A DNA stretch of 64,000 bases from an uncultured virus (IMG/VR IMGVR_UViG_3300038393_002953) (Duplodnaviria; Heunggongvirae; Uroviricota; Caudoviricetes). How positions within the stretch are numbered: position 1 is the first letter of the stretch; every line of letters starts with the position of its first letter. This document shows, in pieces, positions 1 through 64,000 of the stretch. The position numbers and the translations under genes are program-made. The stretch lies in the IMG/VR virus record IMGVR_UViG_3300038393_002953; one strand, 5' to 3'. The notes beneath the pieces are model-generated. The model did no database searches, was not told the origin of the DNA, and saw only the letters and a program-made list of their open reading frames with translations.

Positions 1-131
1 GGGCAGATGCGGCGCTCGGGAGGAGCCACGGCGGACTGGATATGGGCCGGGGTTTCGGGTTTCGCGGGGGCGGGGGAGGTATGGATGCAGGATCCGTCCC
101 AGGTGAAGCGCGCGCAGAGGCAGAAGGGCAC
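1..131 (-). CDS. Partial hypothetical protein with SWIM-like Zn motif (runs off left edge; start uncertain)
   Basis: High-GC3 minus frame reads VPFCLCARFTWDGSCIH (CxC-x8-CxH); not in ORF track; GTG at 131 is only a candidate start. Confidence 0.3.
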   Translation of the reverse strand, partial: MPFCLCARFTWDGSCIHTSPAPAKPETPAHIQSAVAPPERRIC

Positions 132-157
132 CTTCTCGGGAGGGAGGTCTCGACCAT

Positions 158-424
158 CTACCGGGCAAGCGCCGGACCCGTCTCCGACTTGGGAGCGCGC
201 GTGGTCATCCAGATCCCGTAGAGGTTGACCGCCAGGAAGAAGAGCCCTTCCTTCATGATCGGGACGTTGTTGACCTGCGAGGCCGCCACCACCTCCAGGG
301 TGCAGCCGATTGCGCCGATCGAGGTCCACAGGCGCTTTCGCTCGGTCATCAGGATCGAGAGCGTGCCTCCGGCCATGATGACGTCGATGCCCAGGTCGAG
401 CAGGGAGGTGGGCAGGATGTTCAT
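158..424 (-). CDS. Small membrane protein
   Basis: 88 aa with several hydrophobic segments; 4-nt overlap with upstream gene; GGAGG upstream. Confidence 0.7.
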   Translation of the reverse strand: MNILPTSLLDLGIDVIMAGGTLSILMTERKRLWTSIGAIGCTLEVVAASQVNNVPIMKEGLFFLAVNLYGIWMTTRAPKSETGPALAR

Positions 425-795
425 CGGGCCTCCAGGAAGCGCGTCTGGATGGCTTCGAGACCTTCCAGGAACGGGTTGTGGGCGATCGCCCGGGGAGCGA
501 AGAGGATCAGGCTCATGGGATCCCCTCCGAAGGTCGCGAGCCGTCGGCAGTCGCGCGGGAGCGCGCCGGAGCTGAGTCGCAGATCCGGGTCTGCCAGGAA
601 GGCGGGGTAGCTCTGCTCGCCGAAGGCCGCGTCGAAGGAGATCGCGGAGGCGTCCTTGGACCAGCCCACCGGCAGCGGCAGGCCCGGGACGGTCACCACG
701 TAGGTCCGGCGATCGCGGCCCATATGGAACTTTTCGAGTTTCGCGGCGGGGAACAGCGAGAGGACCGTGGCCGCGAAGAGCGCGCGGGGATCCAT
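421..795 (-). CDS. Hypothetical protein
   Basis: 124 aa, high GC3, start overlaps upstream stop. Confidence 0.75.
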   Translation of the reverse strand: MDPRALFAATVLSLFPAAKLEKFHMGRDRRTYVVTVPGLPLPVGWSKDASAISFDAAFGEQSYPAFLADPDLRLSSGALPRDCRRLATFGGDPMSLILFAPRAIAHNPFLEGLEAIQTRFLEAR

Positions 796-1133
796 CAGAG
801 GGCCGGGACCTGGTACGGCCAGATGGGCTCGTCCGCCCCTTTGAACTGCGCGCTGTAGGCCAGCACCTCCAGGGGGAGGCGTCCCGAGGCGATCAGCTTT
901 TGCTTGCGCGCGGGCAGGAGCGGCATCAGGCGCTCGCGGATCTCCCCGGCGAGCTGAGCCGCGTTGTAGGTGGACTCGTAGAGACCCACGTTGTCCTTCT
1001 CCAGGTAGGAGGCGGCCTGACCCTTCATGTCGAAGCGGAAGGAGCGCAGCGCGGAGGCGATCAGCAGCAGCTCGCGGGGGCTCAGCTTGACGTTGAAGCG
1101 CTCGTCGTAGGTCGGGTGCCAGATCTCGCTCAT
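795..1133 (-). CDS. Hypothetical protein (strand-helix-helix small protein)
   Basis: Likely start MSEIWHP at 1133 (ATGA overlap, GGAGG RBS) within longer track ORF. Confidence 0.75.
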   Translation of the reverse strand: MSEIWHPTYDERFNVKLSPRELLLIASALRSFRFDMKGQAASYLEKDNVGLYESTYNAAQLAGEIRERLMPLLPARKQKLIASGRLPLEVLAYSAQFKGADEPIWPYQVPAL

Positions 1134-1471
1134 GTCTGGGGCTCCTCCAGCAGGATCGGCCAGACCGGTCGATCCAGCTCGGGCAGGGTGGCGAAGGGCC
1201 GGACCTGATCGGGGTCGATCGTGCCGTCTTCGAGCATGCCGAGCGCGGTGCCGCGCAGGACCGCTTCGATCTCGGTGACCATCTGCTGGGCGTAGGCGGC
1301 GGCCTTCTCGCAGATCTCGGCGTTGATCGCGGAGTCCCGCTCGCGGTAGCGGCGCTCCTCGCGCCGGAGGAAGCCCACGCGGTCGTGCAGCGCGTGGGTG
1401 ATCAGGGTCAGGCCGATCGGGTTGACCGCCAGGGCGATCTGGTGGGTCTTGAAGGTCTCGTGGTAGGCCAT
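1130..1471 (-). CDS. Hypothetical protein
   Basis: 113 aa, GGAG RBS, coupled to neighbours. Confidence 0.75.
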   Translation of the reverse strand: MAYHETFKTHQIALAVNPIGLTLITHALHDRVGFLRREERRYRERDSAINAEICEKAAAYAQQMVTEIEAVLRGTALGMLEDGTIDPDQVRPFATLPELDRPVWPILLEEPQT

Positions 1472-1474
1472 GGG

Positions 1475-1822
1475 TCAGTTCTCCGTGGGGGTCGTGTCGA
1501 GGATCGCGATGCGCCGCTGCTGGGAGAGGAACCGGGCCCGGTCCTCGTCCGCCTTGGCCTCCAGGGCGGCGCGCCACTGGTCGGAGGCGGCCTCGGCCCA
1601 GGGGCACAGGGCCTGGAGCAGCACGTCGGCACGGGTCATGTCGCGGGCGATCTGGAAGTAGTCCACCTCCTCGGCGCTCGCCAGCGCGTCCTTGCGCGCC
1701 TGCTGCACCTGGGTCTGGTAGACCTGGAGCGCGGCGACGATCGCCTGGACGTCGCAGAGCGGCAGATCGATGCTCAGGCGAGGATAGACGGGGTTACCGG
1801 CAGCGAGGTGGTTTTCCAGCAT
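1475..1822 (-). CDS. Hypothetical protein
   Basis: 115 aa, AAGGA RBS, high GC3. Confidence 0.75.
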   Translation of the reverse strand: MLENHLAAGNPVYPRLSIDLPLCDVQAIVAALQVYQTQVQQARKDALASAEEVDYFQIARDMTRADVLLQALCPWAEAASDQWRAALEAKADEDRARFLSQQRRIAILDTTPTEN

Positions 1823-1937
1823 GGGGGAGGTCCTTTTCGAAAACGGTTCCGGCGCGCGAAACCTGGATATGGAAGGAGGGGCTTCCGGAAAAACCCATTC
1901 GGGCCTTCGGCCCGGTCGAATATCCGAGGGACGAACG

Positions 1938-1965
1938 AAAGAAGGGCGATGGCGAAGCGTCGCCC
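1938..1965 (-). terminator. Probable intrinsic terminator
   Basis: Minus strand GGGCGA...TCGCCC stem followed by TTCTTT just after the stop at 1970. Confidence 0.5.
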
Positions 1966-1969
1966 GCGA

Positions 1970-2236
1970 TCAGGGGCGGGTATAGCGCCGGGCGAAGATT
2001 TCGCCGTCACAGGAAACCTTCTTGTTCGTGCCGACGACTTCCAGTTCGAGTCGCATGCGCTCGTACCAGAAGCTGCTGGGCAACGTGGAGGCTCGGGAAT
2101 ACGCCATCACGCGCACACGGCGGAACGGGAGGGTATTATCCACGAACTCGCCGGTCAGCAGATCGCCGAAGGCCTCCTCCAGCGAAGCCAGGCCCCGCTC
2201 GTAGCTACCCTTGAACCAGTCGCTGACCTTAGACAT
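1970..2236 (-). CDS. Hypothetical protein
   Basis: Start MSKVSDW at 2236 overlaps upstream stop. Confidence 0.7.
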   Translation of the reverse strand: MSKVSDWFKGSYERGLASLEEAFGDLLTGEFVDNTLPFRRVRVMAYSRASTLPSSFWYERMRLELEVVGTNKKVSCDGEIFARRYTRP

Positions 2237-2660
2237 GCCAGAAGCTCTGCATGTTGTCGATGTGGTACAGCTCCTCCAGCACCTCATGCTTGCGCTGCTC
2301 GCCGTCGCCGGGGCGGTCGTTGGCGCGTTGCAGGATGCCCAGCGCCTTGGCGCTCAGGCCGTAGTGGTCCCGCAGGATCGCAAGCACGGGTGCCAGCTCG
2401 TCCGCGTCGATCCGGGCGCGGTTGAACGAGGTCGGGCGCGGGGACGATCCGGGAATCCTGAGCGTCGCCTCGGCGGCAGAGAAGGCGGCCATAGCCTCGC
2501 GGCGCGCGTCGTCCGGCAATGCCCGGATCAGGGCGCCCAGCGCGCAGACCGGACAGTTGTCAGTCTGCTTCAGGTCGTCGAAGTAGCGATCGGTGATCAG
2601 GCCCGGCTCGCTGGCGATCGCGTCGTAGGCCTTCTGGTAGAGCCGCAGGGTCCTGTTCAT
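2229..2660 (-). CDS. Hypothetical protein, paralog of 2977-3357
   Basis: RYFDDL..CPVCALGALIRALP motif shared with 2977-3357. Confidence 0.8.
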   Translation of the reverse strand: MNRTLRLYQKAYDAIASEPGLITDRYFDDLKQTDNCPVCALGALIRALPDDARREAMAAFSAAEATLRIPGSSPRPTSFNRARIDADELAPVLAILRDHYGLSAKALGILQRANDRPGDGEQRKHEVLEELYHIDNMQSFWHV

Positions 2661-2968
2661 GCCTGGGCCTCATGCGTCTCACCGGCCTTCTGGCGCTCGA
2701 CCTGCATCAGCATGGTGTTCAGATAGCGCTTCAGGCGGCTTCGCTGGAGCTTGACCTCGCGGACATGCGCCAGGAACTGGTCGCCGGTCATCTCGCCGAA
2801 CTCGGGAGAGAAGGCGTCGATCGAGCCTGGCAGCGCCGCGAGCATCACGCGCAGCTCATGCTCCGTGAAGAGGCATGTCAGGTAGCCATGCTTCTCGTGC
2901 TGGTGCCGAAGATATTCCACGGTCTTGACGGCTTCCTGGGGGTCGATCGGTTCGGGCGGGGTGTTCAT
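2657..2968 (-). CDS. Hypothetical protein
   Basis: Start MNTPPEP at 2968 with AGGAG RBS. Confidence 0.75.
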   Translation of the reverse strand: MNTPPEPIDPQEAVKTVEYLRHQHEKHGYLTCLFTEHELRVMLAALPGSIDAFSPEFGEMTGDQFLAHVREVKLQRSRLKRYLNTMLMQVERQKAGETHEAQA

Positions 2969-2976
2969 GGGGGCTC

Positions 2977-3357
2977 CTAGAGGATGACGGCGAGCTGGCG
3001 GACGTACTGCTTGACCCTCGCCCCGCGCCCCACGGTGTCGGTGGAGTGCGCGCCGAAGTCGTTGACGTCCTGGATCTTGGTGAGCGAGCCCCGGGGGATC
3101 CGGTACTCGTCGCAGAGGATCTGGGCCACCTCGTCCAGTCTTGGGTTCCAGATATAGGCGCTGTTGATGTCGCGCTCGCGCAGGAACGCCAGGCAACATT
3201 CGCGCTTCTCCGGGGGCAGCGCGCGGATCAGGGCACCGATCGCGCAGACCCGACAGGTCTCGGGCCTGTCCAGATCCTCGAAGTAGCGGGTCATAACCAG
3301 CTCGTCCTGGCCCTCGATGGCGGCGATCAGCTTGGCGGCACGGGGGTTCATGCTCAT
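2977..3357 (-). CDS. Hypothetical protein, paralog of 2229-2660
   Basis: Start MSMNPR at 3357; RYFEDL..CRVCAIGALIRALP. Confidence 0.8.
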   Translation of the reverse strand: MSMNPRAAKLIAAIEGQDELVMTRYFEDLDRPETCRVCAIGALIRALPPEKRECCLAFLRERDINSAYIWNPRLDEVAQILCDEYRIPRGSLTKIQDVNDFGAHSTDTVGRGARVKQYVRQLAVIL

Positions 3358-3359
3358 GG

Positions 3360-3764
3360 CTAGACCCTCACCGGCAGCGTCGTGACGTAGCGGTAGGGGC
3401 TGGGCTGCCCCGGGATCCAGGCGTCCACCAGCACGTAGGCCACGGGCTCGAACTGCTCGGGCGACCACATACGGGCGCGCTCGGAGGGCTCGGGCTGCGC
3501 GAGCGCGCGGGCGTGCGCGACGATGGCCTCCTCCAGGGTGGTGGTCTTGAGTTCGACCATGACCGTGGGCAGGCCGAACTCGTGGAAGTCCTGATAGAGC
3601 TGCGCGAGCGCCGCGCGGATCAGCGGCTCGACCTCGGCGAAGTCCGGATCGCCGGTCAGGCCGAGGCCCCGGATCGCCTCGTCGGTCAGGCGCTGGATGC
3701 CCGCGAGGATCGCGTTCAGGTCGAGGATCTTGTGGGGCTTGGAGGGGTCGATCAGGCTGGACAT
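3360..3764 (-). CDS. Hypothetical protein
   Basis: 134 aa, AGGAGG RBS. Confidence 0.75.
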   Translation of the reverse strand: MSSLIDPSKPHKILDLNAILAGIQRLTDEAIRGLGLTGDPDFAEVEPLIRAALAQLYQDFHEFGLPTVMVELKTTTLEEAIVAHARALAQPEPSERARMWSPEQFEPVAYVLVDAWIPGQPSPYRYVTTLPVRV

Positions 3765-3772
3765 GGGGCCTC

Positions 3773-4081
3773 CTAGAACGCGTAGAGATCGCGGCCAGAC
3801 AGGCCGGTCTTCTCGTGACGCACCAGCACGCGGTCGCCGATCCGCAGCCCGCCGTAGTCGGGCGTCTCGAAGGACTTCTTGGCGAACAGGTGGCCGTCGG
3901 CGGAGGCCCAGACCGAGAAGCGACCATGCTCGCCGCGCAGCTGCGCGGGCTCGAACTGGCGCGCGCGGACCGTCATCGGGACGACCTCGACGACATGGTG
4001 GTCGTTCTCCATCGCGAGCCCGGCGACCATCAGGGAAACGCCCGCGACGAGCGCCGCGAGGCCCATGAGACGCTCAGGCAT
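3773..4081 (-). CDS. Membrane-anchored hypothetical protein
   Basis: Start MPERLMG at 4081; N-terminal hydrophobic helix then beta-rich domain. Confidence 0.7.
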   Translation of the reverse strand: MPERLMGLAALVAGVSLMVAGLAMENDHHVVEVVPMTVRARQFEPAQLRGEHGRFSVWASADGHLFAKKSFETPDYGGLRIGDRVLVRHEKTGLSGRDLYAF

Positions 4082-4598
4082 CGGCGGCCTCCACGGGCTT
4101 GGTCGCCATGAAGCCAACGAGCGAGAGGTAGCGGTGGTCCTCGCACTCCGGCGCGCAGACGAACATGGGCGCTTCGGGGTCTTCCAGATCGGTATCCGTG
4201 CGCATCTCGCAGGCCGCGAGGCCCAGCTTCTCGCGCAGGAAGAACTCCAGGCGCGCGGGGTGCAGCAGGTGGTTCGGATCCTCGGCGTAGGAGTCGAAGT
4301 GGTCGATCACCGCCAGGTGTCCGCCCGGCGCCAGCACGCGCGCGCACTCGCGCAGCAGCCAGATCGCCTGGTCCTGCTCGAACTGGCAGAGCAGGTTGCT
4401 GACGTTCAGCTCGCCGCACGAGCCGTCGGCGAACGGGATGCCGTCGCGCAGGTCGTGGTACTGGAAGATCGCGTCCTGCCAGTCCTCGGTCGAGCGGTCG
4501 ATGCTGGTGTCGATGTCGATGTTGACGTAGGGGCGCGGGAACGGGAAGTCGCCGCAGCCCAGGTTCAGACAGAGCAGATCGTCGGTGGCGGGGGTCAA
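4074..4598 (-). CDS. Class I SAM-dependent methyltransferase
   Basis: TTG start with AGGAGG; LNLGCG motif I, NIDID, HDLRDGIPFADGS, LRECARVLAPGG. Confidence 0.8.
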   Translation of the reverse strand: MTPATDDLLCLNLGCGDFPFPRPYVNIDIDTSIDRSTEDWQDAIFQYHDLRDGIPFADGSCGELNVSNLLCQFEQDQAIWLLRECARVLAPGGHLAVIDHFDSYAEDPNHLLHPARLEFFLREKLGLAACEMRTDTDLEDPEAPMFVCAPECEDHRYLSLVGFMATKPVEAADA

Positions 4599-4609
4599 GG
4601 GGTGTCCTC

Positions 4610-5752
4610 CTAGGCGTAGGTCTTGTAGGCGGGGTGGCTGAGGGAAGGGAGATCGGGGCGAGAGGTGCGGAGGTAGGCGCGGACGGCCTCGGCGACGAAA
4701 GGGTCGGCCTCGACGCCGATCACCTCGCGGCCCTCCTCGGCGGCGGCGATGATCGCCTGGGAGCGCCCCGCGAAGGGGTCGAGGACGCAGGCGCCGGGGC
4801 CGGTGGTCATGCGGATCGCCGCCCGGGCATGTTCGACGCCGAGCGCCGCCTCGTGGGTCTCGGGCCAGCCGACGCCGGGGTGGAAGGGGTAGGCGTCCGA
4901 GATCGAGAAGAGCGCGACGGAGGCGTTCGGGGTGGTCCGGCCCGTCCAGCGCAGGAACCAGCCGTCCTCCTGGAGCGCGACGATCACGCGCTCGGGCAGC
5001 GCCATCATCTCGCCGAGCTTCGGGCCGCCGAGCAGCTCGTCGATCGGGCGCATCTGAGCGGCCTCCACGACCAGGCGATCGCCGTAGGTGAAGTTCTTGC
5101 GGCGCGCGCGGATCGCGAAGTCCTCGCGCGTGACGTAGCCGACCAATTCCAGGGCGTCGCCCTCGGCGGGCCAGACCAGGATGCCGAGGTCGGCCTTGAA
5201 CTCCGAGAGCCGATCGCGGGTGAGCGCGTAGTCCCAGCCCCGCTGCGTGCGGAACTTCACGGAGACCGTGCGCCCGTCCGCGAGCAGCAGATCCTTCTCG
5301 TGGTCGTCGCCGCCGAGCGAGATCGAGAGGTCGAACGGCACGCCCAGCGCCTTCGCGACCGCGTACTCGGCCTTGAGGCCCTTGAAGTGCAGGTCGAAGT
5401 CGCTCTGGTTGGGATCGATGCGGTAGTTCGTGACGCCCGCCGCCATCTTGGGCGCGTTGCGGGCTTCGGCGATCTGCCGCAGGGTCCAGATCTCGCGATC
5501 GGTGAGGCGCACGACGTGGCGAACGGGCCCGATCGCGGACCTGATTCGGTCCTCGACGCCGAGCCACAGCACGCCGGTCGGCTTCAGCGCCCGGCGCACG
5601 CTCCGGAAGACCTCGACCATCCGGCGCGCGTAGGCGCGGTGGTCCTCGCCGGGCCCGATCGCCGGGGCCAGCGTCACACAGGCGTCGATCACGCCGGGCT
5701 TCATAGAGGAAAGCTCGTACACGGGGTCCGCTTCGTACAGGTGAAGGGTCAT
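4610..5752 (-). CDS. Degenerate beta-class N4/N6 DNA methyltransferase-like protein with inserted PD-(D/E)xK-like domain
   Basis: IDACVTLAPA (where SPPY is expected), RRALKPTGVLWL, ALQEDGWFLR, VLDPFAGRS, GREVIGVE; ~160-aa insert at ~5030-5520. Confidence 0.7.
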   Translation of the reverse strand: MTLHLYEADPVYELSSMKPGVIDACVTLAPAIGPGEDHRAYARRMVEVFRSVRRALKPTGVLWLGVEDRIRSAIGPVRHVVRLTDREIWTLRQIAEARNAPKMAAGVTNYRIDPNQSDFDLHFKGLKAEYAVAKALGVPFDLSISLGGDDHEKDLLLADGRTVSVKFRTQRGWDYALTRDRLSEFKADLGILVWPAEGDALELVGYVTREDFAIRARRKNFTYGDRLVVEAAQMRPIDELLGGPKLGEMMALPERVIVALQEDGWFLRWTGRTTPNASVALFSISDAYPFHPGVGWPETHEAALGVEHARAAIRMTTGPGACVLDPFAGRSQAIIAAAEEGREVIGVEADPFVAEAVRAYLRTSRPDLPSLSHPAYKTYA

Positions 5753-5763
5753 TTCGCACATCC

Positions 5764-5792
5764 ATTATGGAACAGGCAAGGACTGGTGTCAA
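5764..5792 (-). promoter_or_regulatory. Sigma70-type promoter
   Basis: TTGACA-17 nt-CATAAT. Confidence 0.75.
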
Positions 5793-5825
5793 ACATTATG
5801 CCTGTGACCCCCTTTATACCCAGCC

Positions 5826-6068
5826 TCAGGCCGTGATCTCGCCTTCCTCAGGCTCGTCGAGCGCTTCTGAGAGCGCCAGCGCGACCACGCCGAGCGTCTC
5901 CAGATCGTCTTCGAGTTCCGCGAGCTGCGCATGGTCGGCGGAGGTCACGTCGCCCCCGGCGATCGCCGCCTTCAACTCGTCGGCCTCATCCGAGATAGCC
6001 AGGTGGCAGAGCCCGAGGAACTCGCCGAGCTTGCGGGCGGTCTCGTCGTCCAGGTTAATCGTCGCCAT
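5826..6068 (-). CDS. Hypothetical acidic protein
   Basis: 80 aa, GAGGAGG RBS. Confidence 0.7.
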   Translation of the reverse strand: MATINLDDETARKLGEFLGLCHLAISDEADELKAAIAGGDVTSADHAQLAELEDDLETLGVVALALSEALDEPEEGEITA

Positions 6069-6384
6069 CGTCGTTCTTGCCTCCTCGGTAGACGCGGAAA
6101 GGGGTCAGGCCCAGGGAAAAACGATCGCCCTGGTACAGCACGCGCAGGACCATGGTCTCCTGGCGCTCGACGTTCGTGACCAGCAGCAGGCGGCGGCTCT
6201 TGGAGATCCGGTAGTCGCCCATGGCGGTCCAGAATCCCGCGATCTCGTCGCCGATCGTGGGGAGGTACTCCTCCAGATCGCGCCTGATGCGCTCGCCGTG
6301 GGCGAACATGGGGTGGCCGGGATCCTCCAGGAAGGACTCCAGGGCGGAGAGGACGTCCTCCGGGACCTTGACTTGCTTGCTCAT
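6055..6384 (-). CDS. Hypothetical protein
   Basis: 109 aa, high GC3. Confidence 0.75.
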   Translation of the reverse strand: MSKQVKVPEDVLSALESFLEDPGHPMFAHGERIRRDLEEYLPTIGDEIAGFWTAMGDYRISKSRRLLLVTNVERQETMVLRVLYQGDRFSLGLTPFRVYRGGKNDDGDD

Positions 6385-6429
6385 GGGGCACCTGCGATCG
6401 CGGGGGCGGGCACATGCCCGCTTTACCCT

Positions 6430-6438
6430 ATCGTAGCA
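6430..6438 (-). promoter_or_regulatory. Possible extended -10 promoter
   Basis: TG-C-TACGAT in intergenic gap. Confidence 0.4.
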
Positions 6439-6444
6439 CGCCGG

Positions 6445-6630
6445 TCATGCGCCCCCAGGCGTGGGGGAGTCTTGGTAGGCTGCCTGTAGCTGATTCACCA
6501 GGCTCACGATCAGCGCGTCCAGGGCGCCCGGGGCGGCGCCAGCGGCAGCGAGAAGCTCGCGCTGGGCCGACAGCCCCGCCAGGGCCGTCAGGATCAGGTC
6601 CAGGTCACCATATTCGAGGTCGATCATCAT
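6445..6630 (-). CDS. Hypothetical protein
   Basis: 61 aa, packed operon. Confidence 0.65.
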   Translation of the reverse strand: MMIDLEYGDLDLILTALAGLSAQRELLAAAGAAPGALDALIVSLVNQLQAAYQDSPTPGGA

Positions 6631-6633
6631 CGC

Positions 6634-6816
6634 CTAGGTCCCGTTACGGGCCCTGAGTGCCGCGATCATCGGATCGAGCAACTTGCCGTGCAGCTTCTGC
6701 CAGTATTCGAGCGAGAAGGTGTCACCCCGTTTACTGGACTCGCCGATCGCGTTCTCGACCAGGGTCATGAGGTGCTGCGCGTCCTCGGCGGTCAGCCGGG
6801 CGTCGAACTCCAACAT
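6634..6816 (-). CDS. Hypothetical protein
   Basis: Start MLEFDAR at 6816, AGGAGG upstream. Confidence 0.65.
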   Translation of the reverse strand: MLEFDARLTAEDAQHLMTLVENAIGESSKRGDTFSLEYWQKLHGKLLDPMIAALRARNGT

Positions 6817-6817
6817 C

Positions 6818-7009
6818 CTAACGATCCTCCTGCTTGAAGGTATGGACGTTGATCGCGTCGGCGACGGCCTTGTGGAGCCAGCGCAGGCGGTTCCAATCAT
6901 CGACGTTGCGCGCGTCGTTCGCGACGGACGCCATCTCGTTGCCGAGCAGGCGCAGGATCTCAGCGGCCTGCCAGCTCGAAAGGCCCTTGATCGTGACGGT
7001 CTCACCCAT
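6818..7009 (-). CDS. Hypothetical protein
   Basis: Start MGETV at 7009 overlapping upstream stop. Confidence 0.65.
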   Translation of the reverse strand: MGETVTIKGLSSWQAAEILRLLGNEMASVANDARNVDDWNRLRWLHKAVADAINVHTFKQEDR

Positions 7010-7334
7010 GCGTCTCAATCCTCTTCAGCTTGTCCCGGGCGGAGGTATAGACAGCCACCTGGGTATGGTCGTGGTGCATGAACCAGTGGCTGTCGAGCGC
7101 CTGGAGCAGGCACGCGGCCTCCTCGGGCGTCGGCAGGACGGCGCGCAGGGCCTCGGCTGCCCTGTCCAGGCCCTCGGCCTCCTCACCGGTCGAGTTCTCG
7201 TCGATCACGGCGTCGAAAGGCAGCAGATCGCCGTTCCGGTGCCAGTTGGCGAGCCCGAGGCCCTGACCGTAGAAGCTCTTGACGGCCTCGATGAAGTCCT
7301 TGGCGGCGGCGAGCGCCTCGAAAACGCTGTTCAT
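7002..7334 (-). CDS. Hypothetical protein (probably leaderless mRNA)
   Basis: 110 aa; ATG 6 nt after -10 box. Confidence 0.75.
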   Translation of the reverse strand: MNSVFEALAAAKDFIEAVKSFYGQGLGLANWHRNGDLLPFDAVIDENSTGEEAEGLDRAAEALRAVLPTPEEAACLLQALDSHWFMHHDHTQVAVYTSARDKLKRIETHG

Positions 7335-7340
7335 AGCCAG

Positions 7341-7369
7341 ATCTTATCGCATTATGGAGTAAAAGTCAA
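7341..7369 (-). promoter_or_regulatory. Sigma70-type promoter
   Basis: TTGACT-17 nt-TAAGAT. Confidence 0.75.
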
Positions 7370-7370
7370 G

Positions 7371-7402
7371 AAAAAAGGGGAGCCGGAAGACTCCGGATCC
7401 CC
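7371..7402 (-). terminator. Intrinsic terminator
   Basis: GGGGATCCGGAGTCTTCCGGCTCCCC hairpin followed by TTTTTT. Confidence 0.8.
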
Positions 7403-7422
7403 GTGGGAGAGGCCTGGTGGGC

Positions 7423-7725
7423 TTACTGGACCCGCAGGAGCCGCCCGGCCTCGTTCATGGGCTTGAGCAGGATCTCCAGGATGCGGTCGAGGCGCGCGGT
7501 GTCGGTGTTCTCGACGTTCCGCCCGATGTCGTTGCAGTGGATGCTCCACATGACGTCATGGCAGGCCTGGAGCGCGTCGGTCAGCCGCGAGACGTCACGG
7601 GCGGCCTGGCAACAGACCCGCTCGCGCGTGACGTGCCAGAAGCCGCAGTAGGCGCAGCGCTCCTGGGCGTGGATCGAGCCCGCGTCGAGCCCCAGCTTGC
7701 AACGTTCGAAGTCCATGTCGTGCAT
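7423..7725 (-). CDS. Cys/His-rich hypothetical protein
   Basis: Start MHDMDF; CAYCGFWH, CC. Confidence 0.7.
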   Translation of the reverse strand: MHDMDFERCKLGLDAGSIHAQERCAYCGFWHVTRERVCCQAARDVSRLTDALQACHDVMWSIHCNDIGRNVENTDTARLDRILEILLKPMNEAGRLLRVQ

Positions 7726-7735
7726 CTCCGCCCCC

Positions 7736-8398
7736 TTACTGGGCCGCGACGGGCTCGGGGGCCTCATCGGGGAAGTATTCGAGGTAGTGGCGAAGCGCCT
7801 GGAGCGGGCCGATCCGATCGAAACCGAAGTGGTCGAGCATCTGCTCCCAGCCCTGCCACTGGTAGCCGGGCTGGCGACCAGTCGTCAGCAGCGCGCCCTG
7901 GCCCAGCGGCACGAGCGCCGGGCGTGCCAGGCGGAAGCCCGACGAGAGCGAGAAGCCCACGGGCAGCGCGTCCAGCATCAGATCGCGCAGGTACTCGCGC
8001 GGCTCGTAGAGGTAGCAGGGGTAGCCCTTCGCCATCTCCCTGAGGCGCTTGCCCTCGGGCGCGTTGCGCTTGAAGGAGGTTTGCCAGTCGTTGGTCGCGC
8101 CGGAGGTCTCCTTGATCGCGGTGAAGGCGCCCGGCAGCTTCTCGTGCATCTCCAGCAGCAGCTTGCGCGGACCGTGGATGCGCATGGTGGCGATGTGGGT
8201 CTTGCCCAGCAAGCCGTCGGCCTGGACGAACCAGAAGCGCGTGAACTCGGGCAGGCCGAATTCCTCGCGCACCTTTTCTGAAAGCTCGTTCCAGAGGTCT
8301 GACTCGGCATGGTAGCGCGCGAAGGCCGCCATCACGAACTCGCTGGCCCTGGTGCCGGGCCGGGCGATCCAGTGGGTGTCGTCGGTGTCGAAATGCAT
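7736..8398 (-). CDS. Hypothetical protein
   Basis: 220 aa, GAGGAG RBS. Confidence 0.8.
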   Translation of the reverse strand: MHFDTDDTHWIARPGTRASEFVMAAFARYHAESDLWNELSEKVREEFGLPEFTRFWFVQADGLLGKTHIATMRIHGPRKLLLEMHEKLPGAFTAIKETSGATNDWQTSFKRNAPEGKRLREMAKGYPCYLYEPREYLRDLMLDALPVGFSLSSGFRLARPALVPLGQGALLTTGRQPGYQWQGWEQMLDHFGFDRIGPLQALRHYLEYFPDEAPEPVAAQ

Positions 8399-8429
8399 GG
8401 TTTCTCCTCGCTCAGTCGGGGCGTCGGAT

Positions 8430-8774
8430 CTAGCGGCTCGACCAGCGCGGCAGATCGATCAGTCTGGCGTCCAGGTGAACGAGGCGGTCCTCGCCGCTCA
8501 TGTTCTGGATCGCGACCTTGACCTTCGCGCCGGGGCGGTAGATGTGACGGAAGTCGGGCTCCTCGCCGGGCGCCGGGGCCTCTGCGACGGGCCTGATCCT
8601 GGCGGCGGCGGCCCCGGCGTACTCGCCGTCGTGGTAGAAGATCAGGCCCGCGCCGCCGTCGGAGCGGAAAGCGCCCTCGATGAAGCCGTAGGCGGCCTCG
8701 ACCTCGCCGATCACGCGGGTCTCGCCGCTCGGCACGGTGCCGTCGAACTGGAAGGTGTGGGGGGTCTCGCTCAT
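8430..8774 (-). CDS. Hypothetical beta-rich protein
   Basis: 114 aa, AGGAG RBS. Confidence 0.75.
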   Translation of the reverse strand: MSETPHTFQFDGTVPSGETRVIGEVEAAYGFIEGAFRSDGGAGLIFYHDGEYAGAAAARIRPVAEAPAPGEEPDFRHIYRPGAKVKVAIQNMSGEDRLVHLDARLIDLPRWSSR

Positions 8775-8778
8775 GGGG

Positions 8779-9117
8779 CTACTCCTGCTTGGTAGGGACG
8801 GGGATGGGCTGGCGGGGGACGTGGGCCTCGATCAACTCGGCGAGCGCGCGGCACTCCTCGGCGAGCTGGAGCTTGAGCTGGCGCGCATGCTCCTCGTACT
8901 CCCGATCGAGGCGGATCTGGCCGTCCAGGTTGAGGCGAAGCAGCCGGGCCTCGCTCAGGCCGAGGTTGCGGAAGGTGTCGAGCATCTGGATCATGTCGAG
9001 GACGCGATCCCGCCGCTCGCGGAACTCGCGGTCCTTGATCGTGGCGGTCGAGCGACGACGGGGCGGGTCGCCGGGAAGATCGGCGCTGAAGTCGTCGAGG
9101 GCGGTCAGGTCAGGCAT
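8779..9117 (-). CDS. Hypothetical coiled-coil protein
   Basis: 112 aa, AAGGA RBS. Confidence 0.75.
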   Translation of the reverse strand: MPDLTALDDFSADLPGDPPRRRSTATIKDREFRERRDRVLDMIQMLDTFRNLGLSEARLLRLNLDGQIRLDREYEEHARQLKLQLAEECRALAELIEAHVPRQPIPVPTKQE

Positions 9118-9427
9118 GGATCCGTTCCTTGGCGAGACGGTCGCGGTAGACGCGATCGCGGGTGTAGTCGGTGTAGTGACGCAGGCGCTCGGCGTCGAGC
9201 GGCAGCATGCGCTGGGCGTAGTCGAGCGCCTCGCGCAACGCGCGCACCTCGTCGATCAGCAGCGTCTCGCGCTTGTACATCGAGAAGAACATCTCGACGA
9301 AGGCCGGGGTCAGCTCGGGGTGGGAGACGCACTTGAGGTCCAAGGAGATCCCGCCGATCGTCTTCAGCCCGGCCAGCGCCTCCTCCCAGAGGCCGAGGTC
9401 CTGGTCGGTGATCTCGGGCCTAGGCAT
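9110..9427 (-). CDS. Hypothetical protein
   Basis: Start MPRPEIT at 9427. Confidence 0.7.
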   Translation of the reverse strand: MPRPEITDQDLGLWEEALAGLKTIGGISLDLKCVSHPELTPAFVEMFFSMYKRETLLIDEVRALREALDYAQRMLPLDAERLRHYTDYTRDRVYRDRLAKERIHA

Positions 9428-9623
9428 GGATGATCTCCCCGCGCTCGATGATGAACTTGCCGTCCTCGATGCGGCCCTCGACCACCGCCGCGTGTTCATA
9501 CTCGTTGCCGGGGTCCATGCCCATGAAGCGGGTAGTGCCGTCGGGCATGTCGATGAGCGCGCCGAAGGCGCCGTCGCCTTCCTCGGCGTGGAACCTGAAA
9601 ACGGGGTCTTGCATGGGATCCAT
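9420..9623 (-). CDS. Hypothetical protein
   Basis: 67 aa, AAGGAG RBS. Confidence 0.7.
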   Translation of the reverse strand: MDPMQDPVFRFHAEEGDGAFGALIDMPDGTTRFMGMDPGNEYEHAAVVEGRIEDGKFIIERGEIIHA

Positions 9624-9626
9624 CGT

Positions 9627-10037
9627 TCACTCCTTGATGATGCGGGCTTCGAGATGATCGGCCTCGGGCAGGATGCAGGCGCGGCGCGTGGGTCGATGCC
9701 CGGTGTCCCAGCGCGTGCCGTCGCAGCACGGGCATGGCTTGGCGTAGGCATCGGCCAGTTCGCGTGTCGCGAACATCAACATGTCGAGGTCCCAGCCGCA
9801 CTCATGGCACTCGACCGGCCAGTAGACGACCTCGCGGTAGTCCTCAGGACCCACCGGGAGGAAGTCGCGGTCCCAGTCGGCGCGCGGCGTGACCAGGCAG
9901 GAGCTGCCCTCCGCGCTCACGGTCGAGAAAACGACCCGGGGCTCATTCGTTACCAGGTCATGGCACTCCACCCGGAGCAGGACGTACCCCACCGAGGGGT
10001 CCTCAGACTTGTAGTAGCCGGGCGCTAGCGTGTCCAT
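9627..10037 (-). CDS. DUF1653-like N-terminal domain plus C-terminal Zn ribbon
   Basis: PGYYK..Y.L...CH..TNEPRVVF...VTP..W pattern; CHEC...CPCC. Confidence 0.5.
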   Translation of the reverse strand: MDTLAPGYYKSEDPSVGYVLLRVECHDLVTNEPRVVFSTVSAEGSSCLVTPRADWDRDFLPVGPEDYREVVYWPVECHECGWDLDMLMFATRELADAYAKPCPCCDGTRWDTGHRPTRRACILPEADHLEARIIKE

Positions 10038-10100
10038 CGGGGACCTCCTTCGGAGAGATGTTCTGGATCGCGTGCAGGTCGATGGGGTGGCGCTCGACGT

Positions 10101-10457
10101 TCACGCGTGCGCACCCGGCATCTTGAAGCGCCTAAGGCCCTGGAAGCCATTCATCGGCATGGTCTCGGCCACGTACTCCCAGGGACCCTGGAGCTGCGCG
10201 TAGGTGCCGGGCGGCCAGCTCTCGCCGAGCGTGGCGCAGTTGAAGCCGTGGCCGTGTATGACGACCCGGCGCACGGTCAGAGAGCCCCGGACCAGGCCCT
10301 GGTGGACGAAGAACAGGCGATCGCCGGACGCGATGTGCGAGTTCGGGCGCACGGGCCAGTTCTTGAGGTACTCGCCGGTCTCGACGTCCGCGATCTCGCG
10401 CATGAAGTCGGCCCACTTGACCGTCTTGGGGACGGTGGCGATCCACCACTGCGGCAT
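10101..10457 (-). CDS. ASCH/PUA-like domain protein
   Basis: Start MPQWWIA; GDRLFFVHQGLVRG and C-terminal PMNGFQGLR. Confidence 0.5.
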   Translation of the reverse strand: MPQWWIATVPKTVKWADFMREIADVETGEYLKNWPVRPNSHIASGDRLFFVHQGLVRGSLTVRRVVIHGHGFNCATLGESWPPGTYAQLQGPWEYVAETMPMNGFQGLRRFKMPGAHA

Positions 10458-10465
10458 AAGGCCTC

Positions 10466-10951
10466 CTAGACCGAAGCGGCCTGGCGGTTGGTGGGCGCGG
10501 GCGGGCTTTCCATCTCGGGGATCCACCAACCCGCCTTGCGGATCACGACGGGGCTGGACCACCCGGGGTAGAGCGAGTACGAAGGCGCCTCATCCGCGAG
10601 CGCGACGATCGGCGGGGTAGCCTTGCCGGAGAGTCGGAGCGCCTCGCGGGTGCGGACCTCGCGGTTGAAGTCGTCGGGTACCACCAGCTTGAGTCGCGCC
10701 ATGTCCTTGACCACCGGGAAGTGCTGGCGGATGTAGCGGATGCCGCGTTCCGAGTGCGTGACGATGTAGACGTCGGCCTCGTCGCGCTGGGCCTCGAAGA
10801 TCGCCTCCTCGACGATGGCGTGGGTCTTGCCGATGCCCCGGTGGCGCGTGCCGACGTCCACCAGTCCGTCCATGATGCGGACGGTCGTGGGCGCGAAGTC
10901 GTCGGTGTTCCAGTGCGGGCGCTCCATGGCGCGGTGCAAGAGGTGTCGCAT
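10466..10951 (-). CDS. Small P-loop NTPase-like protein
   Basis: RGIGKT Walker A-like and IVALADE Walker B-like motifs in 161 aa. Confidence 0.55.
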   Translation of the reverse strand: MRHLLHRAMERPHWNTDDFAPTTVRIMDGLVDVGTRHRGIGKTHAIVEEAIFEAQRDEADVYIVTHSERGIRYIRQHFPVVKDMARLKLVVPDDFNREVRTREALRLSGKATPPIVALADEAPSYSLYPGWSSPVVIRKAGWWIPEMESPPAPTNRQAASV

Positions 10952-10961
10952 GTCGGTCTCC

Positions 10962-11120
10962 TCAGATCAGGCCCGCGATCAACGCCAGGCTGGCGAGGAT
11001 CAGGAGCGCGGGGGGAAGGAACGCGCCGATCGCGGCCAGCGCGCGGACGTAGAACCAGTAGAGCGAGAAGATCGCCCAGGCCGCAAGGGACGTCAGCCAG
11101 GCGAGAAAGCGGTGGGTCAT
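10962..11120 (-). CDS. Small membrane protein
   Basis: Start MTHRF; two hydrophobic helices. Confidence 0.6.
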   Translation of the reverse strand: MTHRFLAWLTSLAAWAIFSLYWFYVRALAAIGAFLPPALLILASLALIAGLI

Positions 11121-11260
11121 AGCGCGCCGCGCCTCCAACCGAAGAAGAAGCCGGTGACCTCGCAATAGACCCTCCGCCCGGCGAAGAGCGCGGCTGGCAG
11201 CGCGAACGCGCCCACGGCCATGGCGACGAGGCCCAGCGCGAAGCCGTCCTCAGGCCTCAC
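11117..11260 (-). CDS. Small membrane protein (47 aa, below track cut-off)
   Basis: GTG start with GAGGT; MRPEDGFALGLVAMAVGAFALPAALFAG...; ATGA overlap with next gene. Confidence 0.55.
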   Translation of the reverse strand: MRPEDGFALGLVAMAVGAFALPAALFAGRRVYCEVTGFFFGWRRGAL

Positions 11261-11555
11261 GGTTCACCTCGGGGGCTGGCTCGCGCGGGTAGACGGGCTC
11301 CCCGGCGCCGCAGACGAAGCAAGTGGTCGGGGCCTCTCCCGCGCCGCCCGTGACCATGCGGCGCAGCCAGGCGCGATGCACGACGTACTCGCCGAGCGCC
11401 CAGGTCAGGCAGAACTCCTTGAGCATCTTGTCGAAGGCGATCGACCAGAGCGCCAGGGCCGCGATCGCCATGACCGCGAGCCCGAGGGCTAGCACGAGCG
11501 CGCAGATCGCGAGGGCCTCGTAGTGGAGCGTCGTGGCGAGAAAGGCGTTACCCAT
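11250..11555 (-). CDS. Membrane protein with C-terminal CxxC
   Basis: Long hydrophobic helix; AGGAGG RBS. Confidence 0.7.
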   Translation of the reverse strand: MGNAFLATTLHYEALAICALVLALGLAVMAIAALALWSIAFDKMLKEFCLTWALGEYVVHRAWLRRMVTGGAGEAPTTCFVCGAGEPVYPREPAPEVNREA

Positions 11556-11856
11556 CGTTCAGATCCTCCTGGCGATTGAGCCGCGCGAGCGCGGTGTTGC
11601 GGAAGCAGGCGCCTCCCTTCTCGCACTCGCTCTTGAGCAGCGCGCCCGCCAGCGCGACCTTGGCCTTCGCCAGCTCGGTCCGCAGGCTCTCCACCTCGTC
11701 CACTGCGCGCTCGACGAGCATCCGGGCGGTCGCCGGGAGCGTGCTATTGGCGGTGCCGTCCCCGGCGCGCATGAAGGGGCTCAGCGTGGCGAAGAGATCC
11801 TGCCACTCCTCCTGCGTGCCCATGTAGGCCAGCAGCTTGTCCTGTCCCTTAGACAT
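11548..11856 (-). CDS. Hypothetical protein
   Basis: 102 aa, coupled to neighbours. Confidence 0.7.
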   Translation of the reverse strand: MSKGQDKLLAYMGTQEEWQDLFATLSPFMRAGDGTANSTLPATARMLVERAVDEVESLRTELAKAKVALAGALLKSECEKGGACFRNTALARLNRQEDLNDG

Positions 11857-12166
11857 CGGCAGGGCACCCGGACTTCGGCTGCCGGGCCTCGCGGACCTTG
11901 GCCTTGAGGTCCGTCACGGCGGCCACGAGGTCGGCGTCGGCCATCTGGTGGTTGCCGACGATCGCCTTGAGCCCGGCGATGAACTCCGCGAGCATGTCGG
12001 CGCTGGCCTCGGCGCACTCGGCCCGGCGCCACTCGCCGCGCAGCTCGGCCTCCTTCTGGGTCAGAACGCGCAGGCGGCCCTGGGAGATGCGCTGGTGGTA
12101 GGCCAGCGCGGCCTTCAGCTCGGGAATCGTGCGCGGGTTCTCTGGCGGGTAGTACGGATCAGCCAT
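11849..12166 (-). CDS. Hypothetical coiled-coil protein
   Basis: MADPYY start (alternative start 12178). Confidence 0.7.
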   Translation of the reverse strand: MADPYYPPENPRTIPELKAALAYHQRISQGRLRVLTQKEAELRGEWRRAECAEASADMLAEFIAGLKAIVGNHQMADADLVAAVTDLKAKVREARQPKSGCPADV

Positions 12167-12208
12167 TGCTCGTCTCATTCATAATGTCTTTCTCCTCTGG
12201 CTTTGCCG

Positions 12209-12237
12209 ATAGTATCAGGGTCTTATCTCATTGTCAA
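12209..12237 (-). promoter_or_regulatory. Sigma70-type promoter
   Basis: TTGACA-17 nt-TACTAT. Confidence 0.75.
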
Positions 12238-12614
12238 GACCGGTCGGCCTGCTCCATCTCGCGCAGGCCCTGGATCGCAGCGGAGGGGTTCATCGAGGCG
12301 ACAGCGAAGACGCGCTCGACATCGGCCAGGCCCTCCTCGAAGCGCTTACTGCCCTCTCCATGGAAGTAGGCGAGCGACTCGTCGAGCGCCTTCTCGTTGT
12401 CGGGGTTGGGCGCCTGGCGGTAGACGTTCGCGGCGTCGGCGACGGCGCCGGAGGCGTCGAGCAGCGCGTTGAACAGCTCGAAGACGATCTCCTTGCGGCG
12501 CACGTCCAGCTCGAAGGCCGCGACCTGGCGCTGCAACTCGGCGTTGGCCTGGCGCATCTCGGCGAGCTGCTTCTTGAGCTTCTCGACGTAGCCCTGGTTC
12601 TTGCCGCCGCTCAC
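12234..12614 (-). CDS. Hypothetical coiled-coil protein
   Basis: 126 aa, GTGA overlap. Confidence 0.75.
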   Translation of the reverse strand: MSGGKNQGYVEKLKKQLAEMRQANAELQRQVAAFELDVRRKEIVFELFNALLDASGAVADAANVYRQAPNPDNEKALDESLAYFHGEGSKRFEEGLADVERVFAVASMNPSAAIQGLREMEQADRS

Positions 12615-12802
12615 CGGGAGAACCCCATGGACTGGCGCAGATCGGCGATGCGGCCTAGCGCGGCCAGCTTGGCCGAAGCGTCGATCGAGTAGTTCGGCGT
12701 GCCGATCATCGCGACCTCTCGCTCGATGTCGTCGATCATGTCCTTGATGGTGAGGTTCTCCGGCCTGATCTCGGGCATGCCGGTCTCGGTGTACACGCTC
12801 AT
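12611..12802 (-). CDS. Hypothetical protein
   Basis: 63 aa, AAGGAGG RBS. Confidence 0.7.
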   Translation of the reverse strand: MSVYTETGMPEIRPENLTIKDMIDDIEREVAMIGTPNYSIDASAKLAALGRIADLRQSMGFSR

Positions 12803-12811
12803 GGGTCCTCC

Positions 12812-13477
12812 TTAGCGCAGCTTCTGGACGTGCGGGGCAGCCAGATCGATGTGGGTGGTCAGCTTGCGGAGCAGCTCGGCGACGTAGGTACCGCCGTCGT
12901 GCCCGGCGTACTGGGCGATCGCCTCGCGCAGCCTGTCGGGCGGGAAGATCCGGAAGAATTCGGTCATCAGGGTCGCGATCTCATGGAACGAGGCGGGCAC
13001 GCCCTCGGCGCCCGCGCGCTCCTCCTCCTCGCGGACGCGCCGCGCGAGCGAGGCGACGAATCGCCAGTTGGGCGGCTCGCTCTCGCGCCAGATCGCCTCG
13101 ACGACGGTCTCGACGCGCATCTGCCCGTTGCCGTCCTCCCAGACCTCGATCAGCCCGGCTTCCGGGGGCAGCTCGTGGGGCTCGACGAGGCCCTTGGGCG
13201 TCACGAAATAGAACTGGCTGGAGAGGAAGACGGCCATGCGCCGCTTCAGCGGGGTCTTGATCTCGACCAGGAAGTCCGCGCGGCTGGTCTTGATCTCGTA
13301 GGCCACTCGCGCGAGACCCTCCTGCGGGCGGCAGTTGATCGCCAGCGCGTCCAATCGGCTCTCGGAGGTCGGGCCCTGGCCGACGCCCGCGCGGAACTCC
13401 TCGAAGAAGACCCACTCGTGCCGGGGGTGCCGTGCCCGCAGCGCGCGCATGATCTCGGCGGCGGTGAGGCGGGCCAT
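12812..13477 (-). CDS. MmcB-like PD-(D/E)xK nuclease-fold protein
   Basis: Start MARLTAAEI; RLDALA..VAYEIKTSRADF..QFYFVTP..ELPPEAGLI. Confidence 0.7.
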   Translation of the reverse strand: MARLTAAEIMRALRARHPRHEWVFFEEFRAGVGQGPTSESRLDALAINCRPQEGLARVAYEIKTSRADFLVEIKTPLKRRMAVFLSSQFYFVTPKGLVEPHELPPEAGLIEVWEDGNGQMRVETVVEAIWRESEPPNWRFVASLARRVREEEERAGAEGVPASFHEIATLMTEFFRIFPPDRLREAIAQYAGHDGGTYVAELLRKLTTHIDLAAPHVQKLR

Positions 13478-13479
13478 GC

Positions 13480-13701
13480 TCAGCGCAGGTAGTCGGCCAT
13501 CATGCCCAGTACCAGGGCGATCGTGGCCTCGCGCTCGCCCTCCTGGAGCGCGGCGCGCATGGTGAAGCCGTCGCCCCGGGTCTCGCCCAGCGGCGCGAGC
13601 GTCTGTTGGCACTTGATAATGAATGCCTCGTGCTGGACGGCGATGTCGCGCCAGCCCTTCGACTGTTTCTCGTAGAAGTCCTGGGTGGTGGGCGCGCTCA
13701 T
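13480..13701 (-). CDS. Hypothetical protein
   Basis: 73 aa, GAGG RBS, first gene of leftward arm. Confidence 0.7.
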   Translation of the reverse strand: MSAPTTQDFYEKQSKGWRDIAVQHEAFIIKCQQTLAPLGETRGDGFTMRAALQEGEREATIALVLGMMADYLR

Positions 13702-13740
13702 CGCTTACCTCATTCGTTATGCATGGGTGGTACGAGGAGA

Positions 13741-13770
13741 ACTATACCCGAAAAACCCAGTTTCTGTCAA
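13741..13770 (-). promoter_or_regulatory. Leftward sigma70-type promoter
   Basis: TTGACA-18 nt-TATAGT. Confidence 0.7.
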
Positions 13771-13804
13771 CGATTCGAGCCGCGCGGGTCGTCCATAACG
13801 ATTG

Positions 13805-13813
13805 TGCTATGAT
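13805..13813 (+). promoter_or_regulatory. Rightward extended -10 promoter
   Basis: TG-C-TATGAT 20 nt before the ATG at 13834. Confidence 0.55.
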
Positions 13814-13833
13814 GGGGTTGAGAGGTTCAGGAT

Positions 13834-14247
13834 ATGAGCGAGATTCCACCCCTTCCGCGCTACCCTGACCACCCTGAGTTCAACGTCCAGGAGTTCTTCT
13901 TTCACGAACACCGCCCGCTGGTCGCGCGGGTCGCCTCAGCCGAGGACAATACCCGTTTCCTGGGCTTGCAGATCGAAGAAGTCAACGAGGCCCTGTTCCA
14001 CCAGAAGCTCGTCGCGGAGGAAACGACCGACGACCTGGCGCTCCTGAAGCTGCTGAACGAAGAACTGAACGAACGCGTCAAGCGTCTGGAGGCGAGGCTT
14101 CCGGACGAGAGCGTCGTCATCAGGCTGGTCCCCCCAACGTGTCCTCCTCGGCTCGCTGAGCGGCCCGGCGGACCGGGCGTGCTGAACCGCGCCGTCAGGT
14201 GGTTGTCCCAATGGCTAAGCACTACAAAACCGAATACGAGCCGGTGA
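13834..14247 (+). CDS. Hypothetical coiled-coil protein
   Basis: 137 aa, GAGG RBS. Confidence 0.65.
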   Translation: MSEIPPLPRYPDHPEFNVQEFFFHEHRPLVARVASAEDNTRFLGLQIEEVNEALFHQKLVAEETTDDLALLKLLNEELNERVKRLEARLPDESVVIRLVPPTCPPRLAERPGGPGVLNRAVRWLSQWLSTTKPNTSR

Positions 14248-14615
14248 TCGACGAGCATCGCCTGGTGCAGCTGCTGCTGTATCAGGGCGATCTGCGCACG
14301 CTGGCCGAGTTCCTCGATCCCCAGAACACCCAGGACATGAAGATGGATCTGGAGCGCGAGCTGAAACCGGCGCTTGAGGCGCTGGCCCGTCTCAGCCACA
14401 AGAAACAAGAGCGTATCCGCATCTACCTGCTGGGTCTCCAGGGTCGCATGTCTCAGGAAGAGCAAGCGGCCTACCTGAAGACGTCCCAACCCAACATCAC
14501 GCGAGACTTCAAGCGCGCCGTCAAGAGCCTGATCCGGGAGATGGGCCCGGAGGCGCAGGCGAAGCCTTCGAGGAAGAAGACCCCACAGGATGACGCTCCT
14601 CATGACGCCCAATAA
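14211..14615 (+). CDS. Sigma70 region-4-like HTH transcription regulator
   Basis: ALARLSHKKQ...MSQEEQAAYLKTSQPNITRDFKRAVKSL matches the sigma4/ArpU-like HTH pattern. Confidence 0.7.
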   Translation: MAKHYKTEYEPVIDEHRLVQLLLYQGDLRTLAEFLDPQNTQDMKMDLERELKPALEALARLSHKKQERIRIYLLGLQGRMSQEEQAAYLKTSQPNITRDFKRAVKSLIREMGPEAQAKPSRKKTPQDDAPHDAQ

Positions 14616-14985
14616 CGACGTCCTCCAAGAGTTCCCGGCCCTGGCCGCCGCGATAGCCGAGATGGATCGCGCCGAGCGCAAGGCGCGGAAGGCCATCGAG
14701 AGGTACGAGGTGCCTTACGGCCATGACGCGCCGATCTGGGCCACGATCGACACCAACGGCGAGCGCGTCAGCACCCACGAGTGGTTCGTGAAGATGCCCT
14801 CCGACGCGCTGACCGACCGGCTGGATCAGGCCCAGAAGTACCTCCTGGCGATCGCCTCCGAGATTCGGCGGACGCCAGAGGGCACCGAGCGCCACGTCGA
14901 GCTGCGCCGCCGCCACGCCGAGCAGAACGAGAAGATCAACGTGATCCAGCTCCTGCTGCTCCATCCCCAGTTGATGGACACCTAG
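14590..14985 (+). CDS. Hypothetical protein
   Basis: 131 aa (alternative start 14602). Confidence 0.7.
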   Translation: MTLLMTPNNDVLQEFPALAAAIAEMDRAERKARKAIERYEVPYGHDAPIWATIDTNGERVSTHEWFVKMPSDALTDRLDQAQKYLLAIASEIRRTPEGTERHVELRRRHAEQNEKINVIQLLLLHPQLMDT

Positions 14986-14987
14986 TC

Positions 14988-15632
14988 ATGCCCCTACCCT
15001 ACCCCGACGAAGACGAAGACCGCGACGACGATGACCTCGAAGGCGAGGAGGGCGGGCAAGAGCCCGACCTGGACGCGCTCGAATCGGTCATGACCCCCGG
15101 CATCCGCCCGGGGGCTTTCGAGCGTCACCTGGGCGGCCAGTGGGACCCCTCGAAGGGCTTCCCGGAGGGCTCGGGCTACGGCGAGCAGCTCGAAGGCTTG
15201 CGCAACCCCGGCGTGATCACCGAGGAGGAGCTGGAGGAGGCATTCCGGCTCTTCGACGCCGATCCGCACACCGAGACGCGCAAGGACCTCATGCGCCTCT
15301 ACCTCGCCGAGAAGAAGCTGATCCAGGATCTGAACACCCGGCTCTCCCGGGACATGACGGTCAAGCAGCGCGGCGAGCTGAACAAGATCAAGAACGACTC
15401 CATGAAGAGCCTCATGGGCCTGACCGAGGCGCTCAAGATCCAGCCCAAGCAGGCCAAGGACGACGCGGACCGCGAGAACGTCGCGACGCTCTCGCAGATG
15501 TACGAGGAGTTCAAGCGCGCGCGCGAGGCCGATCCGAAGTTCAAGAAGGGCCCCAAGGGCGACCCCTACGGATTGAAGGCGCTGATCGAGGAGCGCAAGA
15601 GCAAGGCCAGTGTGGACATCGAAAATGAATGA
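14988..15632 (+). CDS. Putative terminase small subunit
   Basis: Start MPLPYP at 14988; helical, acidic N-terminus; two genes upstream of TerL (call by position). Confidence 0.45.
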   Translation: MPLPYPDEDEDRDDDDLEGEEGGQEPDLDALESVMTPGIRPGAFERHLGGQWDPSKGFPEGSGYGEQLEGLRNPGVITEEELEEAFRLFDADPHTETRKDLMRLYLAEKKLIQDLNTRLSRDMTVKQRGELNKIKNDSMKSLMGLTEALKIQPKQAKDDADRENVATLSQMYEEFKRAREADPKFKKGPKGDPYGLKALIEERKSKASVDIENE

Positions 15633-15858
15633 CCTCTTGCTCAGGGCGCTGCGCCGCCCCTTCTACCGCACCACCGACCCCGAGAAGGCCACGCTTCCCT
15701 GGGTGGTCTATCGATTGGACAGCGAGGGCGTCTACACGCTCTCGCCCCTCGGCGTGCTGAACGGCCTGCTCAACAAGGTCGGGCTGGTCCTCGTCGTCAC
15801 CGTCAACCCCGACACCCAGACCCACGAGCGCATCGACCTGCGCCGCAAGTGGTGGTAG
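15625..15858 (+). CDS. Hypothetical protein
   Basis: 77 aa between TerS candidate and TerL. Confidence 0.65.
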   Translation: MNDLLLRALRRPFYRTTDPEKATLPWVVYRLDSEGVYTLSPLGVLNGLLNKVGLVLVVTVNPDTQTHERIDLRRKWW

Positions 15859-15860
15859 CC

Positions 15861-18800
15861 ATGGCCTCCTACTCCGGCATGAGCCGCCGACCGCAACTCA
15901 CGCTCAAGGATCTCGAAAACATGGCGACGATCGAGGAGTTTCGCGAGGACCCGATCCTCGCCGGGGAACTCCTGCTCGCGCGCGACTACCACCCGCTCCA
16001 GAAGCTGGCCTTGTGGGGCATGTGGACGCACCCCTTCTCCATGCTCGACATGGGGCGAGGCAGTGGAAAGTGTCAGGTATACAAATCTAAAATCATAACT
16101 GAATCTGGAGTTCGGAATATCGGAGACATGGTGCCGACTACCGAGTCCGGTGAGGCTTGGTATGACGCCAATTTCTCTGTGCTTACTCCCCATGGCATGC
16201 GCAAGGTCCAGCGTGTCTATAGCCGAGAGAAAACTGAAACGCGTAAGATCACGACCCGCTGGGGGTACGGCGTTGAAGGCTCGGCTTGGCATCCCGTTCT
16301 CGTGCTTGATACAGATGGCGTGATGAAGTGGAAGCGTCTGGATGGACTCGTCGAAGGCGACCATCTTTGCATCGAGCGCAAACGAAGTGCATGGGGCTCG
16401 TCCACGGATCTCAGCTACGCCATTGGGGTCGAAGAAGGGGATGAGCGCTACCCCCAAGAGCTAACCCCCGAATTCGCCCGCATCCTTGGATACCTCATCG
16501 GCGATGGAAGCGTCAGCACCCGGGGGACGGTTTCGCTTACTTCCGGCGATGACAAGATCTCCGAAGACTTCCGGGCATTCTGCATGTATGCTACAGGCAA
16601 GTCTCCTCGCGAATACCGTAAGCCCGGGCCTAAGGGTGGATGTGTAGACCTCCGACTCAGCAGCGTTCAGTTCCGACGCTATCTGGAAAGGGTTGGCCTG
16701 CCTCGCTGCACCGCGCACAACAAACTGATCCCTCAGCCGATCTTCTCAGCGCCAAAGCCGGTCGTCGCCGCCTTCTTGCAGGGCCTCTTCGACACAGACG
16801 GCTATGCCGACTTGAGCGGATACGTCTCGCTCTGCTCCGCCAACCGAGAGCTGCTGGAGCAGGTTCAGATCCTACTGCTCAACTTCGGCATCGTCTGTGC
16901 CTTGCGCAAGCGGGCCATCAAGTACAACGGCAGCCGCAACAATGCCTACGAGATCAATATCCGTAGCCAGAATGCGCTACGTTTCTATGAGGAGATCGGT
17001 TTCTCGTTGGAGCGCAAGCAATGCCGGAGCGAGGCGCTTGCGGAGAAGTTCAACCCGAACTTCGATGTCATCCCCTACATCGAGGAACACACCAAGGCGC
17101 TTCATCATATGACCAACCGTTTCTACGGCGAGGGTCGCGATGAGGCATGGGAGAGGGTACGTAAGTCGGCGCAGGGGAGATTCAACATCACCGCCGACAA
17201 GCTCCCTATGGTACTTGACTACTATCGAGAGGTCGAGGCCGGGATCTCGAAGCGTTTGCGCTACTTGGAGCAGGTCGAGGAACTTGGGTTCTTCTACGAC
17301 CCCGTTGTGTCGATCGAGAAGGGCGAGGACTACCTCTACGATCTGGAGGTGACGCCCGAGCCCGGCGACTACCTCGACCATTCCTTCATCACCAACGGTA
17401 TCGTGTCGCATAACTGCGTCTCGGGCCGCACGATGGTGCGCGTGCGCCAGCGCAAGAGCGCGACAGAGCCCTGGCGCATCACCACGCGCTCGATGGCCGT
17501 GCTGTTCGAGGACGTCAATCAGCGCGTGCGCATCGGCGCGGGCGCGGAGGCCGAGTGGTGGGCCTTCCCAGAGGGCGCCACGGAGATCTGGAGCTGGGAC
17601 CCGACGGGCGGCTTCTGCTGGCGACCGGTGCTGGGGCTCTACAAGCAGGCCCTGCGCGCCGACGGCATGATGGAGATCCGCACCGCCGACGGCCACGCGC
17701 TGCAATGCACGCCCCAGCACAAGCTGCTGGTCAAGAAGGGCCCCAAGCGCGAGTGGATCCCGGCCAAGGATCTGAAGCTCGGCCAGAGCGTCTGCGTCTG
17801 CACCGAGAAGGGCGAGATGGCCGCCGACGTGATCACGACGATCGCGCCGATGGACGACCCGGGCGACGCTGCCTACGACGTGCGCGTCAAGGACACGCGC
17901 TGCTACGTCGCGAACCGCATCGTCACCCACAACACGACCATGGCCTCCGACGTCGAGTACCTCTCGGGGCTGCTGTACCCCGGCTCGGTCTCGCTCGTGA
18001 TCTCGCACTCCATGCGCGGCGTCAAGCAGGTCTTCGAGGAGCTGATCTCGACCTACAACCGCTCCTCGATCGCGCGCGCCGGGACGCTGGACGAGGCCAC
18101 GCTGGGCTCGGACATGGCGGTCATGAAGTTCCGTTCGGTGGGCGGCTCGGGCAAGCGCACGCGCATCAACGGCGTCGCGCCGGACGTCAACAAGGGCGGC
18201 CAGGGCGTGCGCGGCCAGCGCGCCAACCGCTGCCTGCACATCGACGAGTGGATCTTCCTGCCGCGCGAGGTGATCGACACCTCGCTGCTGCCGTGCGCCT
18301 CGAACAAGGAAAACCCGATGGACGAGGACGACCCGAACGCCGAGGACCTGACGCGCTTCATCTTCACGTCGTCGTCGGGCTGCACGTTCTGGGACTCCTA
18401 CCCGCGCATGAAGATGTTCCGCGAGCAGTGGATCGCGGGCAACCCGAAGTATTTCTACCTGAACGCCAACTACGAGGACATGAACCGCTACTGGCCGGGC
18501 TTCGTCAAGGAGAACTCGATCCAGATGTGGGTGGACACGATCAAGGAGCCCAACCCGGGAGCCTGGGAGCGCGAGATCATGGCGCACTGGTCCTCCGAGG
18601 CGGGCTCCTGGTACTCCTCGAAGTCCGTGCGCGGCAACCCCGAGGAGAAGGGCCGCTCGGACGAGAACCCGGGCGGCATGTGGATGCATCTCATGAAGGA
18701 CCATGAAAACCGCACCTGGAACGACGGCGACGATCAGGTCTACTACGAGGCCTCCAACCACGAGGGCATGTTCGTGCTGGGCGTGGACCCGGCTCAGCAG

Positions 18801-19601
18801 CAAGACGAGACCGGCTTCGCGCTGATCAAGGTGCTGCCCCACCGGCTGGTGGTCATGCGCTCGGAGGGCATCCCGGGGCTGAGCATGGATCAGGTGGCCG
18901 ACCGCATCCGTTGGTACATGGACCACTACAACATCGTGCTGGTCGCGATGGACCCCGAGCAGGGCGGTCGCGCGGGCGTCGTGCCGGACCTGAAGCGCGC
19001 CAAGCCGAACTACATCAACAAGATGACCGGCCAGGCCGAGCTATTCATGCCGGTCTATCCTCACAAGAAGCACCTCCAGCCCAACGAGGAAGTGCCCTCG
19101 GGCGCGCGCATGCTCGTCAAGCTGATCACGTTCTCATCGAACGCGAGCCACGGCAACCTGACCGACATGAACCTGACCATGCGCCTGCTGATCGAGAACC
19201 GCAACCTGGTCGTGCCCATGGACGTGGCCGATCCTGAGGATCCGCGCGTTTCCCCGGACAGATTTGCTATAATTAAGGAAGACTTCGAGACGATGATGGC
19301 CCAGATCATCGCGGTCGAGGCGACCGAGATCGAACAGACCTCCGTCAAGGGCAAGAACACGAAGAACGCCGTCTCCTCCGGTCGCTACAACTTCTCGACC
19401 AAGGGCGGCATCAAGAAGGACCGCTACTCCGCGCTCCTGATCGCCACATGGGAGGCGAACTTCCTCCAGCAGCAGCTCAATTCCGTCGAGGAAGAGGACT
19501 CCACGCAGTTCGTCTCGATGGGCAACATCTTCAATCCCATGATGGGAATGGGGCCTGACATGTCCATGTTCGGCTTCGATCAAGGCGGGTACACCCTATG
19601 A
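15861..19601 (+). CDS. terL: Terminase large subunit precursor containing two inteins
   Basis: Spliced Walker A GRGSGK|TT, Walker B LHIDE, RNase H-like VLGVDPA and KKDRYSA; upstream of portal; ~625 aa after splicing. Confidence 0.92.
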   Translation: MASYSGMSRRPQLTLKDLENMATIEEFREDPILAGELLLARDYHPLQKLALWGMWTHPFSMLDMGRGSGKCQVYKSKIITESGVRNIGDMVPTTESGEAWYDANFSVLTPHGMRKVQRVYSREKTETRKITTRWGYGVEGSAWHPVLVLDTDGVMKWKRLDGLVEGDHLCIERKRSAWGSSTDLSYAIGVEEGDERYPQELTPEFARILGYLIGDGSVSTRGTVSLTSGDDKISEDFRAFCMYATGKSPREYRKPGPKGGCVDLRLSSVQFRRYLERVGLPRCTAHNKLIPQPIFSAPKPVVAAFLQGLFDTDGYADLSGYVSLCSANRELLEQVQILLLNFGIVCALRKRAIKYNGSRNNAYEINIRSQNALRFYEEIGFSLERKQCRSEALAEKFNPNFDVIPYIEEHTKALHHMTNRFYGEGRDEAWERVRKSAQGRFNITADKLPMVLDYYREVEAGISKRLRYLEQVEELGFFYDPVVSIEKGEDYLYDLEVTPEPGDYLDHSFITNGIVSHNCVSGRTMVRVRQRKSATEPWRITTRSMAVLFEDVNQRVRIGAGAEAEWWAFPEGATEIWSWDPTGGFCWRPVLGLYKQALRADGMMEIRTADGHALQCTPQHKLLVKKGPKREWIPAKDLKLGQSVCVCTEKGEMAADVITTIAPMDDPGDAAYDVRVKDTRCYVANRIVTHNTTMASDVEYLSGLLYPGSVSLVISHSMRGVKQVFEELISTYNRSSIARAGTLDEATLGSDMAVMKFRSVGGSGKRTRINGVAPDVNKGGQGVRGQRANRCLHIDEWIFLPREVIDTSLLPCASNKENPMDEDDPNAEDLTRFIFTSSSGCTFWDSYPRMKMFREQWIAGNPKYFYLNANYEDMNRYWPGFVKENSIQMWVDTIKEPNPGAWEREIMAHWSSEAGSWYSSKSVRGNPEEKGRSDENPGGMWMHLMKDHENRTWNDGDDQVYYEASNHEGMFVLGVDPAQQQDETGFALIKVLPHRLVVMRSEGIPGLSMDQVADRIRWYMDHYNIVLVAMDPEQGGRAGVVPDLKRAKPNYINKMTGQAELFMPVYPHKKHLQPNEEVPSGARMLVKLITFSSNASHGNLTDMNLTMRLLIENRNLVVPMDVADPEDPRVSPDRFAIIKEDFETMMAQIIAVEATEIEQTSVKGKNTKNAVSSGRYNFSTKGGIKKDRYSALLIATWEANFLQQQLNSVEEEDSTQFVSMGNIFNPMMGMGPDMSMFGFDQGGYTL
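16071..17414 (+). mobile_element. Intein 1 (448 aa) with LAGLIDADG homing endonuclease
   Basis: C1 CQVY, block B GSAWHPVL, LGYLIGDGS and FLQGLFDTDGY, YDLEV, terminal VSHN followed by Cys; AT-richer codons. Confidence 0.93.
17415..17933 (+). mobile_element. Intein 2 (173-aa mini-intein, no endonuclease)
   Basis: C1 CVSGRT, block B LQCTPQHKLL, YDVRV, terminal IVTHN followed by Thr. Confidence 0.9.
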
Positions 19602-21418
19602 GCAACAACCGTAACCGTGGGCAGCACCGCGAGCGGGGCAACGCCCCCTCCGGCGCGCCCAACCAGCAGCCGTCTCAGCAGGCGCCGCGCCCGCACGCTC
19701 ACAAACATAATGCTAACGCCGCGTTCGGCGAACGCTTCTCCGGCATGAGCGCCCGCGAGGTCGCTTCTTTCTTCTCGAACCTCGCGACCTCGGGCTCGGG
19801 CTACACCGGCATGGGCACGACCTTCCCGATGGGGCGCGGCCACGATAGCTGGCTGGGGTCGATGACGATCCCCCAGATGCCGGGGACCAGCAAGCTCTCC
19901 ATGCCGAAGCCGGACGACTACCGGCTCCAGGCCACCTGGGCGCGCTCGATCCGCGACACGACGCTGGTCAACGGGCCGCTCGTGCGCCGCCGCCAGTTCG
20001 TGGTCGCGGGCTTCAAGCACCGGCACCACGACGAGCGCGTGACCCGGCTGTTCAACCGCATCGCCCGCGAGTCCAAGCTGAAGAAGCGGCTCAAGGAGAT
20101 CGAGTGGGAGCTGGAGTCGGTCGGCTGGGTCGTGGTCATGCCCGACGGCGTGAACAAGATGCCCCAGGACATCCACCTGGTCCAGGACGGCATCGAGAAC
20201 ATGCGCGCGTTCGGCCAGGATAACCTGACGCTGAACGTGGACTCGACCGTGACCGATCGCGTCAACGCGACGCCCGAGCAGTTCCCGCCCTACGTCGTCA
20301 ACGCCGTGAAGAACGGCCAGATCAGGAACGGCAAGCTGCCGCTGCCGAGCGACGAGGTGTACTTCCTGACCACCGAGCGCGGCATCAACCAGCCCTTCCC
20401 ACGCTCGCCGCTCTTCCCGCTCTTCGAGCCGGTCAAGGCGATCGACAACCTGGTCGAGACCCAGTTCGCGATCTCCTTCGCGATCAAGCAGCTCATGCTG
20501 CATGTCCAGGTCTCCGGCGGCGTGGACATCAATGGCAAGGAGAAGGCGCCGAACATCCGCCAGCTCCAGCTCGCCGCGCGCCAGGTCTTCGACGGCGCCC
20601 GCGTCTCGACGATCGTCACGCCGAACACCACGAAGCTGACGTTCGTCTCGCCCGAGAAGGACATCTTCGAGGCGACCGACAAGCCCTACATGCGCGCGCT
20701 GGAGCGCATCCTGATCGGCATCCGCATCCCCATGATCCTGGTGAACGGCTCGTCGGAGGGGGCTTCCTTCTCGACCGCCTCCTACGCGATCAAGGGCTTC
20801 CTCCAGGCCGTGATCGACGAGCGCGAGACGCTATTAGACGACTTCGTGTATCCATGGTACCGCAAGAAGGCCGAGGAGCTGTACGAGGACGACCAGGAGA
20901 AGTACGCTTTCCTCTACGACGCCGAGAACGACGACTGGAACATCCCGACGGTCATCTTCAACGAGACCGAGCTGAAGAACCTGCCCGAGCTGATCGCGCT
21001 CGCGAAGTTCAAGTGGCAGACGGGCATGTACTCCGGCCAGACGATCATGGAGATGTTCCAGGACGACTTCGATATCGAGAAGAAGCGCAAGCTGGAGTTC
21101 AACAAGGACGCCGACAAGTGGGTCAACCTGCCCTGGGAGCCCAGCCAGGGCGCGTCCGACGCGCTGCTCGACCACAACGCGGAGCAGAAGGACGCCGACC
21201 GCGAACACCAGGCGGACCTGCAAGGCGAGCAGCTCAAGGTCCAGCAGAAGATCTCGCAGCAGCAGGTCAAGGCGCGACCGCAGCCCGGAGGCGGCTCCGG
21301 CGCGCCCGCCGGGCAGAAGGCGCCGGGCCAGCCGGGGCGCCCGCCGAAGGGCGACTCGCGCCCCCGCTCGGACTCCGTGGACAAGAATCCCCGCGCGGGA
21401 GGCCCGAGCCCCAAGTAG
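19598..21418 (+). CDS. Portal protein
   Basis: 606 aa directly after TerL (ATGA overlap); ASFSTA motif, low-complexity C-tail with GRP. Confidence 0.8.
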   Translation: MSNNRNRGQHRERGNAPSGAPNQQPSQQAPRPHAHKHNANAAFGERFSGMSAREVASFFSNLATSGSGYTGMGTTFPMGRGHDSWLGSMTIPQMPGTSKLSMPKPDDYRLQATWARSIRDTTLVNGPLVRRRQFVVAGFKHRHHDERVTRLFNRIARESKLKKRLKEIEWELESVGWVVVMPDGVNKMPQDIHLVQDGIENMRAFGQDNLTLNVDSTVTDRVNATPEQFPPYVVNAVKNGQIRNGKLPLPSDEVYFLTTERGINQPFPRSPLFPLFEPVKAIDNLVETQFAISFAIKQLMLHVQVSGGVDINGKEKAPNIRQLQLAARQVFDGARVSTIVTPNTTKLTFVSPEKDIFEATDKPYMRALERILIGIRIPMILVNGSSEGASFSTASYAIKGFLQAVIDERETLLDDFVYPWYRKKAEELYEDDQEKYAFLYDAENDDWNIPTVIFNETELKNLPELIALAKFKWQTGMYSGQTIMEMFQDDFDIEKKRKLEFNKDADKWVNLPWEPSQGASDALLDHNAEQKDADREHQADLQGEQLKVQQKISQQQVKARPQPGGGSGAPAGQKAPGQPGRPPKGDSRPRSDSVDKNPRAGGPSPK

Positions 21419-21490
21419 GGCCCGGGTGGGTCGCGCCGAACCCTTGGCGGGGCGACGGCGCGATCAGCATGAAAAAGTCATCCAGCAAAC

Positions 21491-21527
21491 GGATATGCGA
21501 GGGCGCCTGGCGCCCCTATCTAAATAG
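21491..21527 (+). promoter_or_regulatory. Putative phage-specific late promoter, copy 1
   Basis: GGATAT-N18-CCTATCTAAATAG; same geometry as 24191-24227. Confidence 0.55.
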
Positions 21528-21539
21528 GCGGGCAACGAC

Positions 21540-22055
21540 ATGTCTCAACAAGACACCGATCTGAAAAGCATCAGGCTGCCGCGTGACGAGGACGGGCTTC
21601 CGGTAGCCGTACTGTACGGTAAGGTCGGTAACACCGGTCGCGGCGACTTCAAGGCTGTCGCGGTCGATCCGGCGACCGGCGCGATCCTCGTCGATGCGCT
21701 CGGTAGCAGCAGCGGCGCCTCGCCGACCCCGGTCTTCACCGTCATGCACGCCGACATCGGTCCGGGCGACGTCGAGACCGTCATCCCGATGACCCAGGAC
21801 CCGCGCGGCTACGACGCCACCGGTTTCAACAAGCTCCTGATCGACGTGGTGATCAAGACCGTCGGCGGGTACTGCGCCTTCCAGCCCATGACATGGAACA
21901 ACGAACTCGTCATGTACATCCCCGGGCCCGCGCTGCCCCGCGTGACCTCCACGATGCGTTTCGAGCTGGACATCCATAGCCCGCAGAACGTCTACCTCAT
22001 GCCCACGGAAGCCTCCGGCACGGTCACCATCGCGGTCGCGGGGTGGCGCCGATGA
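21540..22055 (+). CDS. Putative virion structural protein
   Basis: 171 aa, beta-rich, AVDPATGAILV. Confidence 0.6.
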   Translation: MSQQDTDLKSIRLPRDEDGLPVAVLYGKVGNTGRGDFKAVAVDPATGAILVDALGSSSGASPTPVFTVMHADIGPGDVETVIPMTQDPRGYDATGFNKLLIDVVIKTVGGYCAFQPMTWNNELVMYIPGPALPRVTSTMRFELDIHSPQNVYLMPTEASGTVTIAVAGWRR

Positions 22056-22372
22056 GCGGCTACACGATCTTCGGCTTCGGCCCCAACGCCGAGAGCAACG
22101 CGGGCCCCGCCAACCAGGGTGGCGCTTCGCTCGCGAAGCTCCGGATCGAACGCCCCGTCACCACGACGGACGGCCTCAACTTTTCCCTCGACACCCTTTA
22201 CCCGATCGTCCCCGGCAGCCTCACCGTCTACAAGAACGGCCTCCGCGCCACCAAGGGCGTCGGCAAGGATTACGTCGAGGGAAGCGACGGAAAGAGCTTC
22301 CGTTGGATCAACCCCCAGGAACCCCTCAATCTCAACGCAGACGACGTGACCACGGACTTCGTGGAGAGCTAG
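22052..22372 (+). CDS. Putative virion structural protein
   Basis: PGSLTVYKNGLR..G.DYVE module typical of large-phage structural proteins. Confidence 0.6.
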   Translation: MSGYTIFGFGPNAESNAGPANQGGASLAKLRIERPVTTTDGLNFSLDTLYPIVPGSLTVYKNGLRATKGVGKDYVEGSDGKSFRWINPQEPLNLNADDVTTDFVES

Positions 22373-22394
22373 TCGCAAACAGGAGTCGAAACTC

Positions 22395-24023
22395 ATGAGC
22401 AGGATTCATTTGGCTCAACAGGGTCGCTCGCAGTCGCTGGACTTCGACAAGCTGTCGAATGAAGCGGTCGCTGGCGTCCTCGGCGCGAAGCCGGTCGAGT
22501 CGTTCGTCCAGGCCGCTGCCGCCGTCACGGTCGCCGAGACCGACGCCTCCATGGCCGTCGCCGTCGCGGGCCCCTACCTCTACTCGGATTCCGCCATCTA
22601 CACCGTCGTGGGCCGCACGATCAACAAGGGCGTGTTCGCGATCCGCGACACCGATCCCCTGCCCTCGGTCACCCCCTTCGGCAAGGCGCGCGTCGATCTC
22701 CTCGACGCCGACACCAACGAGCAGATCGTCATCGGCGGCAAGGCCCTGGTCGGCTTCCTGCGCGTTGATACGGCGAACGGTAACGCCACCACGATCGAGT
22801 TCTACCTCGACAACGAGGACGGCACCTACACCGCCTCCGCGATCCCGGCTGGCGTGACCCACGTCCGCTACGCCTACCTCCAGCGCTTCGACCTGAACGA
22901 CGTCTCCGCCGACGTGTTCTCGGCCCGCCGCTTCTACACCGGCGTCGTGGACGTCACCGTCCAGGCCGAGCTGCACCAGCTCCTGAAGGACGTCTACGGC
23001 GACGGCTACGCCTTCAACAACACCGGCGACGGCATCCTCACGAAGTCGCTCCGCCAGGAGCTGGCCGACCACATGGCGGACGTCACCGACGCGCACGACG
23101 CGACGGCGATCTCCACCGTGGCCCAGAACGGCGTCACCGCGACCAACGTCCAGGGCGCCCTGGAGGAGCTGCACTCCGCGATCGACGCGCTCGGCTCGGG
23201 CTCGCTGACCGACATGCAGACCGAGATCGACGCGACCCAGGCGGGCGCTGGCCTGGGCACCGACGGCGCCTACGCCGCGAACGGCGCCGCGCACTACACC
23301 TCAGCCGCGACCTCGCTCAAGGACGCCGACGACCTGCTCGACGCCGCGATCTTCGGCGTGTCTCAGGCCCTGGCGGATCACCTGGCCGACGCCACCGACG
23401 CGCACGACGCCTCCGCGATCTCCGTGGTCGCGACCGGCGACCTCGCGGCGACGAACGTCCAGGCCGCCCTGGAGGAGCTGCAAGGCGACATCGACGCCCT
23501 CGCGCAGGCGATCACCTCGTCCTCCGACGCCATCGGCGCCAACACGGACAAGCTGGCGACCAACGCGGGCGTGTCGAAGACCGCCGTGGGCATCGACTAC
23601 GCGTCGAACCACTACGTCACCGACCTGGCCGCCGACGGCACCACCGGCGACAACCTGGTCGAGGCGGTCGGCGTCCTCGACTCCAACCTGGACCGCGTGG
23701 AGACGCTGGTGGGCACCAACAAGACCGCCGCCGACACCGCGATCGCGGGCATCAACAGCTCCCTGGCCGCGCTCGGCAAGCCGGTGGACGCCGAGGATCT
23801 GACGGTCGCCGTGGACGGCACCGCCACCCTGGCGGACACCCACGGCCTGGTGGCGGGCTGCAAGCCCATCCTCCAGCAGAACGGCCTCGGCCTGGCCTAC
23901 GGCACCGACTACACCGTCACCGCCGACGCCCAGGGCAAGCTGCGCAGCCTCGCGCTGGTCGATCCCACGATCATGTCGGCGGGCGACACCTGGCAGATCT
24001 GGTACCGCGCCGCGCTGGCCTAA
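22395..24023 (+). CDS. Fibre-like virion protein (head fibre/whisker candidate)
   Basis: Two DAHDA(S/T)AIS..ATNVQ.ALEEL repeats, coiled coils, C-terminal NG..GTDY module; AGGAG RBS. Confidence 0.7.
   Translation: MSRIHLAQQGRSQSLDFDKLSNEAVAGVLGAKPVESFVQAAAAVTVAETDASMAVAVAGPYLYSDSAIYTVVGRTINKGVFAIRDTDPLPSVTPFGKARVDLLDADTNEQIVIGGKALVGFLRVDTANGNATTIEFYLDNEDGTYTASAIPAGVTHVRYAYLQRFDLNDVSADVFSARRFYTGVVDVTVQAELHQLLKDVYGDGYAFNNTGDGILTKSLRQELADHMADVTDAHDATAISTVAQNGVTATNVQGALEELHSAIDALGSGSLTDMQTEIDATQAGAGLGTDGAYAANGAAHYTSAATSLKDADDLLDAAIFGVSQALADHLADATDAHDASAISVVATGDLAATNVQAALEELQGDIDALAQAITSSSDAIGANTDKLATNAGVSKTAVGIDYASNHYVTDLAADGTTGDNLVEAVGVLDSNLDRVETLVGTNKTAADTAIAGINSSLAALGKPVDAEDLTVAVDGTATLADTHGLVAGCKPILQQNGLGLAYGTDYTVTADAQGKLRSLALVDPTIMSAGDTWQIWYRAALA
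23058..23501 (+). repeat. Internal 45-aa repeat (23058-23192 and 23367-23501)
   Basis: LADHMADVTDAHDATAIS vs LADHLADATDAHDASAIS, period 309 nt. Confidence 0.85.
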
Positions 24024-24044
24024 ACGCCAGCCCGAGCAGGGCCT

Positions 24045-24072
24045 GGGCCCCGGAGCAATCCGGGGCCCTTTT
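24045..24072 (+). terminator. Intrinsic terminator
   Basis: GGGCCCCGGA-GCAA-TCCGGGGCCC-TTTT. Confidence 0.85.
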
Positions 24073-24190
24073 CATGCATGAATGGCCGCGAAACCCTCCG
24101 TCCTAGCCCGCTACCGGACTCCGTAATACCCGTCCGGATCTGAAGAATTGCGGGAGATCCGAAAAATAATCGTTTTTTTCATAACGTTTT

Positions 24191-24227
24191 GGATATACGG
24201 CCCCCTCCACAGCTCCTATCGATATAG
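24191..24227 (+). promoter_or_regulatory. Putative phage-specific late promoter, copy 2
   Basis: GGATAT-N18-CCTATCGATATAG before the capsid operon. Confidence 0.55.
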
Positions 24228-24242
24228 AGAGGCATAGCTCCG

Positions 24243-26267
24243 ATGAAAGAAATTCTGGAACTCAATGTCGTCATCGCGCCCGAGGCCCGTGAGGCCGTCC
24301 GGGCGGAGATCGCCGCCATCCAGACGGAACTGGCCGCCGCCAAGGAGAAGGCCGACCTCGACGCGCCTACGCGCTCGCTGGCCTTCATCCGGTTCACGCT
24401 CTGCCACTCGCTGCCCATGGTCAACGCCAACGGCGCCGGGTGGACCTACAAGACGCTGAAGAACTCGCTCGCCACCGTCGCCGATCAGCCGATCAACCTG
24501 AACCACCAGATGAACGACAACGGGCCTTCCAGCGCCTACGTGACCAAGCCCGACGTCATCGTCGGCCACATGCGCGCCGCCGACCTGGCGGACTCGCCGG
24601 ACGACGAGTTCGTCCCCTCCGTGGCCGTCCCCATCTGCGTCGATGGCGTGACCTACAAGCGCACCCAGCCGATCCAGCGAATCCTGGGCATGCTCGCCGA
24701 CGGCCAGCCCGTCAAGGTGAGCATGGAGTGCGAGTACAACGCCATGGACTACTTCTACGACGGCGCGGTCTACACCGCCGAGGAGCGCCCCGACCTGGCG
24801 CAGGCCGTCAAGGAAGGCAAGCGCGAGCTGGATGGGAAGCGCATCGCCCGCGTGCTGGGCGGCAAGGATGGCACGGTCAACTTCCACGGCGCGGCGCTCT
24901 TGCTCGACGAGAACCCCGCCGATCCCGGCGCCGAGGTCAAGGCGGCGATCGCCAACGCGGCGGACGCGGCCAGTCATGAAGTGGGCGGCGCCCAGACCGA
25001 TCTGGCTCTCGTGTCGGAGGAGGTCTACGCCGCCAGGCAACCCCTGAGCCCCAACACCTTCAACGGCCCCGAGGCCGAGCTGACGCTCGACAACCTCAAG
25101 AAGGGTCAGGCGAACCAGCAGAAGGCGATCATCGACCTTCAGAAGACGCTGGCGGCCACGCTCAACATGAGCGAGAAGGTGCTGTCTGCGTTCCATCGCA
25201 TGGTGCGCGGCGAGACCGCCGACGCGCCCCTGATCCCGGATCCGGCGGCGCCCACCAGGCTCCAGGGGGACGGCGCGCCGGTCATCGACCCGCCCGCGCC
25301 GCTCGACCCGAACACGCCCTACGCGGATCCGGGCTACCTGGACGCGCTCCCGCGCTACCCGCTCACCACCCAGGCCGAGGTGCTGGCCGCCGTGGACCAC
25401 TTCACCACGGTCCACAACCTGGCGCCCTACACCGACGGCCAGATCGTCTCCATCCAGGACGCCATCATCAAGGCGGCTTCCCGGCTGGAGGTGAAACTGC
25501 CGCCCAAGTTCTCCACGGCCTCGGTCGCTTCCACCGGCAGCCAGGCTCAGCCGTCCCGAACGCAAGAGGAACCCACCACCATGATGACCGAAGAAGAGAA
25601 GAAGGCCTTCGAGGCGGCCCAGGCCGAGAAGGCCGCCGCCGACCAGAAGGCCAAGGAAGCCGAGGCCGCGAAGGAAGAGGCCTTGTCGAAGGCGCAGCTC
25701 ATGGAGACCCAGTTCGCCGAGATGCAGGCTCAGCTCGCCGAGATGAAGCGCGCCGAGGCCCAGCGCCAGAAGGCCGAGCGCTCCGCGACCCGCAAGTCGC
25801 AGCTCGCCTCCGAGATCGACCTCGACGACGACCTGCTGACCGAGCTGTCCGAGACCATCAACGAGGCCGAGGACGCCGAGTTCGCGAAGCTGAAGAGCTT
25901 CCTGGTCAAGACCTTCCAGAAGGGCAAGGCCAGCGGCGAGAAGGCCGCGCTGGAGAAGGCCGGTCTGGGCGGCGGCACGCAGCCCACGCAGGACCAGATC
26001 GACGGCTCCAAGGGCGAGCCCACCCCGGCGACCCCGGCGGGCGTCCACCAGGGCCCCGACCTCGGCGGCGGCGTGACCCCTTCCCAGGACCAGATCGACG
26101 GCTCGAAGGGCGAGCCCACCCCCGCGACCCCGGCGGGCGTGATCCGTGACACCGCTTCGACCCGCACGCCCGCCCCGGCGCGCACCCCCCTCGCCCCTGT
26201 CGCCCCGGCGCATGGCGGCGTCGCCCCCACCAACGATCCCAAGCAGAGCAAGTTCTACCGCATGTAG
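24243..26267 (+). CDS. Prohead protease / scaffold fusion
   Basis: PINLNH, IVGH, VSMEC, NFHGAALL..NPADP protease-like N-terminus; YADPGY..RYPL (DUF6582-like) middle; charged coiled-coil C-terminus. Confidence 0.75.
   Translation: MKEILELNVVIAPEAREAVRAEIAAIQTELAAAKEKADLDAPTRSLAFIRFTLCHSLPMVNANGAGWTYKTLKNSLATVADQPINLNHQMNDNGPSSAYVTKPDVIVGHMRAADLADSPDDEFVPSVAVPICVDGVTYKRTQPIQRILGMLADGQPVKVSMECEYNAMDYFYDGAVYTAEERPDLAQAVKEGKRELDGKRIARVLGGKDGTVNFHGAALLLDENPADPGAEVKAAIANAADAASHEVGGAQTDLALVSEEVYAARQPLSPNTFNGPEAELTLDNLKKGQANQQKAIIDLQKTLAATLNMSEKVLSAFHRMVRGETADAPLIPDPAAPTRLQGDGAPVIDPPAPLDPNTPYADPGYLDALPRYPLTTQAEVLAAVDHFTTVHNLAPYTDGQIVSIQDAIIKAASRLEVKLPPKFSTASVASTGSQAQPSRTQEEPTTMMTEEEKKAFEAAQAEKAAADQKAKEAEAAKEEALSKAQLMETQFAEMQAQLAEMKRAEAQRQKAERSATRKSQLASEIDLDDDLLTELSETINEAEDAEFAKLKSFLVKTFQKGKASGEKAALEKAGLGGGTQPTQDQIDGSKGEPTPATPAGVHQGPDLGGGVTPSQDQIDGSKGEPTPATPAGVIRDTASTRTPAPARTPLAPVAPAHGGVAPTNDPKQSKFYRM
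25989..26140 (+). repeat. Near-identical 56-bp direct repeat (25989-26044, 26085-26140)
   Basis: Encodes QDQIDGSKGEPTPATPAGV twice, period 96 nt. Confidence 0.9.
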
Positions 26268-26298
26268 ATCGCTCGGGTGAGAAGAGGAGTTCCCCACC

Positions 26299-26871
26299 AT
26301 GCTGTTCGCCATGCACTCCGGCAAGGCCCCCCTGACCTACCCCACCAAGACCGTCATGCCGCAGGGCACCGCCGTCCGCTACGACGCCAACGGCCTGCTC
26401 GTCCCCGTCACGGACGGCAACGCCCCGATCCTCGGCCTGACCGCCGTGGCCGTCATCGACTACAACAACCGTCCCCGCGAGTGGGACACCAACCCCGAGC
26501 TGTACATCGGCTACGGCTACGACCCCGTGATGCTGAACCGTCCGGGCGCGCTCGCGAAGCCCTGGCCCACCCAGTTCGGCACCGAGGCGACCCAGGGCAG
26601 CGACACCGCCAACGTCGGCGTGTGGGCCGAGAAGGACATGCTGCTCCAGTCGGACATCCGCGACGAGGCGGGCGTCCCCGTGGCGGGTCTCCTGCCCGGC
26701 GCCGACCTCGTGATCGGCACCACCGGCCTGATGGTTCCCAAGGCTGGCGCTGGTGACACCCGCGTGGTCGTCGCGCGCGTCTACCAGCAGTCGAAGGGCG
26801 TCGGCATGCCGATCCCCATCAACCAGAACCTCCCCACCTACATCGTCAAGCTGACGGGCAACCTCGGCTAA
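26299..26871 (+). CDS. Capsid decoration/cement protein candidate
   Basis: 190 aa, beta-rich, between scaffold and major capsid; GAGGAG RBS. Confidence 0.6.
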   Translation: MLFAMHSGKAPLTYPTKTVMPQGTAVRYDANGLLVPVTDGNAPILGLTAVAVIDYNNRPREWDTNPELYIGYGYDPVMLNRPGALAKPWPTQFGTEATQGSDTANVGVWAEKDMLLQSDIRDEAGVPVAGLLPGADLVIGTTGLMVPKAGAGDTRVVVARVYQQSKGVGMPIPINQNLPTYIVKLTGNLG

Positions 26872-26899
26872 GCCTGCGATCCAGAAGGAGATACCCCCC

Positions 26900-28015
26900 A
26901 TGTACACCCTCCACCACGCTCAGCGTTACGTTTCGCAGTTCGGCCTGCCGATGGAGCGCCTCTCGGAGCAGGAGCGCGCCGACGCCTGGGGCGAGGTCGC
27001 GAGCCAGAACGCCGACCCCGCCGTCCGCCAAGAGCATGCCGAGGCGCTCGCCGCCCGCGTGACCGCCGAGATCGCCGCCGTCACCAAGGCCGCGAAGGAC
27101 CGCAACATCGAGGCCCTCAACGAGATCGCGGGCATCGTGCTGACCGCCGAGATCGTCCACGACATCCTCGCGGACAACATCGCGGGCCTGGTCCTCGGCA
27201 CCAAGAACGTCGGCCCCTACCAGACCCCTCACTACACCGAGAAGCGCCTGAACCGCACGGGCGTCTTCCAGAACGTGCCCTCGATCGGCGCCGTGCCCGC
27301 GTTCAACGTGGCCCACATGCACCGCGAGATCCCGATCGGCATGCAGGACAACCAGGCGGCGTACCTCTACAAGACCCGCAACCAGTACGTGGGCGAGGTC
27401 GAGGAGCGCGACGAGGCGGCTGCGGCGATCCGTCGCGGCATCCTGGAGAACCGCGAGAACTGCTTCATCGACAACATCCGCGAAGCGACCCGCACCACCA
27501 CCGCCGCCGGCAACGTCCTGGTCCACGGCCTGCCCGACATGGCCCTGCCCGGCAACCGCGTCGCCCCCTCGACCAACGTCCTGGTGGACAACCTCGCGAC
27601 CGGCCTCACGAAGAAGAACATCTCGGACATGATGTTCATGCTGGAGTTCTACGGCTTCCAGCCGCGCGTGATCTACTGCTCGGCCCTCCGCCGCAACGAC
27701 ATGCGCAACTTCGTCACCCTGACCTCCACCTCGGGCTCGCCCCTGGACTTCTTCACCCAGCGTGAAGTCCTCCAGTCCGGCAAGCTGGAAGGCCTCTTCG
27801 GCGTCCAGCTCCGCGTGCTGAACTACCTCGCCGACGACGAGCTGTTCATGTGGGACAACACCCGCGAGTTCGGCGACATCTACCTGCGCGGCGGCGTGCA
27901 GGTCGAGGACCGCCAGGGCCCCCAGCCGTTCACCCGCGAGCTGGTCGCCGCGCAGATCGAGGGTCAGGCCCTCTACAACGCGCGTCGCATCGTCAAGCTC
28001 AAGCTCATCCCGTAA
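26900..28015 (+). CDS. Major capsid protein (HK97 fold)
   Basis: 371 aa, strong codon bias, AAGGAG RBS, QREVLQSGKLEGLFGVQLRV P-domain-like motif. Confidence 0.8.
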   Translation: MYTLHHAQRYVSQFGLPMERLSEQERADAWGEVASQNADPAVRQEHAEALAARVTAEIAAVTKAAKDRNIEALNEIAGIVLTAEIVHDILADNIAGLVLGTKNVGPYQTPHYTEKRLNRTGVFQNVPSIGAVPAFNVAHMHREIPIGMQDNQAAYLYKTRNQYVGEVEERDEAAAAIRRGILENRENCFIDNIREATRTTTAAGNVLVHGLPDMALPGNRVAPSTNVLVDNLATGLTKKNISDMMFMLEFYGFQPRVIYCSALRRNDMRNFVTLTSTSGSPLDFFTQREVLQSGKLEGLFGVQLRVLNYLADDELFMWDNTREFGDIYLRGGVQVEDRQGPQPFTRELVAAQIEGQALYNARRIVKLKLIP

Positions 28016-28039
28016 CGCGGGCGGCGCAAGCGCTGGGTC

Positions 28040-28063
28040 GGGAGGGGACTTAGGTCCCCTCCC
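28040..28063 (+). other. GC-rich hairpin after major capsid gene (mRNA stabiliser or weak terminator)
   Basis: GGGAGGGGAC-TTAG-GTCCCCTCCC, no U tract. Confidence 0.6.
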
Positions 28064-28078
28064 GCCACCCCGGAGGCG

Positions 28079-28564
28079 ATGATGGCAGACACCCTTCTCT
28101 CCAGCCTCGTGGGCGATGTGCGCGCGACGAGCGACGTCTTCAGCCCGCAGACCCCAGACGATTCCGTCGTCCAGGTGATCCTGTCGGCCCTGAGGCACCT
28201 GAGCCTCAAGGGATTGAACCTCAGGGTCGTCGGCACCGATCCGACCACCTGGGCGATCGCCACACCGGACATCTCCGACCTGATGCACCCCGTCCGGGCC
28301 ATCATCGCGCTCCAAGCGAAAATCCTTGCGCTCAAGTCGATCCCCCTGAAGCGGCTCAAGATCACCGGGTTGGACCAAGAGTTCAACACAGAGCAAGCGA
28401 AGGAAGACGAGGCCGCGTTGGATGAAATGCTGACCAGCTACGTTTTGAACGAGGAAGGCCACCCCCTGACCATGACCGAGTACGACGTGCTTGGCAACCC
28501 GGGAATCCTCTTCAGGACGATCGATCCCGTTCTCTTCCCCACCGCAAACCCCCTGATCCAATAG
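28079..28564 (+). CDS. Head-tail adaptor candidate
   Basis: 161 aa helical protein directly after capsid gene. Confidence 0.5.
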   Translation: MMADTLLSSLVGDVRATSDVFSPQTPDDSVVQVILSALRHLSLKGLNLRVVGTDPTTWAIATPDISDLMHPVRAIIALQAKILALKSIPLKRLKITGLDQEFNTEQAKEDEAALDEMLTSYVLNEEGHPLTMTEYDVLGNPGILFRTIDPVLFPTANPLIQ

Positions 28565-28576
28565 GAGGCACCACCC

Positions 28577-29908
28577 ATGCCCGCTGGCATTTCCAAGGTC
28601 CGCCAACTGTCGGTCGGCTCCGCCGGTCACGTCAAAAAGCAGATCAATGACCTCTACCTCGCCATGTCCTACTACCTCCACCAGGAGCTGGCGGGCTTCG
28701 GCGTGACCGCCGCCTTCGACGCGGTGAACAACACCCCCCGCGCGAACGGCGTGGCGCAGAAGGACACCGACTACGCCCGCATCGCGCTGATCACCGCCGA
28801 CCCCAACTCGCCGACCGCGAAGGAGTGGGAGTCCAACGTCACGCTGGCGACCGCCGCCAACGTGAACGGCACCACGACCGCCGTCACCAAGGCGTTCGTG
28901 ATGACCGCCGACGCGACCGACGTCATCCAGGTCCCGACCGCTGGCGCCGCGCTGATCGCGGGCGCTCCCCGTCTCGGCACCGCCTGCACGGTTGATCCCG
29001 CGAACGACACGATCGCCGCCGCTGGCGACAAGGTGGTCCTCGACGCCGCTGGCGTGCTGAAGGTCGTCGCCGCCGCTGCCGCCGTGCCCGCTGGCTCCCT
29101 CGTGGTCGCCATCGCTGCTGGCGCGACCGGCGCGTTCACCCTCCAGCCCGTCGCCGCGACCGCCGTGGACAAGTCCAACGTCGTGCAGATCGGTCGCCCC
29201 CGCCTGGCCGACGAAGGCCAGATGGTCGTCCTGGTCATCGACGCCCCCGTCCCCGGCGACGTGGACTGGGACTTCGTGACCCTGAAGATCGGCGCCTGCC
29301 GCGCTTCCGACGCGACCAACGCGAGCGGCCAGCTCACGTTCGAGGACTACACGTTCAAGATCGAGAAGGGCGCCGGTATCGACCAGGCCCTCGCTTTCGT
29401 GGACGACGCCGACCAGGCCGTCACGGACATCGTGGCGATCGACTGGGCGTCGCTCGCGGCGGGCGTGGACCAGGCGGCTGGCAAGGCCCTGACCGGCGCG
29501 TCGCGCGGCCTGTCCTTCAAGCTGCTCACGCTGCCTACGGACTCGGCGGACGGCACCAAGAAGAAGTGGATCAACCGCTCCTTCGTGCGCCAGATCAACC
29601 CCTCGGTCCCCAAGGACTACCGCGAGGTGCCCGACCACTTCGACGGCTCGGCGGCGACGATCCAGACCACGATCATCCCGACGCTGATGCTCCAGGACGT
29701 GTTCGAGTCCGCGCCCAACTCCTTCCGCAACATGCGCGGTCGCACCGCGACCTTCCGCGCGGAGACCAAGGAGCGCAAGCGCTTCGACTCCTCGGAGACG
29801 CACTACTTCCTGGGCGTCGTCGGCACCCCCAACATCAACTTCGCGCAGGACAACGAGTCCATCAACCAGCTCGAAGCCACGATGTACCGCTGGATCATCA
29901 TCTCCTAA
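28577..29908 (+). CDS. Major tail (tube) protein candidate with inserted Ala/Thr-rich domain
   Basis: AGGAGG RBS, high-expression codon bias, followed by strong terminator; tube-like beta C-terminus. Confidence 0.6.
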   Translation: MPAGISKVRQLSVGSAGHVKKQINDLYLAMSYYLHQELAGFGVTAAFDAVNNTPRANGVAQKDTDYARIALITADPNSPTAKEWESNVTLATAANVNGTTTAVTKAFVMTADATDVIQVPTAGAALIAGAPRLGTACTVDPANDTIAAAGDKVVLDAAGVLKVVAAAAAVPAGSLVVAIAAGATGAFTLQPVAATAVDKSNVVQIGRPRLADEGQMVVLVIDAPVPGDVDWDFVTLKIGACRASDATNASGQLTFEDYTFKIEKGAGIDQALAFVDDADQAVTDIVAIDWASLAAGVDQAAGKALTGASRGLSFKLLTLPTDSADGTKKKWINRSFVRQINPSVPKDYREVPDHFDGSAATIQTTIIPTLMLQDVFESAPNSFRNMRGRTATFRAETKERKRFDSSETHYFLGVVGTPNINFAQDNESINQLEATMYRWIIIS

Positions 29909-29933
29909 CGGAGCGCCAGCCACCGGCACCACG

Positions 29934-29965
29934 CAGGGCCCCCGGCAACGGGGGCCCTGTTTTTT
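29934..29965 (+). terminator. Intrinsic terminator
   Basis: CAGGGCCCCCG-GCAA-CGGGGGCCCTG-TTTTTT. Confidence 0.9.
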
Positions 29966-30014
29966 CGCGCGCATGGGCCGTGTGTTACAATGAGGAAACG
30001 AGGTGATAGCTCCC

Positions 30015-30911
30015 ATGACCAGACTTTTCGCGATCGAAGAGGCCTACGTCACCATCTACGAGGAATACTCGCCGTTTTTCAACGCCCCGGCCATGCCGCG
30101 CTCGCGCAAGCCGGGGCCGAACGGCTGGGAACTCGGCTACGACCTGGCGCTCTACGACAACCCGGGCGATCCTGCCCGCCACCTGGCGCTCTGGGACCGC
30201 CCCGGCGCGAACCCGCGAGGCGTGCTGGCGCGCTGGACTGACGTCTACATGTCCGACCTGCGCTGGGACCGCAACCCGCGCACGGTCTCGCTCGACTCCT
30301 CCGGCCTGCCGCACCAGTCGAAGGTCACGATCGGCTTCGAGGGCGAGCTGAGCTTCAACGCGCCCCACTTCGCGCGCACGCTGGTCGAGATGAGCGGCTT
30401 CAACCGCTACTGGCGCATCTTCGTGGACGTCAAGCGCGACAAGTGGTCGCCGATCGAGGCATCCTTCGAGTTCCGGGGCGCCTCGGTCGTCAAGGACGGC
30501 ACCTCGGGATCGCCGATCGGGCTCGCGCGCGCCTTCGCGGTGCAGGAGTTCACGGAGGGAGACGCGCTCTACGCCGTGGACCCGACCTTCCGCTTCGAGC
30601 TGGCGGCCTACAAGCAGATCCCCTTCGGCGGCCAGGAGCAGATCCCCGTCGAGGTCCTGCACGTCCAGCAGTCGCACTTCGGCTACACCCTGAACGGCCA
30701 GTACCCGCTCTCGATCGCGCTCGGCACGCATTACACCCTCGCGAAGCCGACCTACAAGCTGACGTACAACGGCCACGCCCTGGACGATATCCCCTGGCAG
30801 GTCGGGCGGGAGTTCCGTATCGACGGCTACGAGGCCGGTGTGCTGACCTTCCGTATCATGGGTGCGGCGCCAGAGCCCGGCGCGCTCGACGTCATCCGCG
30901 TCGAAAAATAA
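30015..30911 (+). CDS. Minor tail protein (possible tube-fold paralog)
   Basis: Beta-rich; preceded by TG-T-TACAAT at 29983-29991. Confidence 0.5.
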   Translation: MTRLFAIEEAYVTIYEEYSPFFNAPAMPRSRKPGPNGWELGYDLALYDNPGDPARHLALWDRPGANPRGVLARWTDVYMSDLRWDRNPRTVSLDSSGLPHQSKVTIGFEGELSFNAPHFARTLVEMSGFNRYWRIFVDVKRDKWSPIEASFEFRGASVVKDGTSGSPIGLARAFAVQEFTEGDALYAVDPTFRFELAAYKQIPFGGQEQIPVEVLHVQQSHFGYTLNGQYPLSIALGTHYTLAKPTYKLTYNGHALDDIPWQVGREFRIDGYEAGVLTFRIMGAAPEPGALDVIRVEK

Positions 30912-30927
30912 CGTTTGAGTACGGTAG

Positions 30928-30936
30928 TGCTATAAT
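30928..30936 (+). promoter_or_regulatory. Extended -10 promoter
   Basis: TG-C-TATAAT. Confidence 0.6.
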
Positions 30937-30957
30937 GTTCTCACAGGACACGAAACG

Positions 30958-31482
30958 ATGAGCCTCGACCCCAGCGACACCCCAAGCCCGGCGACCGACG
31001 CCCCCGACCTGCCCGAAGGCAACGTCTGGGACGACGTGGGCCAGCCGCTGACGCTGGAGTTCCACGTCATCACCAACCGGGGGCCGCGCCTGATCAAGAT
31101 GCGCGAGCCGATGGACGAGGACCTCAAGCACCTCGACACCTACTGGCCCTACCCGCAGGTGCCCACGAAGGTCGAGAGCGTGCCGTTCCAGAACCCGGAC
31201 GGCACCGGGCGCAAGATGATCGACAAGGTGGTCGAGGACGACGATCCCGAGGTCGTCAAGGAGTACCGCATCAAGCGCTACGAGGTCCACCAGGTCCGCC
31301 TGATGGCCTACGCCGAGGCATCGCTCCTCCCCGAGTACAAGCCGCGCGGCGCGACCCCCAAGGAGCGCGTGGACCACCTGCTCGCGATGCCCCCGATCGT
31401 CAAGCAGAAGATCCTCGCGAAGGCCCGCTGGCTCTCCGAGTCGCGCCTCCAGGAGCGCTTCGACGAAGCAAAAAAAGACTGA
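30958..31482 (+). CDS. Tail assembly chaperone (gpG-like)
   Basis: Ends GCA AAA AAA GAC TGA with a slippery A7 run. Confidence 0.7.
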   Translation: MSLDPSDTPSPATDAPDLPEGNVWDDVGQPLTLEFHVITNRGPRLIKMREPMDEDLKHLDTYWPYPQVPTKVESVPFQNPDGTGRKMIDKVVEDDDPEVVKEYRIKRYEVHQVRLMAYAEASLLPEYKPRGATPKERVDHLLAMPPIVKQKILAKARWLSESRLQERFDEAKKD

Positions 31483-31727
31483 CGCCTCCGGAGATCCCGG
31501 CCTTTTACGCCAACTACAGGCCGGAGGCGGGCCCGCCCCTCACCACCAGCGAGCGCTTCAAGCAGCTCGACGCCATGCACTTCTGGCGCAAGGACCCCGA
31601 GCAGTGGCGCAAGATGAGCGCCGCCGACCGCGCCGAGATGATGGCCTACGCCACGGTGCGCCGCGCGATCGACGGCTACCAGTCCGACTGGTTCGACTCC
31701 CGTAAGCCCAAGACCCCCCAGAAATAA
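31470..31727 (+). CDS. -1 frameshift extension of chaperone (gpGT-like)
   Basis: -1 frame open for 83 high-GC3 codons from 31476 to TAA at 31725-31727; WRKDPEQWRKMSAADRAEMMAY. Confidence 0.75.
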   Translation, partial: KKRLTPPEIPAFYANYRPEAGPPLTTSERFKQLDAMHFWRKDPEQWRKMSAADRAEMMAYATVRRAIDGYQSDWFDSRKPKTPQK

Positions 31728-31738
31728 CGAGGAAGATC

Positions 31739-32377
31739 ATGATCGACGAGAACACCACCCCCGAGAACGCGACGACCGCCGAGACCTCGCCCGAGCCCAT
31801 GGCGGCCCCCGCCACCGAGGCCGTCCCGGAGGTGGAGTCGGCGACCCCCGACCAGACCCCGACCCCGGCGGTGGAGCAGCTCTTCACCGAGCCCGAGGTC
31901 TCGGATTCGGAGATCGACACCTGGGGTCTGCTGACCGAGAAGCTGAAGGGCTACGTGCGCGTGCGCACCAACGTCGGCCTGGTGCGCATCATGCTGGAGG
32001 CGCCCACGCCCGAGGAGATCGCCGCGCTGGTGGACGAGATCCCCTCCGCCGGGGCCGCCGACACCGGCGTCGTCAAGAAGGCCAAGAAGGGCAAGAAGGC
32101 CGACAAGCCCGCCGAGACCGACGCGGAGGCGATCGCCGCCGCGAAGAAGCGCGAGAGCGAGCTGAAGACCTACGCCATGCTCGACGCCGCCGTGGTCAAG
32201 AAGCCGTCCGGCGCGACCTTCATGGACCGCGTGGCCTCGACCTACGCGAAGATGTCGGCGCCCTCGATCGGCATCCTGTTCGCGGGCATCACGAACCTGA
32301 TGGCGGGCGAGCTGACCTACGACATGGAGCAGGACATCCGCCTCGCGCAGCGCGAGCTGGCCGTCCAGGCGCTCTAG
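31739..32377 (+). CDS. Hypothetical tail-associated protein (second chaperone-like)
   Basis: 212 aa, acidic/Pro-rich N-terminus, GAGGA RBS. Confidence 0.6.
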   Translation: MIDENTTPENATTAETSPEPMAAPATEAVPEVESATPDQTPTPAVEQLFTEPEVSDSEIDTWGLLTEKLKGYVRVRTNVGLVRIMLEAPTPEEIAALVDEIPSAGAADTGVVKKAKKGKKADKPAETDAEAIAAAKKRESELKTYAMLDAAVVKKPSGATFMDRVASTYAKMSAPSIGILFAGITNLMAGELTYDMEQDIRLAQRELAVQAL

Positions 32378-32386
32378 TTCCCGGCC

Positions 32387-32854
32387 ATGGACATCTACCG
32401 CTTCGCCGCGATCGGGCGCAACATCGCGAACCGCACCATCAAAGCCACCTGGCCGCACACGCTGCGCGCCGAGTGGGACGAGATGCCTGCGGTCGTGGAC
32501 GCCTACTACGACGACGCCGATGGCGTCTACAAGGATCCGGCGACGCGGCTGCCCATCGCGAAGGTGCCGCGCACGCTCGACATCGCGGCGCTCTTCGACC
32601 TCTCCCCCGACATGGCCTTCCGCTACGCCAAGGACGGCGTGGACGTGAAGACCGACCTGGTGGCCGTCGTGCCCTACGACACCGCGTTGCCGGACACCAC
32701 GGCTATCTACTACAAGAACAACGATCGCTCGATTCCCTACAAGCTCAAGGGCCTGATCGACCGGGCCGACATCGGCGTCGGCCCGGCGGGTCTCGCCTCC
32801 GAGGTGGCCTACCTGGTCCTGCACCTGACGCGCGGCGGCACGCCCGAGGCGTAG
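32387..32854 (+). CDS. Head closure/neck protein candidate
   Basis: 155 aa, beta-rich; call by position and size. Confidence 0.45.
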   Translation: MDIYRFAAIGRNIANRTIKATWPHTLRAEWDEMPAVVDAYYDDADGVYKDPATRLPIAKVPRTLDIAALFDLSPDMAFRYAKDGVDVKTDLVAVVPYDTALPDTTAIYYKNNDRSIPYKLKGLIDRADIGVGPAGLASEVAYLVLHLTRGGTPEA

Positions 32855-32899
32855 TGGATATGCGGGGGGCCTAAAGAAGAGCGAAGCCTCGGAGGCCAC

Positions 32900-33358
32900 A
32901 TGGACGCCCGTCTCACGCTCAAGGTCCGCATCGACCGCGCCGCGCTCAAGCAGCAGATGCGCCGCGTCGGCGAAGCCGCCCGCGAACAGATCGTCAAGAG
33001 CCTGAACGCCGAGGAGGCGCAGGGGATGTTCGTCGCCGCGATCCAGGGCGCGATCTACGGCGCCCCCGAGGGCGAGTGGTACACCCGTACCGAGGCGCTG
33101 TTGGAGTCTGTGGAGTTCTCGGAGAACAAGACCGGCTTCGCGATCTTCGTCAACGCCGAGGAGATGATCGCACGCAACGTCCACGTCAGCGGCGACGAGC
33201 GCACCAAGGACTACTCCAAGGTCACCGCGATCGACGGCGAGGACAACCCCGCCGTCTCCAAGGAAGGCTACCTGCCGATCGCGTTCGAGTCCATCCTGGG
33301 CGCCGTCCTGGAGATGCTCCAGGCGAACGGACGCTACCACATCAAGGTCAAGCGATGA
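32900..33358 (+). CDS. Neck protein candidate (HK97 gp10-like)
   Basis: WYTRTEALLESV resembles the YxRTGxL motif; GGAGG RBS. Confidence 0.5.
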   Translation: MDARLTLKVRIDRAALKQQMRRVGEAAREQIVKSLNAEEAQGMFVAAIQGAIYGAPEGEWYTRTEALLESVEFSENKTGFAIFVNAEEMIARNVHVSGDERTKDYSKVTAIDGEDNPAVSKEGYLPIAFESILGAVLEMLQANGRYHIKVKR

Positions 33359-34074
33359 TCCGCACCATCACCACCATCACCGAGGACGTCGTGAGCGACT
33401 GGACGGAGCTGTTCCGCCGGTCGCCCGAGTTCCGTGTGGACCTGGCCGGTCGGGTGCCGACCGCCGTCCCCGTGGCGGTCGCGCCGCCGCCCGGTGCCCC
33501 GGTGACCTACGCGCTGCCCGACTACAACGTGCTGCACACGCCGGACTACCCGACGATCGTGGCATCGGACGGCACGCCGGTCAGGAGCTACATCCCCGTC
33601 GAAGGCGATAAGCTGGTCTCGAAGGTGCAGATGGCCCGGGCGCTCTCGGCGGGCGCCACGCTCGCCTACACCACGACCCGCGTGACGTTCCGCTCGAACC
33701 TCTCGCCCCGACAGCAGCTCACCACCCCGCTCGTCTCGCCGCGCATGTTGATCGTCTACGGCAAGACGATCGACTACCGGGTCACCAAGCAGCAGAACGA
33801 CGACGGCGATGACGTCCAGGGCAAGGTCATGCTCCTGACCATCAACCTCGACACCGACGACAACACGGGCGGCCCCAAGGCCTGCCAGTACCTGCTCAAC
33901 CTCGCCGAGGCCGTGATCCGACGCAACAGCAACTGGCTGTTCGAGCAGGGCTACGAACAGGTCAAGGTCACCCCGAACTTCGCCGAGCTGCCGAACAAGG
34001 AGGGCGCGATCGCGCTCTACCGAGGCTCCATCACCGTCTCCGCCGTCATCTACCCCCGCATCTACGAGGACTAG
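33355..34074 (+). CDS. Tail terminator/completion protein candidate
   Basis: Start MIRTIT at 33355 (ATGA overlap); directly upstream of tape measure. Confidence 0.5.
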   Translation: MIRTITTITEDVVSDWTELFRRSPEFRVDLAGRVPTAVPVAVAPPPGAPVTYALPDYNVLHTPDYPTIVASDGTPVRSYIPVEGDKLVSKVQMARALSAGATLAYTTTRVTFRSNLSPRQQLTTPLVSPRMLIVYGKTIDYRVTKQQNDDGDDVQGKVMLLTINLDTDDNTGGPKACQYLLNLAEAVIRRNSNWLFEQGYEQVKVTPNFAELPNKEGAIALYRGSITVSAVIYPRIYED

Positions 34075-34080
34075 CGCCCC

Positions 34081-37000
34081 ATGGCTACCGATGAACTGAA
34101 CCCCGAAGGCAACGTTGGCGTAGAGGTCCTGGTCGGCCTGGACACGGGAGACGAGGGTGTCGAGCGCCTGGAGAAGGCCCTCGTCAAGCTGATCTCGGAC
34201 GTCAACACGCGCATGGGCGCCAAGAAGCTCGCGATCTTCGACACCACGCAGGTGCAGGCGATCGAGAAGCTCTCGGCGATCATGGGCGGCATGAAGACGA
34301 AGAAGGGCTCCGAGAACTTCCAGTCGGTCACCAAGGCGTTCGAGGGGCAGTGGCAGAACGTCAAGAACTTCGCGGACCAGATCTCGCGCGTCGCCGAGCA
34401 GGTGGACCGCCTGAACGGCGTATCCTTCAACGTCATGGGCGCGCAGCCCTCGGCGGCCTCGAAGCACATGGCCGAGGAGGCGCTGCGCATGCAGCGCGAG
34501 GTCCAGCAGTACAGCCACGCGATCGCCAAGGCGACGGTCAACCCGGCGGCGGCGGACATGTACAACAAGATGGCCGACGGCTTGGCGCGCGTGAACATCG
34601 AGAAGCTCCAGGCGATCCAGATCGCCTTCGACAAGATGAACGAGGGCGTCTCGGGTACGTCGGTCGGCAACTTCATCTCGAACATCAAGGACATGCAGGC
34701 CGCCATGGGCGAAGCCGCGACCGACATGGGCGACCTGGCGTCGCACATGACCATGATCGCGACCACCTCCTCGCAGTTCCGCCGCGACAACCCCTTCCTC
34801 TCGTTCCTGCTCGGCGTGGATCAGCGGCTGGGCGCGGTCACGGAGAAGATGTCGGCCTTCCGGGGCGCGATGCAGGGCATGGCTTCGATGGACTTCCGTC
34901 TGCCCGAGGTCGTCCACGTCGGCGCGCCCGCGCACGGCGTTGCTTACCAGGCCGCCCGGCCCGCCGCGCCCATGCCCCCGGTGGCGCTGCCGCCCCAGCC
35001 GGTCCGCCCCGAGGCGCCCACGCGCCCTCAGGCCCTCGTCGCCCCGACGCTCGCGCCGATCGGCGGCACCACGGCCATCAAGGACGACCAGTTCCAGCGC
35101 GCCTTCAACCACCTCCAGGAGCTGCTGAGGTTCGGCCACGCGGAGTCGAAGAACCCGGTCGTCCAGGCGGCCTCCCAGCACCTCAACCTGAGCGGCGTCG
35201 TGGAGCGCATCGAGGACCTGCTCTCTGGCAAGCTCACCAGGGCCGTCAAGGGTTACCAGAACAACGAGGCCAGCGCGGAGCATGTGCGCCGCGAGCTGGC
35301 CGAGGTCAGCGCCGAGCTGAAGAGGTTCGAGGGGCTGCGCAAGACGATCGAGCGCGCCGACGAGATCATGGACCTCGACGGCCATGACGACCACTACGAC
35401 GAGGCCCACGATTTCGCGACCCACGTCAACAACGTGCTGGTCGAGCTGAGCAACGCCACGCGCAAGGCGAACGAGGCGCTCTCCCGCCGCATGGAGCAGG
35501 AGGCTTCGCACAAGAAGGCCCTGGAGAACTTCCACGCCGCAGGCGGCGACGGCGGCGGCGCGCAGGCACTGAAGCAGTACGAGACCGAGATGAAACAGTT
35601 CGAGGCGCGCATGTCTCGGTACGAGAACGAGATGCGCGCCTGGGAGCAGAAGGTCTCCGAGATCCAGGCCCAGGCGGCGCAGGCCCACACCGCCCAGGCG
35701 CAGGTCAACGCGCAGGCCACGTCCCAGGCGCAGGCGGCCTCTGCGGCGGCTCAGCGCCCCGGTACCCCGGCTGCGGCCTCGACCGCCGCGCAGGCTACGG
35801 CCTCGGCGGTCACCGCGACGGCCATGCAGCCGACATACGACCAGTACCCGGTCCGCGACGGGCGCACGCCGCTCCAGCAGGCCATGGGCAGCCTGAAGAC
35901 GCGCCAGGACATCTCGGCCTTCTTCCAGAAGACCGGCATCGGCGACCCCCGCGCGATCGCGCTGGAGATGGGCCTGGGCGCCAGCGCCCGCCCCGCCCGC
36001 GAGGAGCAGCTCCAGGGCGTGCGCATGGATCATGTGCTGGACGCCATGGCGCGCGCCAGCCACGGCAAGCACGGCTTCGGCAAGAAGGGCGGCCCCGAGG
36101 GCACCGTCAACAAGCTGCTCGCGAGCGTCTCCGCCGAGACCTTCGCGCTGGTCGGCGACATCCTGACCAACTCCGCCGATCACGACTCGCCCGATCAGGC
36201 CGAGATCCGCCGCCAGATCCGCGATCTGGAGAACCGCCCGCTCACTCGCAAGATGACGGCGGCGTCCGCGCGCGGCAAGGCGGGCAAGGCCTCCAAGGCG
36301 GTCCATGAGCTGAACCAGGAGCGCAAGGCCTACGCCCCCGGCCACCCCGAGTACGAGCGCATCGGCAAGGAGATCGAGCGCAAGAACCAGGAGATCGAAC
36401 TCTTCACCCACTACGCCGACTTCCCCGACAGCATCCCGGTCGAGGAAGCGGACGCCGCCGAGCGCGACGAGAAGCTCTCCCGTCTGCGCGCGAAGCTGAC
36501 CTCCAAGGGCGACAGCCACTTCGCGAACACCCAGAAGCGCTACGATGCGGGCAAGATCTCGTCGGACGAGGCGATGCTGGAGGTCCAAGCCCAGGCCGAG
36601 GAGCTGCTCATGCAGCGCGAGAAGATCTCGCAGGCCCGCCAGATGGCGACCGGCATGCGCGGCTCGCTGACCGACAAACTGCCCACGTCGGATCATGACG
36701 GCAAGCAGGCGATCGAGGCGCAGGTCGCGCAGATCGACAAGAACCTGGAGTACCTCCAGTCCGTCGAGGCCACGCTGGACCACGCGATGGTCTCGCTCTC
36801 GCATGCGATGACGAAGCTCTCCGGCGGCGACTCGCCCAACCGCGCGCGCGGCGAGGAGCTTCTGCACGCGGCGCTGGCGAGCCTGGGCCAGAAGGGCTTC
36901 TCGGCGCAGGCGCTGGCCTCCGTCGTGCCCGCCGAGTTCCACGACCGTGAGTTCGCGACCTACACCCCGGGCTCGGGCGTCGTCAAGGCCAACGTCCTCG

Positions 37001-40000
37001 CGGCGGCCCGCATGTTCGACAAGGCGCCCGCCGACCTCTCCCCCGAGGAGCTGCCGCAGGTCGCCCAGCGCGTCATGGAAGCCAAGCTTGCGCACGATCT
37101 CGCGCACCGGGGCCTCTACGAGAACATGACCGACACCGAGCGCCAGGGCACGCTGCTCGACTTCGGCGAGCAGTACGGCCTGGACCGCAAGCGCCTGATG
37201 CGCCTCGACAAGCGCCAGAACTTCTTCGACGAGGGCAAGGAAGGCTACAAGCCCATGTTCGAGGACGCGCAGATGCAGGCGCTCGCCAAGGAGATGGTCC
37301 TGGAGCGCGGCTACACGCTCGGTAAGACCGTGGACACGCGCCTGGACTTCCTGAACGAGGTCGCCTCGGAGGCCTACGGTCGCCACGTCTCGGGGCTGGA
37401 TCCGCTCCAGCACCTGGGCGACCCACACGAGAACAACCCGCTGCTGCGCATCCACGCCGCGACCACCTGGGACGGCCAGCGCCCGCCGATGGAGCCGATG
37501 GCCGCCGCGCGTCGCTCCACGCCCGCGCGCCCGACCTTCTCGACGCCGGTCTCGATGGGCCCCAAGCAGTGGCGCGTGGAGGTCGAGTTCCTCGGCAAGC
37601 GCTACGGCCTGAACGCCACCAAGGGCGGCGAGGAGGGCATCGCGCAGGTCGTGGGCATCCTGCCTAACCTGCTGAAGACCGAGACCGAGCGCAAGGCATT
37701 CAAGCAGTGGCGCGAGAACATGTACACGGAGACGCGCGCCGCCGAGTCCCCGATCAAGCCCGCCGACCCCGATCAGGTCCTGGGCGACCTCGACAAGGGC
37801 AACAAGGGCAAGGTCACTGTGACCGAGCCCGGCGGCCTGGCCGCGCCCGCCCAGACGACCACGCCGCCCGAGTCCGGCAAGCAGGGCAAGGGCCAGGGCA
37901 AGATCAAGGACGAGTCCGACATCATGCCCCACGAGGGCGTCGAGGTCGAGCGCAAGCCGTTCGTCCGCGAGGAGGACTTCTTCACCCCCGAGGACTTCAA
38001 GCGTCGCTACCCGAACGCCCAGGCCGTGGCCGAGGGCAAGTCGTCGATCGCCTCGACCATGGTCTACCACACCGGCGAGATCGACTCCAAGACCAAGAAC
38101 CCCGTGATGATCACGGCGACCACCAAGAACGGCCAGACCTACTACCAGAAGGCCGTCTCCCAGAAGGAGGTCATGGGCAACCTGGCGCCGCACGACCCGC
38201 TGCTCGGCGAGACGCTCGGCATGTTCCATAAGGGCTCGCCGCGCCTGACCGAGGCGCTCAAGGCGATGACCGGCGTGCTGAACATCGTCCCCAAGACGAT
38301 CCTGCCCGGCCAGATGGCCCACCTGGAGGCCGCCGAGGCCGTCCACGACCTGGGGTACGGCATGCGCCTGTACCAGGGCAAGACCTACCAGATGAACGAG
38401 CATGGCGGTGCCACGCTCCAGCCGATCGATGACCGCCTGATCCAGATCATGGGCGGCGATGCGATCGCGGCCATCACCAAGCGCCGCGACGACATCCTGG
38501 AGCGCGAGAAGCTCGCCAAGGGCCTCGCCCAGGCCGACCGTCGCCGCATCGCGGGCCGCATCCAGCAGATCGAGAAGATGGGCAAGTCCGGGGACATGAC
38601 CATGTTCCCGCACATCGCCTTCGGCGCCAACGACCAACAGAACCTGGGCATCGGCATCGACGAGAAGGGCCAGGTCGTCGTGGCGGACCGCTACGTCGGT
38701 TCCTCGACCAAGATCCTGCGCGGCGTCGGCAAGGACGCGCTCGGCGCGATCCCGATGATCGCCCAGCAGTACAAGGACGACCTCGGCGCCGACCTGACCA
38801 AGGAGCAGCGCGAGGAGAAGGTCTTCCAGCACCTCAAGGCGCAGCTCGGCCACGCCGTGGCGAACGACCAGAAGTTCTTCGAGACCGGCGAGTATTCGAA
38901 GGGCACGCATGCGCTCTTCTCGGTCGTGAACGAGTACCAGGCGCGCAAAGACGCCAAGGCCAGGGAAGAGGCCGAGCAGAAGCGCAAGGAGCAGGAAGCC
39001 GATGACTTCGCGGCGATCCCTCGCACGACGGTCTCCAAGGCCGAGCAGCGCGCGCTCGAAGCCCGCGCGAAGCAGGAGGAGAAGGACCGCCAGGAGGCGG
39101 CGACCCGCCGGGCCGCCGAGGAGCGCCAGCGCGTCGAGGACGGCTTGAAGCTCGCCCGCATGCAGCAGGGGATCGCCCCGCACGTCTCCACCGACGGCAT
39201 GACGCCCGATCAGATCCGCTCCGAGTACGCCAGGCGTCGCTTGGCGTCATTCGCCCAGAACGAGGCCGAGGCGCAGCGCCACGCCGCCCTGAACTCGACG
39301 CCCGACGTCCTGGCCGGGATGAAGTCCGCGAGCAAGCTTTCTGATCTGCTCAAGGCCTTCGGGAAGCTCGACATGGCCGCGATCGACCCCAAGGCGGCGA
39401 TCGAGGCGCTGGTCCACTTCGCCCGCCAGATGGAAGAGGTCACGGTGATCTCCCAGGGCGAGGGCCACGCGGCCTTCTACGACCCCACCATGAAGCAGCA
39501 GTACACCGCCGCGATCGCCACGTCGCGCGGCGTCGAGGCCGTGGGCGGCTCGAAGAACAAGGTCGGCGAGTACCTGGCCGCCAACGGCCACATCGGCGCC
39601 AAGCCCGAGGTCCCCGGCGCCGGGATCAAGACCGAGGCCGAACTCGAAGCGGAGCGCCTGAACAAGCTGTCCGAGGCGATCCACGACGCCGCCGCGCGCG
39701 GCAGCATCCAGGACCTGGTGAAGCTGTTCGGCCAGCTCGTCAAGGAGGGCGGCGACGCCAGCCGCGTGATGAGCGCGTTCATCCGCATGATGAACCAGGT
39801 CGAGGGACTGAAGACCGTGGCGTCGCACGCCCCGGAGTACCACCCCGACGGCACGATCAAGTCGCAGACGGTCGCCTACCGCGATCCCGCGACCGGCAAG
39901 ATCACGGCCATGACCGTCCGCGACGGGCGCGGCGCGATCTCGACCCACGCCGACGAGAAGGCATTCAACGCCCACATGACCCGCCTCGACAACAAGCCTT

Positions 40001-43000
40001 CGCAGGCGATGGAGATGCTCTTCGACGCGGTGGAGCGCGAGACCGGCAAGGTCCACCGCTTCTTCCGCGACGTGGACGGCAAGATCCTCTCGGTCGCTCA
40101 CGAGCTGCTCTCGGAGTCCGAGACCGGCGGGCTGGAGGTCGGCCACGAGGCGCTCAAGAAGGCCCAGCGCTACATCACCCCGGAGCAGCTTGAGCATCGC
40201 TGGCACGGGCTCTCGTTCCACACGCCCGAGGACGCGCAGGTCGCTTTCGGGCAGATGCGCAAGACCATGACAGAGCGCCACGAGGGCAAGCCGAACGTCT
40301 ACGGCGTGCTGAACCAGGCCCTCAAGGACTTCTCGCTGCTTGACCACGAGGGCAACGAGGTCGGTTCGGCGGACGTCTTCCGCAACATCAAGGGCGCCGA
40401 CAACGACTACACCATCTCCTACGTCAAGAACGGCCAGCACCGCATCGAGATGGCGAAGACCGAGCATGAAGCGCTCGCCAAGCTGCTGATGGTCGGCGCC
40501 GATCTAGGTAAGCAGGAGCAGCGCATGGCGGCCCGATACATCAAGGGCCGCGATAACGTCGAGGGCGCGCGCATGGCGTTCGGTCTCGACGGCGAGAACG
40601 CGCGCCTGAGGATCGCGGGCGGCACCGTCGCGAACGCCTCGCCGATCATGGGCCTGGGCATGCTCGCGGACAAGATCGGCCTGGGCGGCATCCCGCTGAC
40701 GCCGGGCTTCCAGCGCCACCGCACGGTCTACGACAAGGACCTTCGCCAGAACGTCGTCGAGCAAGAAGCCATCATCGAGCATCACGACAAGGAGTCGGGC
40801 GAGAAGTCCTACCACCTGGTCACCGCGAAGTACAGCGAGGACGACTTCAGGGCCCTGGGCAAGGGCGCCAAGGAAGTTCTCGATCTCGATCGCGCGCTCG
40901 ACGTCACCACCAAGCGCATGGTCAACATGCACGACGTGCTGCGCGAGGGCAACAAGATCAACGGCTCATACCGGGGCGGCCTGCTCGCGCTGATGCAGGA
41001 GATCTCCAAGTGGGGTATCGGCTACATGGCCGTGTTCGCCGCGATGGAGAAGGTCAAGGAAGGCCTCGGCGCGATCTACGACGCCTCGAAGAAGGTACCG
41101 ACCGAGCAGTTCAAGCTCGGCGAGAACCTGAACGTCATTCAGGGCGGCGTCGGCGGCGCTGAGGGCAAGGGGCGCGGCAACGCGGGCGCGTTCTACACGG
41201 CGGGCGGACAGAAGATGTCCATGCAGGAGGCCCGCGCGATCATCAAGGAGGCCGAGGAAGAACTCGCCTCATCCGGCGTGGATGTCGAGCAGGCCGTGCC
41301 CATCCTGGGCGCCCTGACCGCCTCCGTTCGCCAGCGCGAGGGCGCTAACTCGGTCTCGGTGGCGCGCGATCTGCTCAAGAAGGTCGGCCAGTTCTCGGCG
41401 GTCAACGACGTCGATCCCGCCGCACTCGCCGACTCGCTCCAGACCATCGGCGGCACCTACAAACTGGGCGGCGAGGGCCAGGACCGCCTGATGGAGGTCA
41501 TGAACCAGACGCTGCTCAATTCGGGCGGCTCGATCAACGCGCCCACCTACCTCAAGGCGATGGCCGACTCCGCCGAGACGTTCAAGAACGCGGGCGTGGG
41601 CACCGAGGGTCTCTCGCTCTTGATCGGCGCGGGCATGCAGAACGCCTCGCCCAACCAGGCGCAGCGCTTCGGCTCGACGATCCCGACGCTGATGGCGAAC
41701 CTGAAGGATCCCGAGATCCAGCGCTCGCTCCAGAGCGTCTTCAAGCGCGAGCATGGCGACCTGCGCAACATGTCCGTCCCCGACATCCTCGGCATCGTCC
41801 TCGACGAGCTGGGCACGGCGGAGAAGACCGGCAACATGACCCGCAAGGATCAGATCCTCCAGATGGTCAACGCGCGCGGTCAGGACACCCTGGCGCACAT
41901 GGCCTCCAACTCGCTCGACAAGATCTCCGAGATGACCGGCGGCAAGGTGACCTCGGCGAAGGAGTTCTTCAAGATCGCGCCGATGCTCGACCTCGACACG
42001 CTGAAGTCGATCGGCTCGCGCTTCGGCAAGCGCCAGCAGCTCGACCCCGCGCTCCAGCAGAAGATCCTTCAGGCGCAGATGCAGGTGACGATCCGCGAGC
42101 TGGGCGAGGAGGTCGCGCCGACCACGCTGATGGTCATGAAGGAGCTGGTCGAGGTCTTCAAGGACCTCAACAAGAACTCCGAGCCCCTCAAGAACAGCCT
42201 GCACGGCGCAGTCGAGCTTGCAAAGGTGATCGGCGGCTTCGTGATCGGCCTGGCCGACGCGGCTACCCGCTTCCCGCGCTGGGTCCTGGAGGCATTCGGA
42301 TCCCACGTCGGCAACTCCGACAAGGAGAAGATGAACGCCCAGGAAGGCGTCTCGGCGCCCGGCGCCCTGCCCGCGACGGCCCAGAATGGCGCGATGCCGC
42401 CCTTCAAGGCTGGCTCGCTCCCGTCCGTCCCCGGCGAGCCGACCGAGGCCTCGGCCCGCCATCCCTGGACGCTTCCGGGCGGCAACTTCAATCCGCTCCA
42501 GCCCATGGCGAACGGCCTGAACATGTGGCAGACCGACCCCTCGATCTCCACGGGAATGACGCTCGGCGCGGGCGCTCTCGGCTTGTTCGGCGCCTATAAG
42601 CTCCACTCCGGCGCGACGGCCTTCAAGGCGCTCCGCGAGGAGCAGATGCTGATGCGACAGCTCGGTCAGAACGTCTCCGGTCGCCAGCGCGTCGGCGGCG
42701 CGATGTCCGCGATCGCCGAGATGCTCTTCCCGTTCGGCGGCGGCTACGCGCGCGGCGCGTCGGGGCGCGCCAACGAGCTGCGCGAGCGCCTCCAGTACCA
42801 GAACGAGTCCAGCTCTCGCCTGTCCTCGCTGGAGGCAGCCGTTCGCGGCATGAGCGGCGCGGCGAACGCGGTGCCCGGCAGCCACGACCCCTTCGCGGGC
42901 ATGAACGCGGCGATGGACGCCGCCGACATCGCCTCGAACATGGCGGGTGGCGGCGCGCAGCCTCGTACCAACGCTCCCCACGCCCCCGGCGCCCAGCGCC

Positions 43001-46000
43001 CCGGGGTGCTGGGCCGCATCTCCTACTTCGCCCGCGAGCGCTGGCAGTCCTTCACGTCGCCCACCGAGAACACGCTGGCGCGCGCGATGTCCCGTGGCAC
43101 CGAGAAGAGCGCGGCAGCGATGGAGCGCTTCGCCACTTTCCTGGGCCGTGGCGCCGCCGAAGCCGCCCGCAACGGCGAGGAAGCCGGTAAGGTCGCCACC
43201 AAGATGGCGGGCATGGGCGCGAAGATCAGCGGCGTCGCCGAGGGCCTGACCACCTTCATGGGCGCGCTGCTCGCGATCCCGTCGGCGGTCGCGGCCCTGA
43301 CGATCGGCCTGGGCGTCGCGGCCACGGCGGCTGGCATCTTCGCCATCAAGGCGGCGGAGCGCACGCACGACGAGAAGGTCGAGGTCCAGCAGCAGGTCTC
43401 CAACAACCACGCGGACGCCCAGGTGGGCCTGCTCAAGCAGTATCGCACGGACCGCCGCATGCTGGAAAACCGCTCCAAGACCGGCACCGCCGAGGAGCGT
43501 AAGCAGGCGACTGACGCGATGTCCTCGCTGAACGACGTGATGGACAGGTTCAGCCACGACGCCCGACTCCAGCTTCTGCCCGGCGAAAATGAGACGGACG
43601 AGACCTACCAGGAGCGCCTGCGCAAGGTCCATACCGAGCAGCAGGACGCCTACGTCAGGGCGCGCCGCGAGTCCGGCGCGAACAAGATCGTCGGCGAGGA
43701 GTTCGGCAAGGAGCGCGACGCCAAGGCCGAGGCCGAACGTGTGGCCGCGCTCAAGAAGCAGGGCCTGGGTCCCGACGGCAAGCCGCTGACCGACCCCAAC
43801 GCCCGCCATGACCCCAACGAGGAAGTCATCGACTACCAGAAGCACCTGGGCCTGTCCGGCTCCTTCTCCGCCGAGGCGCAGTGGAAGGGCCAGAGCGTCC
43901 AGGCGATGGAGGGCGCTGGCATGATGAATTCGTTCACCGGCATCCGCTCGTTCCTGGGCACCCAGGGTTCCTTCGACAAGCGCATCCAGGACGCCGAGGC
44001 CGAGCTGGCCCAGGCCGAGCAGAAGACCAACGCGTCCGACCCGTTCCAGCAGGCCGAGCTGCGCGCGAAGCGCCAGGAACTCGACATGCTCAAGCTGGAG
44101 CGCCAGCGCCAGAACATGGAGCAGTCCGACCGCTACTTCTCGGTCTCGAACCAGATGATGGAGGGCCGCCAGCAAGGCATCGACCAGTACGCGCAGCAGA
44201 GCCGCATCAAGAAGGAAGGCGGCGCCTTCTCTGCCCGCGAGGACTACGCGATCCAGGCCTCGGTGACCGCCGAGATGGATTCGCAGATCGAGAAGCAGAA
44301 GGAGCTTGTCAAGGCCGAGCTTCAGCGCACGGACGCGCGCCTGCGCCCTGAGAAGTACCAGCAGCTCGAAGTCCAGCTCATGACGCTGACCACCAAGCAG
44401 ATGCAGGCACAGGTCAACCTGCTCAAGCAGAAGCTGGAGATCAACGCGCAGATGTACGAGATCGGCGGCAAGCTGCTCGACTTCGAATCGGCGATCGCCT
44501 CGGCCACGAAGACCGGCGGCGATCTCTCGGCCAAGAAGATGGAGATCAGCCAGAAGCACTACAACATGAACCTCTCCAGCCTGGCGAAGCTGATGGCGAC
44601 CATGAAAGACGGCAACATCGACAATATCATGAAGGAGGCAATTGCCCTGCTGACGCAGAACGCCAATCTCCTGGAGGAGAACCGCAACCAAGCGCTCCAG
44701 TACGTGTCGCAGATCGGCGAGTTCGTCAAGAGCTACTCCGACCTGGGCGCGTTGTGGGCGTCGGGTGAGGGCGCCAAGGACGCCATGAACATCCAGGCCG
44801 CGATGACCAAGGAGATGGTCGCGCAGAAGGATCTGGCGATCGCCGAGGCCACCACCAAGGAGGGCTCGATCGAGCGCGAGAGCGCCAAGCTGAAGATCCT
44901 GATGGCGCAGCGCGAGGTCCTGAACGCCCAGAACGCGCTGGCAGAGCGCCAGGTCCACGTCCAGGCGGAACTCTTCAAGACCCGCATGCAGACGCCCTAC
45001 GGCGGCGCGTTCACGGCCAACGTGAACGATCGCCTGGGCATCCGCAACAACCGCGACGTCGAGATGCGCGCGCTCTCCACTCTGCTCGACGACAACGGGC
45101 TGAAGGCGCAGGGCGACGCGATGGATCGCAACCAGGGCCGCCACTTCTCGCTCAAGCGCATGGAGGACGCCGTGGGCGCGCTCCAGGCCCGCCGCGATGC
45201 GCTGGCCGCGCTCAACCCCGAGGCCAACGTGCGCAAGGAGTTCGGCAAGGCTACCGCTAGCGCGGTCAAGAGCGCCAAGGGCAACGCCGAGGAGATCAAG
45301 CGCCTGACCGGCCTGCGCGACGTGCTGATTGGCCTGATGGGCCAGGGCGCGACGCCCGCTCAGGTCCAGTCCCTCGTCCGGCTGCTGCCCCGCTTCAAGG
45401 AGTTCGCGCAGCGCGAGAACCGCGAGAACTTCGGCGCGCACGGCGGCGTGACCACGCCCGAGAAGACCGCCCAGGCGGGCGGCTCTCAGATCGGCGCGAC
45501 CGAGGATCTCAAGGGCCAGGTCACCGGCATCCTGGGTATGACCGCCTCGCCCTCGACGATCAAGGAGGTCATGGACTCGTTCTCCGGCGTGGTGAGCATG
45601 AAGGGCTTCGACGCCTCGAAGCTCGACCTCTCCGAGATGGCGAAGTACCTGATGCTCTGGACGCAGCTCTCCAACGCGACCGGCGCCGTGACCGATGCGC
45701 AGGAGAAGCTGACCCGCGCGACCAGCATGACCAACGACGAGAAGAAGAAGGAGATCGAGTACCAGGACATGCTCGCCGATCGCCTGGGCGAGGAGGCCCA
45801 GCTCCGTGGCAAGCAGGCTGCCCTGGGCGCCCAGCGCGCCCACAACATGCGCAACGACGTCTTCGGCGGTTCGGTCTACCAGGCGCGCGAGCGCCAGGCC
45901 AAGATCGACGAGATCGCCGCGCGCATGGAGAAGGAAGCCGCGCACCGCGACGGCATGGTCGGCGACCTCAACGACCTGCGCGCCCGCATGGCGAAGGCCA

Positions 46001-48138
46001 AGCCGGAGGAGAAGGTCGAGATCCAGAGCGCGATCGACGCCCAGATCGCGGACATCGAGAAGCAGGATCGCGTGATCCTGGGCCTTGAGCTGGATGCGAA
46101 GAGCGTCAATGAGCAGATGACCGCGCTCCAGGAGAAGCTGATCGACGTGGCGTTCCAGTTCCGCGACGTCTGGAGCAACGCGCTCAAGGGCGCGGTGGAG
46201 GACTACTTCCAGTACGTCAACGAGATGCAGATGAAGCAGGTCAAGCTGGGCCGCCAGAAGGATCAGGAGTCCATGATGGACATCTTCATGGCGCCCTCGG
46301 CGGGTATGCAGAAGATGCGCCAGATCCGCGACACCATGTCCGCCAACGAGCAGAACGAGTACGATCGCCGCAAGCTGGAGGACCCCGGCTTCCGCTTCCA
46401 GGAGTCGCTCAAGCAGCGCTTCGAGGAAGGCAAGGGCGCCGCGATGGGCAACCTGGTCAACACGGGCGTGGACGCCCTGACCGGCTTGACCCAGACCGCG
46501 CTCACCGATCCCGACGCGCTCAGCGACATCGGCTCCGCGCTCGGCTCGGGCGACCTCTCGAAGGTCTTCTCGATCGCCAAGGGCCTGAAGGACAAGAACT
46601 CGCCCGAGGCCAAGGCGCAGAAGTCGTTCTCGATGCTCGATCGGGCCAGCACGCAGCTACTCGAAGCGGCACGCGTCCTGAAGGGCGACAAGACCGGCGG
46701 CCTGATCGACTCGACCGCCGAGGAGGTGTGGAGCAACCTGACCGGCGCGTCGCAGACCGTCGGCGCCGCCCGCGCGGACCTCACCCCCGAGCAGAAGGAC
46801 ATGGCGGGCGAGTTCGGTACGGACGTCGCGACGGGCCGCGACCCCTGGTCCAAGAACATCCTCTCGACGTTCGGCAATGACTCGTTCTTCGACGCCAACG
46901 CGGACTGGTTCGGCGACATGCAGAACCACGACTTCATGCAGAACCCGCTGGGTTCGATGGTCGCCAACGCGTGGGACGGCCTGAAGGGCCTGTTCGGACA
47001 GGGCCAGGACGTCGGCAACAAGGTCGTCCAGCAGCTCACCAACGGCCTGGCGGGCAAGGGCGCCAACACCGACATCCTGGGCGGCCTGTTCGGCCACGTC
47101 GCCCCGGCGGCGGGCGGCGGCGCGGGCACGGGCGCGGTCGGCGCCGCTGGCTCCGCCGGGGCGACCGGCACCACCGGCGCTGCGACCGCCGGAACCGTGG
47201 GCGTCGGCTCGCTGGTCGGCGCGGGCGTCGCTGGCACGGTCGCGGGCACCATGGGCGCCAACTGGCTCGGCGACACCTTCTTCTCGGCGGGCATGGGCCG
47301 CAACCAGAAGCAGGCGCGCGACAACAACGGCATGATCGGCGGCGCGATCGGCGGCGCTGCGGCTGGGCTCGGCGTCGGCGCGGCGCTCTCGATGACCGGC
47401 GTGGGCGCGTTGATCGGCGTCCCGCTGATGTTGGCGTCGATCGCGGCGGGCGGCTTCGCTGGCGGCCTGGGCGGCGGCACCATCGGTCGTATGCTCGGCA
47501 CGGGCGACGCGGCCCACAAGGACGACATGCTCGCCGAGCGCGACAACCGCATGGACCAGACCTTCGCCGAGATGCTGGAGGTGCAACGCCAGCTCGTGGA
47601 TGTCACCGCGCAGCAGACCCGCGCGTTGCAGTTCCAGGGGCAGAGCTACGCTCAGCTAGGCGACCTGATCCATCAGGACGTCCACCTGCTCTCGGGCTCG
47701 GCGGACATGTCGGGTCGCGGGTTCGACGCCCGCCTGATCGCCCCGGCGATCCAGATGGGCGTCGGCGCCCTGGTCGCCAACACCCCGGGCTACTCGAACG
47801 GCGGCGACGTGCCGGGCGTGGGCAACTCCGACACCTACCTGGCGCGCCTGACGCCCGGCGAGAAGGTCCTGAACAAGCGCCAGGCGCTCGACTACAACGT
47901 CGGGATGTCCGCGACGGCCCAGATGGCGCGTCAGATGGCCGCCTACCGCACCTCCGATAGCGGCGGGCTTAACCTGCCGGATCGCCACGTCGTCAACATC
48001 GAGTACAACGATCCCGGCTTTTCCCCGGCGCCCGTCACCCAGGAAGTCCAGGTCGCGCGCGCGGTCAGCCCCGGCATGTCCGGCGGCGGCATGAACGGCG
48101 ACATCTTCCGCGAGATCAAGAACCGAGGGCTTAACTAA
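34081..48138 (+). CDS. Giant tape measure protein (4685 aa)
   Basis: Long helical/coiled-coil, Gly/Ala hydrophobic stretches, C-terminal GGDVPGVGNSDTYLARLTPGEKVL motif; position in tail module. Confidence 0.88.
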   Translation: MATDELNPEGNVGVEVLVGLDTGDEGVERLEKALVKLISDVNTRMGAKKLAIFDTTQVQAIEKLSAIMGGMKTKKGSENFQSVTKAFEGQWQNVKNFADQISRVAEQVDRLNGVSFNVMGAQPSAASKHMAEEALRMQREVQQYSHAIAKATVNPAAADMYNKMADGLARVNIEKLQAIQIAFDKMNEGVSGTSVGNFISNIKDMQAAMGEAATDMGDLASHMTMIATTSSQFRRDNPFLSFLLGVDQRLGAVTEKMSAFRGAMQGMASMDFRLPEVVHVGAPAHGVAYQAARPAAPMPPVALPPQPVRPEAPTRPQALVAPTLAPIGGTTAIKDDQFQRAFNHLQELLRFGHAESKNPVVQAASQHLNLSGVVERIEDLLSGKLTRAVKGYQNNEASAEHVRRELAEVSAELKRFEGLRKTIERADEIMDLDGHDDHYDEAHDFATHVNNVLVELSNATRKANEALSRRMEQEASHKKALENFHAAGGDGGGAQALKQYETEMKQFEARMSRYENEMRAWEQKVSEIQAQAAQAHTAQAQVNAQATSQAQAASAAAQRPGTPAAASTAAQATASAVTATAMQPTYDQYPVRDGRTPLQQAMGSLKTRQDISAFFQKTGIGDPRAIALEMGLGASARPAREEQLQGVRMDHVLDAMARASHGKHGFGKKGGPEGTVNKLLASVSAETFALVGDILTNSADHDSPDQAEIRRQIRDLENRPLTRKMTAASARGKAGKASKAVHELNQERKAYAPGHPEYERIGKEIERKNQEIELFTHYADFPDSIPVEEADAAERDEKLSRLRAKLTSKGDSHFANTQKRYDAGKISSDEAMLEVQAQAEELLMQREKISQARQMATGMRGSLTDKLPTSDHDGKQAIEAQVAQIDKNLEYLQSVEATLDHAMVSLSHAMTKLSGGDSPNRARGEELLHAALASLGQKGFSAQALASVVPAEFHDREFATYTPGSGVVKANVLAAARMFDKAPADLSPEELPQVAQRVMEAKLAHDLAHRGLYENMTDTERQGTLLDFGEQYGLDRKRLMRLDKRQNFFDEGKEGYKPMFEDAQMQALAKEMVLERGYTLGKTVDTRLDFLNEVASEAYGRHVSGLDPLQHLGDPHENNPLLRIHAATTWDGQRPPMEPMAAARRSTPARPTFSTPVSMGPKQWRVEVEFLGKRYGLNATKGGEEGIAQVVGILPNLLKTETERKAFKQWRENMYTETRAAESPIKPADPDQVLGDLDKGNKGKVTVTEPGGLAAPAQTTTPPESGKQGKGQGKIKDESDIMPHEGVEVERKPFVREEDFFTPEDFKRRYPNAQAVAEGKSSIASTMVYHTGEIDSKTKNPVMITATTKNGQTYYQKAVSQKEVMGNLAPHDPLLGETLGMFHKGSPRLTEALKAMTGVLNIVPKTILPGQMAHLEAAEAVHDLGYGMRLYQGKTYQMNEHGGATLQPIDDRLIQIMGGDAIAAITKRRDDILEREKLAKGLAQADRRRIAGRIQQIEKMGKSGDMTMFPHIAFGANDQQNLGIGIDEKGQVVVADRYVGSSTKILRGVGKDALGAIPMIAQQYKDDLGADLTKEQREEKVFQHLKAQLGHAVANDQKFFETGEYSKGTHALFSVVNEYQARKDAKAREEAEQKRKEQEADDFAAIPRTTVSKAEQRALEARAKQEEKDRQEAATRRAAEERQRVEDGLKLARMQQGIAPHVSTDGMTPDQIRSEYARRRLASFAQNEAEAQRHAALNSTPDVLAGMKSASKLSDLLKAFGKLDMAAIDPKAAIEALVHFARQMEEVTVISQGEGHAAFYDPTMKQQYTAAIATSRGVEAVGGSKNKVGEYLAANGHIGAKPEVPGAGIKTEAELEAERLNKLSEAIHDAAARGSIQDLVKLFGQLVKEGGDASRVMSAFIRMMNQVEGLKTVASHAPEYHPDGTIKSQTVAYRDPATGKITAMTVRDGRGAISTHADEKAFNAHMTRLDNKPSQAMEMLFDAVERETGKVHRFFRDVDGKILSVAHELLSESETGGLEVGHEALKKAQRYITPEQLEHRWHGLSFHTPEDAQVAFGQMRKTMTERHEGKPNVYGVLNQALKDFSLLDHEGNEVGSADVFRNIKGADNDYTISYVKNGQHRIEMAKTEHEALAKLLMVGADLGKQEQRMAARYIKGRDNVEGARMAFGLDGENARLRIAGGTVANASPIMGLGMLADKIGLGGIPLTPGFQRHRTVYDKDLRQNVVEQEAIIEHHDKESGEKSYHLVTAKYSEDDFRALGKGAKEVLDLDRALDVTTKRMVNMHDVLREGNKINGSYRGGLLALMQEISKWGIGYMAVFAAMEKVKEGLGAIYDASKKVPTEQFKLGENLNVIQGGVGGAEGKGRGNAGAFYTAGGQKMSMQEARAIIKEAEEELASSGVDVEQAVPILGALTASVRQREGANSVSVARDLLKKVGQFSAVNDVDPAALADSLQTIGGTYKLGGEGQDRLMEVMNQTLLNSGGSINAPTYLKAMADSAETFKNAGVGTEGLSLLIGAGMQNASPNQAQRFGSTIPTLMANLKDPEIQRSLQSVFKREHGDLRNMSVPDILGIVLDELGTAEKTGNMTRKDQILQMVNARGQDTLAHMASNSLDKISEMTGGKVTSAKEFFKIAPMLDLDTLKSIGSRFGKRQQLDPALQQKILQAQMQVTIRELGEEVAPTTLMVMKELVEVFKDLNKNSEPLKNSLHGAVELAKVIGGFVIGLADAATRFPRWVLEAFGSHVGNSDKEKMNAQEGVSAPGALPATAQNGAMPPFKAGSLPSVPGEPTEASARHPWTLPGGNFNPLQPMANGLNMWQTDPSISTGMTLGAGALGLFGAYKLHSGATAFKALREEQMLMRQLGQNVSGRQRVGGAMSAIAEMLFPFGGGYARGASGRANELRERLQYQNESSSRLSSLEAAVRGMSGAANAVPGSHDPFAGMNAAMDAADIASNMAGGGAQPRTNAPHAPGAQRPGVLGRISYFARERWQSFTSPTENTLARAMSRGTEKSAAAMERFATFLGRGAAEAARNGEEAGKVATKMAGMGAKISGVAEGLTTFMGALLAIPSAVAALTIGLGVAATAAGIFAIKAAERTHDEKVEVQQQVSNNHADAQVGLLKQYRTDRRMLENRSKTGTAEERKQATDAMSSLNDVMDRFSHDARLQLLPGENETDETYQERLRKVHTEQQDAYVRARRESGANKIVGEEFGKERDAKAEAERVAALKKQGLGPDGKPLTDPNARHDPNEEVIDYQKHLGLSGSFSAEAQWKGQSVQAMEGAGMMNSFTGIRSFLGTQGSFDKRIQDAEAELAQAEQKTNASDPFQQAELRAKRQELDMLKLERQRQNMEQSDRYFSVSNQMMEGRQQGIDQYAQQSRIKKEGGAFSAREDYAIQASVTAEMDSQIEKQKELVKAELQRTDARLRPEKYQQLEVQLMTLTTKQMQAQVNLLKQKLEINAQMYEIGGKLLDFESAIASATKTGGDLSAKKMEISQKHYNMNLSSLAKLMATMKDGNIDNIMKEAIALLTQNANLLEENRNQALQYVSQIGEFVKSYSDLGALWASGEGAKDAMNIQAAMTKEMVAQKDLAIAEATTKEGSIERESAKLKILMAQREVLNAQNALAERQVHVQAELFKTRMQTPYGGAFTANVNDRLGIRNNRDVEMRALSTLLDDNGLKAQGDAMDRNQGRHFSLKRMEDAVGALQARRDALAALNPEANVRKEFGKATASAVKSAKGNAEEIKRLTGLRDVLIGLMGQGATPAQVQSLVRLLPRFKEFAQRENRENFGAHGGVTTPEKTAQAGGSQIGATEDLKGQVTGILGMTASPSTIKEVMDSFSGVVSMKGFDASKLDLSEMAKYLMLWTQLSNATGAVTDAQEKLTRATSMTNDEKKKEIEYQDMLADRLGEEAQLRGKQAALGAQRAHNMRNDVFGGSVYQARERQAKIDEIAARMEKEAAHRDGMVGDLNDLRARMAKAKPEEKVEIQSAIDAQIADIEKQDRVILGLELDAKSVNEQMTALQEKLIDVAFQFRDVWSNALKGAVEDYFQYVNEMQMKQVKLGRQKDQESMMDIFMAPSAGMQKMRQIRDTMSANEQNEYDRRKLEDPGFRFQESLKQRFEEGKGAAMGNLVNTGVDALTGLTQTALTDPDALSDIGSALGSGDLSKVFSIAKGLKDKNSPEAKAQKSFSMLDRASTQLLEAARVLKGDKTGGLIDSTAEEVWSNLTGASQTVGAARADLTPEQKDMAGEFGTDVATGRDPWSKNILSTFGNDSFFDANADWFGDMQNHDFMQNPLGSMVANAWDGLKGLFGQGQDVGNKVVQQLTNGLAGKGANTDILGGLFGHVAPAAGGGAGTGAVGAAGSAGATGTTGAATAGTVGVGSLVGAGVAGTVAGTMGANWLGDTFFSAGMGRNQKQARDNNGMIGGAIGGAAAGLGVGAALSMTGVGALIGVPLMLASIAAGGFAGGLGGGTIGRMLGTGDAAHKDDMLAERDNRMDQTFAEMLEVQRQLVDVTAQQTRALQFQGQSYAQLGDLIHQDVHLLSGSADMSGRGFDARLIAPAIQMGVGALVANTPGYSNGGDVPGVGNSDTYLARLTPGEKVLNKRQALDYNVGMSATAQMARQMAAYRTSDSGGLNLPDRHVVNIEYNDPGFSPAPVTQEVQVARAVSPGMSGGGMNGDIFREIKNRGLN

Positions 48139-48611
48139 TGTCTGAACGCTGGACCATCCGACAAGGCGCCCGGGCGTGGACGAGCGTGAAGCCGTCCACG
48201 GAGTTCCCCGACATCTCCCTGCCGTCCTCGGGCTCCTTCTCGCTGAAGGAGAACCCGACGGAGGTGCAGGAGGATTACCGCCTGCCAATCGTGACCGTGA
48301 CAAACATCAACGGCATGGATATCGACATCGAGCCCTGCGCGGTAAACGGCATCCCCGCGAAGAACCAGAAGCAGACCTTCACGATCCAGCATCTGAACGA
48401 GGAGAACCACCAGCGCCTGAAGCTGCTGTTCTTCAACCGCGTGCCCTTCTACATGGAGACGAACAACTACCAGGCGTCACCGCGCCGGGGCCGCCGCATG
48501 CTCGTGAAGATCCTGGAATACCGTGTCACCTGGCAGGCGATGCGCTACGATCAGCAGATCTACAACGTCTCGATGACTTGCCGGGTGCTGCGGGAGGGCT
48601 ATGGCGTATAA
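48138..48611 (+). CDS. Distal tail protein candidate
   Basis: 157 aa, TAATG overlap with tape measure. Confidence 0.55.
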   Translation: MSERWTIRQGARAWTSVKPSTEFPDISLPSSGSFSLKENPTEVQEDYRLPIVTVTNINGMDIDIEPCAVNGIPAKNQKQTFTIQHLNEENHQRLKLLFFNRVPFYMETNNYQASPRRGRRMLVKILEYRVTWQAMRYDQQIYNVSMTCRVLREGYGV

Positions 48612-48632
48612 TGTTTGAAGAGGGCATCCATA

Positions 48633-49145
48633 ATGTACCGATTCTACACGCTCACGCGCGTCATCCCCACCCCCAACCCGCGCAACCGCCAGCCCGGCGT
48701 GCTGGTGTTCGCCGAGGCGCCGCCCGTCGTCGAGGGCCTCCACGACCTGCCGCGCCAGTCCGTGAAGCTGAACGAGATGGAGACCGGTACGGTCAACCTG
48801 GAGTACGGGCCCGACCCTGCCAACCAGGAGATTCGCCTGACCTTCCAGGCCATCCCCGAGATCGTGATGAAGGCCTGGGAGGACGAGTACCTCGACCCGA
48901 CCAACGTGGACGGCGTGTACGCGCTCTCGGACCACCGGGGGCGCGTCACCAGGGTCAAATGGAAGCGCTTCCGTGCGCAGCTCCAGGGCACGCTGCCCAA
49001 GGAGGACGTGCAGAACTGGCTCCAGCACTACGCCGCGCGCTATGCCCTCGACGACCTCGACCCCGATTACGGCGACATCGCTGATCTCTACCAGGTCACC
49101 ATGGAGTTCTTCGTGGTGCCGGAGCCGCTGATCTACCCCTCATGA
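48633..49145 (+). CDS. Distal tail-like protein
   Basis: LPRQSVKLNEMETGTVNLEYGP shared with next gene. Confidence 0.55.
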   Translation: MYRFYTLTRVIPTPNPRNRQPGVLVFAEAPPVVEGLHDLPRQSVKLNEMETGTVNLEYGPDPANQEIRLTFQAIPEIVMKAWEDEYLDPTNVDGVYALSDHRGRVTRVKWKRFRAQLQGTLPKEDVQNWLQHYAARYALDDLDPDYGDIADLYQVTMEFFVVPEPLIYPS

Positions 49146-50239
49146 TCCGACCCTTCCTGATCAACCAGACGCGATCCAAGGAGATCCACCCGGACGTGCC
49201 CTACCGGCTTCGCCAGGTGGACTTCTCGCTGCGCTTCGAGATCAACCCGGGCCAGGTCGCGGGCTGGTACGAGATCCCCCGACAGATCGCGTCGGTCGCC
49301 GAGATGGAGGTCGGCACGGTCCACCTGGACTACGGCCCGAACGTACGCGCCGGTCGGCTCTCGCTGAGCCATCCGCTCGTCTCGCAGTCGTTTTTGGACT
49401 CGCTGGAGGCGCTCTCGCACCTCTACCGCCTCGGCAACTGGATGCTCTGGAACCACCGGGGCGATCGCTTCGAGGCCGCGCCCACCGACGGCTTCAAGGC
49501 CAAGCTGATCGCGACCATCCCCGGGCTCGACGAGGCCTCTGAGCCCGCCCGCATCGGCGCGCTACCGGGCCGCTACATCTTCGACTACGCGGACTGGTCG
49601 CTGTTCTACGTGCGCGAGGACGGCGGCTGGCTCTACTACGGCGAGGACGGCGCTGATAGGCAGACGCTCGGCCAGGGCACCGACGCGACGGTGGCGAGTT
49701 CGACCGACGGGCGGCGTTACGCGGCCTACGGTCGCGGCGGAAAGCTCTACCTGCGCGCGCAGGACCCCACCGGCGCGTGGCTGCCCGAGATGGGCGTGCT
49801 GCGCACGGGTGACGGACCCGAGGCGGCCTTCGACCCCGCCGCGCGTTACCACAGCCCCTGGCTGGTCAACGTCTTCGGGCGCATGTGGCTGTTCTACCTG
49901 AAGAGCGTGGGGGGTGAAAGCGTGATCCAGTACCGCCTGGAGAGCCAGGACTGGCTGGAGGAGCATACGATCCCGACGCTCGGCGGGCCGAAGGACTCGG
50001 TGCGCGCGCTGACCTACCGGGGATCCCTGGAGGTCCTCTGGATCAACTGGGACGTGACGCGCGACGACTCGACCGCGCGTGTGCCGAACCTCTATATGGT
50101 GCCCTCCACGCCGCCCCAGGTGACCTACGCGACCCGCGAGAACGTGGTCGCCCGACAGGGCAACTACGTCCCCGTCAAGGACGCCGTGCCGCTCCCCTAC
50201 GACGCCCTCGACATCGAATTCTTCTCCGTCACGAGGTAG
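49142..50239 (+). CDS. Distal tail-like protein with inserted beta-propeller-like region
   Basis: IPRQIASVAEMEVGTVHLDYGP; aromatic beta-rich middle. Confidence 0.55.
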   Translation: MIRPFLINQTRSKEIHPDVPYRLRQVDFSLRFEINPGQVAGWYEIPRQIASVAEMEVGTVHLDYGPNVRAGRLSLSHPLVSQSFLDSLEALSHLYRLGNWMLWNHRGDRFEAAPTDGFKAKLIATIPGLDEASEPARIGALPGRYIFDYADWSLFYVREDGGWLYYGEDGADRQTLGQGTDATVASSTDGRRYAAYGRGGKLYLRAQDPTGAWLPEMGVLRTGDGPEAAFDPAARYHSPWLVNVFGRMWLFYLKSVGGESVIQYRLESQDWLEEHTIPTLGGPKDSVRALTYRGSLEVLWINWDVTRDDSTARVPNLYMVPSTPPQVTYATRENVVARQGNYVPVKDAVPLPYDALDIEFFSVTR

Positions 50240-50241
50240 CC

Positions 50242-50823
50242 ATGCGCTTCGAGCCCCCGATCCGACTGAAACGAACCGACGACCTCTGGGACCTGGGTCG
50301 CCAGGCCGAGCCGCGCGCCAGGCGCGTCGCGCTGCACGACTACCTGCCCGAGGTCAAGGCGATCTTCATCCCCGAGCTGCTCTGCCCGATCACCGGCGAG
50401 GTCGCCGCGCGCGCCTTCGGCCCTTCGCCGAACACGATTCTCGATCGCGCGCTGGAAAAGTTCCTGGACGGCTTCCGCCCCAAGGACTTCAACGTGATCG
50501 GCGTCGGCACCGGCGCGGCGGTCCCCAACCGCGTGCAGGACGGGTTGTTGGACGAGAAGGCCCGCGCGGACGGCGGCGCTCCCCACGGTCCCCGTATGAA
50601 CGCGATCACGCAGATCGACTCGACCTCCTGGTCGCTGGAGGCCTACTTCCCGGCGGCCTACGCGAACTACGACCTGACCGAGGCGGGGCTCTGGAACGGC
50701 GTGGCCGGTTACATGAACCGATCGCTGTTCCTGGACCTGAGCGAGAACCCCGTGATCGTCCCCAAGACCTCCGCCTTCCTGCTGCGCGTCACCAGCCAGG
50801 TCGTCGTGGTCCTGAACCCCTAG
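50242..50823 (+). CDS. Tail collar/fibre-attachment-like protein, paralog 1
   Basis: NTI..IGVGTG..ANYDLTEAGL..NRSLF. Confidence 0.6.
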   Translation: MRFEPPIRLKRTDDLWDLGRQAEPRARRVALHDYLPEVKAIFIPELLCPITGEVAARAFGPSPNTILDRALEKFLDGFRPKDFNVIGVGTGAAVPNRVQDGLLDEKARADGGAPHGPRMNAITQIDSTSWSLEAYFPAAYANYDLTEAGLWNGVAGYMNRSLFLDLSENPVIVPKTSAFLLRVTSQVVVVLNP

Positions 50824-50832
50824 GAGGCTGAG

Positions 50833-51618
50833 ATGCTGAAGAGCTGCACGGGCGTCCTGGAGTTCTACGACCGCGAGACCGGCGAGGTCCTGGCGCGCTG
50901 GGAAGACACCAACGTGATCCTGCAACAGGGCATCCAGGGCTTCCTGGGCAACCCCGGGGGCACGAACTGGGTGCCCTGGAACCAGTGGCGTATCCAGATC
51001 GGCACGGGCTACGCGAACCCGCCCGAAGCCGACTGGCTCTCCGGCCTGGACCACCCGATCTGGACGTCGGGCACGGACAACACGACCTACGAGCGCGAGG
51101 GTAAACAGGTCACGGTCACAGCCGAGATCGATCCGCTGGAGGCCAACGGCGATCTCACGGAGGCCTGCCTGTTCTCGAACAAGGCGTTCAACCGCATGAT
51201 GTTCAAGAGCCCGCCGCTGCTGCCCGCCGGGACCTACGAATACTTCGTGGTCAACCAGATCGGCCAGCGCTTCTCGCCGCCCAGCAACATCCAGTCGATC
51301 CCCACCGCCGAGGTCGGCGCGCTGCGTCTGAACTGGAGCCAGCAATACACCGGCATCGTGGACAAATACTGGCTCTTCAGGCGCATCGTGGGCGTCGAGG
51401 ACGACTACAAGCTGCTCGTCGCCACGCCCAACACGTTCTTCATCGACGCGGGCTTCGCCGCCGCGAGCGCGGTGGCGCCCTTGAGCCAGGATCCGGCGAT
51501 CACCGCGCCGTCGCTGGCCTTCCCGCTCTTCTCCCCACAGATCAAGAACCAGCCCAAGGCGCGGACCAAGAACCAGGACGTTGGCGCGCGCATCAAGATG
51601 ACCCTCGGCTTCTCATAG
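50833..51618 (+). CDS. Tail collar/fibre-attachment-like protein, paralog 2 (FN3-like insert)
   Basis: NVI..IGTG..EANGDLTEACLF..NRMMF. Confidence 0.6.
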   Translation: MLKSCTGVLEFYDRETGEVLARWEDTNVILQQGIQGFLGNPGGTNWVPWNQWRIQIGTGYANPPEADWLSGLDHPIWTSGTDNTTYEREGKQVTVTAEIDPLEANGDLTEACLFSNKAFNRMMFKSPPLLPAGTYEYFVVNQIGQRFSPPSNIQSIPTAEVGALRLNWSQQYTGIVDKYWLFRRIVGVEDDYKLLVATPNTFFIDAGFAAASAVAPLSQDPAITAPSLAFPLFSPQIKNQPKARTKNQDVGARIKMTLGFS

Positions 51619-51628
51619 GAGACTCCCC

Positions 51629-52192
51629 ATGTCCGAACCCCGTATCCTCTTCTACGCGCCGACGACGCCCTCCATGACCTACCTGACCAACTTGCCGTTC
51701 CTCGCGGCGGACGGCTCGGCGGCCATCAAGGCGGGCGACTTCAGCGGCAAGCGCCAGATCGCGATCTGGAACAACCCCAACTCCGGCGGCACCATGGATC
51801 CGGCCAGCCCGCCGCCGGGCGGCTACGGCAACACCGGCGCCGACCCGGACAACCCGATCGACGGAGTGGTCAAGGCGCTGAGCGTGGACATCACCTCGCG
51901 CGACAACGCGGCGGGCGGCGCGGTCACGGACGTCGTGACGGGCCGCTGGCTCAACATCTTCTTCCCGAACGGCAACGGCGCCGACGCCGAGGCCAACCAA
52001 CCCGCCGGTTCTCCGGGCAACGCCGACGGCGGCAAGTACGTCGGCATGAACGGCGCGACCTCGCAGGCGGCGGTGATCGGCACGATCAACCCTAACTCCT
52101 ATTTCCTCGTCGAAGCCCGCCTCAAGCCGCCCGGGACCGCGCTCTCCGGCAGCCGCAACTTCGTCATGCGCGTCTCCTACTCCTTCCAGTAG
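51629..52192 (+). CDS. Putative tail structural protein
   Basis: 187 aa, Gly/Asn/Pro-rich, AGGAG RBS. Confidence 0.65.
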   Translation: MSEPRILFYAPTTPSMTYLTNLPFLAADGSAAIKAGDFSGKRQIAIWNNPNSGGTMDPASPPPGGYGNTGADPDNPIDGVVKALSVDITSRDNAAGGAVTDVVTGRWLNIFFPNGNGADAEANQPAGSPGNADGGKYVGMNGATSQAAVIGTINPNSYFLVEARLKPPGTALSGSRNFVMRVSYSFQ

Positions 52193-52201
52193 GTCGCGCG
52201 C

Positions 52202-52675
52202 ATGTCCCGCGACCTCTGGGGTTTCAAGGCCCACTTCACCGTGGAACTCTGGGAGCCGGGTCCGGACGGCGACGAGCGCGTCGCCCTGATCCGCAGCCCG
52301 AACCGCGTCCTGCGTGCCGGGCTCTTCGCCATGGTCACGCAGGGCATCTACCCCAGCCAGTTCGACCACTTCGTGATCGGGACCGGGGAGGCTGCCGAGT
52401 CGGCGGCGCTCCCGGGCCTGGTGGCGCCGCTGCCGGACTCGATCCGCGCGGGAACGCCGCTCGAATTGCCGTTCCCGCAGTGGGGCTTCACCACCACCTA
52501 CCAGCCCGGCGAGGCCACGGGGAACTGGACCGAGATCGGCATGCGCTTCGGCCCGAGCGGCCCCACGATCAACCGCTCGCGTTTCATCGACGGCGCCCAC
52601 AACTACATCGTGGTCCCGAAATACGTCAACCGGCGCGCCACGGTCTCAGTGGTCTTCACCATGTTCAGAGCCTGA
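52202..52675 (+). CDS. Tail collar/fibre-attachment-like protein, paralog 3
   Basis: NRV..IGTG..EATGNWTEIGM..NRSRF. Confidence 0.6.
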   Translation: MSRDLWGFKAHFTVELWEPGPDGDERVALIRSPNRVLRAGLFAMVTQGIYPSQFDHFVIGTGEAAESAALPGLVAPLPDSIRAGTPLELPFPQWGFTTTYQPGEATGNWTEIGMRFGPSGPTINRSRFIDGAHNYIVVPKYVNRRATVSVVFTMFRA

Positions 52676-52676
52676 C

Positions 52677-52920
52677 GTCAACAGCCCCATAACTGAAGCA
52701 AGGGGCTTGTCATTCCAGATTTCGTCGCTCGGGGCAACGCCAACGGAGTGGAACGGACGACAATAGGCCGGTTGACGGATCGGCCCTTCGGGCGCCATTC
52801 GGTCCCGCGATGCCGTCAAGCTAGCACGAAAGGATGTTCGATGCAACAGGCAGTTGCGGCTCACGCCGCCCGCCTTTTCCTTCCCAGATCTGAAGGGCGG
52901 GGTCTCCAAGGCGGTTTCTG
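52677..52920 (+). mobile_element. Non-autonomous IS200/IS605 (IscB/omega-RNA-like) mini-element
   Basis: Starts GTCAAC-AGCCCC..CTGAAG..GGGGCTTG, closing GTTGAC at 52771-52776; ends CCGCCTT..CTGAAG..GGGG..AAGGCGG; followed by ATGAA; lower GC than flanks. Confidence 0.7.
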
Positions 52921-52921
52921 A
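52841..52921 (+). pseudogene. 26-codon remnant ORF inside the mini-element
   Basis: AAAGGA RBS; MQQAVAAHAARLFLPRSEGRGLQGGF; TGA overlaps ATG of next gene. Confidence 0.45.
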
Positions 52922-55230
52922 TGAAAGCTTACTTTTTCCTCTCGCTGCTCGATCAGGACGACCGCCCGATCTCGGGCTGGGGCGAGAACCTCGTACTGGA
53001 CGCGGGCATCGAGGCGCTGCGCGGCCACCACGGCCAGGGCATGTTCTACCTGCCACGGCTGCTGATCGGCGGATCGGACTACCCCGCGAAGCCGGAACAG
53101 CCCGGGCTGCTCAAGCCCCTCTACGCCGCCGACGCGGGCATCCTGACCGCGACGCAGGACAACCACGACCCCTACGTCTTCTTCACGGCCTACGCCGACT
53201 TCGCCGAGGACGAGGCGACCGGGCGCTGGGCCGAGATGAGCTTCAACGGGTGGAACCGCTCGCTGTTCACCGCTCCCGCGTCGTTGCCGGACGGCCTGTA
53301 CGGGTATGCGGTCACGGCCTACAACGCCCATGGCGAGAGCCCGGTCTCGACGATCCGGGAGGCGATCGTGTCTTCCCCGCCGTGCGCGACGGGCTTGCAG
53401 GCGCGAAGGGGCGCGACCGCGCTGCCCAACCGCGTCGAACTGCTGACCGATAGCCCCCAGACCGACACGATCCAGGTCCACTTCATGACGCTCTCCTGGG
53501 CCACCGGCGTCTCCGGCTGCCTGAAGTGGGTCGCGGCTCGCCGCCCGGACGTCACGGATCTGGCCCACACCTTCGCGATCGCGATCGGTCGCGACGGACT
53601 CTACTACTACGAATACGACGGCTTCCGCATGCCGCTGGACCCGCAGCCTATCGCCGATCAGGAGCGCACGTTCGCGCTGCCCGCCTCGGGCACCGGGGAG
53701 CGCTGGCGCGCCCGCGCGATCCTAGACGTGTCCGCCTGGCCCAGGAAAGAGGGCGACGACGCCTGGCGGCGATCGGACGGCTCGATTGCGACGGAGGCAG
53801 AGTTCTTCGGCGACCAGCCGGTCGTGCGGTTTCGCGAGGGCAGTTTCGGCACGACACACCAGGCTTACTACTCCGCCTCTTCCGCGCTGTCGGGGCCGCT
53901 GATGCCCTACAACCAGGTCGCGCTGCCCGCCGGGTACGGCTACAACCCCGCGTATGACCCCGGCGGCGCGCGCTACGCGTTCGACTTCATCGGCGCGCCG
54001 GACGACCAGATCGATCCGACGCTCTACCCGGGCGATCGCCCCTACCACGTCCCCTTCCAGGCCTTCTGGCGCTCCGGTCAAGCCGACTCGTTCGATGGCG
54101 AGGTCTTCGAGCAGCCAGGTGTGTTCCGGCTGACCATGTGGAAGGGCGCCCAGGAGCCCGGCGCCGACGACATGGCCGAGATCGACATCTACGGCGCGGG
54201 CCGCACGGGTGGGGCGTTCCTGGAGTGGGCGCACGTCGATCGGATCGGGCCGGGCGGCTGGCCCGAGGGCTACCGGGTCTACCGCCGCAAGCCGGACGGT
54301 ACACTCGGTCGTCTGGCCGACTTGCCCGCCGCCTTCGCGCGCGACCCCCAGGGCGTCATGCGCGGGAGCGGCGACACGCACTTCTGGGATCGCGGCGAGG
54401 TCGCCCCCGACGCCGCCCCGGCCCCGAGCTTCACGGGTGCCGCCGCGATCGACGGCGCGTCCTTCGTCGCGCAGGCCAGGGCGGGCATGCTGCCGAAGCC
54501 CCTGGTCAAGGACGGCATGATGCGCGGGCGGCTGAGCGCGCAGATCTTCTTCTACGACTTCAACGCGAACGACCCGACGGGCGTGACGATCGCGCCCCAT
54601 GAGGCGACCGTGAGGGCGGGTGAGTCTCTGGTGCTGACCGGGCACGTCGTGAACGACTACGGCGAGCCCATGCCGGGCCTGACGCTCGACTGGTCAGCGC
54701 CCTCCGGCGGCACGATCGCCCCCAGCCCTGACACCACCACGGCCTCGTTCGGCCAGACCACCGCCGGGGTCTACGCGGTGCAGGCCTCCTACCAGGACGC
54801 GGGTGACGCCTGCACCGTCACGGTCGTGCCCGGCGACATGGCGTCGCTGGCGCTCGGCGATCCCGCGCTGACCGCAGGCGTCGAGGGCGGCTGGGACGGG
54901 GCGCGCGAGACGCTCTCGCTGACGCTGCCGGAGGGCGGAGCGGGGAGCGCGCAGGTGCCGGTTTCCGGCCTCGACGCCTACGGCAACGCCGCGAGCGCGT
55001 TCGCGCGCAACTGGAGCCTGGACGGGACCTCCCAGCGCGACGCGGGCGCGGACGGCGCCTACGTCGGGCCGCCCCATGACGTCGAGACCCCGGTCGCGCG
55101 GCTCACGGGCGACGGCGTGATCGAGCTTCTCGCGCCCGGAGCTGCTATAATCGAGGTGAGGGAGATCCTCGACGGCGGCCAGCCGTCGCCGGTCACGAGG
55201 TCGTTCAGCCTGTCCTTCTCCTGGAGGTAG
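52921..55230 (+). CDS. Tail protein: collar-like domain (paralog 4) with large insert and C-terminal Ig-like domains
   Basis: NLV..EATGRWAEMSF..NRSLF; YGYAVTAYNAHGESP FN3-like; VTIAP..ATVRAGES Ig-like. Confidence 0.65.
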   Translation: MKAYFFLSLLDQDDRPISGWGENLVLDAGIEALRGHHGQGMFYLPRLLIGGSDYPAKPEQPGLLKPLYAADAGILTATQDNHDPYVFFTAYADFAEDEATGRWAEMSFNGWNRSLFTAPASLPDGLYGYAVTAYNAHGESPVSTIREAIVSSPPCATGLQARRGATALPNRVELLTDSPQTDTIQVHFMTLSWATGVSGCLKWVAARRPDVTDLAHTFAIAIGRDGLYYYEYDGFRMPLDPQPIADQERTFALPASGTGERWRARAILDVSAWPRKEGDDAWRRSDGSIATEAEFFGDQPVVRFREGSFGTTHQAYYSASSALSGPLMPYNQVALPAGYGYNPAYDPGGARYAFDFIGAPDDQIDPTLYPGDRPYHVPFQAFWRSGQADSFDGEVFEQPGVFRLTMWKGAQEPGADDMAEIDIYGAGRTGGAFLEWAHVDRIGPGGWPEGYRVYRRKPDGTLGRLADLPAAFARDPQGVMRGSGDTHFWDRGEVAPDAAPAPSFTGAAAIDGASFVAQARAGMLPKPLVKDGMMRGRLSAQIFFYDFNANDPTGVTIAPHEATVRAGESLVLTGHVVNDYGEPMPGLTLDWSAPSGGTIAPSPDTTTASFGQTTAGVYAVQASYQDAGDACTVTVVPGDMASLALGDPALTAGVEGGWDGARETLSLTLPEGGAGSAQVPVSGLDAYGNAASAFARNWSLDGTSQRDAGADGAYVGPPHDVETPVARLTGDGVIELLAPGAAIIEVREILDGGQPSPVTRSFSLSFSWR

Positions 55231-55237
55231 AAACGTT

Positions 55238-55639
55238 ATGTTTGAGTGGGTCGCGCTGGGCGCCGCCACCTGGGAGAGCCGACGCCACCCCTTCTACAAG
55301 GTCCAGCAGCAGGGCCTGCGCGAGTTCCGCCTGCGCCTGCCCGCGCGCGACCGCGAGATCCGCGTGGACCTCATGACCGGCGAGTTCTGGATCAACGGCA
55401 GGCATGCTTTCGACCACGACTTGAACCTGCTGCGAGCCCAGCAACGCACGCCCTATCGCCTGTTCTACGAGCAGCGCGCCTCCATGGAGTTCGACGTCTA
55501 CGCCATGGAGGGCGAGAAGCGCCGCATCAACGAAGCCGTGATCGGCTGGTGGACCGACACCCACCGGGTCTACTGGCGCCTCCTGGCGGATGGCCGGATC
55601 TTCTTCCACAAGGAGCCCTACACCGTATGTCTACGTTGA
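55238..55639 (+). CDS. Hypothetical protein
   Basis: 133 aa, GGAGG RBS. Confidence 0.7.
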   Translation: MFEWVALGAATWESRRHPFYKVQQQGLREFRLRLPARDREIRVDLMTGEFWINGRHAFDHDLNLLRAQQRTPYRLFYEQRASMEFDVYAMEGEKRRINEAVIGWWTDTHRVYWRLLADGRIFFHKEPYTVCLR

Positions 55640-56994
55640 TCAACCGCTTCAAGCTTCCGGACAACGCGCACCGTGGCAATGACAACCAGACGATCACCAG
55701 CCACGACACGAGCGCGGCGCTCTTCTGCACCGAGACGGGCCTCGTGGGGCTCTACCTGAACAACGATCGCAACAACGCCTACTCCTCGCACGTCTCGCTC
55801 TACAACCCGGCGATCGGCAGCGACGCGCTCCAGTCGCCCTTCGCGGAGTTCGTCTTCGGCGACCGTATGAAGGTCTGCTACTCGATCGCGGACAAGGGCA
55901 TCCTCGCGCTGCCTTGGGGCTATGGCAGCGGCAGGGCGCCGGTCTTCCTGATGAACCCGCAAACCGGCGCGGTTCAGGCCTACAAGGGCGTGAATACCTC
56001 CATGAGCCCGCCGGATAGCCCGCTGAACTACAACGACTACAACCTCTCCAGCAGCCTGGCGATCGCCTACGACGGCGCCAACCTGCATATGCTGACCGAC
56101 ACCGGCTACGTCTGGGTGATCGACATCGGCCTGGACCCCTCGCGGGCGCTGCGCATGTACTACGCGCCCTTCGGCCCTAACACATGCTCGATGTGCTACG
56201 ACGGCGCGGGCGCGATCTACTTCGGCTCGGGCGGCGGCCTCTCTTCGCATGTTGCGAAGGTCAAGGTCGGTACGGGCGGCGCCACACCTGAGGGCACGGT
56301 CCTGAAGACCTGGGTCTTCGACGAGTTCAACACCGACCCCGACCTGACCGGGAAGCAGACGCTCGTGGCCTGGACGGGACGCATGCTGATGGTCAACCGC
56401 AAGGGCGACGATCGCGTCTACCGCTTCGACCTGCGCTCGGAGGTCAAGTTCGTCGTGGCGAGCCCCTCCCCAGCGCGCGTGCCGTCCGACGGCGTGACGA
56501 ACTCGCAGATCCCGGTTCAGGCCCTCGACGAGAGCGGGCTCGGCATGTCCGGCGCGCGCGTCCACGGTTACATCGACAACGGCCAGCGCCCCGAGGCCAC
56601 CAAGACCAGCGCGCTGACCGACGTGGCGATCACTGCTAGCGAGCAGGACGGCGCCACCGCTCCGGTGGCGGGCGTCTATACGCTCTCGGTCGAGGCGGGC
56701 ACCGACCCGGCCAGCTACAAGCTGAGCTACAACGGCGCCGTGATCGACAACGTGCCCTACGGCGCGACCGGCGTGGCACTCCATGGCGGGGCTGCCGGGC
56801 TTCTGACCGTGAGCGCGGGCTCGGGAGGTGCCACGGGCGACGAGTCCGTCTCGGTCGCGCTGGTGCCGCGCCCGGTCTTCGGCACGCTGCTGAGCGCCTA
56901 CGAGTACACCAACGCCTCGGGCGACGCCTTCTTCAACTACCGCGCGGGGACGACGCCCGGCACCGACTACCTCTACTTCGACGTGGAATACTAA
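55627..56994 (+). CDS. Tail protein: beta-propeller-like N-terminus plus Ig-like (Big-1-like) domain
   Basis: Start MSTLINRF at 55627; AIAYDG/MCYDG blades; PSDGVTNSQI.V...TNASGDA. Confidence 0.6.
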   Translation: MSTLINRFKLPDNAHRGNDNQTITSHDTSAALFCTETGLVGLYLNNDRNNAYSSHVSLYNPAIGSDALQSPFAEFVFGDRMKVCYSIADKGILALPWGYGSGRAPVFLMNPQTGAVQAYKGVNTSMSPPDSPLNYNDYNLSSSLAIAYDGANLHMLTDTGYVWVIDIGLDPSRALRMYYAPFGPNTCSMCYDGAGAIYFGSGGGLSSHVAKVKVGTGGATPEGTVLKTWVFDEFNTDPDLTGKQTLVAWTGRMLMVNRKGDDRVYRFDLRSEVKFVVASPSPARVPSDGVTNSQIPVQALDESGLGMSGARVHGYIDNGQRPEATKTSALTDVAITASEQDGATAPVAGVYTLSVEAGTDPASYKLSYNGAVIDNVPYGATGVALHGGAAGLLTVSAGSGGATGDESVSVALVPRPVFGTLLSAYEYTNASGDAFFNYRAGTTPGTDYLYFDVEY

Positions 56995-56995
56995 C

Positions 56996-57931
56996 ATGGG
57001 CGCCGACGTCCGCCTGCGAGACGCGACCGGCGCCGCCGATCTCGCCACGATCCCGCTGCCCTCCACGACCCCGGGGACGCCCTCGGCGCCCCGGGCGATC
57101 GCGCTGGTCAACGTGGGCGATCGCGCCGCCGAGTCGATCGCGCTCCAGGTGCTGCCGAACCCCAAGCTGACGAACCTCCAGGGCGCGCCGGTCGTCTCGG
57201 TCTCGCCCGTGAACGCGAGCGCCATGCCGGGCGCCTACGCGCTGGCCTTCTCGCTGAGCGGCGCGCAGTGGCGGGTTTCGGTCAACGGCTCGTCGGCGAT
57301 CGCGATCACCGCAGACGGCGCGACCCCGCAGACGGGGGTGATCCCGGGCCTCGCGATCGTCTTCTCGGCCTCGCTATCCGCCTCGAACCAGGCGCGAATC
57401 GACCTCGACGACGGCCACTACTACGTCCAGCTCGCGGCCTCGCCCACGACGGCGCCCGGAGGCTACGCCCAATCCCTCTCGCTCGGCACGCTGCCGCCCC
57501 TGAACGCCAACCTCGCGCTGGCCGCCGAGAGCGTCGCCGACGAGGCCTCCGCGCTGCCTCCCGGCGACTACGCCTACGCGCTGGTGGCGGTGCTGACGGA
57601 CGGCACGACGCTGCCTCCCGTCAGGGTCAGCGTATCGGCGTCTGCGGGCACCAAGACCCGCCTGTCCTGGGGAGCGCCCTTCTCGGGCGTCCAGGCTGTT
57701 CGGATCTACGTCGGCCCCACCGCCGGATCCGAGGCGCTGCTGGTCGAGCTGCCACCGACCGCGACCGAGACGTTCGATACGACGGGCGTCCCCACCGGGG
57801 CCGACGCGCCACCCGAGAACCCGGACGCCTACGTCCGCAAGGCCTACCTGCGCCACCTGACCCAAGACGACACCCCTCTCGCCGCCTCGCCCCGCACCTA
57901 CCGCTTGCGCGCGTCGGGCGACGGCCTCTAG
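56996..57931 (+). CDS. Tail structural protein with FN3-like module
   Basis: GDYAYALVAV..LSW..RIYVG. Confidence 0.6.
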   Translation: MGADVRLRDATGAADLATIPLPSTTPGTPSAPRAIALVNVGDRAAESIALQVLPNPKLTNLQGAPVVSVSPVNASAMPGAYALAFSLSGAQWRVSVNGSSAIAITADGATPQTGVIPGLAIVFSASLSASNQARIDLDDGHYYVQLAASPTTAPGGYAQSLSLGTLPPLNANLALAAESVADEASALPPGDYAYALVAVLTDGTTLPPVRVSVSASAGTKTRLSWGAPFSGVQAVRIYVGPTAGSEALLVELPPTATETFDTTGVPTGADAPPENPDAYVRKAYLRHLTQDDTPLAASPRTYRLRASGDGL

Positions 57932-57941
57932 GGGGGTGCCC

Positions 57942-60900
57942 ATGGCCGTCTTCAGCGAAGCCGTCGGCTACTTCGGGCTCCAGGCCCCCATCGCCCCCGT
58001 GGAGGCGACGGGGGGCTTCGCGCTGAAGGAGGCGGGCTACTTCTTCGAGGACTGGCTGGCGTTCTCGTCCGGCGACGCGACGGGCGGGGCGGCAGACTAC
58101 GCCTCGAACGCGCTCGTCTTTGGCGCCGCCGGGGGCGACTGGACCTCCCCGCTGCTCGACACCCAGGGCTGGGCGATCGGGGCATGGGACGGCTGGGAGG
58201 CGCTGACCTCCTCCGGCGCGGCGGCGTCTCTGGAAGCACGCTCGACCGACGATCCGGCGAGCCCGGCGGACTGGATCCCCCAGGCCGCTGGGACGCTTTC
58301 CGTGCCGATCCGTCGCTACCTCCAGTTCCGGGTCACGGTGAGCGCCCCGGGGGGCGCGCTGGCCTCGCTCGCGCTCTTCTGGGTCCGCCAGAAGCTCGTC
58401 GCCGCGAGCGCCTCGCCCGCCCCGATCGCCGTGGGCGGCGCTCACACGATCGGCCAGGCGCCCCTGCTGAACGAGACCAAGACGGCCAGCCCAGCGCCGA
58501 CCGCCATGGCCGTCGAGACCCGCCACCAGACGACAGGGCCCGTGGCGATCGCCGAGGTCGCGCCGATCGGCGGCCTGCTCCGCCATACGATGGAGCGGCG
58601 CGATGACGACGGTTCCTCTTACTCGCGCGTCGCGCTGCCGAACGGCAGCCGCTTCCGCAAGACCCTGAACCTGCCCACGCGCCCCCAGGGCCAGGGCATG
58701 GTGATGCTGGAGATCGGTATCGATCGACCGGGTAAGACCTCATCGGACGCCGACCCGATCGTGGACGTCGCCACGATCGGCCCCGTCTGGGTCTCGGTCA
58801 ACGGCGTCGCCTTCGACGCCCGTTCGGCGCTCGCGGGCGCGCTGATGGAGGACCGTCTGAACCGGGTCGCGCTGCCTTCCTCCGCCTTCGCGCTGGGCGA
58901 CAACCTGATCGAGGTCTGGAACGAGCCCTCGGCGGGCGAGACGCTCTACGCGGGCCTGGACGCGGGGGACATGGCGGCGAGCGGGCCTTTCCGCCGTCCT
59001 GGCCCCGACTCCGCCATCGCCGCGCCCCTCATGTTGACCCCGATCCTCTCGGGGCCGGACGCGCGCGTCAGCGCCTCGTCGCAATACTCGGACTGGGCGC
59101 CCTACCGCGTCTTCGACGGCCTGAAGACCGACCGCAACGCGAACTGCTGGGCCTCCGACGGCTCGGGCTTCCCGCAGTGGCTGCGCTGGGACTGCGGCGC
59201 GCCCACGCGGCTGACCGGCTACGCCGTGGTCACGGACGGCGGTCTCGCGCCAGATCAACGCCCGTCTGCATGGCAGCTCCAGGGCTCCAACGACGACGGC
59301 GCGACCTGGGACGTGCTGGACGACCAGGCGGGTGTCACCTGGCAGCCCCTGGAGGAGAAAGCCTTCGCCGTCGATGCGACCTACGCCTCCTACCGGCTCT
59401 ACCTGACCCAGGCGAGCGGCTCGAACTACCTGACCATCGCCGAGTGGAAGCTGTCCGGCGCGGGCATGGTCGCCACGCCGATCGCCGACGGCGAGCTGCG
59501 CTTCTGGGCCTACTCGCCCGAGCCGCGCGTGGTCGAGAGCAACCTCTTCCTGCGCCAGCTCGATGCATCCGTCGAGATCGTCCGGCCCGCCGCCGGGCTG
59601 GAGGTCTCGGCGCTGATCGAGCAGGCCTCGTCCGCCGACCTGGACGCGAGCGCGGACGTCATGGTGGGCCGCCAGGTCGCGCTCGACGCCTCCGCCGAGA
59701 TCACGCGAGACGCCACCGACCTGCCCGCGTCCGCCTACGCCACGGCGCCCGCGTCGCTAGGGGCCGACGCGACCGTCACGCGCCCCGACGCGACGCTTCC
59801 CGCCTCGGCGACCGTCACGGCGCCCGTGGACCTGCCCGGCTCGTTCGACCTGGCCTTCTACCTGGACCTCGACGCGATGGGTCAGATCGTGAGGGCCTAC
59901 GCGGATCTGCCCTGCCAGGTGACGATCAAGACGGTGCTGGACCTAGACGTATCCGCCACGCTGGTCGCGCCGATCCACCTCGCGGCCTCCGCCACGATCG
60001 TCACGCCCACGATCGCGCTGGATGCCTCTTTCTCGATCTCGCGGGACGGGGGCACGCTGCTGCCCGCCTACGCGACGACGGCCCGTCCCGCGAAAGACCT
60101 CCCGGGCGCCTTCATGGTCTCGGGCGCGTTCGGGCGGGATCTGGACGCCAGTGCCCGCGTGCGCCGCTCGTCCGAGACCGCGCTGGACCTCTCCGTCGTT
60201 TTGGCCGAGCCCGCCCAGTACCTGCCCATGAGCGCGAGCGTCACGCGCGTCCCGGTGCTGGACGCCTCTTTCTCGATCGCGCGGCCCGCCAAGGACTTCC
60301 CCGCGAGCGCCGAGGTGATCACGGCGGGCATAGGCGCGCTCGACGCCATGACGGAGATCTACCGACCCTACCGGGCGCTTCCCATGAGCGCGCTGGTGGC
60401 GGTGCCGCACGCGACCTCCCTGGCCGCGCGCGCCACGGTCATGGACACCTCGCGCGCCACGAGCCTGCCCGCCTACGCCTCCGTGATCCCGCTGCGCGAG
60501 AAGGCGCTCTTCTTCCGGGCCGATGTGCTGCCCTACCGCGAGCTGGGCGTCACGGCGGAGATCTACCGGCCCTACGACGATCTGCTCGCCTCGGCGACGA
60601 TCCGCACGCGCGCGGAGGGCTCTGTGATCGCCGACGCGCTCTACGCCGCGACCTCCGAGAACGTGTCGATGAGCTGGCAGACCATCCAGCCGCTCGACGC
60701 GCTCACGCGTGATACAATGGGCATAAGGCTCTCGGACGGGGACGCCGCCGACTACGACGAGCTGCCCTTCAAGGAGGGTCGGACCGTCGAGCGCGCGGAA
60801 CTCGGCCTGGCGGACGCGGAGATCGGCTTCCGGACCTACGCGGACGACAACGCCAACTGGGGTATGCCCGTCAAGCTCACCAACAACCTCTACCCGAACG

Positions 60901-61388
60901 AGGTCGTCTCCAACCCCTTCCTGGGCGCGATCGACGACGTGCTGGTGGTGGGCTTCGAGGCGGGCAACGGCGACCCCGATCTGACCCGGCTGCACGTCGT
61001 GCGGCGGGACGGGCCGGACGCCTGGACGCCGATCAAGCAGGTGGAGGGCACCGCCGGTTCGATCGCGGGCGGCGCGCTGCGCTTCACCGGCGAGGAGGGC
61101 GTCTACGAATGGGTGCCCCCGGGCCCCGGCGACGACGCCTACGAGATCGAGGCGCCCTTCGACCCGATCGAGCGACGCGACCGCCGCGAGATGGCGCTGG
61201 CCTGGGACGTGCTGCTCTACGAGATGCAGAAGCAGGGCGAGATCGTCTACCCACCTCCTGCCTGGCCGCGCAACCCGATGACCGACCACCTGGTCCTCTC
61301 GATCCGCGAGGTCGCCCCCACCGAGCCGGGGAGCCTGGAGCCGGACTTCTCCTACCAGCCCACCTTCGACGACATCATCATCCAGTAG
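57942..61388 (+). CDS. Tail fibre / receptor-binding protein with discoidin (F5/8 type C) domain and repeat shaft
   Basis: SASSQY..PYRVFDG..WAS..PQWL..PSAWQLQGSND..W..LD..YRLY at ~59070-59460; 27 short repeats follow. Confidence 0.75.
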   Translation: MAVFSEAVGYFGLQAPIAPVEATGGFALKEAGYFFEDWLAFSSGDATGGAADYASNALVFGAAGGDWTSPLLDTQGWAIGAWDGWEALTSSGAAASLEARSTDDPASPADWIPQAAGTLSVPIRRYLQFRVTVSAPGGALASLALFWVRQKLVAASASPAPIAVGGAHTIGQAPLLNETKTASPAPTAMAVETRHQTTGPVAIAEVAPIGGLLRHTMERRDDDGSSYSRVALPNGSRFRKTLNLPTRPQGQGMVMLEIGIDRPGKTSSDADPIVDVATIGPVWVSVNGVAFDARSALAGALMEDRLNRVALPSSAFALGDNLIEVWNEPSAGETLYAGLDAGDMAASGPFRRPGPDSAIAAPLMLTPILSGPDARVSASSQYSDWAPYRVFDGLKTDRNANCWASDGSGFPQWLRWDCGAPTRLTGYAVVTDGGLAPDQRPSAWQLQGSNDDGATWDVLDDQAGVTWQPLEEKAFAVDATYASYRLYLTQASGSNYLTIAEWKLSGAGMVATPIADGELRFWAYSPEPRVVESNLFLRQLDASVEIVRPAAGLEVSALIEQASSADLDASADVMVGRQVALDASAEITRDATDLPASAYATAPASLGADATVTRPDATLPASATVTAPVDLPGSFDLAFYLDLDAMGQIVRAYADLPCQVTIKTVLDLDVSATLVAPIHLAASATIVTPTIALDASFSISRDGGTLLPAYATTARPAKDLPGAFMVSGAFGRDLDASARVRRSSETALDLSVVLAEPAQYLPMSASVTRVPVLDASFSIARPAKDFPASAEVITAGIGALDAMTEIYRPYRALPMSALVAVPHATSLAARATVMDTSRATSLPAYASVIPLREKALFFRADVLPYRELGVTAEIYRPYDDLLASATIRTRAEGSVIADALYAATSENVSMSWQTIQPLDALTRDTMGIRLSDGDAADYDELPFKEGRTVERAELGLADAEIGFRTYADDNANWGMPVKLTNNLYPNEVVSNPFLGAIDDVLVVGFEAGNGDPDLTRLHVVRRDGPDAWTPIKQVEGTAGSIAGGALRFTGEEGVYEWVPPGPGDDAYEIEAPFDPIERRDRREMALAWDVLLYEMQKQGEIVYPPPAWPRNPMTDHLVLSIREVAPTEPGSLEPDFSYQPTFDDIIIQ
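59556..60614 (+). repeat. 27 tandem 12-15 aa repeats, consensus xL(D/P)AS(A/F)x(V/I)
   Basis: e.g. DLDASADV, DLPASAYA, TLPASATV, ALDASFSI, DLLASATI. Confidence 0.85.
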
Positions 61389-61397
61389 GTCTTGACC

Positions 61398-64000
61398 ATG
61401 GCAATCAACAAGCCCATCGAGCGGATCCTCCAGGAAGCGGACGGCGGCACCGACGGCCTGTGCGTCCTGTCGCAGATCGTGATCATGCGCTGTGCGAACG
61501 GCCTGGACGACTTCCTGTTCCGCCGCGCGAGCGCCGACTCCTCGCTGACCTTCAAGGGCCGCGCGATCGCCCTCGCCATGGGCGACGCGATCCTGCCGAA
61601 CTGGGACGATCGCGGCTGGCCGATCGACGACGCGAACATCGACGTGATCGACGTCTCGGACTGGGTGACGGGCTACACCCTCGACTACGACATCGAGACG
61701 GCGGCTGCGGGGAGCTGCACGCTCACGGTCGCGAACACCGACATGCTCTTCTCCAAGGAGAACGTGACGATCGACAAGGCGCCCGACGAGCAGCCCTACA
61801 TCCGCGTGATCTCGGGCGACCTGACGCCGCGCAACGCGATCACCGGCAAGCCCGTGATCCACTACCCGGACGGGGTGGGCGAGGATTACGGCTTCAGCTT
61901 CATGCCGAACTACATGTTCGCGAGCCGCTCGACCTGCCAGCCCGATCCTAACCGCTTCGCGCCGCTGTTCCGCGAGAACCACGTCGTGAAGGTCCGCGAG
62001 GCCTACCACAACCCAGACTGGAACGCCGCGCTGCTGCCCGACCCCACGCAGCCGAGCGGGCACCCCAGCCACCAGTACGTCTGGGTCGATCGCTTCCTGG
62101 GCCTGGTCTCCGCGCCCACGCCCAGCAACGCGGAGGGCAAGCCCGCGCTGAACGTGAACTGCCAGGACTTCATGAAGCTCGCGGCCAAGGCCGAGACCCA
62201 GCGCGTCTACGCGCCCCTGATGGTCACGAATGACTGCCGTCTGGACGCCTCCCGGCTGCCCCTGGCGGCGGACAACTCCGACGACTTCGACACCAACAAG
62301 GTCCTCTACGACCCGCGCCGCACCTCGCGATCGCTGAAGGACTTCGCCTACGGCATGCGACCGGTCAACTTCCAGAACGTCAAGGAGGAGGTCCTGGCCT
62401 CGATCGGGCCGGACGGCAAGAGCGCGCTCTCGGTCAACCAGGACTGGAGCCCCGTGCCGGAGCCCCAGATCTTCATGGAGGCGCTCCGCTGCAACGACGA
62501 CGGCACGATCGCGAACCCCACCTCGCCAACGGTCGCGAACGGCGCGATCGTGCGCTGGTACGACTCCTACGAGCCGACCGGCAAGCCCGTGCGCGTGGAT
62601 CGCTGGAACGGCATCGACATGGCGCTGGATCGCTTCTTCGACCCCAACAAGGGCGCGGCGGACCACGCCTTCATCTCGAACTACGGCAACTGGTCGCTCG
62701 TGATCGACACGATGGTGGACATCGCGAACGCCGTGGACGACCCGACCGCGAGCGGTATCGCGCTCTTCGCGCTCTACTGCGAGGGCGGCGTGAAGGTCTA
62801 CTGGGACGGCCAGGAGATCGCGAGCAAACCCGGCGAGACCACGCTCGCGGACTTCGCGAACTTCCTGACCCAGGGCGCGCAACCCCAGCCCGAGCTGGGC
62901 TACCAGGCGTTGCCGACGAACCGCGCGATCGTCCAGCCCGCCGACGACGGCGTGATCGCCTGGACCGCCGACATCGTGCCCAAGGGCGATGACGGCAAGA
63001 GCGTCAAGCTGCACCACCTCAAGATCATCTACCAGTGCGGCTCGCACGTCGGCAACCGAAACATCCTGCGCCTGCGCTGGTGGGGACGGACGGCGGCGCA
63101 GCGCAACGCGTTGATCCAGAACGCCTCGGCGCTGGAGGCCTCGGTGGTCATGCGCACCTACAACGAGGACGCCTCCTCGCCCAGCGCGAAGGAGGGCTGG
63201 GGCTACCGCAACAAGCTCGCCAAGGCGCTGTTCTTCACGAACTCCACGACGCCCCCGACCGGGGTCGAGGCGGCGAACCAGCGCATCGGCGACCTCAAGG
63301 CCGCGCAGGTCGAGGAGAACGACTACGAGGATCCGCTCTACCCGGGCGTCAGCAACGACCAGTCCGTGATGTCGGGCGGCACGAACTTCACGATGGCCTC
63401 GAACGCCTTCGTCTCGGCGCTGAACTACATCATCCAGAAGACCGACGAGTCCGCTCCGGGATCGTTCATCGGCTGGGCGCAGGACGCCGACGCGCCGGAC
63501 CCGCAGTGGCACGACGCGGCGATCGGGCGTCATTACCGCATCCCCCACCTCGGCGAGATCCCGCCCTACGCGGACCTGCTGGTGGCGAGATTGCCGGTGG
63601 AGAAGTCCGACCCCGAGTGGGGCTACAACGCGCTCTACACGCGCGGCGGCATCGAGTTCAACCTGCCCGTGCCATCGCTCGGTCAGCTGATCAGCGGCCC
63701 GGGGGCGGGCTCCTCGCGCCTGTTCCCGGCGGCCAAGTACGTCTACAAGGCGCAGCGCGGCTCGCTGACGGTGGACGACCTGATCTCTGACATTATGATT
63801 GAGGACGCCTTCGGAGTGGACCGCTACACGGGCGCCTTCTCGGACGCCGTGAACGCCTTCAACCCGCCCGCCGAGCTGCCGCTCTACACGCTCATGCGCC
63901 AGGGCTGGTGGGAGCAGCATGCCTCAGGCGGCGCGCTCGTCGCCTACGGCCCGGTGGTCGGTTCCGGAGGCTACGGCACCGACCTGATCGGCGGCGGCGC
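61398..64000 (+). CDS. Large baseplate hub / tail tip protein (partial, runs off right edge)
   Basis: Open high-GC3 frame from MAINKPIERI, absent from the track because it has no stop; DVSDWV..SCTLTVAN..DRFLGLV..VNCQDFMK hub-like pattern; possible PA14-like insert near 62540-63080. Confidence 0.7.
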   Translation, partial: MAINKPIERILQEADGGTDGLCVLSQIVIMRCANGLDDFLFRRASADSSLTFKGRAIALAMGDAILPNWDDRGWPIDDANIDVIDVSDWVTGYTLDYDIETAAAGSCTLTVANTDMLFSKENVTIDKAPDEQPYIRVISGDLTPRNAITGKPVIHYPDGVGEDYGFSFMPNYMFASRSTCQPDPNRFAPLFRENHVVKVREAYHNPDWNAALLPDPTQPSGHPSHQYVWVDRFLGLVSAPTPSNAEGKPALNVNCQDFMKLAAKAETQRVYAPLMVTNDCRLDASRLPLAADNSDDFDTNKVLYDPRRTSRSLKDFAYGMRPVNFQNVKEEVLASIGPDGKSALSVNQDWSPVPEPQIFMEALRCNDDGTIANPTSPTVANGAIVRWYDSYEPTGKPVRVDRWNGIDMALDRFFDPNKGAADHAFISNYGNWSLVIDTMVDIANAVDDPTASGIALFALYCEGGVKVYWDGQEIASKPGETTLADFANFLTQGAQPQPELGYQALPTNRAIVQPADDGVIAWTADIVPKGDDGKSVKLHHLKIIYQCGSHVGNRNILRLRWWGRTAAQRNALIQNASALEASVVMRTYNEDASSPSAKEGWGYRNKLAKALFFTNSTTPPTGVEAANQRIGDLKAAQVEENDYEDPLYPGVSNDQSVMSGGTNFTMASNAFVSALNYIIQKTDESAPGSFIGWAQDADAPDPQWHDAAIGRHYRIPHLGEIPPYADLLVARLPVEKSDPEWGYNALYTRGGIEFNLPVPSLGQLISGPGAGSSRLFPAAKYVYKAQRGSLTVDDLISDIMIEDAFGVDRYTGAFSDAVNAFNPPAELPLYTLMRQGWWEQHASGGALVAYGPVVGSGGYGTDLIGGG

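Follow-up and report, generated by a model that had tools for sequence, protein, structure and literature searches.

The terminase gene studied here codes for two inteins, each complete, mutually independent and of class-1 type, which follow one another directly with no extein residue in between. In the window, by which we mean the whole 64,000-nt stretch of phage DNA that was analysed, a 1250-aa open reading frame (ORF) at 15849-19601 on the plus strand reads ...GRGSGK / intein 1 / intein 2 / TTMASD..., with 0 extein residues between the inteins. A preliminary description of the window had proposed two complete inteins, zero extein and one common Cys, and both the reading of the ORF and Pfam bore this out. 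Across the whole ORF Pfam found two Intein_splicing stretches, and in the HMM scan that the description had suggested both inteins exceeded the Intein_splicing cut-off of 35.8 bits, with 45.3 bits for intein 1 (residues 10-448) and 44.8 bits (E 1.5e-11) for intein 2. The features are as follows, with their basis in brackets.

15849..19601, plus strand: TerL precursor ORF, 1250 aa and stop (translation; Terminase_6 profiles of relatives)
15849..16070, plus strand: N-extein, 74 aa, with Walker A residues GRGSGK at its end (translation, N-extein identities)
16050..16070, plus strand: last seven N-extein codons, ATG GGG CGA GGC AGT GGA AAG, a probable co-conversion tract (rare codons, residue differences)
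16068-70, plus strand: Lys codon (aag) of GRGSGK
16071..17414, plus strand: intein 1, 448 aa, class-1-type, CQVY...VSHN, with LAGLIDADG endonuclease (Pfam, matches to known inteins)
16071..16073, plus strand: Cys1 (TGT) of intein 1 (sequence)
16281..16292, plus strand: block B of intein 1, Ser71-Ala-Trp-His74 (alignment to PI-PfuI and tandem relatives)
16482..16508, plus strand: LAGLIDADG motif 1, ILGYLIGDG (Pfam and alignment)
16773..16802, plus strand: LAGLIDADG motif 2, FLQGLFDTDG (Pfam and alignment)
17409..17414, plus strand: terminal His-Asn (CAT AAC) of intein 1, block G (invariant in 4/4 tandem intein-1 copies)
17415..17417, plus strand: shared Cys (TGC), serving intein 1 as +1 and intein 2 as first residue (sequence and alignments)
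17415..17933, plus strand: intein 2, 173-aa mini-intein without endonuclease, CVSG...VTHN (Pfam, AlphaFold2, Foldseek)
17709..17720, plus strand: block B of intein 2, Thr99-Pro-Gln-His102 (T99 and H102 invariant in 9/9 mini-inteins)
17928..17933, plus strand: terminal His-Asn of intein 2 (invariant in 9/9 mini-inteins)
17934..19598, plus strand: C-extein, 555 aa, beginning with Thr+1, the Walker A Thr (ACG, 17934) (translation, alignment)

The window C-extein scored 13.4 bits in Pfam, below the terminase cut-off of 22.6. It is 42-55% identical to the C-exteins of relatives, of which P0090, P0004 and P0091 passed the Terminase_6C cut-off, and Terminase_6N and/or Terminase_6C was present in seven of the eight next-best matches scanned. 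The empty allele of the family, P0006, reads GRGTGK/TLIASD; therefore, excision of both inteins would restore Walker A (GRGSGK+TT), as the preliminary description had held.

Intein 1 resembled PI-PfuI and the VMA and GyrA inteins in sequence and matched LAGLIDADG_3 in two stretches (98 bits, E 3.9e-28; Pfam). It has the residues expected of class 1: Cys (TGT) at position 1, Ser71 and His74 in a block B (sawHPvlvl) that aligned with SPWHPFFVL of PI-PfuI, and a terminal His-Asn followed by a Cys at +1, which belongs to intein 2. Both LAGLIDADG motifs keep their Asp, with G-D-G and T-D-G invariant in 4/4 tandem intein-1 copies, and intein 1 is presumably active as a homing endonuclease. For intein 2, on the other side of the junction, Pfam returned no endonuclease family over its 173 aa, and the AlphaFold2 model was all-beta (mean pLDDT 94.8, pTM 0.87). 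Foldseek with this model gave 66 matches at E<=0.001, with TM 0.84 to the solved structures 5o9i and 7oec and E 2e-10 to TFIIB and other mini-inteins; the matches by sequence were the Pho RadA and Mtu RecA inteins. C1, T99, H102, H172 and N173 are invariant in 9/9 mini-inteins, and Thr stands at +1. The model and these residues characterize intein 2 as a class 1 mini-intein with a predicted HINT fold; the preliminary description had made its reading depend on a Hint fold at 17415-17933, which is where AlphaFold2 and Foldseek place a HINT domain. Tandem duplication of one intein was rejected as the origin of the pair, the best BLASTP match between intein 1 and intein 2 having E 0.037 over 28 residues. 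No repeats able to explain the join were found at the junctions, where there were only short matches at chance level.

The tandem recurs in three diverged metagenomic terminases, P0002, P0004 and P0091, whose C-exteins are 42-54% identical and which read GK / LAGLIDADG intein ...HN / CVS[GS]xT... mini-intein ...HN / T. P0091 was confirmed on DNA as L079, with 850/851 residues identical. The preliminary description had advised a search for empty, intein-2-only and intein-1-only TerL alleles, and the ten full-length family members comprise one (P0006), five and zero of these, respectively, besides the four tandem alleles. Single relatives of intein 1 occupy GK/T or GK/S with Ser or Thr at +1 (Perkons, L074 and 42 of the 99 delimited relatives); Cys at +1 occurred in 0/99 delimited single relatives. 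Intein 2 starts with CVS in 4/4 tandem and 1/5 mini-only alleles, and this start was linked with intein 1 in only two of three independent pairs (p 0.5). At all three junctions, DNA conservation between the window and L079 was no higher than the protein demands (19/30 bases upstream). Megablast of the isolated-phage collection with the window gave no match, and tblastn gave only intein-1-like stretches of <60% identity, in 156 records. A single C-extein query of IMG/VR found no match, while an alignment query found only distant terminases (20-30% identity) with inteins at other sites. GTDB genomes yielded three distant loci and no host clue. The phage of the window is a soil phage.

The histories of the individual parts were compared by trees. 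In the C-extein tree, clades A and B split at 100/100, and a clade of the window with P0091 was rejected (p 3e-105). The intein 2 tree gave the same A/B split, again at 100/100, and the N-extein likewise follows the extein clades, the window being 66-73% identical to clade A members, 57% to P0091 and 52% to P0004. The intein 1 tree, in conflict with the extein tree, joined the window and P0091 as type A (100/98) and P0002 and P0004 as type B (100/100). With only four tandem sequences, and with the groups named after the identity tables had been seen, the AU test on intein 2 rejected the window with P0091 (p 0.001), P0002 with P0004 (p 6e-5) and a clade uniting all four tandem copies (p 8e-5), and on intein 1 it rejected the window with P0002 (p 0.0008) and P0004 with P0091 (p 0.0004). 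The intein 1 of P0091 is the closest relative of the window's intein 1, at about 52-53% identity; the same two phages are 57% identical over the N-extein, 44% over the C-extein and 31% over intein 2. Because the intein 2 tree matches the extein tree, the trees support intein 2 as the older resident, in agreement with the relative ages that the preliminary description had assigned. In a tree with 26 single P-loop inteins, the four tandem intein-1 copies came out as one clade (100/99), which, taken with the conflict with the extein tree, suggests a lineage that recurrently occupies the junction. Parsimony on the extein tree required four changes of intein-1 type, three of intein-1 presence and one of intein-2 presence.

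Codon usage also distinguishes the two inteins. The reference consisted of 10,386 codons of the window, 6.8% of which end in A or T. Such codons make up 131/448 (29%) of intein 1, 7/173 (4%) of intein 2 and 39/555 (7%) of the C-extein, with CAI-like indices of 0.36, 0.81 and 0.75, respectively. Just upstream of intein 1, the N-extein codons GGG, CGA, AGT and GGA are rare among their synonyms in the reference (shares of 0.09, 0.04, 0.005 and 0.025), and the chance of three or more A/T-ending codons among the six upstream is 0.005 in a post hoc test. The contrast that the preliminary description had noted, atypical codons in intein 1 and just upstream of it and phage-like codons in intein 2, is thus confirmed by the codon statistics. 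In the upstream tract, position -7 is Met and position -3 is Ser, as against Trp and Cys/Leu in the extein clade A relatives, and 16050..16070 is probably a co-conversion tract. The Cys codons fix the parse: the share of TGT (intein 1 Cys1) in the reference is 0.0 and that of TGC (intein 2 Cys1) is 1.0, therefore intein 1 was inserted directly 5' of the intein 2 Cys codon. Within intein 1, the A/T-ending share along five segments was 44%, 36%, 19%, 25% and 18%. This gradient could be a mosaic from ordinary recombination of two tandem alleles rather than the product of clean homing.

We consider it fairly probable that a homing-intein lineage enters where the Lys codon of the P-loop meets the Cys1 codon of the resident mini-intein, and that it uses this Cys as its +1 nucleophile. 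On this view, intein 2 would be a mini-intein of long standing, passed on vertically, at GK/T, the classic P-loop site of the terminase family, and intein 1 would be a member of a mobile LAGLIDADG lineage with its insertion point at this Lys/Cys1 codon boundary. The C-extein of intein 1 would therefore be another intein, with intein 2 Cys1 as the +1 nucleophile. As DNA of mini-only alleles is lacking, this endonuclease target is drawn from the trees only. In the window's phage, intein 1 may have arrived by gene conversion from a lower-GC relative, carrying along about seven upstream codons. An active terminase would then need two splicing reactions. In the likeliest order intein 1 would leave first, by a thioester at Cys75, transfer to Cys523 and cyclisation of Asn522, and what remained would equal the precursor encoded by mini-only alleles; intein 2 would follow through its Cys1, Thr+1 and Asn173 to yield GRGSGKTT. 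Because single intein-1 relatives use Thr+1, the reverse order appears chemically open as well. That both inteins splice is what we infer from their intact residues, the essential host gene and the conservation of the arrangement.

The type B relatives depart from this chemistry. In P0002 and P0004 the first residue of intein 1 is Ala or Leu, the Thr and His of block B are replaced by Cys and Asn/Gln, and the Cys at +1 is again residue 1 of the mini-intein. In these two relatives the canonical N-terminal residues are absent, so the intein-1 lineage does not appear to be uniformly class 1. The Ala/Leu starts, together with the TGT and TGC codon types, also excluded a nesting of intein 1 inside intein 2. 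As defined in Tori et al. 2010 (PMC2807308), class 3 does not accommodate type B, which has no WCT triplet and whose block F reads Y-D-L, with Asp and not Cys at position 4. The same paper describes class 2 (KlbA-type) inteins as having neither an N-terminal nucleophile nor the WCT triplet, Cys+1 attacking the N-terminal junction directly, and block B Thr7 and His10 as used by classes 1 and 2. Against that description the type B relatives, not the window, agree in Ala1/Leu1, the absence of a WCT triplet and Cys+1; they differ in having Cys and Asn/Gln for Thr/His in block B and in taking the +1 Cys from another intein. We put forward, tentatively and as something that may well prove wrong, an "intein of an intein": a hyperparasitic homing lineage that would obtain both its DNA target and its +1 nucleophile from the mini-intein, and whose type B, having lost its own Cys1 and block B His, would rely on mini-intein Cys1 to attack the upstream junction. 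If this is true, splicing is obligately ordered, and the thioester left by intein 1 is the first intermediate of the intein 2 reaction. Protein splicing would then have a fourth mode of initiation, and an essential phage motor would contain a natural splicing relay of two steps.

Other histories have to be weighed against insertion of a homing lineage at the Lys/Cys1 boundary. It is unlikely, but deserves consideration, that the tandem is old and inherited, that intein 1 variants were swapped only among tandem phages by homologous recombination through the flanks, that mini-only alleles reflect loss of intein 1 and that the endonuclease never targets mini-occupied sites. The A/T gradient, which suggests a crossover within intein 1, and the monophyly of the tandem intein-1 copies would both fit such a history. 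Nevertheless, the two type A carriers have widely diverged flanks (identities of 57% in the N-extein, 31% in intein 2 and 44% in the C-extein), a poor substrate for unaided recombination, the Asp of both LAGLIDADG motifs is kept in 4/4 copies, and the sisters, the window and P0002, differ in intein-1 type, which loss and re-invasion explain more easily. Quite improbable is co-homing, in which intein 1 and intein 2 would move as one cassette into empty GK/TT alleles with the mini-intein hitch-hiking. Empty sites are certainly available, as single intein-1 relatives occupy empty GK/T sites and P0006 is an empty family allele; but intein 2 follows the extein split (100/100) and its codon use, unlike that of intein 1, is fully host-like. 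For the intein 2 copies of tandem alleles, the AU test also rejects both sorting according to the intein-1 type (p 0.001 and 6e-5) and union in one clade (p 8e-5), which leaves without support the hitch-hiking on the endonuclease that the preliminary description had entertained. Its recent invasion by a homing intein fares better, being supported by the foreign composition and the tree conflict, though not as a one-off event. A single accident, the preliminary description taken at its word, would consist in one recent invasion of an occupied allele by a P-loop homing intein, with no specialised lineage behind it. It would account for the foreign codons in intein 1 and just upstream and is still very improbable: the three further tandem alleles lie in terminases whose C-exteins are no more than 42-54% identical, and the four intein-1 copies are one clade.

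We give hardly more than nominal credence to a dead or partially spliced gene in a phage that is defective or uses another terminase, a case for which one could cite the window C-extein falling under the Pfam terminase cut-off and splicing that is only deduced. The frame is open for 1250 codons with all canonical residues of both inteins present, the tandem is kept in diverged relatives, and at least five other runs, from different studies, contain the window's sequence. These other runs also stood in for the read check across 17414/17415 that the preliminary description had advised, here carried out on contigs, not raw reads. Excluding two runs marked as possible sources of the window, a single 2731-nt contig in run X3, from another study, equals 16006-18736 with 0 differences and 0 gaps and spans all three junctions, a contig in run X5 (16480-17718) crosses 17414/17415, and contigs in runs X4 and X6 bridge the outer junctions. 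No joint skipping intein 1 or both inteins was found among the contigs of other runs, which are blind to rare variants such as intein-1-free ones; the single joint listed, from 17554 to 18184 (side 22, depth 2), was below the tool's trust limit. An assembly chimera joining an intein-1 allele to an intein-2 allele, for which the composition step at 17414/17415 and nothing further speaks, can practically be dismissed, given the independent X3 and X5 contigs across the junction and the identical junction arrangement in P0002, P0004 and P0091/L079 from three different sources.

Among known systems, twintrons, in which an intron is inserted in an intron, offer an analogy: one selfish splicing element serves as the landing site of another, and ordered removal is needed. 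Twintrons, however, are nested and act at the RNA level, whereas the elements of the window abut and act at the protein level. TerL1-a type P-loop inteins of mycobacteriophages lie between the invariant Lys and Thr of Walker A, and for TerL inteins at other sites splicing and endonuclease activity have been shown, according to Kelley et al. 2016 (PMC5050341). The mycobacteriophage inteins share with the window the GK/T site, the host protein and the LAGLIDADG type, and the single relatives of intein 1, Perkons and L074, are at that same P-loop site. In that paper, however, each site holds one intein, sites a and b differ in position by a single residue and the text never uses the phrase "two inteins", whereas in the window two inteins share one peptide bond. 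PMC10643990 attributes haloarchaeal MCM-a/MCM-d double inteins mostly to invasion of an allele already holding one intein, as we infer for the window, and in PMC8966425 the spacing is 85 residues for the T. kodakarensis Pol inteins and 48 for the P. abyssi CDC21 mini-inteins. The MCM, Pol and CDC21 cases are like the window in having two inteins in one protein, often one with and one without endonuclease; they differ in that the inteins are spaced by extein residues and each has its own extein +1 nucleophile and a DNA target in the extein, whereas the window has zero spacer, a shared Cys and a target that would have to include intein DNA.

Phrase searches of the literature found no description of zero-extein tandem inteins. 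The preliminary description knew of no well-described equivalent; these searches likewise found none in print, but natural equivalents exist in metagenomes. Inteins are regarded as parasitic on conserved sites in host proteins; on the reading preferred above, one intein lands at the edge of another, and the homing cycle gains a layer, as the occupied allele is not immune and becomes a new niche. Since two active sites meet on one Cys, splicing order, cross-talk and conditional activation of the packaging ATPase are directly testable, and the relatives in which both Cys1 and the block B His are missing may point to a so far unrecognised way of forming the branched intermediate. Protein ligation in sequence or in cascade could also take a lead from a natural, linker-free and mutually tolerant intein pair. 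The case shows, in addition, why terminases of ~1200 aa get annotated merely as "intein/homing endonuclease". The next smallest spacers between two inteins in a limited survey were 17 and 19 residues.

Reading the terminase precursor in frame, we found two complete inteins that abut within the P-loop of the large terminase (TerL), which agrees with the preliminary description and is borne out by Pfam matches and canonical residues.

Parts of the terminase precursor, with codon composition
15849..19601, + strand: terminase precursor ORF, 1250 aa
N-extein, + strand, 74 aa by in-frame reading, last residues MGRGSGK (aag 16068-70): GC3 0.865; A/T-ending codons 10/74 (13.5%)
16071-17414, + strand: intein 1, 448 aa, CQVYKS...IVSHN: GC3 0.708; A/T-ending codons 131/448 (29%)
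17415-17933, + strand: intein 2, 173 aa, CVSGRT...IVTHN: GC3 0.96; A/T-ending codons 7/173 (4%)
From 17934, + strand: C-extein by in-frame reading, first residues TTMASD: GC3 0.93; A/T-ending codons 39/555 (7%)
Window reference: A/T-ending codons 6.8% of 10,386 codons

The Pfam family Intein_splicing matched both intein 1 (45.3 bits, cut-off 35.8) and intein 2 (44.8 bits). LAGLIDADG_3 matched two stretches of intein 1 (98 bits), and Pfam found no endonuclease family in intein 2. The canonical residues are complete in intein 1 (Cys1, block B Ser71..His74, His-Asn, then Cys+1) and in intein 2 (Cys1, Thr99..His102, His-Asn, then Thr+1), where they are invariant in 9/9 family mini-inteins. Cys523 is common to the two catalytic sets, each of them complete. 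Among solved inteins, the sequence matches were the Pho RadA and Mtu RecA mini-inteins for intein 2, and PI-PfuI, the VMA inteins and the Mxe GyrA intein for intein 1. A Hint fold in 17415-17933, on which the preliminary description depended, is present: the predicted structure of intein 2 (9-sequence alignment) is all-beta with a mean pLDDT of 94.8 and a pTM of 0.87, and Foldseek returned 66 PDB matches at E<=0.001, topped by mini-inteins at TM 0.84. Direct sequence comparison rejected the two inteins as duplicates of each other.

Judged by homology, the interrupted protein appears to be a large terminase. The window C-extein is under the Pfam terminase cut-off (13.4 vs 22.6 bits); the relatives P0090, P0004 and P0091 pass that of Terminase_6C, and 7/8 next-best matches carry Terminase_6N and/or Terminase_6C. 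The P-loop of the empty relative P0006 reads GRGTGK/TLIASD (slash, insertion point). A C-extein search of 1.84 billion representatives returned 86 matches, 6 of them at E<=1e-30, and four further relatives came from two word-index searches. The resulting family has 10 full-length members, excluding the fragments P0007 and P0087, both without the P-loop.

Allele types at the P-loop
Tandem (4): window, P0002, P0004, P0091; GK, LAGLIDADG intein ...HN, CVS[GS]xT... mini-intein ...HN, T
Mini-only (5): P0003, P0088, P0089, P0090, P0005; GK, mini-intein, T
Empty (1): P0006; GK, T

Hence two of the allele types proposed for a search, empty and intein-2-only, do exist, and an intein-1-only allele was found in none of the 10 full-length members. 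Residue -7 (window 16050-16052) is Trp in 5/5 mini-only alleles and P0002; the three remaining tandem alleles have Met, Ala or Tyr there, and the empty allele has Gln. P0091 is backed by DNA locus L079 (850/851 residues identical), where the terminase is preceded by three small ORFs similar to the window's and in the same order (L079 1-1422 vs window 14199-15632); the C-terminus of the first is helix-turn-helix-like by eye. Since the L079 contig has 35% GC and the window 67% GC, one phage family spans a very wide GC range.

In the C-extein tree the family fell into two clades (split support 100/100): A, comprising the window, P0002, P0003, P0088 and P0089, and B, comprising P0004, P0091, P0090, P0005 and P0006. 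The window was sister to P0002 (100/99), and the N-extein tracked these clades. The intein 2 tree showed the same split at 100/100, backed by an insertion common to the clade A copies, so the mini-intein is the older of the two, as had been proposed. The intein 1 trees instead joined the window to P0091 (type A; 82/89 with 2 outgroups, 100/98 with 26) and P0002 to P0004 (type B; 100/100). In AU tests, with groups named after the identity tables had been inspected and only four tandem sequences, window+P0002 (p-AU 0.0008) and P0004+P0091 (0.0004) were rejected for intein 1, and window+P0091 (0.001), P0002+P0004 (6e-5) and all four tandem copies together (8e-5) for intein 2. The window is 53% identical to P0091 in intein 1, 44% in the C-extein and 31% in intein 2; with P0002, the values are 37.5% in intein 1 and 54% in the C-extein. 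The extein tree requires four changes of intein-1 type, three of intein-1 presence and one of intein-2 presence. In a tree with 26 single-intein relatives, the intein-1 copies of the four tandem alleles grouped as a single clade (100/99). P0006, the only empty allele, is nested in the mini-intein-bearing clade B beside P0004 (86/89), which implies that the mini-intein was precisely lost or that an empty allele replaced the occupied one.

Codon composition confirmed that intein 1 and the extein codons upstream are atypical for the phage and intein 2 is phage-like. The last N-extein codons have low synonymous shares (GGG 0.09, CGA 0.04, AGT 0.005, GGA 0.025), and their residues differ from those of clade relatives (-7 Met vs Trp; -3 Ser vs Cys/Leu). 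The first codon is TGT in intein 1, unused in the window reference, and TGC in intein 2; the Cys codon of intein 1 therefore came with that intein, which sits directly 5' of the mini-intein's Cys codon. Trees and composition together show intein 2 to be an older, vertical mini-intein, and intein 1 to be mobile and compositionally foreign with a short foreign tract upstream. A/T-ending codons become scarcer along intein 1, with a share of 44% over its first 100 codons and 18% over its final 68 (44%, 36%, 19%, 25% and 18% in five segments of 16071-17414), suggesting that it is of mosaic origin or has ameliorated unevenly. A C-extein patch (window 19209-19300) with 7-8/20 A/T-ending codons vs a background of 0-3 may be a further recombination patch.

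This gradient would also fit exchange of intein 1 solely between tandem alleles by ordinary recombination, but the flanks are divergent and the endonuclease motifs have been retained (LAGLIDADG intact in 4/4 tandem copies), and we consider such exchange unlikely. Co-homing of both inteins is highly improbable because the intein 2 tree rejects it, and with it goes the suggestion that the mini-intein hitch-hikes on the endonuclease. The relatives with a tandem contradict a one-off accident, to which we give very little credence, and a dead gene is less credible still. The stretch is present in eleven sequencing runs; contigs were examined in four, none marked as a possible source. Junction support comes from contigs, not raw reads: one 2731-nt contig of run X3 covers 16006-18736 with 0 differences and crosses all three junctions, an X5 contig covers 16480-17718, and X4 and X6 contigs span the outer junctions. 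The junction 17414/17415, singled out earlier for checking, is thereby spanned in X3 and X5, and the chance of an assembly chimera is negligible.

The likeliest account is invasion of mini-only alleles by intein 1. Its endonuclease would cut such alleles where P-loop codons meet the mini-intein's first codons, and repair would copy in intein 1 together with a short run of codons upstream; the differing types in sister phages would be explained by loss followed by re-invasion. In the protein, intein 1 would splice via Cys75, Cys523 and Asn522, yielding what would be exactly the precursor encoded by mini-only alleles, and intein 2 would splice next using Thr+1, leaving GRGSGKTT. Intein 2 could also splice first, since Thr+1 serves the single relatives of intein 1. 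Premature Asn cyclisation would give dead fragments, so the two reactions would have to be coordinated. That splicing gates DNA packaging is speculation.

Type B intein 1 starts with Ala in P0002 and with Leu then Cys in P0004, and in block B (family alignment columns 74-160) Cys and Asn/Gln replace Thr/Ser and His (ITLCESNP, FEVCTSQP). The block F position 4 Asp, His-Asn, Cys+1 and both LAGLIDADG motifs are retained. On its sequence, type B appears to be no clean fit to any of the three described intein classes, and Ala1/Leu1 with the altered block B raises the possibility that it depends on the mini-intein's cysteine.

The closest relative of the window's intein 1 is that of P0091 (52%), and subsequent ones are <= ~35% identical. 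Of 119 further relatives, 99 were delimited heuristically and 20 failed, with some ends probably wrong (e.g. in 1765-aa Crassvirales-type proteins). Insertion sites among the 99 included GK/S (23) and GK/T (19), in MutS, DnaB, AAA and terminase-like ATPases, and none of the 99 had Cys at +1. A Perkons phage terminase and locus L074 carry a single occupant at the same site (FGK/...HN/T). Ordinary P-loop inteins are thus the source of intein 1, which stands apart in taking its Cys+1 from a second intein.

GK/T is called a 'classic' P-loop intein site, and the accessible text of PMC5050341 describes one intein there in mycobacteriophage terminases, whereas the window terminase has two at the same point. 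In the accessible parts of the respective papers, MCM-a/d have two inteins per gene, with doubly occupied alleles arising mostly from invasion of singly occupied ones (PMC10643990), and other two-intein genes have spacings of 85 and 48 residues (PMC8966425); extein separates the inteins in all of these, but not in the window. Novikova et al. (PMC4760082), in the text available, report insertion sites two residues from each other, as well as multiple insertions that are simultaneous yet separate, and the available text of a 2025 survey of ~800 actinophage inteins lacks the words tandem, adjacent and 'two inteins'. In line with the earlier impression of no well-described equivalent, phrase searches of openly accessible journal text found no paper on abutting inteins. 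Home-made intein-end profiles, run over a small, biased sample of 679 proteins/ORFs gathered in the analysis, gave 46 targets with at least two intein ends or starts, and zero spacing only in P0002, P0004 and P0091/L079; in the window, a second start match at residue 523 right after the end match at 522 lay just outside the 0.01 cut (E 0.031). The next-smallest spacings were 17 and 19 residues. A homing intein with another intein as its C-extein is a real, recurrent arrangement, undescribed as far as we found. Among distant terminases, L020/L088, P0099 and P0144 have two inteins 17-19 residues apart around a (K)IRG..R..ADE motif, and others a single intein at HN/[ST]KIRG.

Across the window (1-64000), no tRNA or tmRNA genes were detected. 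PHROGs matched 2/12 large ORFs, and a 4685-aa frame lies among head and tail genes that themselves have hardly any database matches.

Other features of the window
26900-28012: major head match, weak (PHROGs)
34081-48138, + strand: 4685-aa open frame, no Pfam family at E<=0.001
57936-61385: tail protein (PHROGs)

Follow-up and report, generated by a model that had tools for sequence, protein, structure and literature searches.

The IS200/IS605 family of RNA-guided transposons is ancestral to Cas12 and Cas9. For ISDra2 and IS608, the available parts of the literature describe insertion without duplication 3' of a target-adjacent motif (TAM) of 4-5 nt, which is kept in the left flank, together with subterminal imperfect palindromes (PMC8612924; PMC5934647). 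The guide RNA (reRNA, ~150 nt) is formed from the 3' end of tnpB and the right end (RE), and its last ~16 nt are a guide taken from the DNA flanking the RE (PMC8612924). Members without a protein gene are known as PATEs or standalone omega-RNAs. According to the accessible text of two reports (bioRxiv 10.1101/2023.03.14.532601; PMC10691335), such minimal elements exist with both subterminal palindromic ends, the TAM at the left end (LE), no target duplication and a retained guide-RNA template next to the RE. Standalone omega-RNAs function in trans, and PMC10691335, in the part available, calls their role unknown.

Here we describe a 244-bp element in a DNA stretch of 64,000 nt, part of a 143-kb contig, from an uncultured virus (IMG/VR IMGVR_UViG_3300038393_002953); the whole stretch is called the window below. 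It shares the features listed above for PATEs, as well as the insertion mode and the palindromes of ISDra2 and IS608, and a counterpart of their reRNA is predicted for it. Its TAM is TTCAT, compared to TTGAT and TTAC in ISDra2 and IS608, and its end sequences are unrelated to theirs. We consider it highly probable that this is a non-autonomous IS200/IS605 element on the minus strand, of the PATE/standalone omega-RNA kind, most likely derived from a TnpB-encoding element and inserted by TnpA in trans. It is thus a further member of an already known class. It differs from the described PATEs in its location in the tail-gene operon of a soil phage, in the lack of a cognate TnpA/TnpB or of further copies within the 64-kb window, and in a part of the scaffold (52792-52851) that could not be aligned.

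The gap between two tail genes

In this uncultured soil phage, the element fills a gap in a plus-strand operon of tail genes. The upstream 157-aa gene has its stop codon TGA at 52673-52675, followed by C52676, and the start codon of the 769-aa gene lies within ATGAA at 52921-52925. The features of the locus are:

52202..52675, plus strand: upstream gene, 157 aa; GC3 0.92, structure-model likeness, weak phrog_5417 match
52659..52676, minus strand: flank abutting the right end, the would-be 3' guide of a TnpB-type omega-RNA (reRNA), following the rule in the available part of PMC8612924
52677..52920, minus strand: whole non-autonomous element, 244 bp; RE profile from 52677, LE profile ending on ATGAA at 52921-52925
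52677..52791, minus strand: right-end part; RE profile match, helices, palindrome 52683-52707
52792..52851, minus strand: internal stretch of uncertain origin, no demonstrable homology
52852..52920, minus strand: left-end part; LE profile match, 68-nt copy elsewhere
52921..52925, minus strand: target-adjacent motif TTCAT (ATGAA on the plus strand), holding the start codon of the 769-aa gene
52921..55230, plus strand: downstream gene, 769 aa, Ig-like domain; three relatives, Big_1 match

The ESM Atlas model of the 157-aa protein resembled a cluster of phage tail-collar fibre N-terminal domain proteins (PF12571, TM 0.78/0.80), and phrog_5417 was a weak match. The 769-aa product is a probable tail or fibre protein, with a Big_1 match below the curated cut-off (E 7.7e-5). 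A HMMER search of 1.84 billion representatives returned three full-length relatives of it with 38-44% identity. Since their alignments begin at residues 1-4, the start codon of the 769-aa gene is conserved. Searches for relatives of the flanking proteins gave the window's own proteins and one 42% fragment and nothing else, and a search at shorter length was also empty. Searches of IMG/VR, JGI metagenomes and GTDB genomes yielded no locus that encodes one of the 769-aa relatives. In GenBank phages, tblastn gave no match for the two flanking proteins, the capsid protein or the 606-aa protein. Region 51600-54000 had no DNA match among GenBank phages and plasmids, where the gap alone gave merely chance matches of 31-32 nt in coding regions. 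No tRNA or tmRNA genes were found.

The gap (52676-52920) is non-coding, with a GC3 of 0.57-0.58 in the tested frames compared to 0.92 in both flanking genes. All motifs named for it in the first-pass annotation were indeed present: GTCAAC at 52677-52682 and GTTGAC at 52771-52776, a hairpin AGCCCC/GGGGCT at 52683-52707 with CTGAAG in its loop, and a second CTGAAG at 52890-52895 within the hairpin CCGCCTT (52870-76)/AAGGCGG (52908-14). The flanks TGAC and ATGAA showed no repeat, in agreement with the claimed absence of a target duplication. The description as the only large gap applied to the region after the 4685-aa ORF, where it is the sole long gap, but the structural module has another one of 219 nt (24024-24242).

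Taken singly, the motifs of the gap did not exceed chance level. Repeated hexamers numbered 6 (9.6 in shuffles) and inverted 7-mers 4 (2.4 in shuffles), the best local hairpin had -17.4 kcal/mol (-16.9 in shuffles), and the z-score of the whole-gap fold was -0.59. In combination, sequence comparison indicates that they match the end profiles of IS200/IS605 elements far beyond chance.

Both ends of the gap match a transposon family

A search motif built from the left side of the gap and the HEARO consensus matched 41 stretches in IMG/VR viral contigs. HEARO exceeded the Rfam gathering score in 7 of the 20 loci scanned (103-155 bits), where its match started with the first motif base, and five loci had IscB-like ORFs (RRXRR + HNH) on the same strand. 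Ten of 11 other loci carried a TnpB ORF (OrfB_IS605 + Cas12f1-like TNB) on the opposite strand, with the 3' end of tnpB overlying the motif. Since the HEARO/IscB and the tnpB loci both place the motif there, it represents the right end of the transposon family. The tnpB strand of the TnpB-type loci corresponds to the minus strand of the window.

An RE profile from 17 viral loci, with the window left out, gave a single nhmmer match in the 128 kb searched: 52677-52791, from profile position 1 (38.2 bits; E 1.6e-11, a value partly due to construction, as the loci had been fetched with the window-derived motif). The alignment with TnpB-type ends extended past the letters of the search motif and included the common blocks ACAATAGGCnGGTTGAC and GCCC. 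The minus strand of the window aligned with the tnpB-sense strand of the 17 loci, and in full-length relatives the region equivalent to 52677-52791 is the RE-proximal omega-RNA scaffold. This part of the window holds the GTCAAC/GTTGAC pair (52677-82, 52771-76) and a helix GGCCG/CGGCC (52766-70, 52781-85). For 18 sequences RNAalifold predicted 14 pairs, seven of them with compensatory changes; the window keeps all five pairs of the covarying inner helix and the four invariant pairs of the terminal hairpin. The family right end with its subterminal palindrome is therefore located at the element boundary, and the RE-proximal scaffold helices of a TnpB reRNA are present, in the orientation of tnpB in the relatives and followed by the predicted site of the flank-derived guide.

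The left end provided an independent test, because left ends were not part of any search pattern. The LE profile was made from 18 viral IscB/TnpB loci of the motif search, excluding the window. Its best window-wide match was 52874-52925 (23.3 bits, E 1.9e-6), ending on ATGAA, and a cruder profile from 14 loci gave E 5.9e-4. The second-best match in the window was the RE hairpin (52685-52708), as would be expected of two ends recognized by a single transposase. Left ends of the viral loci consist of (T)TCAT, ~13-16 nt, GGAGACCCC, a loop with CTTyAG, and GGGGAGGA, and the other end of the gap matches this arrangement. It forms an imperfect subterminal palindrome with an outer stem at 52870-74/52910-14 and the conserved block GGGGTCTCC at 52899-52907 (plus-strand reading). 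The terminal letters, CTG followed by ATGA, are the same in the window and in four viral loci (L016, L018, L022, L041).

TTCAT (52925-52921, minus strand) adjoins the LE directly, and the element has no terminal inverted repeats. According to the accessible part of bioRxiv 10.1101/2023.03.14.532601, TTCAT is also the wild-type TAM of a Geobacillus IscB element. Among the mapped viral elements, the LE boundary was followed by ATGA in 15 of 20 cases and by GTGA in the other 5, one of the two being demanded by the mapping expression. The 769-aa gene begins with ATGAA, which reads TTCAT on the opposite strand, and this accounts for the position of the element exactly between stop and start without any duplication. 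Of the 15 ATGA boundaries at the LE, 8 coincided with the start of an ORF of 70 codons or more, compared to 18.9% of all ATGA sites. With (T)TCAT being the reverse complement of ATGA(A), elements of the family could land exactly before start codons.

On the minus strand, the element thus reads TAM, LE...RE, flank. The profiles and end alignments bore out several proposals of the first-pass annotation: a nuclease-less IS200/IS605 mini-element bounded by 52677 and 52920, the two hairpins as its subterminal palindromes, ATGAA as its TAM, and the flank next to 52677 as the place where a guide would lie.

No ORF with phage codon bias was present in 52677-52920. Small ORFs of 57 aa (from 52748) and 26 aa (from 52841) were rejected as genes, as they lack phage-like codon bias and gave only a cro-like PHROG match with E 0.035. 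A Pfam search of 62 ORFs revealed no transposase- or nuclease-family match attributable to such an element, the exception among nuclease families being a LAGLIDADG domain in the intein of the terminase. No match in the window was obtained by tblastn with 10 TnpB and 5 IscB proteins. A TnpB protein remnant in the gap was dismissed (best tblastn E ~0.05), and matches to VNxPIV and STGLL merely restate the conserved DNA block. No sigma-70-like promoter was found on either strand of 51000-54500.

The TnpB-encoding IS605/IS1341-type loci of IMG/VR (L008, L020, L025, L039, L042 and others) share with the window the RE blocks, the terminal hairpin, the helix GGCnG/CnGCC with covariation, the LE consensus and (T)TCAT. 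They are ~1.2-1.3 kb long and contain tnpB and, between LE and tnpB, a promoter region, both absent from the window element, whose second hairpin is ~28 nt longer than in these relatives. A profile covering the alignment columns past GTTGAC had no match in 52792-52851, where a loose GATGTT..GCA resemblance to TnpB-type ends was seen in the alignment only. This stretch may be the decayed remnant of the tnpB 3' coding end and the upstream scaffold. Since it has no demonstrable homology, the guide-RNA scaffold is perhaps incomplete.

Proposed origin and present role of the element

The parent was most likely a TnpB-encoding element of the IS605/IS1341 type. An internal deletion would have removed tnpB and left ~68 bp of the left end and ~115-176 bp of the right end. 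A Y1 transposase (TnpA) provided in trans would then have inserted the element directly 3' of TTCAT by the single-strand 'peel and paste' route. Because the RE fits the TnpB type better than the IscB type, a guide RNA would be transcribed from the minus strand. Its 3' guide, the complement of 52659-52676, would match the element-free junction; this flank comprises the last 17 nt of the 157-aa gene plus C52676, so that the RNA would be antisense to the end of that gene. Together with a compatible TnpB in trans it would cut element-free phage genomes and favor copying of the element. It is doubtful that this function is still active. Perhaps the element is no more than an inert passenger, its left end now serving as leader of the 769-aa gene.

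Relatives of the element exist in the same habitat, as a 68-nt copy of its left end (63 of 68 identical) was found on other contigs in two of four soil runs. On these contigs, X4 (1754 nt) and X6 (434 nt), the similarity is confined to 52852-52919, with 5 differences. Neither a second copy in the 64-kb window nor the empty TGAC-ATGAA site, both put forward for checking in the first pass, was seen: no contig joined 52676 to 52921 in any of the four soil runs, and contigs drop rare variants. The element was identical in contigs of independent runs, which probably derive from one strain. The listed sequencing runs comprised 10 of soil or rhizosphere DNA and none of RNA, and window parts without contig cover in some runs were uninformative. 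Exact words of the left end were absent from IMG/VR, JGI metagenomes and GTDB genomes, while a loose left-end pattern was discarded, its two matches being chance hits in coding DNA.

The window element might act as a working guide-only selfish drive, which we regard as rather unlikely. The minus-strand RNA and a TnpB from the host, or from a full-length sister element to which the 93%-identical left end belongs, would then cut element-free siblings at the TGAC-ATGAA junction, and co-infection would convert or exclude them.

With still lower probability, the element is a relic exapted for the phage, an explanation that concerns its present function only and not its origin. The left end would supply a leader, the ribosome-binding site and a structure that sets translation of the 769-aa gene. 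The insertion broke the 1-nt stop/start coupling, and the sole Shine-Dalgarno-like word before ATG 52921 is AAGG at 52908-11, in the outer stem of the LE. A 26-codon ORF (52841-52921) has a good Shine-Dalgarno word, and its TGA overlaps the ATG of the 769-aa gene; its GC3, however, is 0.54 compared to 0.92 for phage genes. The identity of the element across independent runs would fit conservation by such a role, but loses weight if the contigs are from one strain.

Other assignments of the gap and meaning for the family

The first-pass annotation had assigned the gap to an IscB-derived element, its plus strand being a shortened HEARO/omega-RNA to which operon read-through would add a 5' guide from the end of the 157-aa gene, for use by IscB/IsrB in trans. 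This is very unlikely. The only Rfam entry listed within 52640-52960 was the omega-RNA of IscB, HEARO (RF02033), on the plus strand, where its 5' domain aligned on the 52677-52791 region with model position 1 at 52677. The first ~100 model positions, GUCAAC..CCCC..CUrAAG..GGGGCUUG..GUUGAC, are common to the window, a likeness explained by the right end that members of the transposon family have in common. However, the match was weak, with 11.5 bits and an E-value of 3.8 across all families, compared to a gathering score of 83 and to 103-155 bits in genuine viral HEAROs. It is even lower than the liberal 15 bits for degraded HEAROs given in the available part of bioRxiv 10.1101/2023.03.14.532601. 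The alignment skips the long central helix of the model, and the 3' domain is missing, so that no full scaffold is present. Rfam at gathering level found nothing in the whole window, HEARO included, and an 801-nt scan by E-value listed only mir-383, CRISPR-DR29 and EBER1, which were set aside as chance level, and did not list HEARO.

IscB-type elements do have the same RE hairpin, LE and TAM, and nuclease-less IscB-type elements with full HEARO occur in viral contigs (L022, 381 bp with HEARO at 133 bits and an LE, and L023; L037 is a similar nuclease-less relative). Transcription of the plus strand is plausible, since the element lies within a plus-strand operon. Yet the IscB-type profile covered 52677-52710 only (13.2 bits over 34 nt), compared to 38.2 bits over 115 nt for the TnpB type, which included blocks absent from IscB-type loci, and the tnpB genes of the TnpB-type relatives are oriented like the minus strand of the window. 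From these comparisons, the nuclease type and the RNA strand of the first-pass annotation were probably wrong.

It is hardly credible that the gap belongs to the normal intergenic DNA of the phage, holding a weak terminator together with the leader and ribosome-binding site for the 769-aa gene, and that its likeness to transposon ends is due to chance. This view was dropped because the family profiles match both gap edges, each with its best window-wide match, in the correct order, orientation and TAM register. In its favor are the GC content of 0.61, within the range of the other intergenic regions of the phage (0.42-0.76), the chance level of the hairpins and repeats on their own, the absence of other copies and of an empty site mentioned above, and the second long gap (24024-24242), which likewise ends before ATGAAAG. 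This control gap, however, was absent from the lists of the cruder LE and RE profiles and from the matches listed for the 18-locus LE profile, had no HEARO match, and has a canonical terminator, which 52676-52920 lacks. The 9-mer GATCTGAAG common to both gaps was discounted as chance, local alignment being no better than shuffles (p 0.88), and a MAFFT alignment of the two was uninformative.

The reading as a non-autonomous, most likely TnpB-derived IS200/IS605 element has consequences for how such gaps are viewed. For annotation, they point to a class of TnpB-type right ends that Rfam missed at the gathering level in all 13 non-HEARO loci scanned. The family leaves nuclease-less miniatures that bear a guide template inside essential phage operons. 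The placement seen here between stop and start follows a simple rule, the target motif being the reverse complement of the start codon context, and positions just before start codons would let the family insert without harm into the compact genomes of viruses. Should the guide work in trans, these elements could serve as gene drives, or as weapons with which phages compete, akin to homing endonucleases, and this would give standalone omega-RNAs a testable new role.

Gene context of the gap

The source phage is uncultured and about 143 kb long (longest contig 143,485 nt), the window being a part of it, and was found in soil and rhizosphere metagenome runs. The GC content of the window is 67%, and the phage genes show a very strong third-position GC preference. 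A structural module occupies the plus strand from ~14.6 kb onward:

15849–19601, plus strand, 1250-aa ORF with weak PHROG matches to helicase, endonuclease, terminase large subunit (E 2.8e-5) and primase
26900–28015, plus strand, PHROG match to major head protein
34081–48138, plus strand, 4685-aa ORF, codon bias phage-like, no Pfam match
50242–50823 and 57936–61388, plus strand, PHROG matches to tail-fibre or tail families

In the 1250-aa ORF, called terminase-like here from its matches, both intein splicing and LAGLIDADG homing endonuclease domains were matched, in two stretches each; other mobile elements thus reside in this phage. The 4685-aa ORF separates the head genes from the tail/fibre genes, the usual position of the tape-measure gene, and would be exceptionally long for one. 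Extended -10-like boxes (TGnTACAAT, TGCTATAAT) are present 10–25 nt 5' of two structural genes (upstream regions of 30003 and 30958) and come after a strong terminator at 29933–29960; host sigma-70-type promoters seem to be used within the module. Both proteins flanking the studied gap, the capsid protein and a 606-aa protein had no matches among GenBank phages, and the phage has almost no relatives. According to its predicted structure, the upstream 157-aa protein (52202–52675) resembles phage tail-collar fibre proteins in their N-terminal domain; a further resemblance is to the N-terminal portion of phage proteins of 413–680 aa, some with F5/8 type C domains.

From 48138 to 52675 the genes stand close together (junctions between -4 and +32 nt), and the stop codon of the 157-aa gene (52673–52675) is followed after 245 nt by the ATG (52921) of a 769-aa gene. 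This ATG is a genuine start codon, since three distant full-length relatives align from the first residues. The gap (52676–52920) is non-coding, because its GC3 was 0.57–0.58 versus 0.92 for the genes with their codon bias; its GC content of 0.61 is typical for intergenic DNA of the phage. All sequence features described by the first-pass annotation were found at their positions. Repeated hexamers, inverted repeats, local hairpin energy and the fold of the whole gap did not exceed shuffled sequences, and the correct identification by the first-pass annotation is notable because none of the features stands out statistically alone. Promoter- or terminator-like sites were not found in the gap, and a search for other copies, as the annotation had proposed, gave none within the 64-kb window. 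Rfam yielded no match at gathering level in the whole window and only chance-level matches in an E-value scan of 801 nt, and no related loci were obtained from the IMG/VR, JGI metagenome and GTDB genome collections. A native leader region was our first reading of the gap and was dropped once the HEARO match and the transposon-end profiles were at hand.

The gap had been described as the only large one of the tail operon. Over the structural module as a whole there is a second long gap, of 219 nt (24024–24242), which served as control. It consists of a canonical terminator (24045–24068) and AT-rich DNA and ends before ATGAAAG, as does the studied gap. Canonical terminators are present at 24045 and 29933, whereas the studied gap has none. 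The control gap gave no HEARO match and, among the matches listed, no match to a transposon-end profile; its partial match to the sRNA family BjrC68 (E 2e-4) lay over the terminator and was driven by it.

HEARO match, related loci and the right end

A narrower Rfam scan (321 nt) returned HEARO (RF02033), the omega-RNA of IscB, as the sole family, on the plus strand at 52677–52853 with 11.5 bits (E 3.8 over 4227 families; model positions 1–211). This is far under the gathering score of 83 and also below the liberal cut-off of 15 bits for degraded HEAROs (Meers et al., bioRxiv 10.1101/2023.03.14.532601). The first ~100 model positions fitted well (GUCAAC, CCCC, CUrAAG, GGGGCUUG, GUUGAC), with the long central helix deleted in the alignment.

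The words conserved between HEARO and the window were turned into a pattern, and a scan of IMG/VR with it gave 41 stretches. Rfam was applied to 20 of these loci: seven contained HEARO (eight matches, 103–155 bits), its start coinciding with the first pattern base, and 13 did not. The HEARO group has a downstream ORF of 400–475 aa on the same strand; 5/11 ORFs searched carried RRXRR and HNH and are IscB, and six had no family; five of these are ORFs on the wrong strand of second-group loci, and the other one is from locus L030. In the second group, an ORF of 353–391 aa runs on the opposite strand and its 3' end overlaps the pattern, and 10/11 are TnpB (OrfB_IS605 and Cas12f1-like TNB); for the eleventh (L040) the wrong frame was probably chosen. 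From the IscB and TnpB genes we concluded that the pattern represents the right end (RE) of IS605-family elements in bottom-strand reading. On one IMG/VR contig of 15,986 nt (L016–L018), at least three elements, each with IscB plus HEARO, follow each other in tandem ~2.4 kb apart.

The alignment of the window to the TnpB group reached well past the fixed letters of the pattern (GGGGCTTGT..CTA, ACAATAGGCnGGTTGAC, then GCCC), with a hairpin ~28 nt longer in the window than in these relatives. An RE profile from 17 loci, the window left out, had a single match in the whole window, at 52677–52791 (38.2 bits), with an E-value of 1.6e-11 that is inflated because the loci were chosen with a window-derived pattern. 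The IscB-group profile (15 sequences) matched only the 34 nt of 52677–52710 (13.2 bits, E 0.0014). The IscB/HEARO label is thus probably wrong, and the profiles argue for a TnpB-type element, probably with the minus strand as guide strand. RNAalifold with 18 sequences in tnpB orientation predicted a terminal hairpin and a 5-pair helix, with compensatory changes in 7/14 pairs. The same pairs form in the window. With the columns past GTTGAC, a profile had no match in the window, leaving 52792–52851 unaligned. A 12-mer (TAGCACGAAAGG) is common to this stretch (52822–52833) and to locus L037 (~2643–2654, just past the left-end hairpin), which could be fortuitous or could point to a more complicated history.

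Left end and junctions

The left ends (LEs) of the pattern loci were part of no search pattern and provided an independent test. Their consensus consists of (T)TCAT, the boundary, ~13–16 nt, GGAGACCCC, a loop with CTTyAG, GGGGAGGA and an outer stem, and the minus strand of the window, read from 52925 down, shows the same arrangement. A crude profile built on 14 left ends had its best window site at 52926–52877 (E 5.9e-4), and a cleaner profile of 18 IscB- and TnpB-type elements matched 52874–52925 with 23.3 bits (E 1.9e-6). The ATGAA of the window lay under the last five columns of this model, and the boundary letters CTG/ATGA are those of loci L016, L018, L022 and L041. The motif had been proposed correctly. 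The RE hairpin ranked second among the LE matches (E 0.53); recognition of both ends by a single transposase would predict this. Both hairpins are transposon ends, as had been proposed, and the exact boundaries were correct, the RE profile starting at 52677 and the LE profile ending on ATGAA.

Contigs of four soil runs were matched against the window. Window-identical contigs span the left junction (X5, 52452–52886) and the right junction (X6, 52764–52923 and 52898–53302). The empty allele that the first-pass annotation had suggested looking for was not seen, as no contig of the four runs skipped the gap. On two other contigs, 1754 nt (X4) and 434 nt (X6) in length, the match was restricted to 52852–52919 (63/68 letters). 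Since this stretch matches the family LE, the 68-nt copy represents the left end of a related element, and the end of homology at 52852 would most simply be an internal deletion junction.

Element type, activity and placement

From its sequence, we concluded that 52677–52920 represents a non-autonomous IS200/IS605 element of 244 bp in minus-strand orientation:

52920–52677, minus strand, element: TTCAT, LE from 52920 to ~52852, RE to 52677, then flank

Its ends, boundaries and motif were established, as were the lack of a nuclease and of a target duplication, the latter as previously stated. Pfam searches of 62 window ORFs revealed no fitting transposase or nuclease family besides the LAGLIDADG domain of the terminase-like ORF intein, and tblastn of the window with ten TnpB and five IscB proteins gave no match. 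Minimal gene-less IS200/IS605 elements have been termed PATE-like, after palindrome-associated transposable elements (Meers et al., bioRxiv 10.1101/2023.03.14.532601), and standalone omega-RNAs act in trans with compatible effectors, their biological role being called unknown (PMC10691335). The element belongs to this already described kind. Other viral loci harbor a 381-bp nuclease-less mini-element with full HEARO (133 bits) and LE beside a tRNA gene (L022, 2120–2555, minus strand), a HEARO of 155 bits without IscB ORF (L023, 2501–2860) and a TnpB-type mini-element of ~170–200 nt between two genes (L037, 2501–2680).

Excision and insertion by TnpA involve a single DNA strand, and the element enters 3' of the motif with no duplication. 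The guide RNA of TnpB, ~150 nt long, comprises the tnpB 3' end and the RE, with the last ~16 nt from the flank, and the nuclease cuts the motif-flanked 'donor joint' (empty site), repair of which restores the element (PMC8612924; PMC5934647; bioRxiv 10.1101/2023.03.14.532601). Insertion beside TTCAT (ATGAA in plus-strand reading) would have placed the element exactly before the start codon, and both genes would have stayed intact while a 1-nt stop/start junction became one of 245 nt. A minus-strand transcript would bear the complement of 52659–52676 as guide, matching element-free genomes. The guide position next to the element had been predicted correctly; the plus-strand read-through guide is probably wrong for a TnpB-type element. 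Several points argue against an element that is still active: it lacks the promoter region that full-length relatives have, no promoter-like site was seen, part of the guide-RNA scaffold (52792–52851) is unalignable, and neither a partner protein (64-kb window) nor an empty site (contigs of the four soil runs) was found.

Read on the opposite strand, the target motif (T)TCAT gives ATGA(A). Of the 15 LE boundaries with ATGA, 8 coincide with the start of an ORF of 70 codons or more, and these are 8 of the 20 mapped boundaries overall (L004, L006, L010, L016, L025, L027, L028 and L033; the window analogue is 52921). The count is biased, since the regular expression used for mapping accepted ATGA or GTGA only. 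As baseline, 294 of all 1555 ATGA sites in the same loci (18.9%) begin such an ORF. Placement directly before start codons seems to recur in viral contigs. The element is a neat case of a guide-template miniature inside an essential phage operon, and its target motif gives a simple account of its placement.
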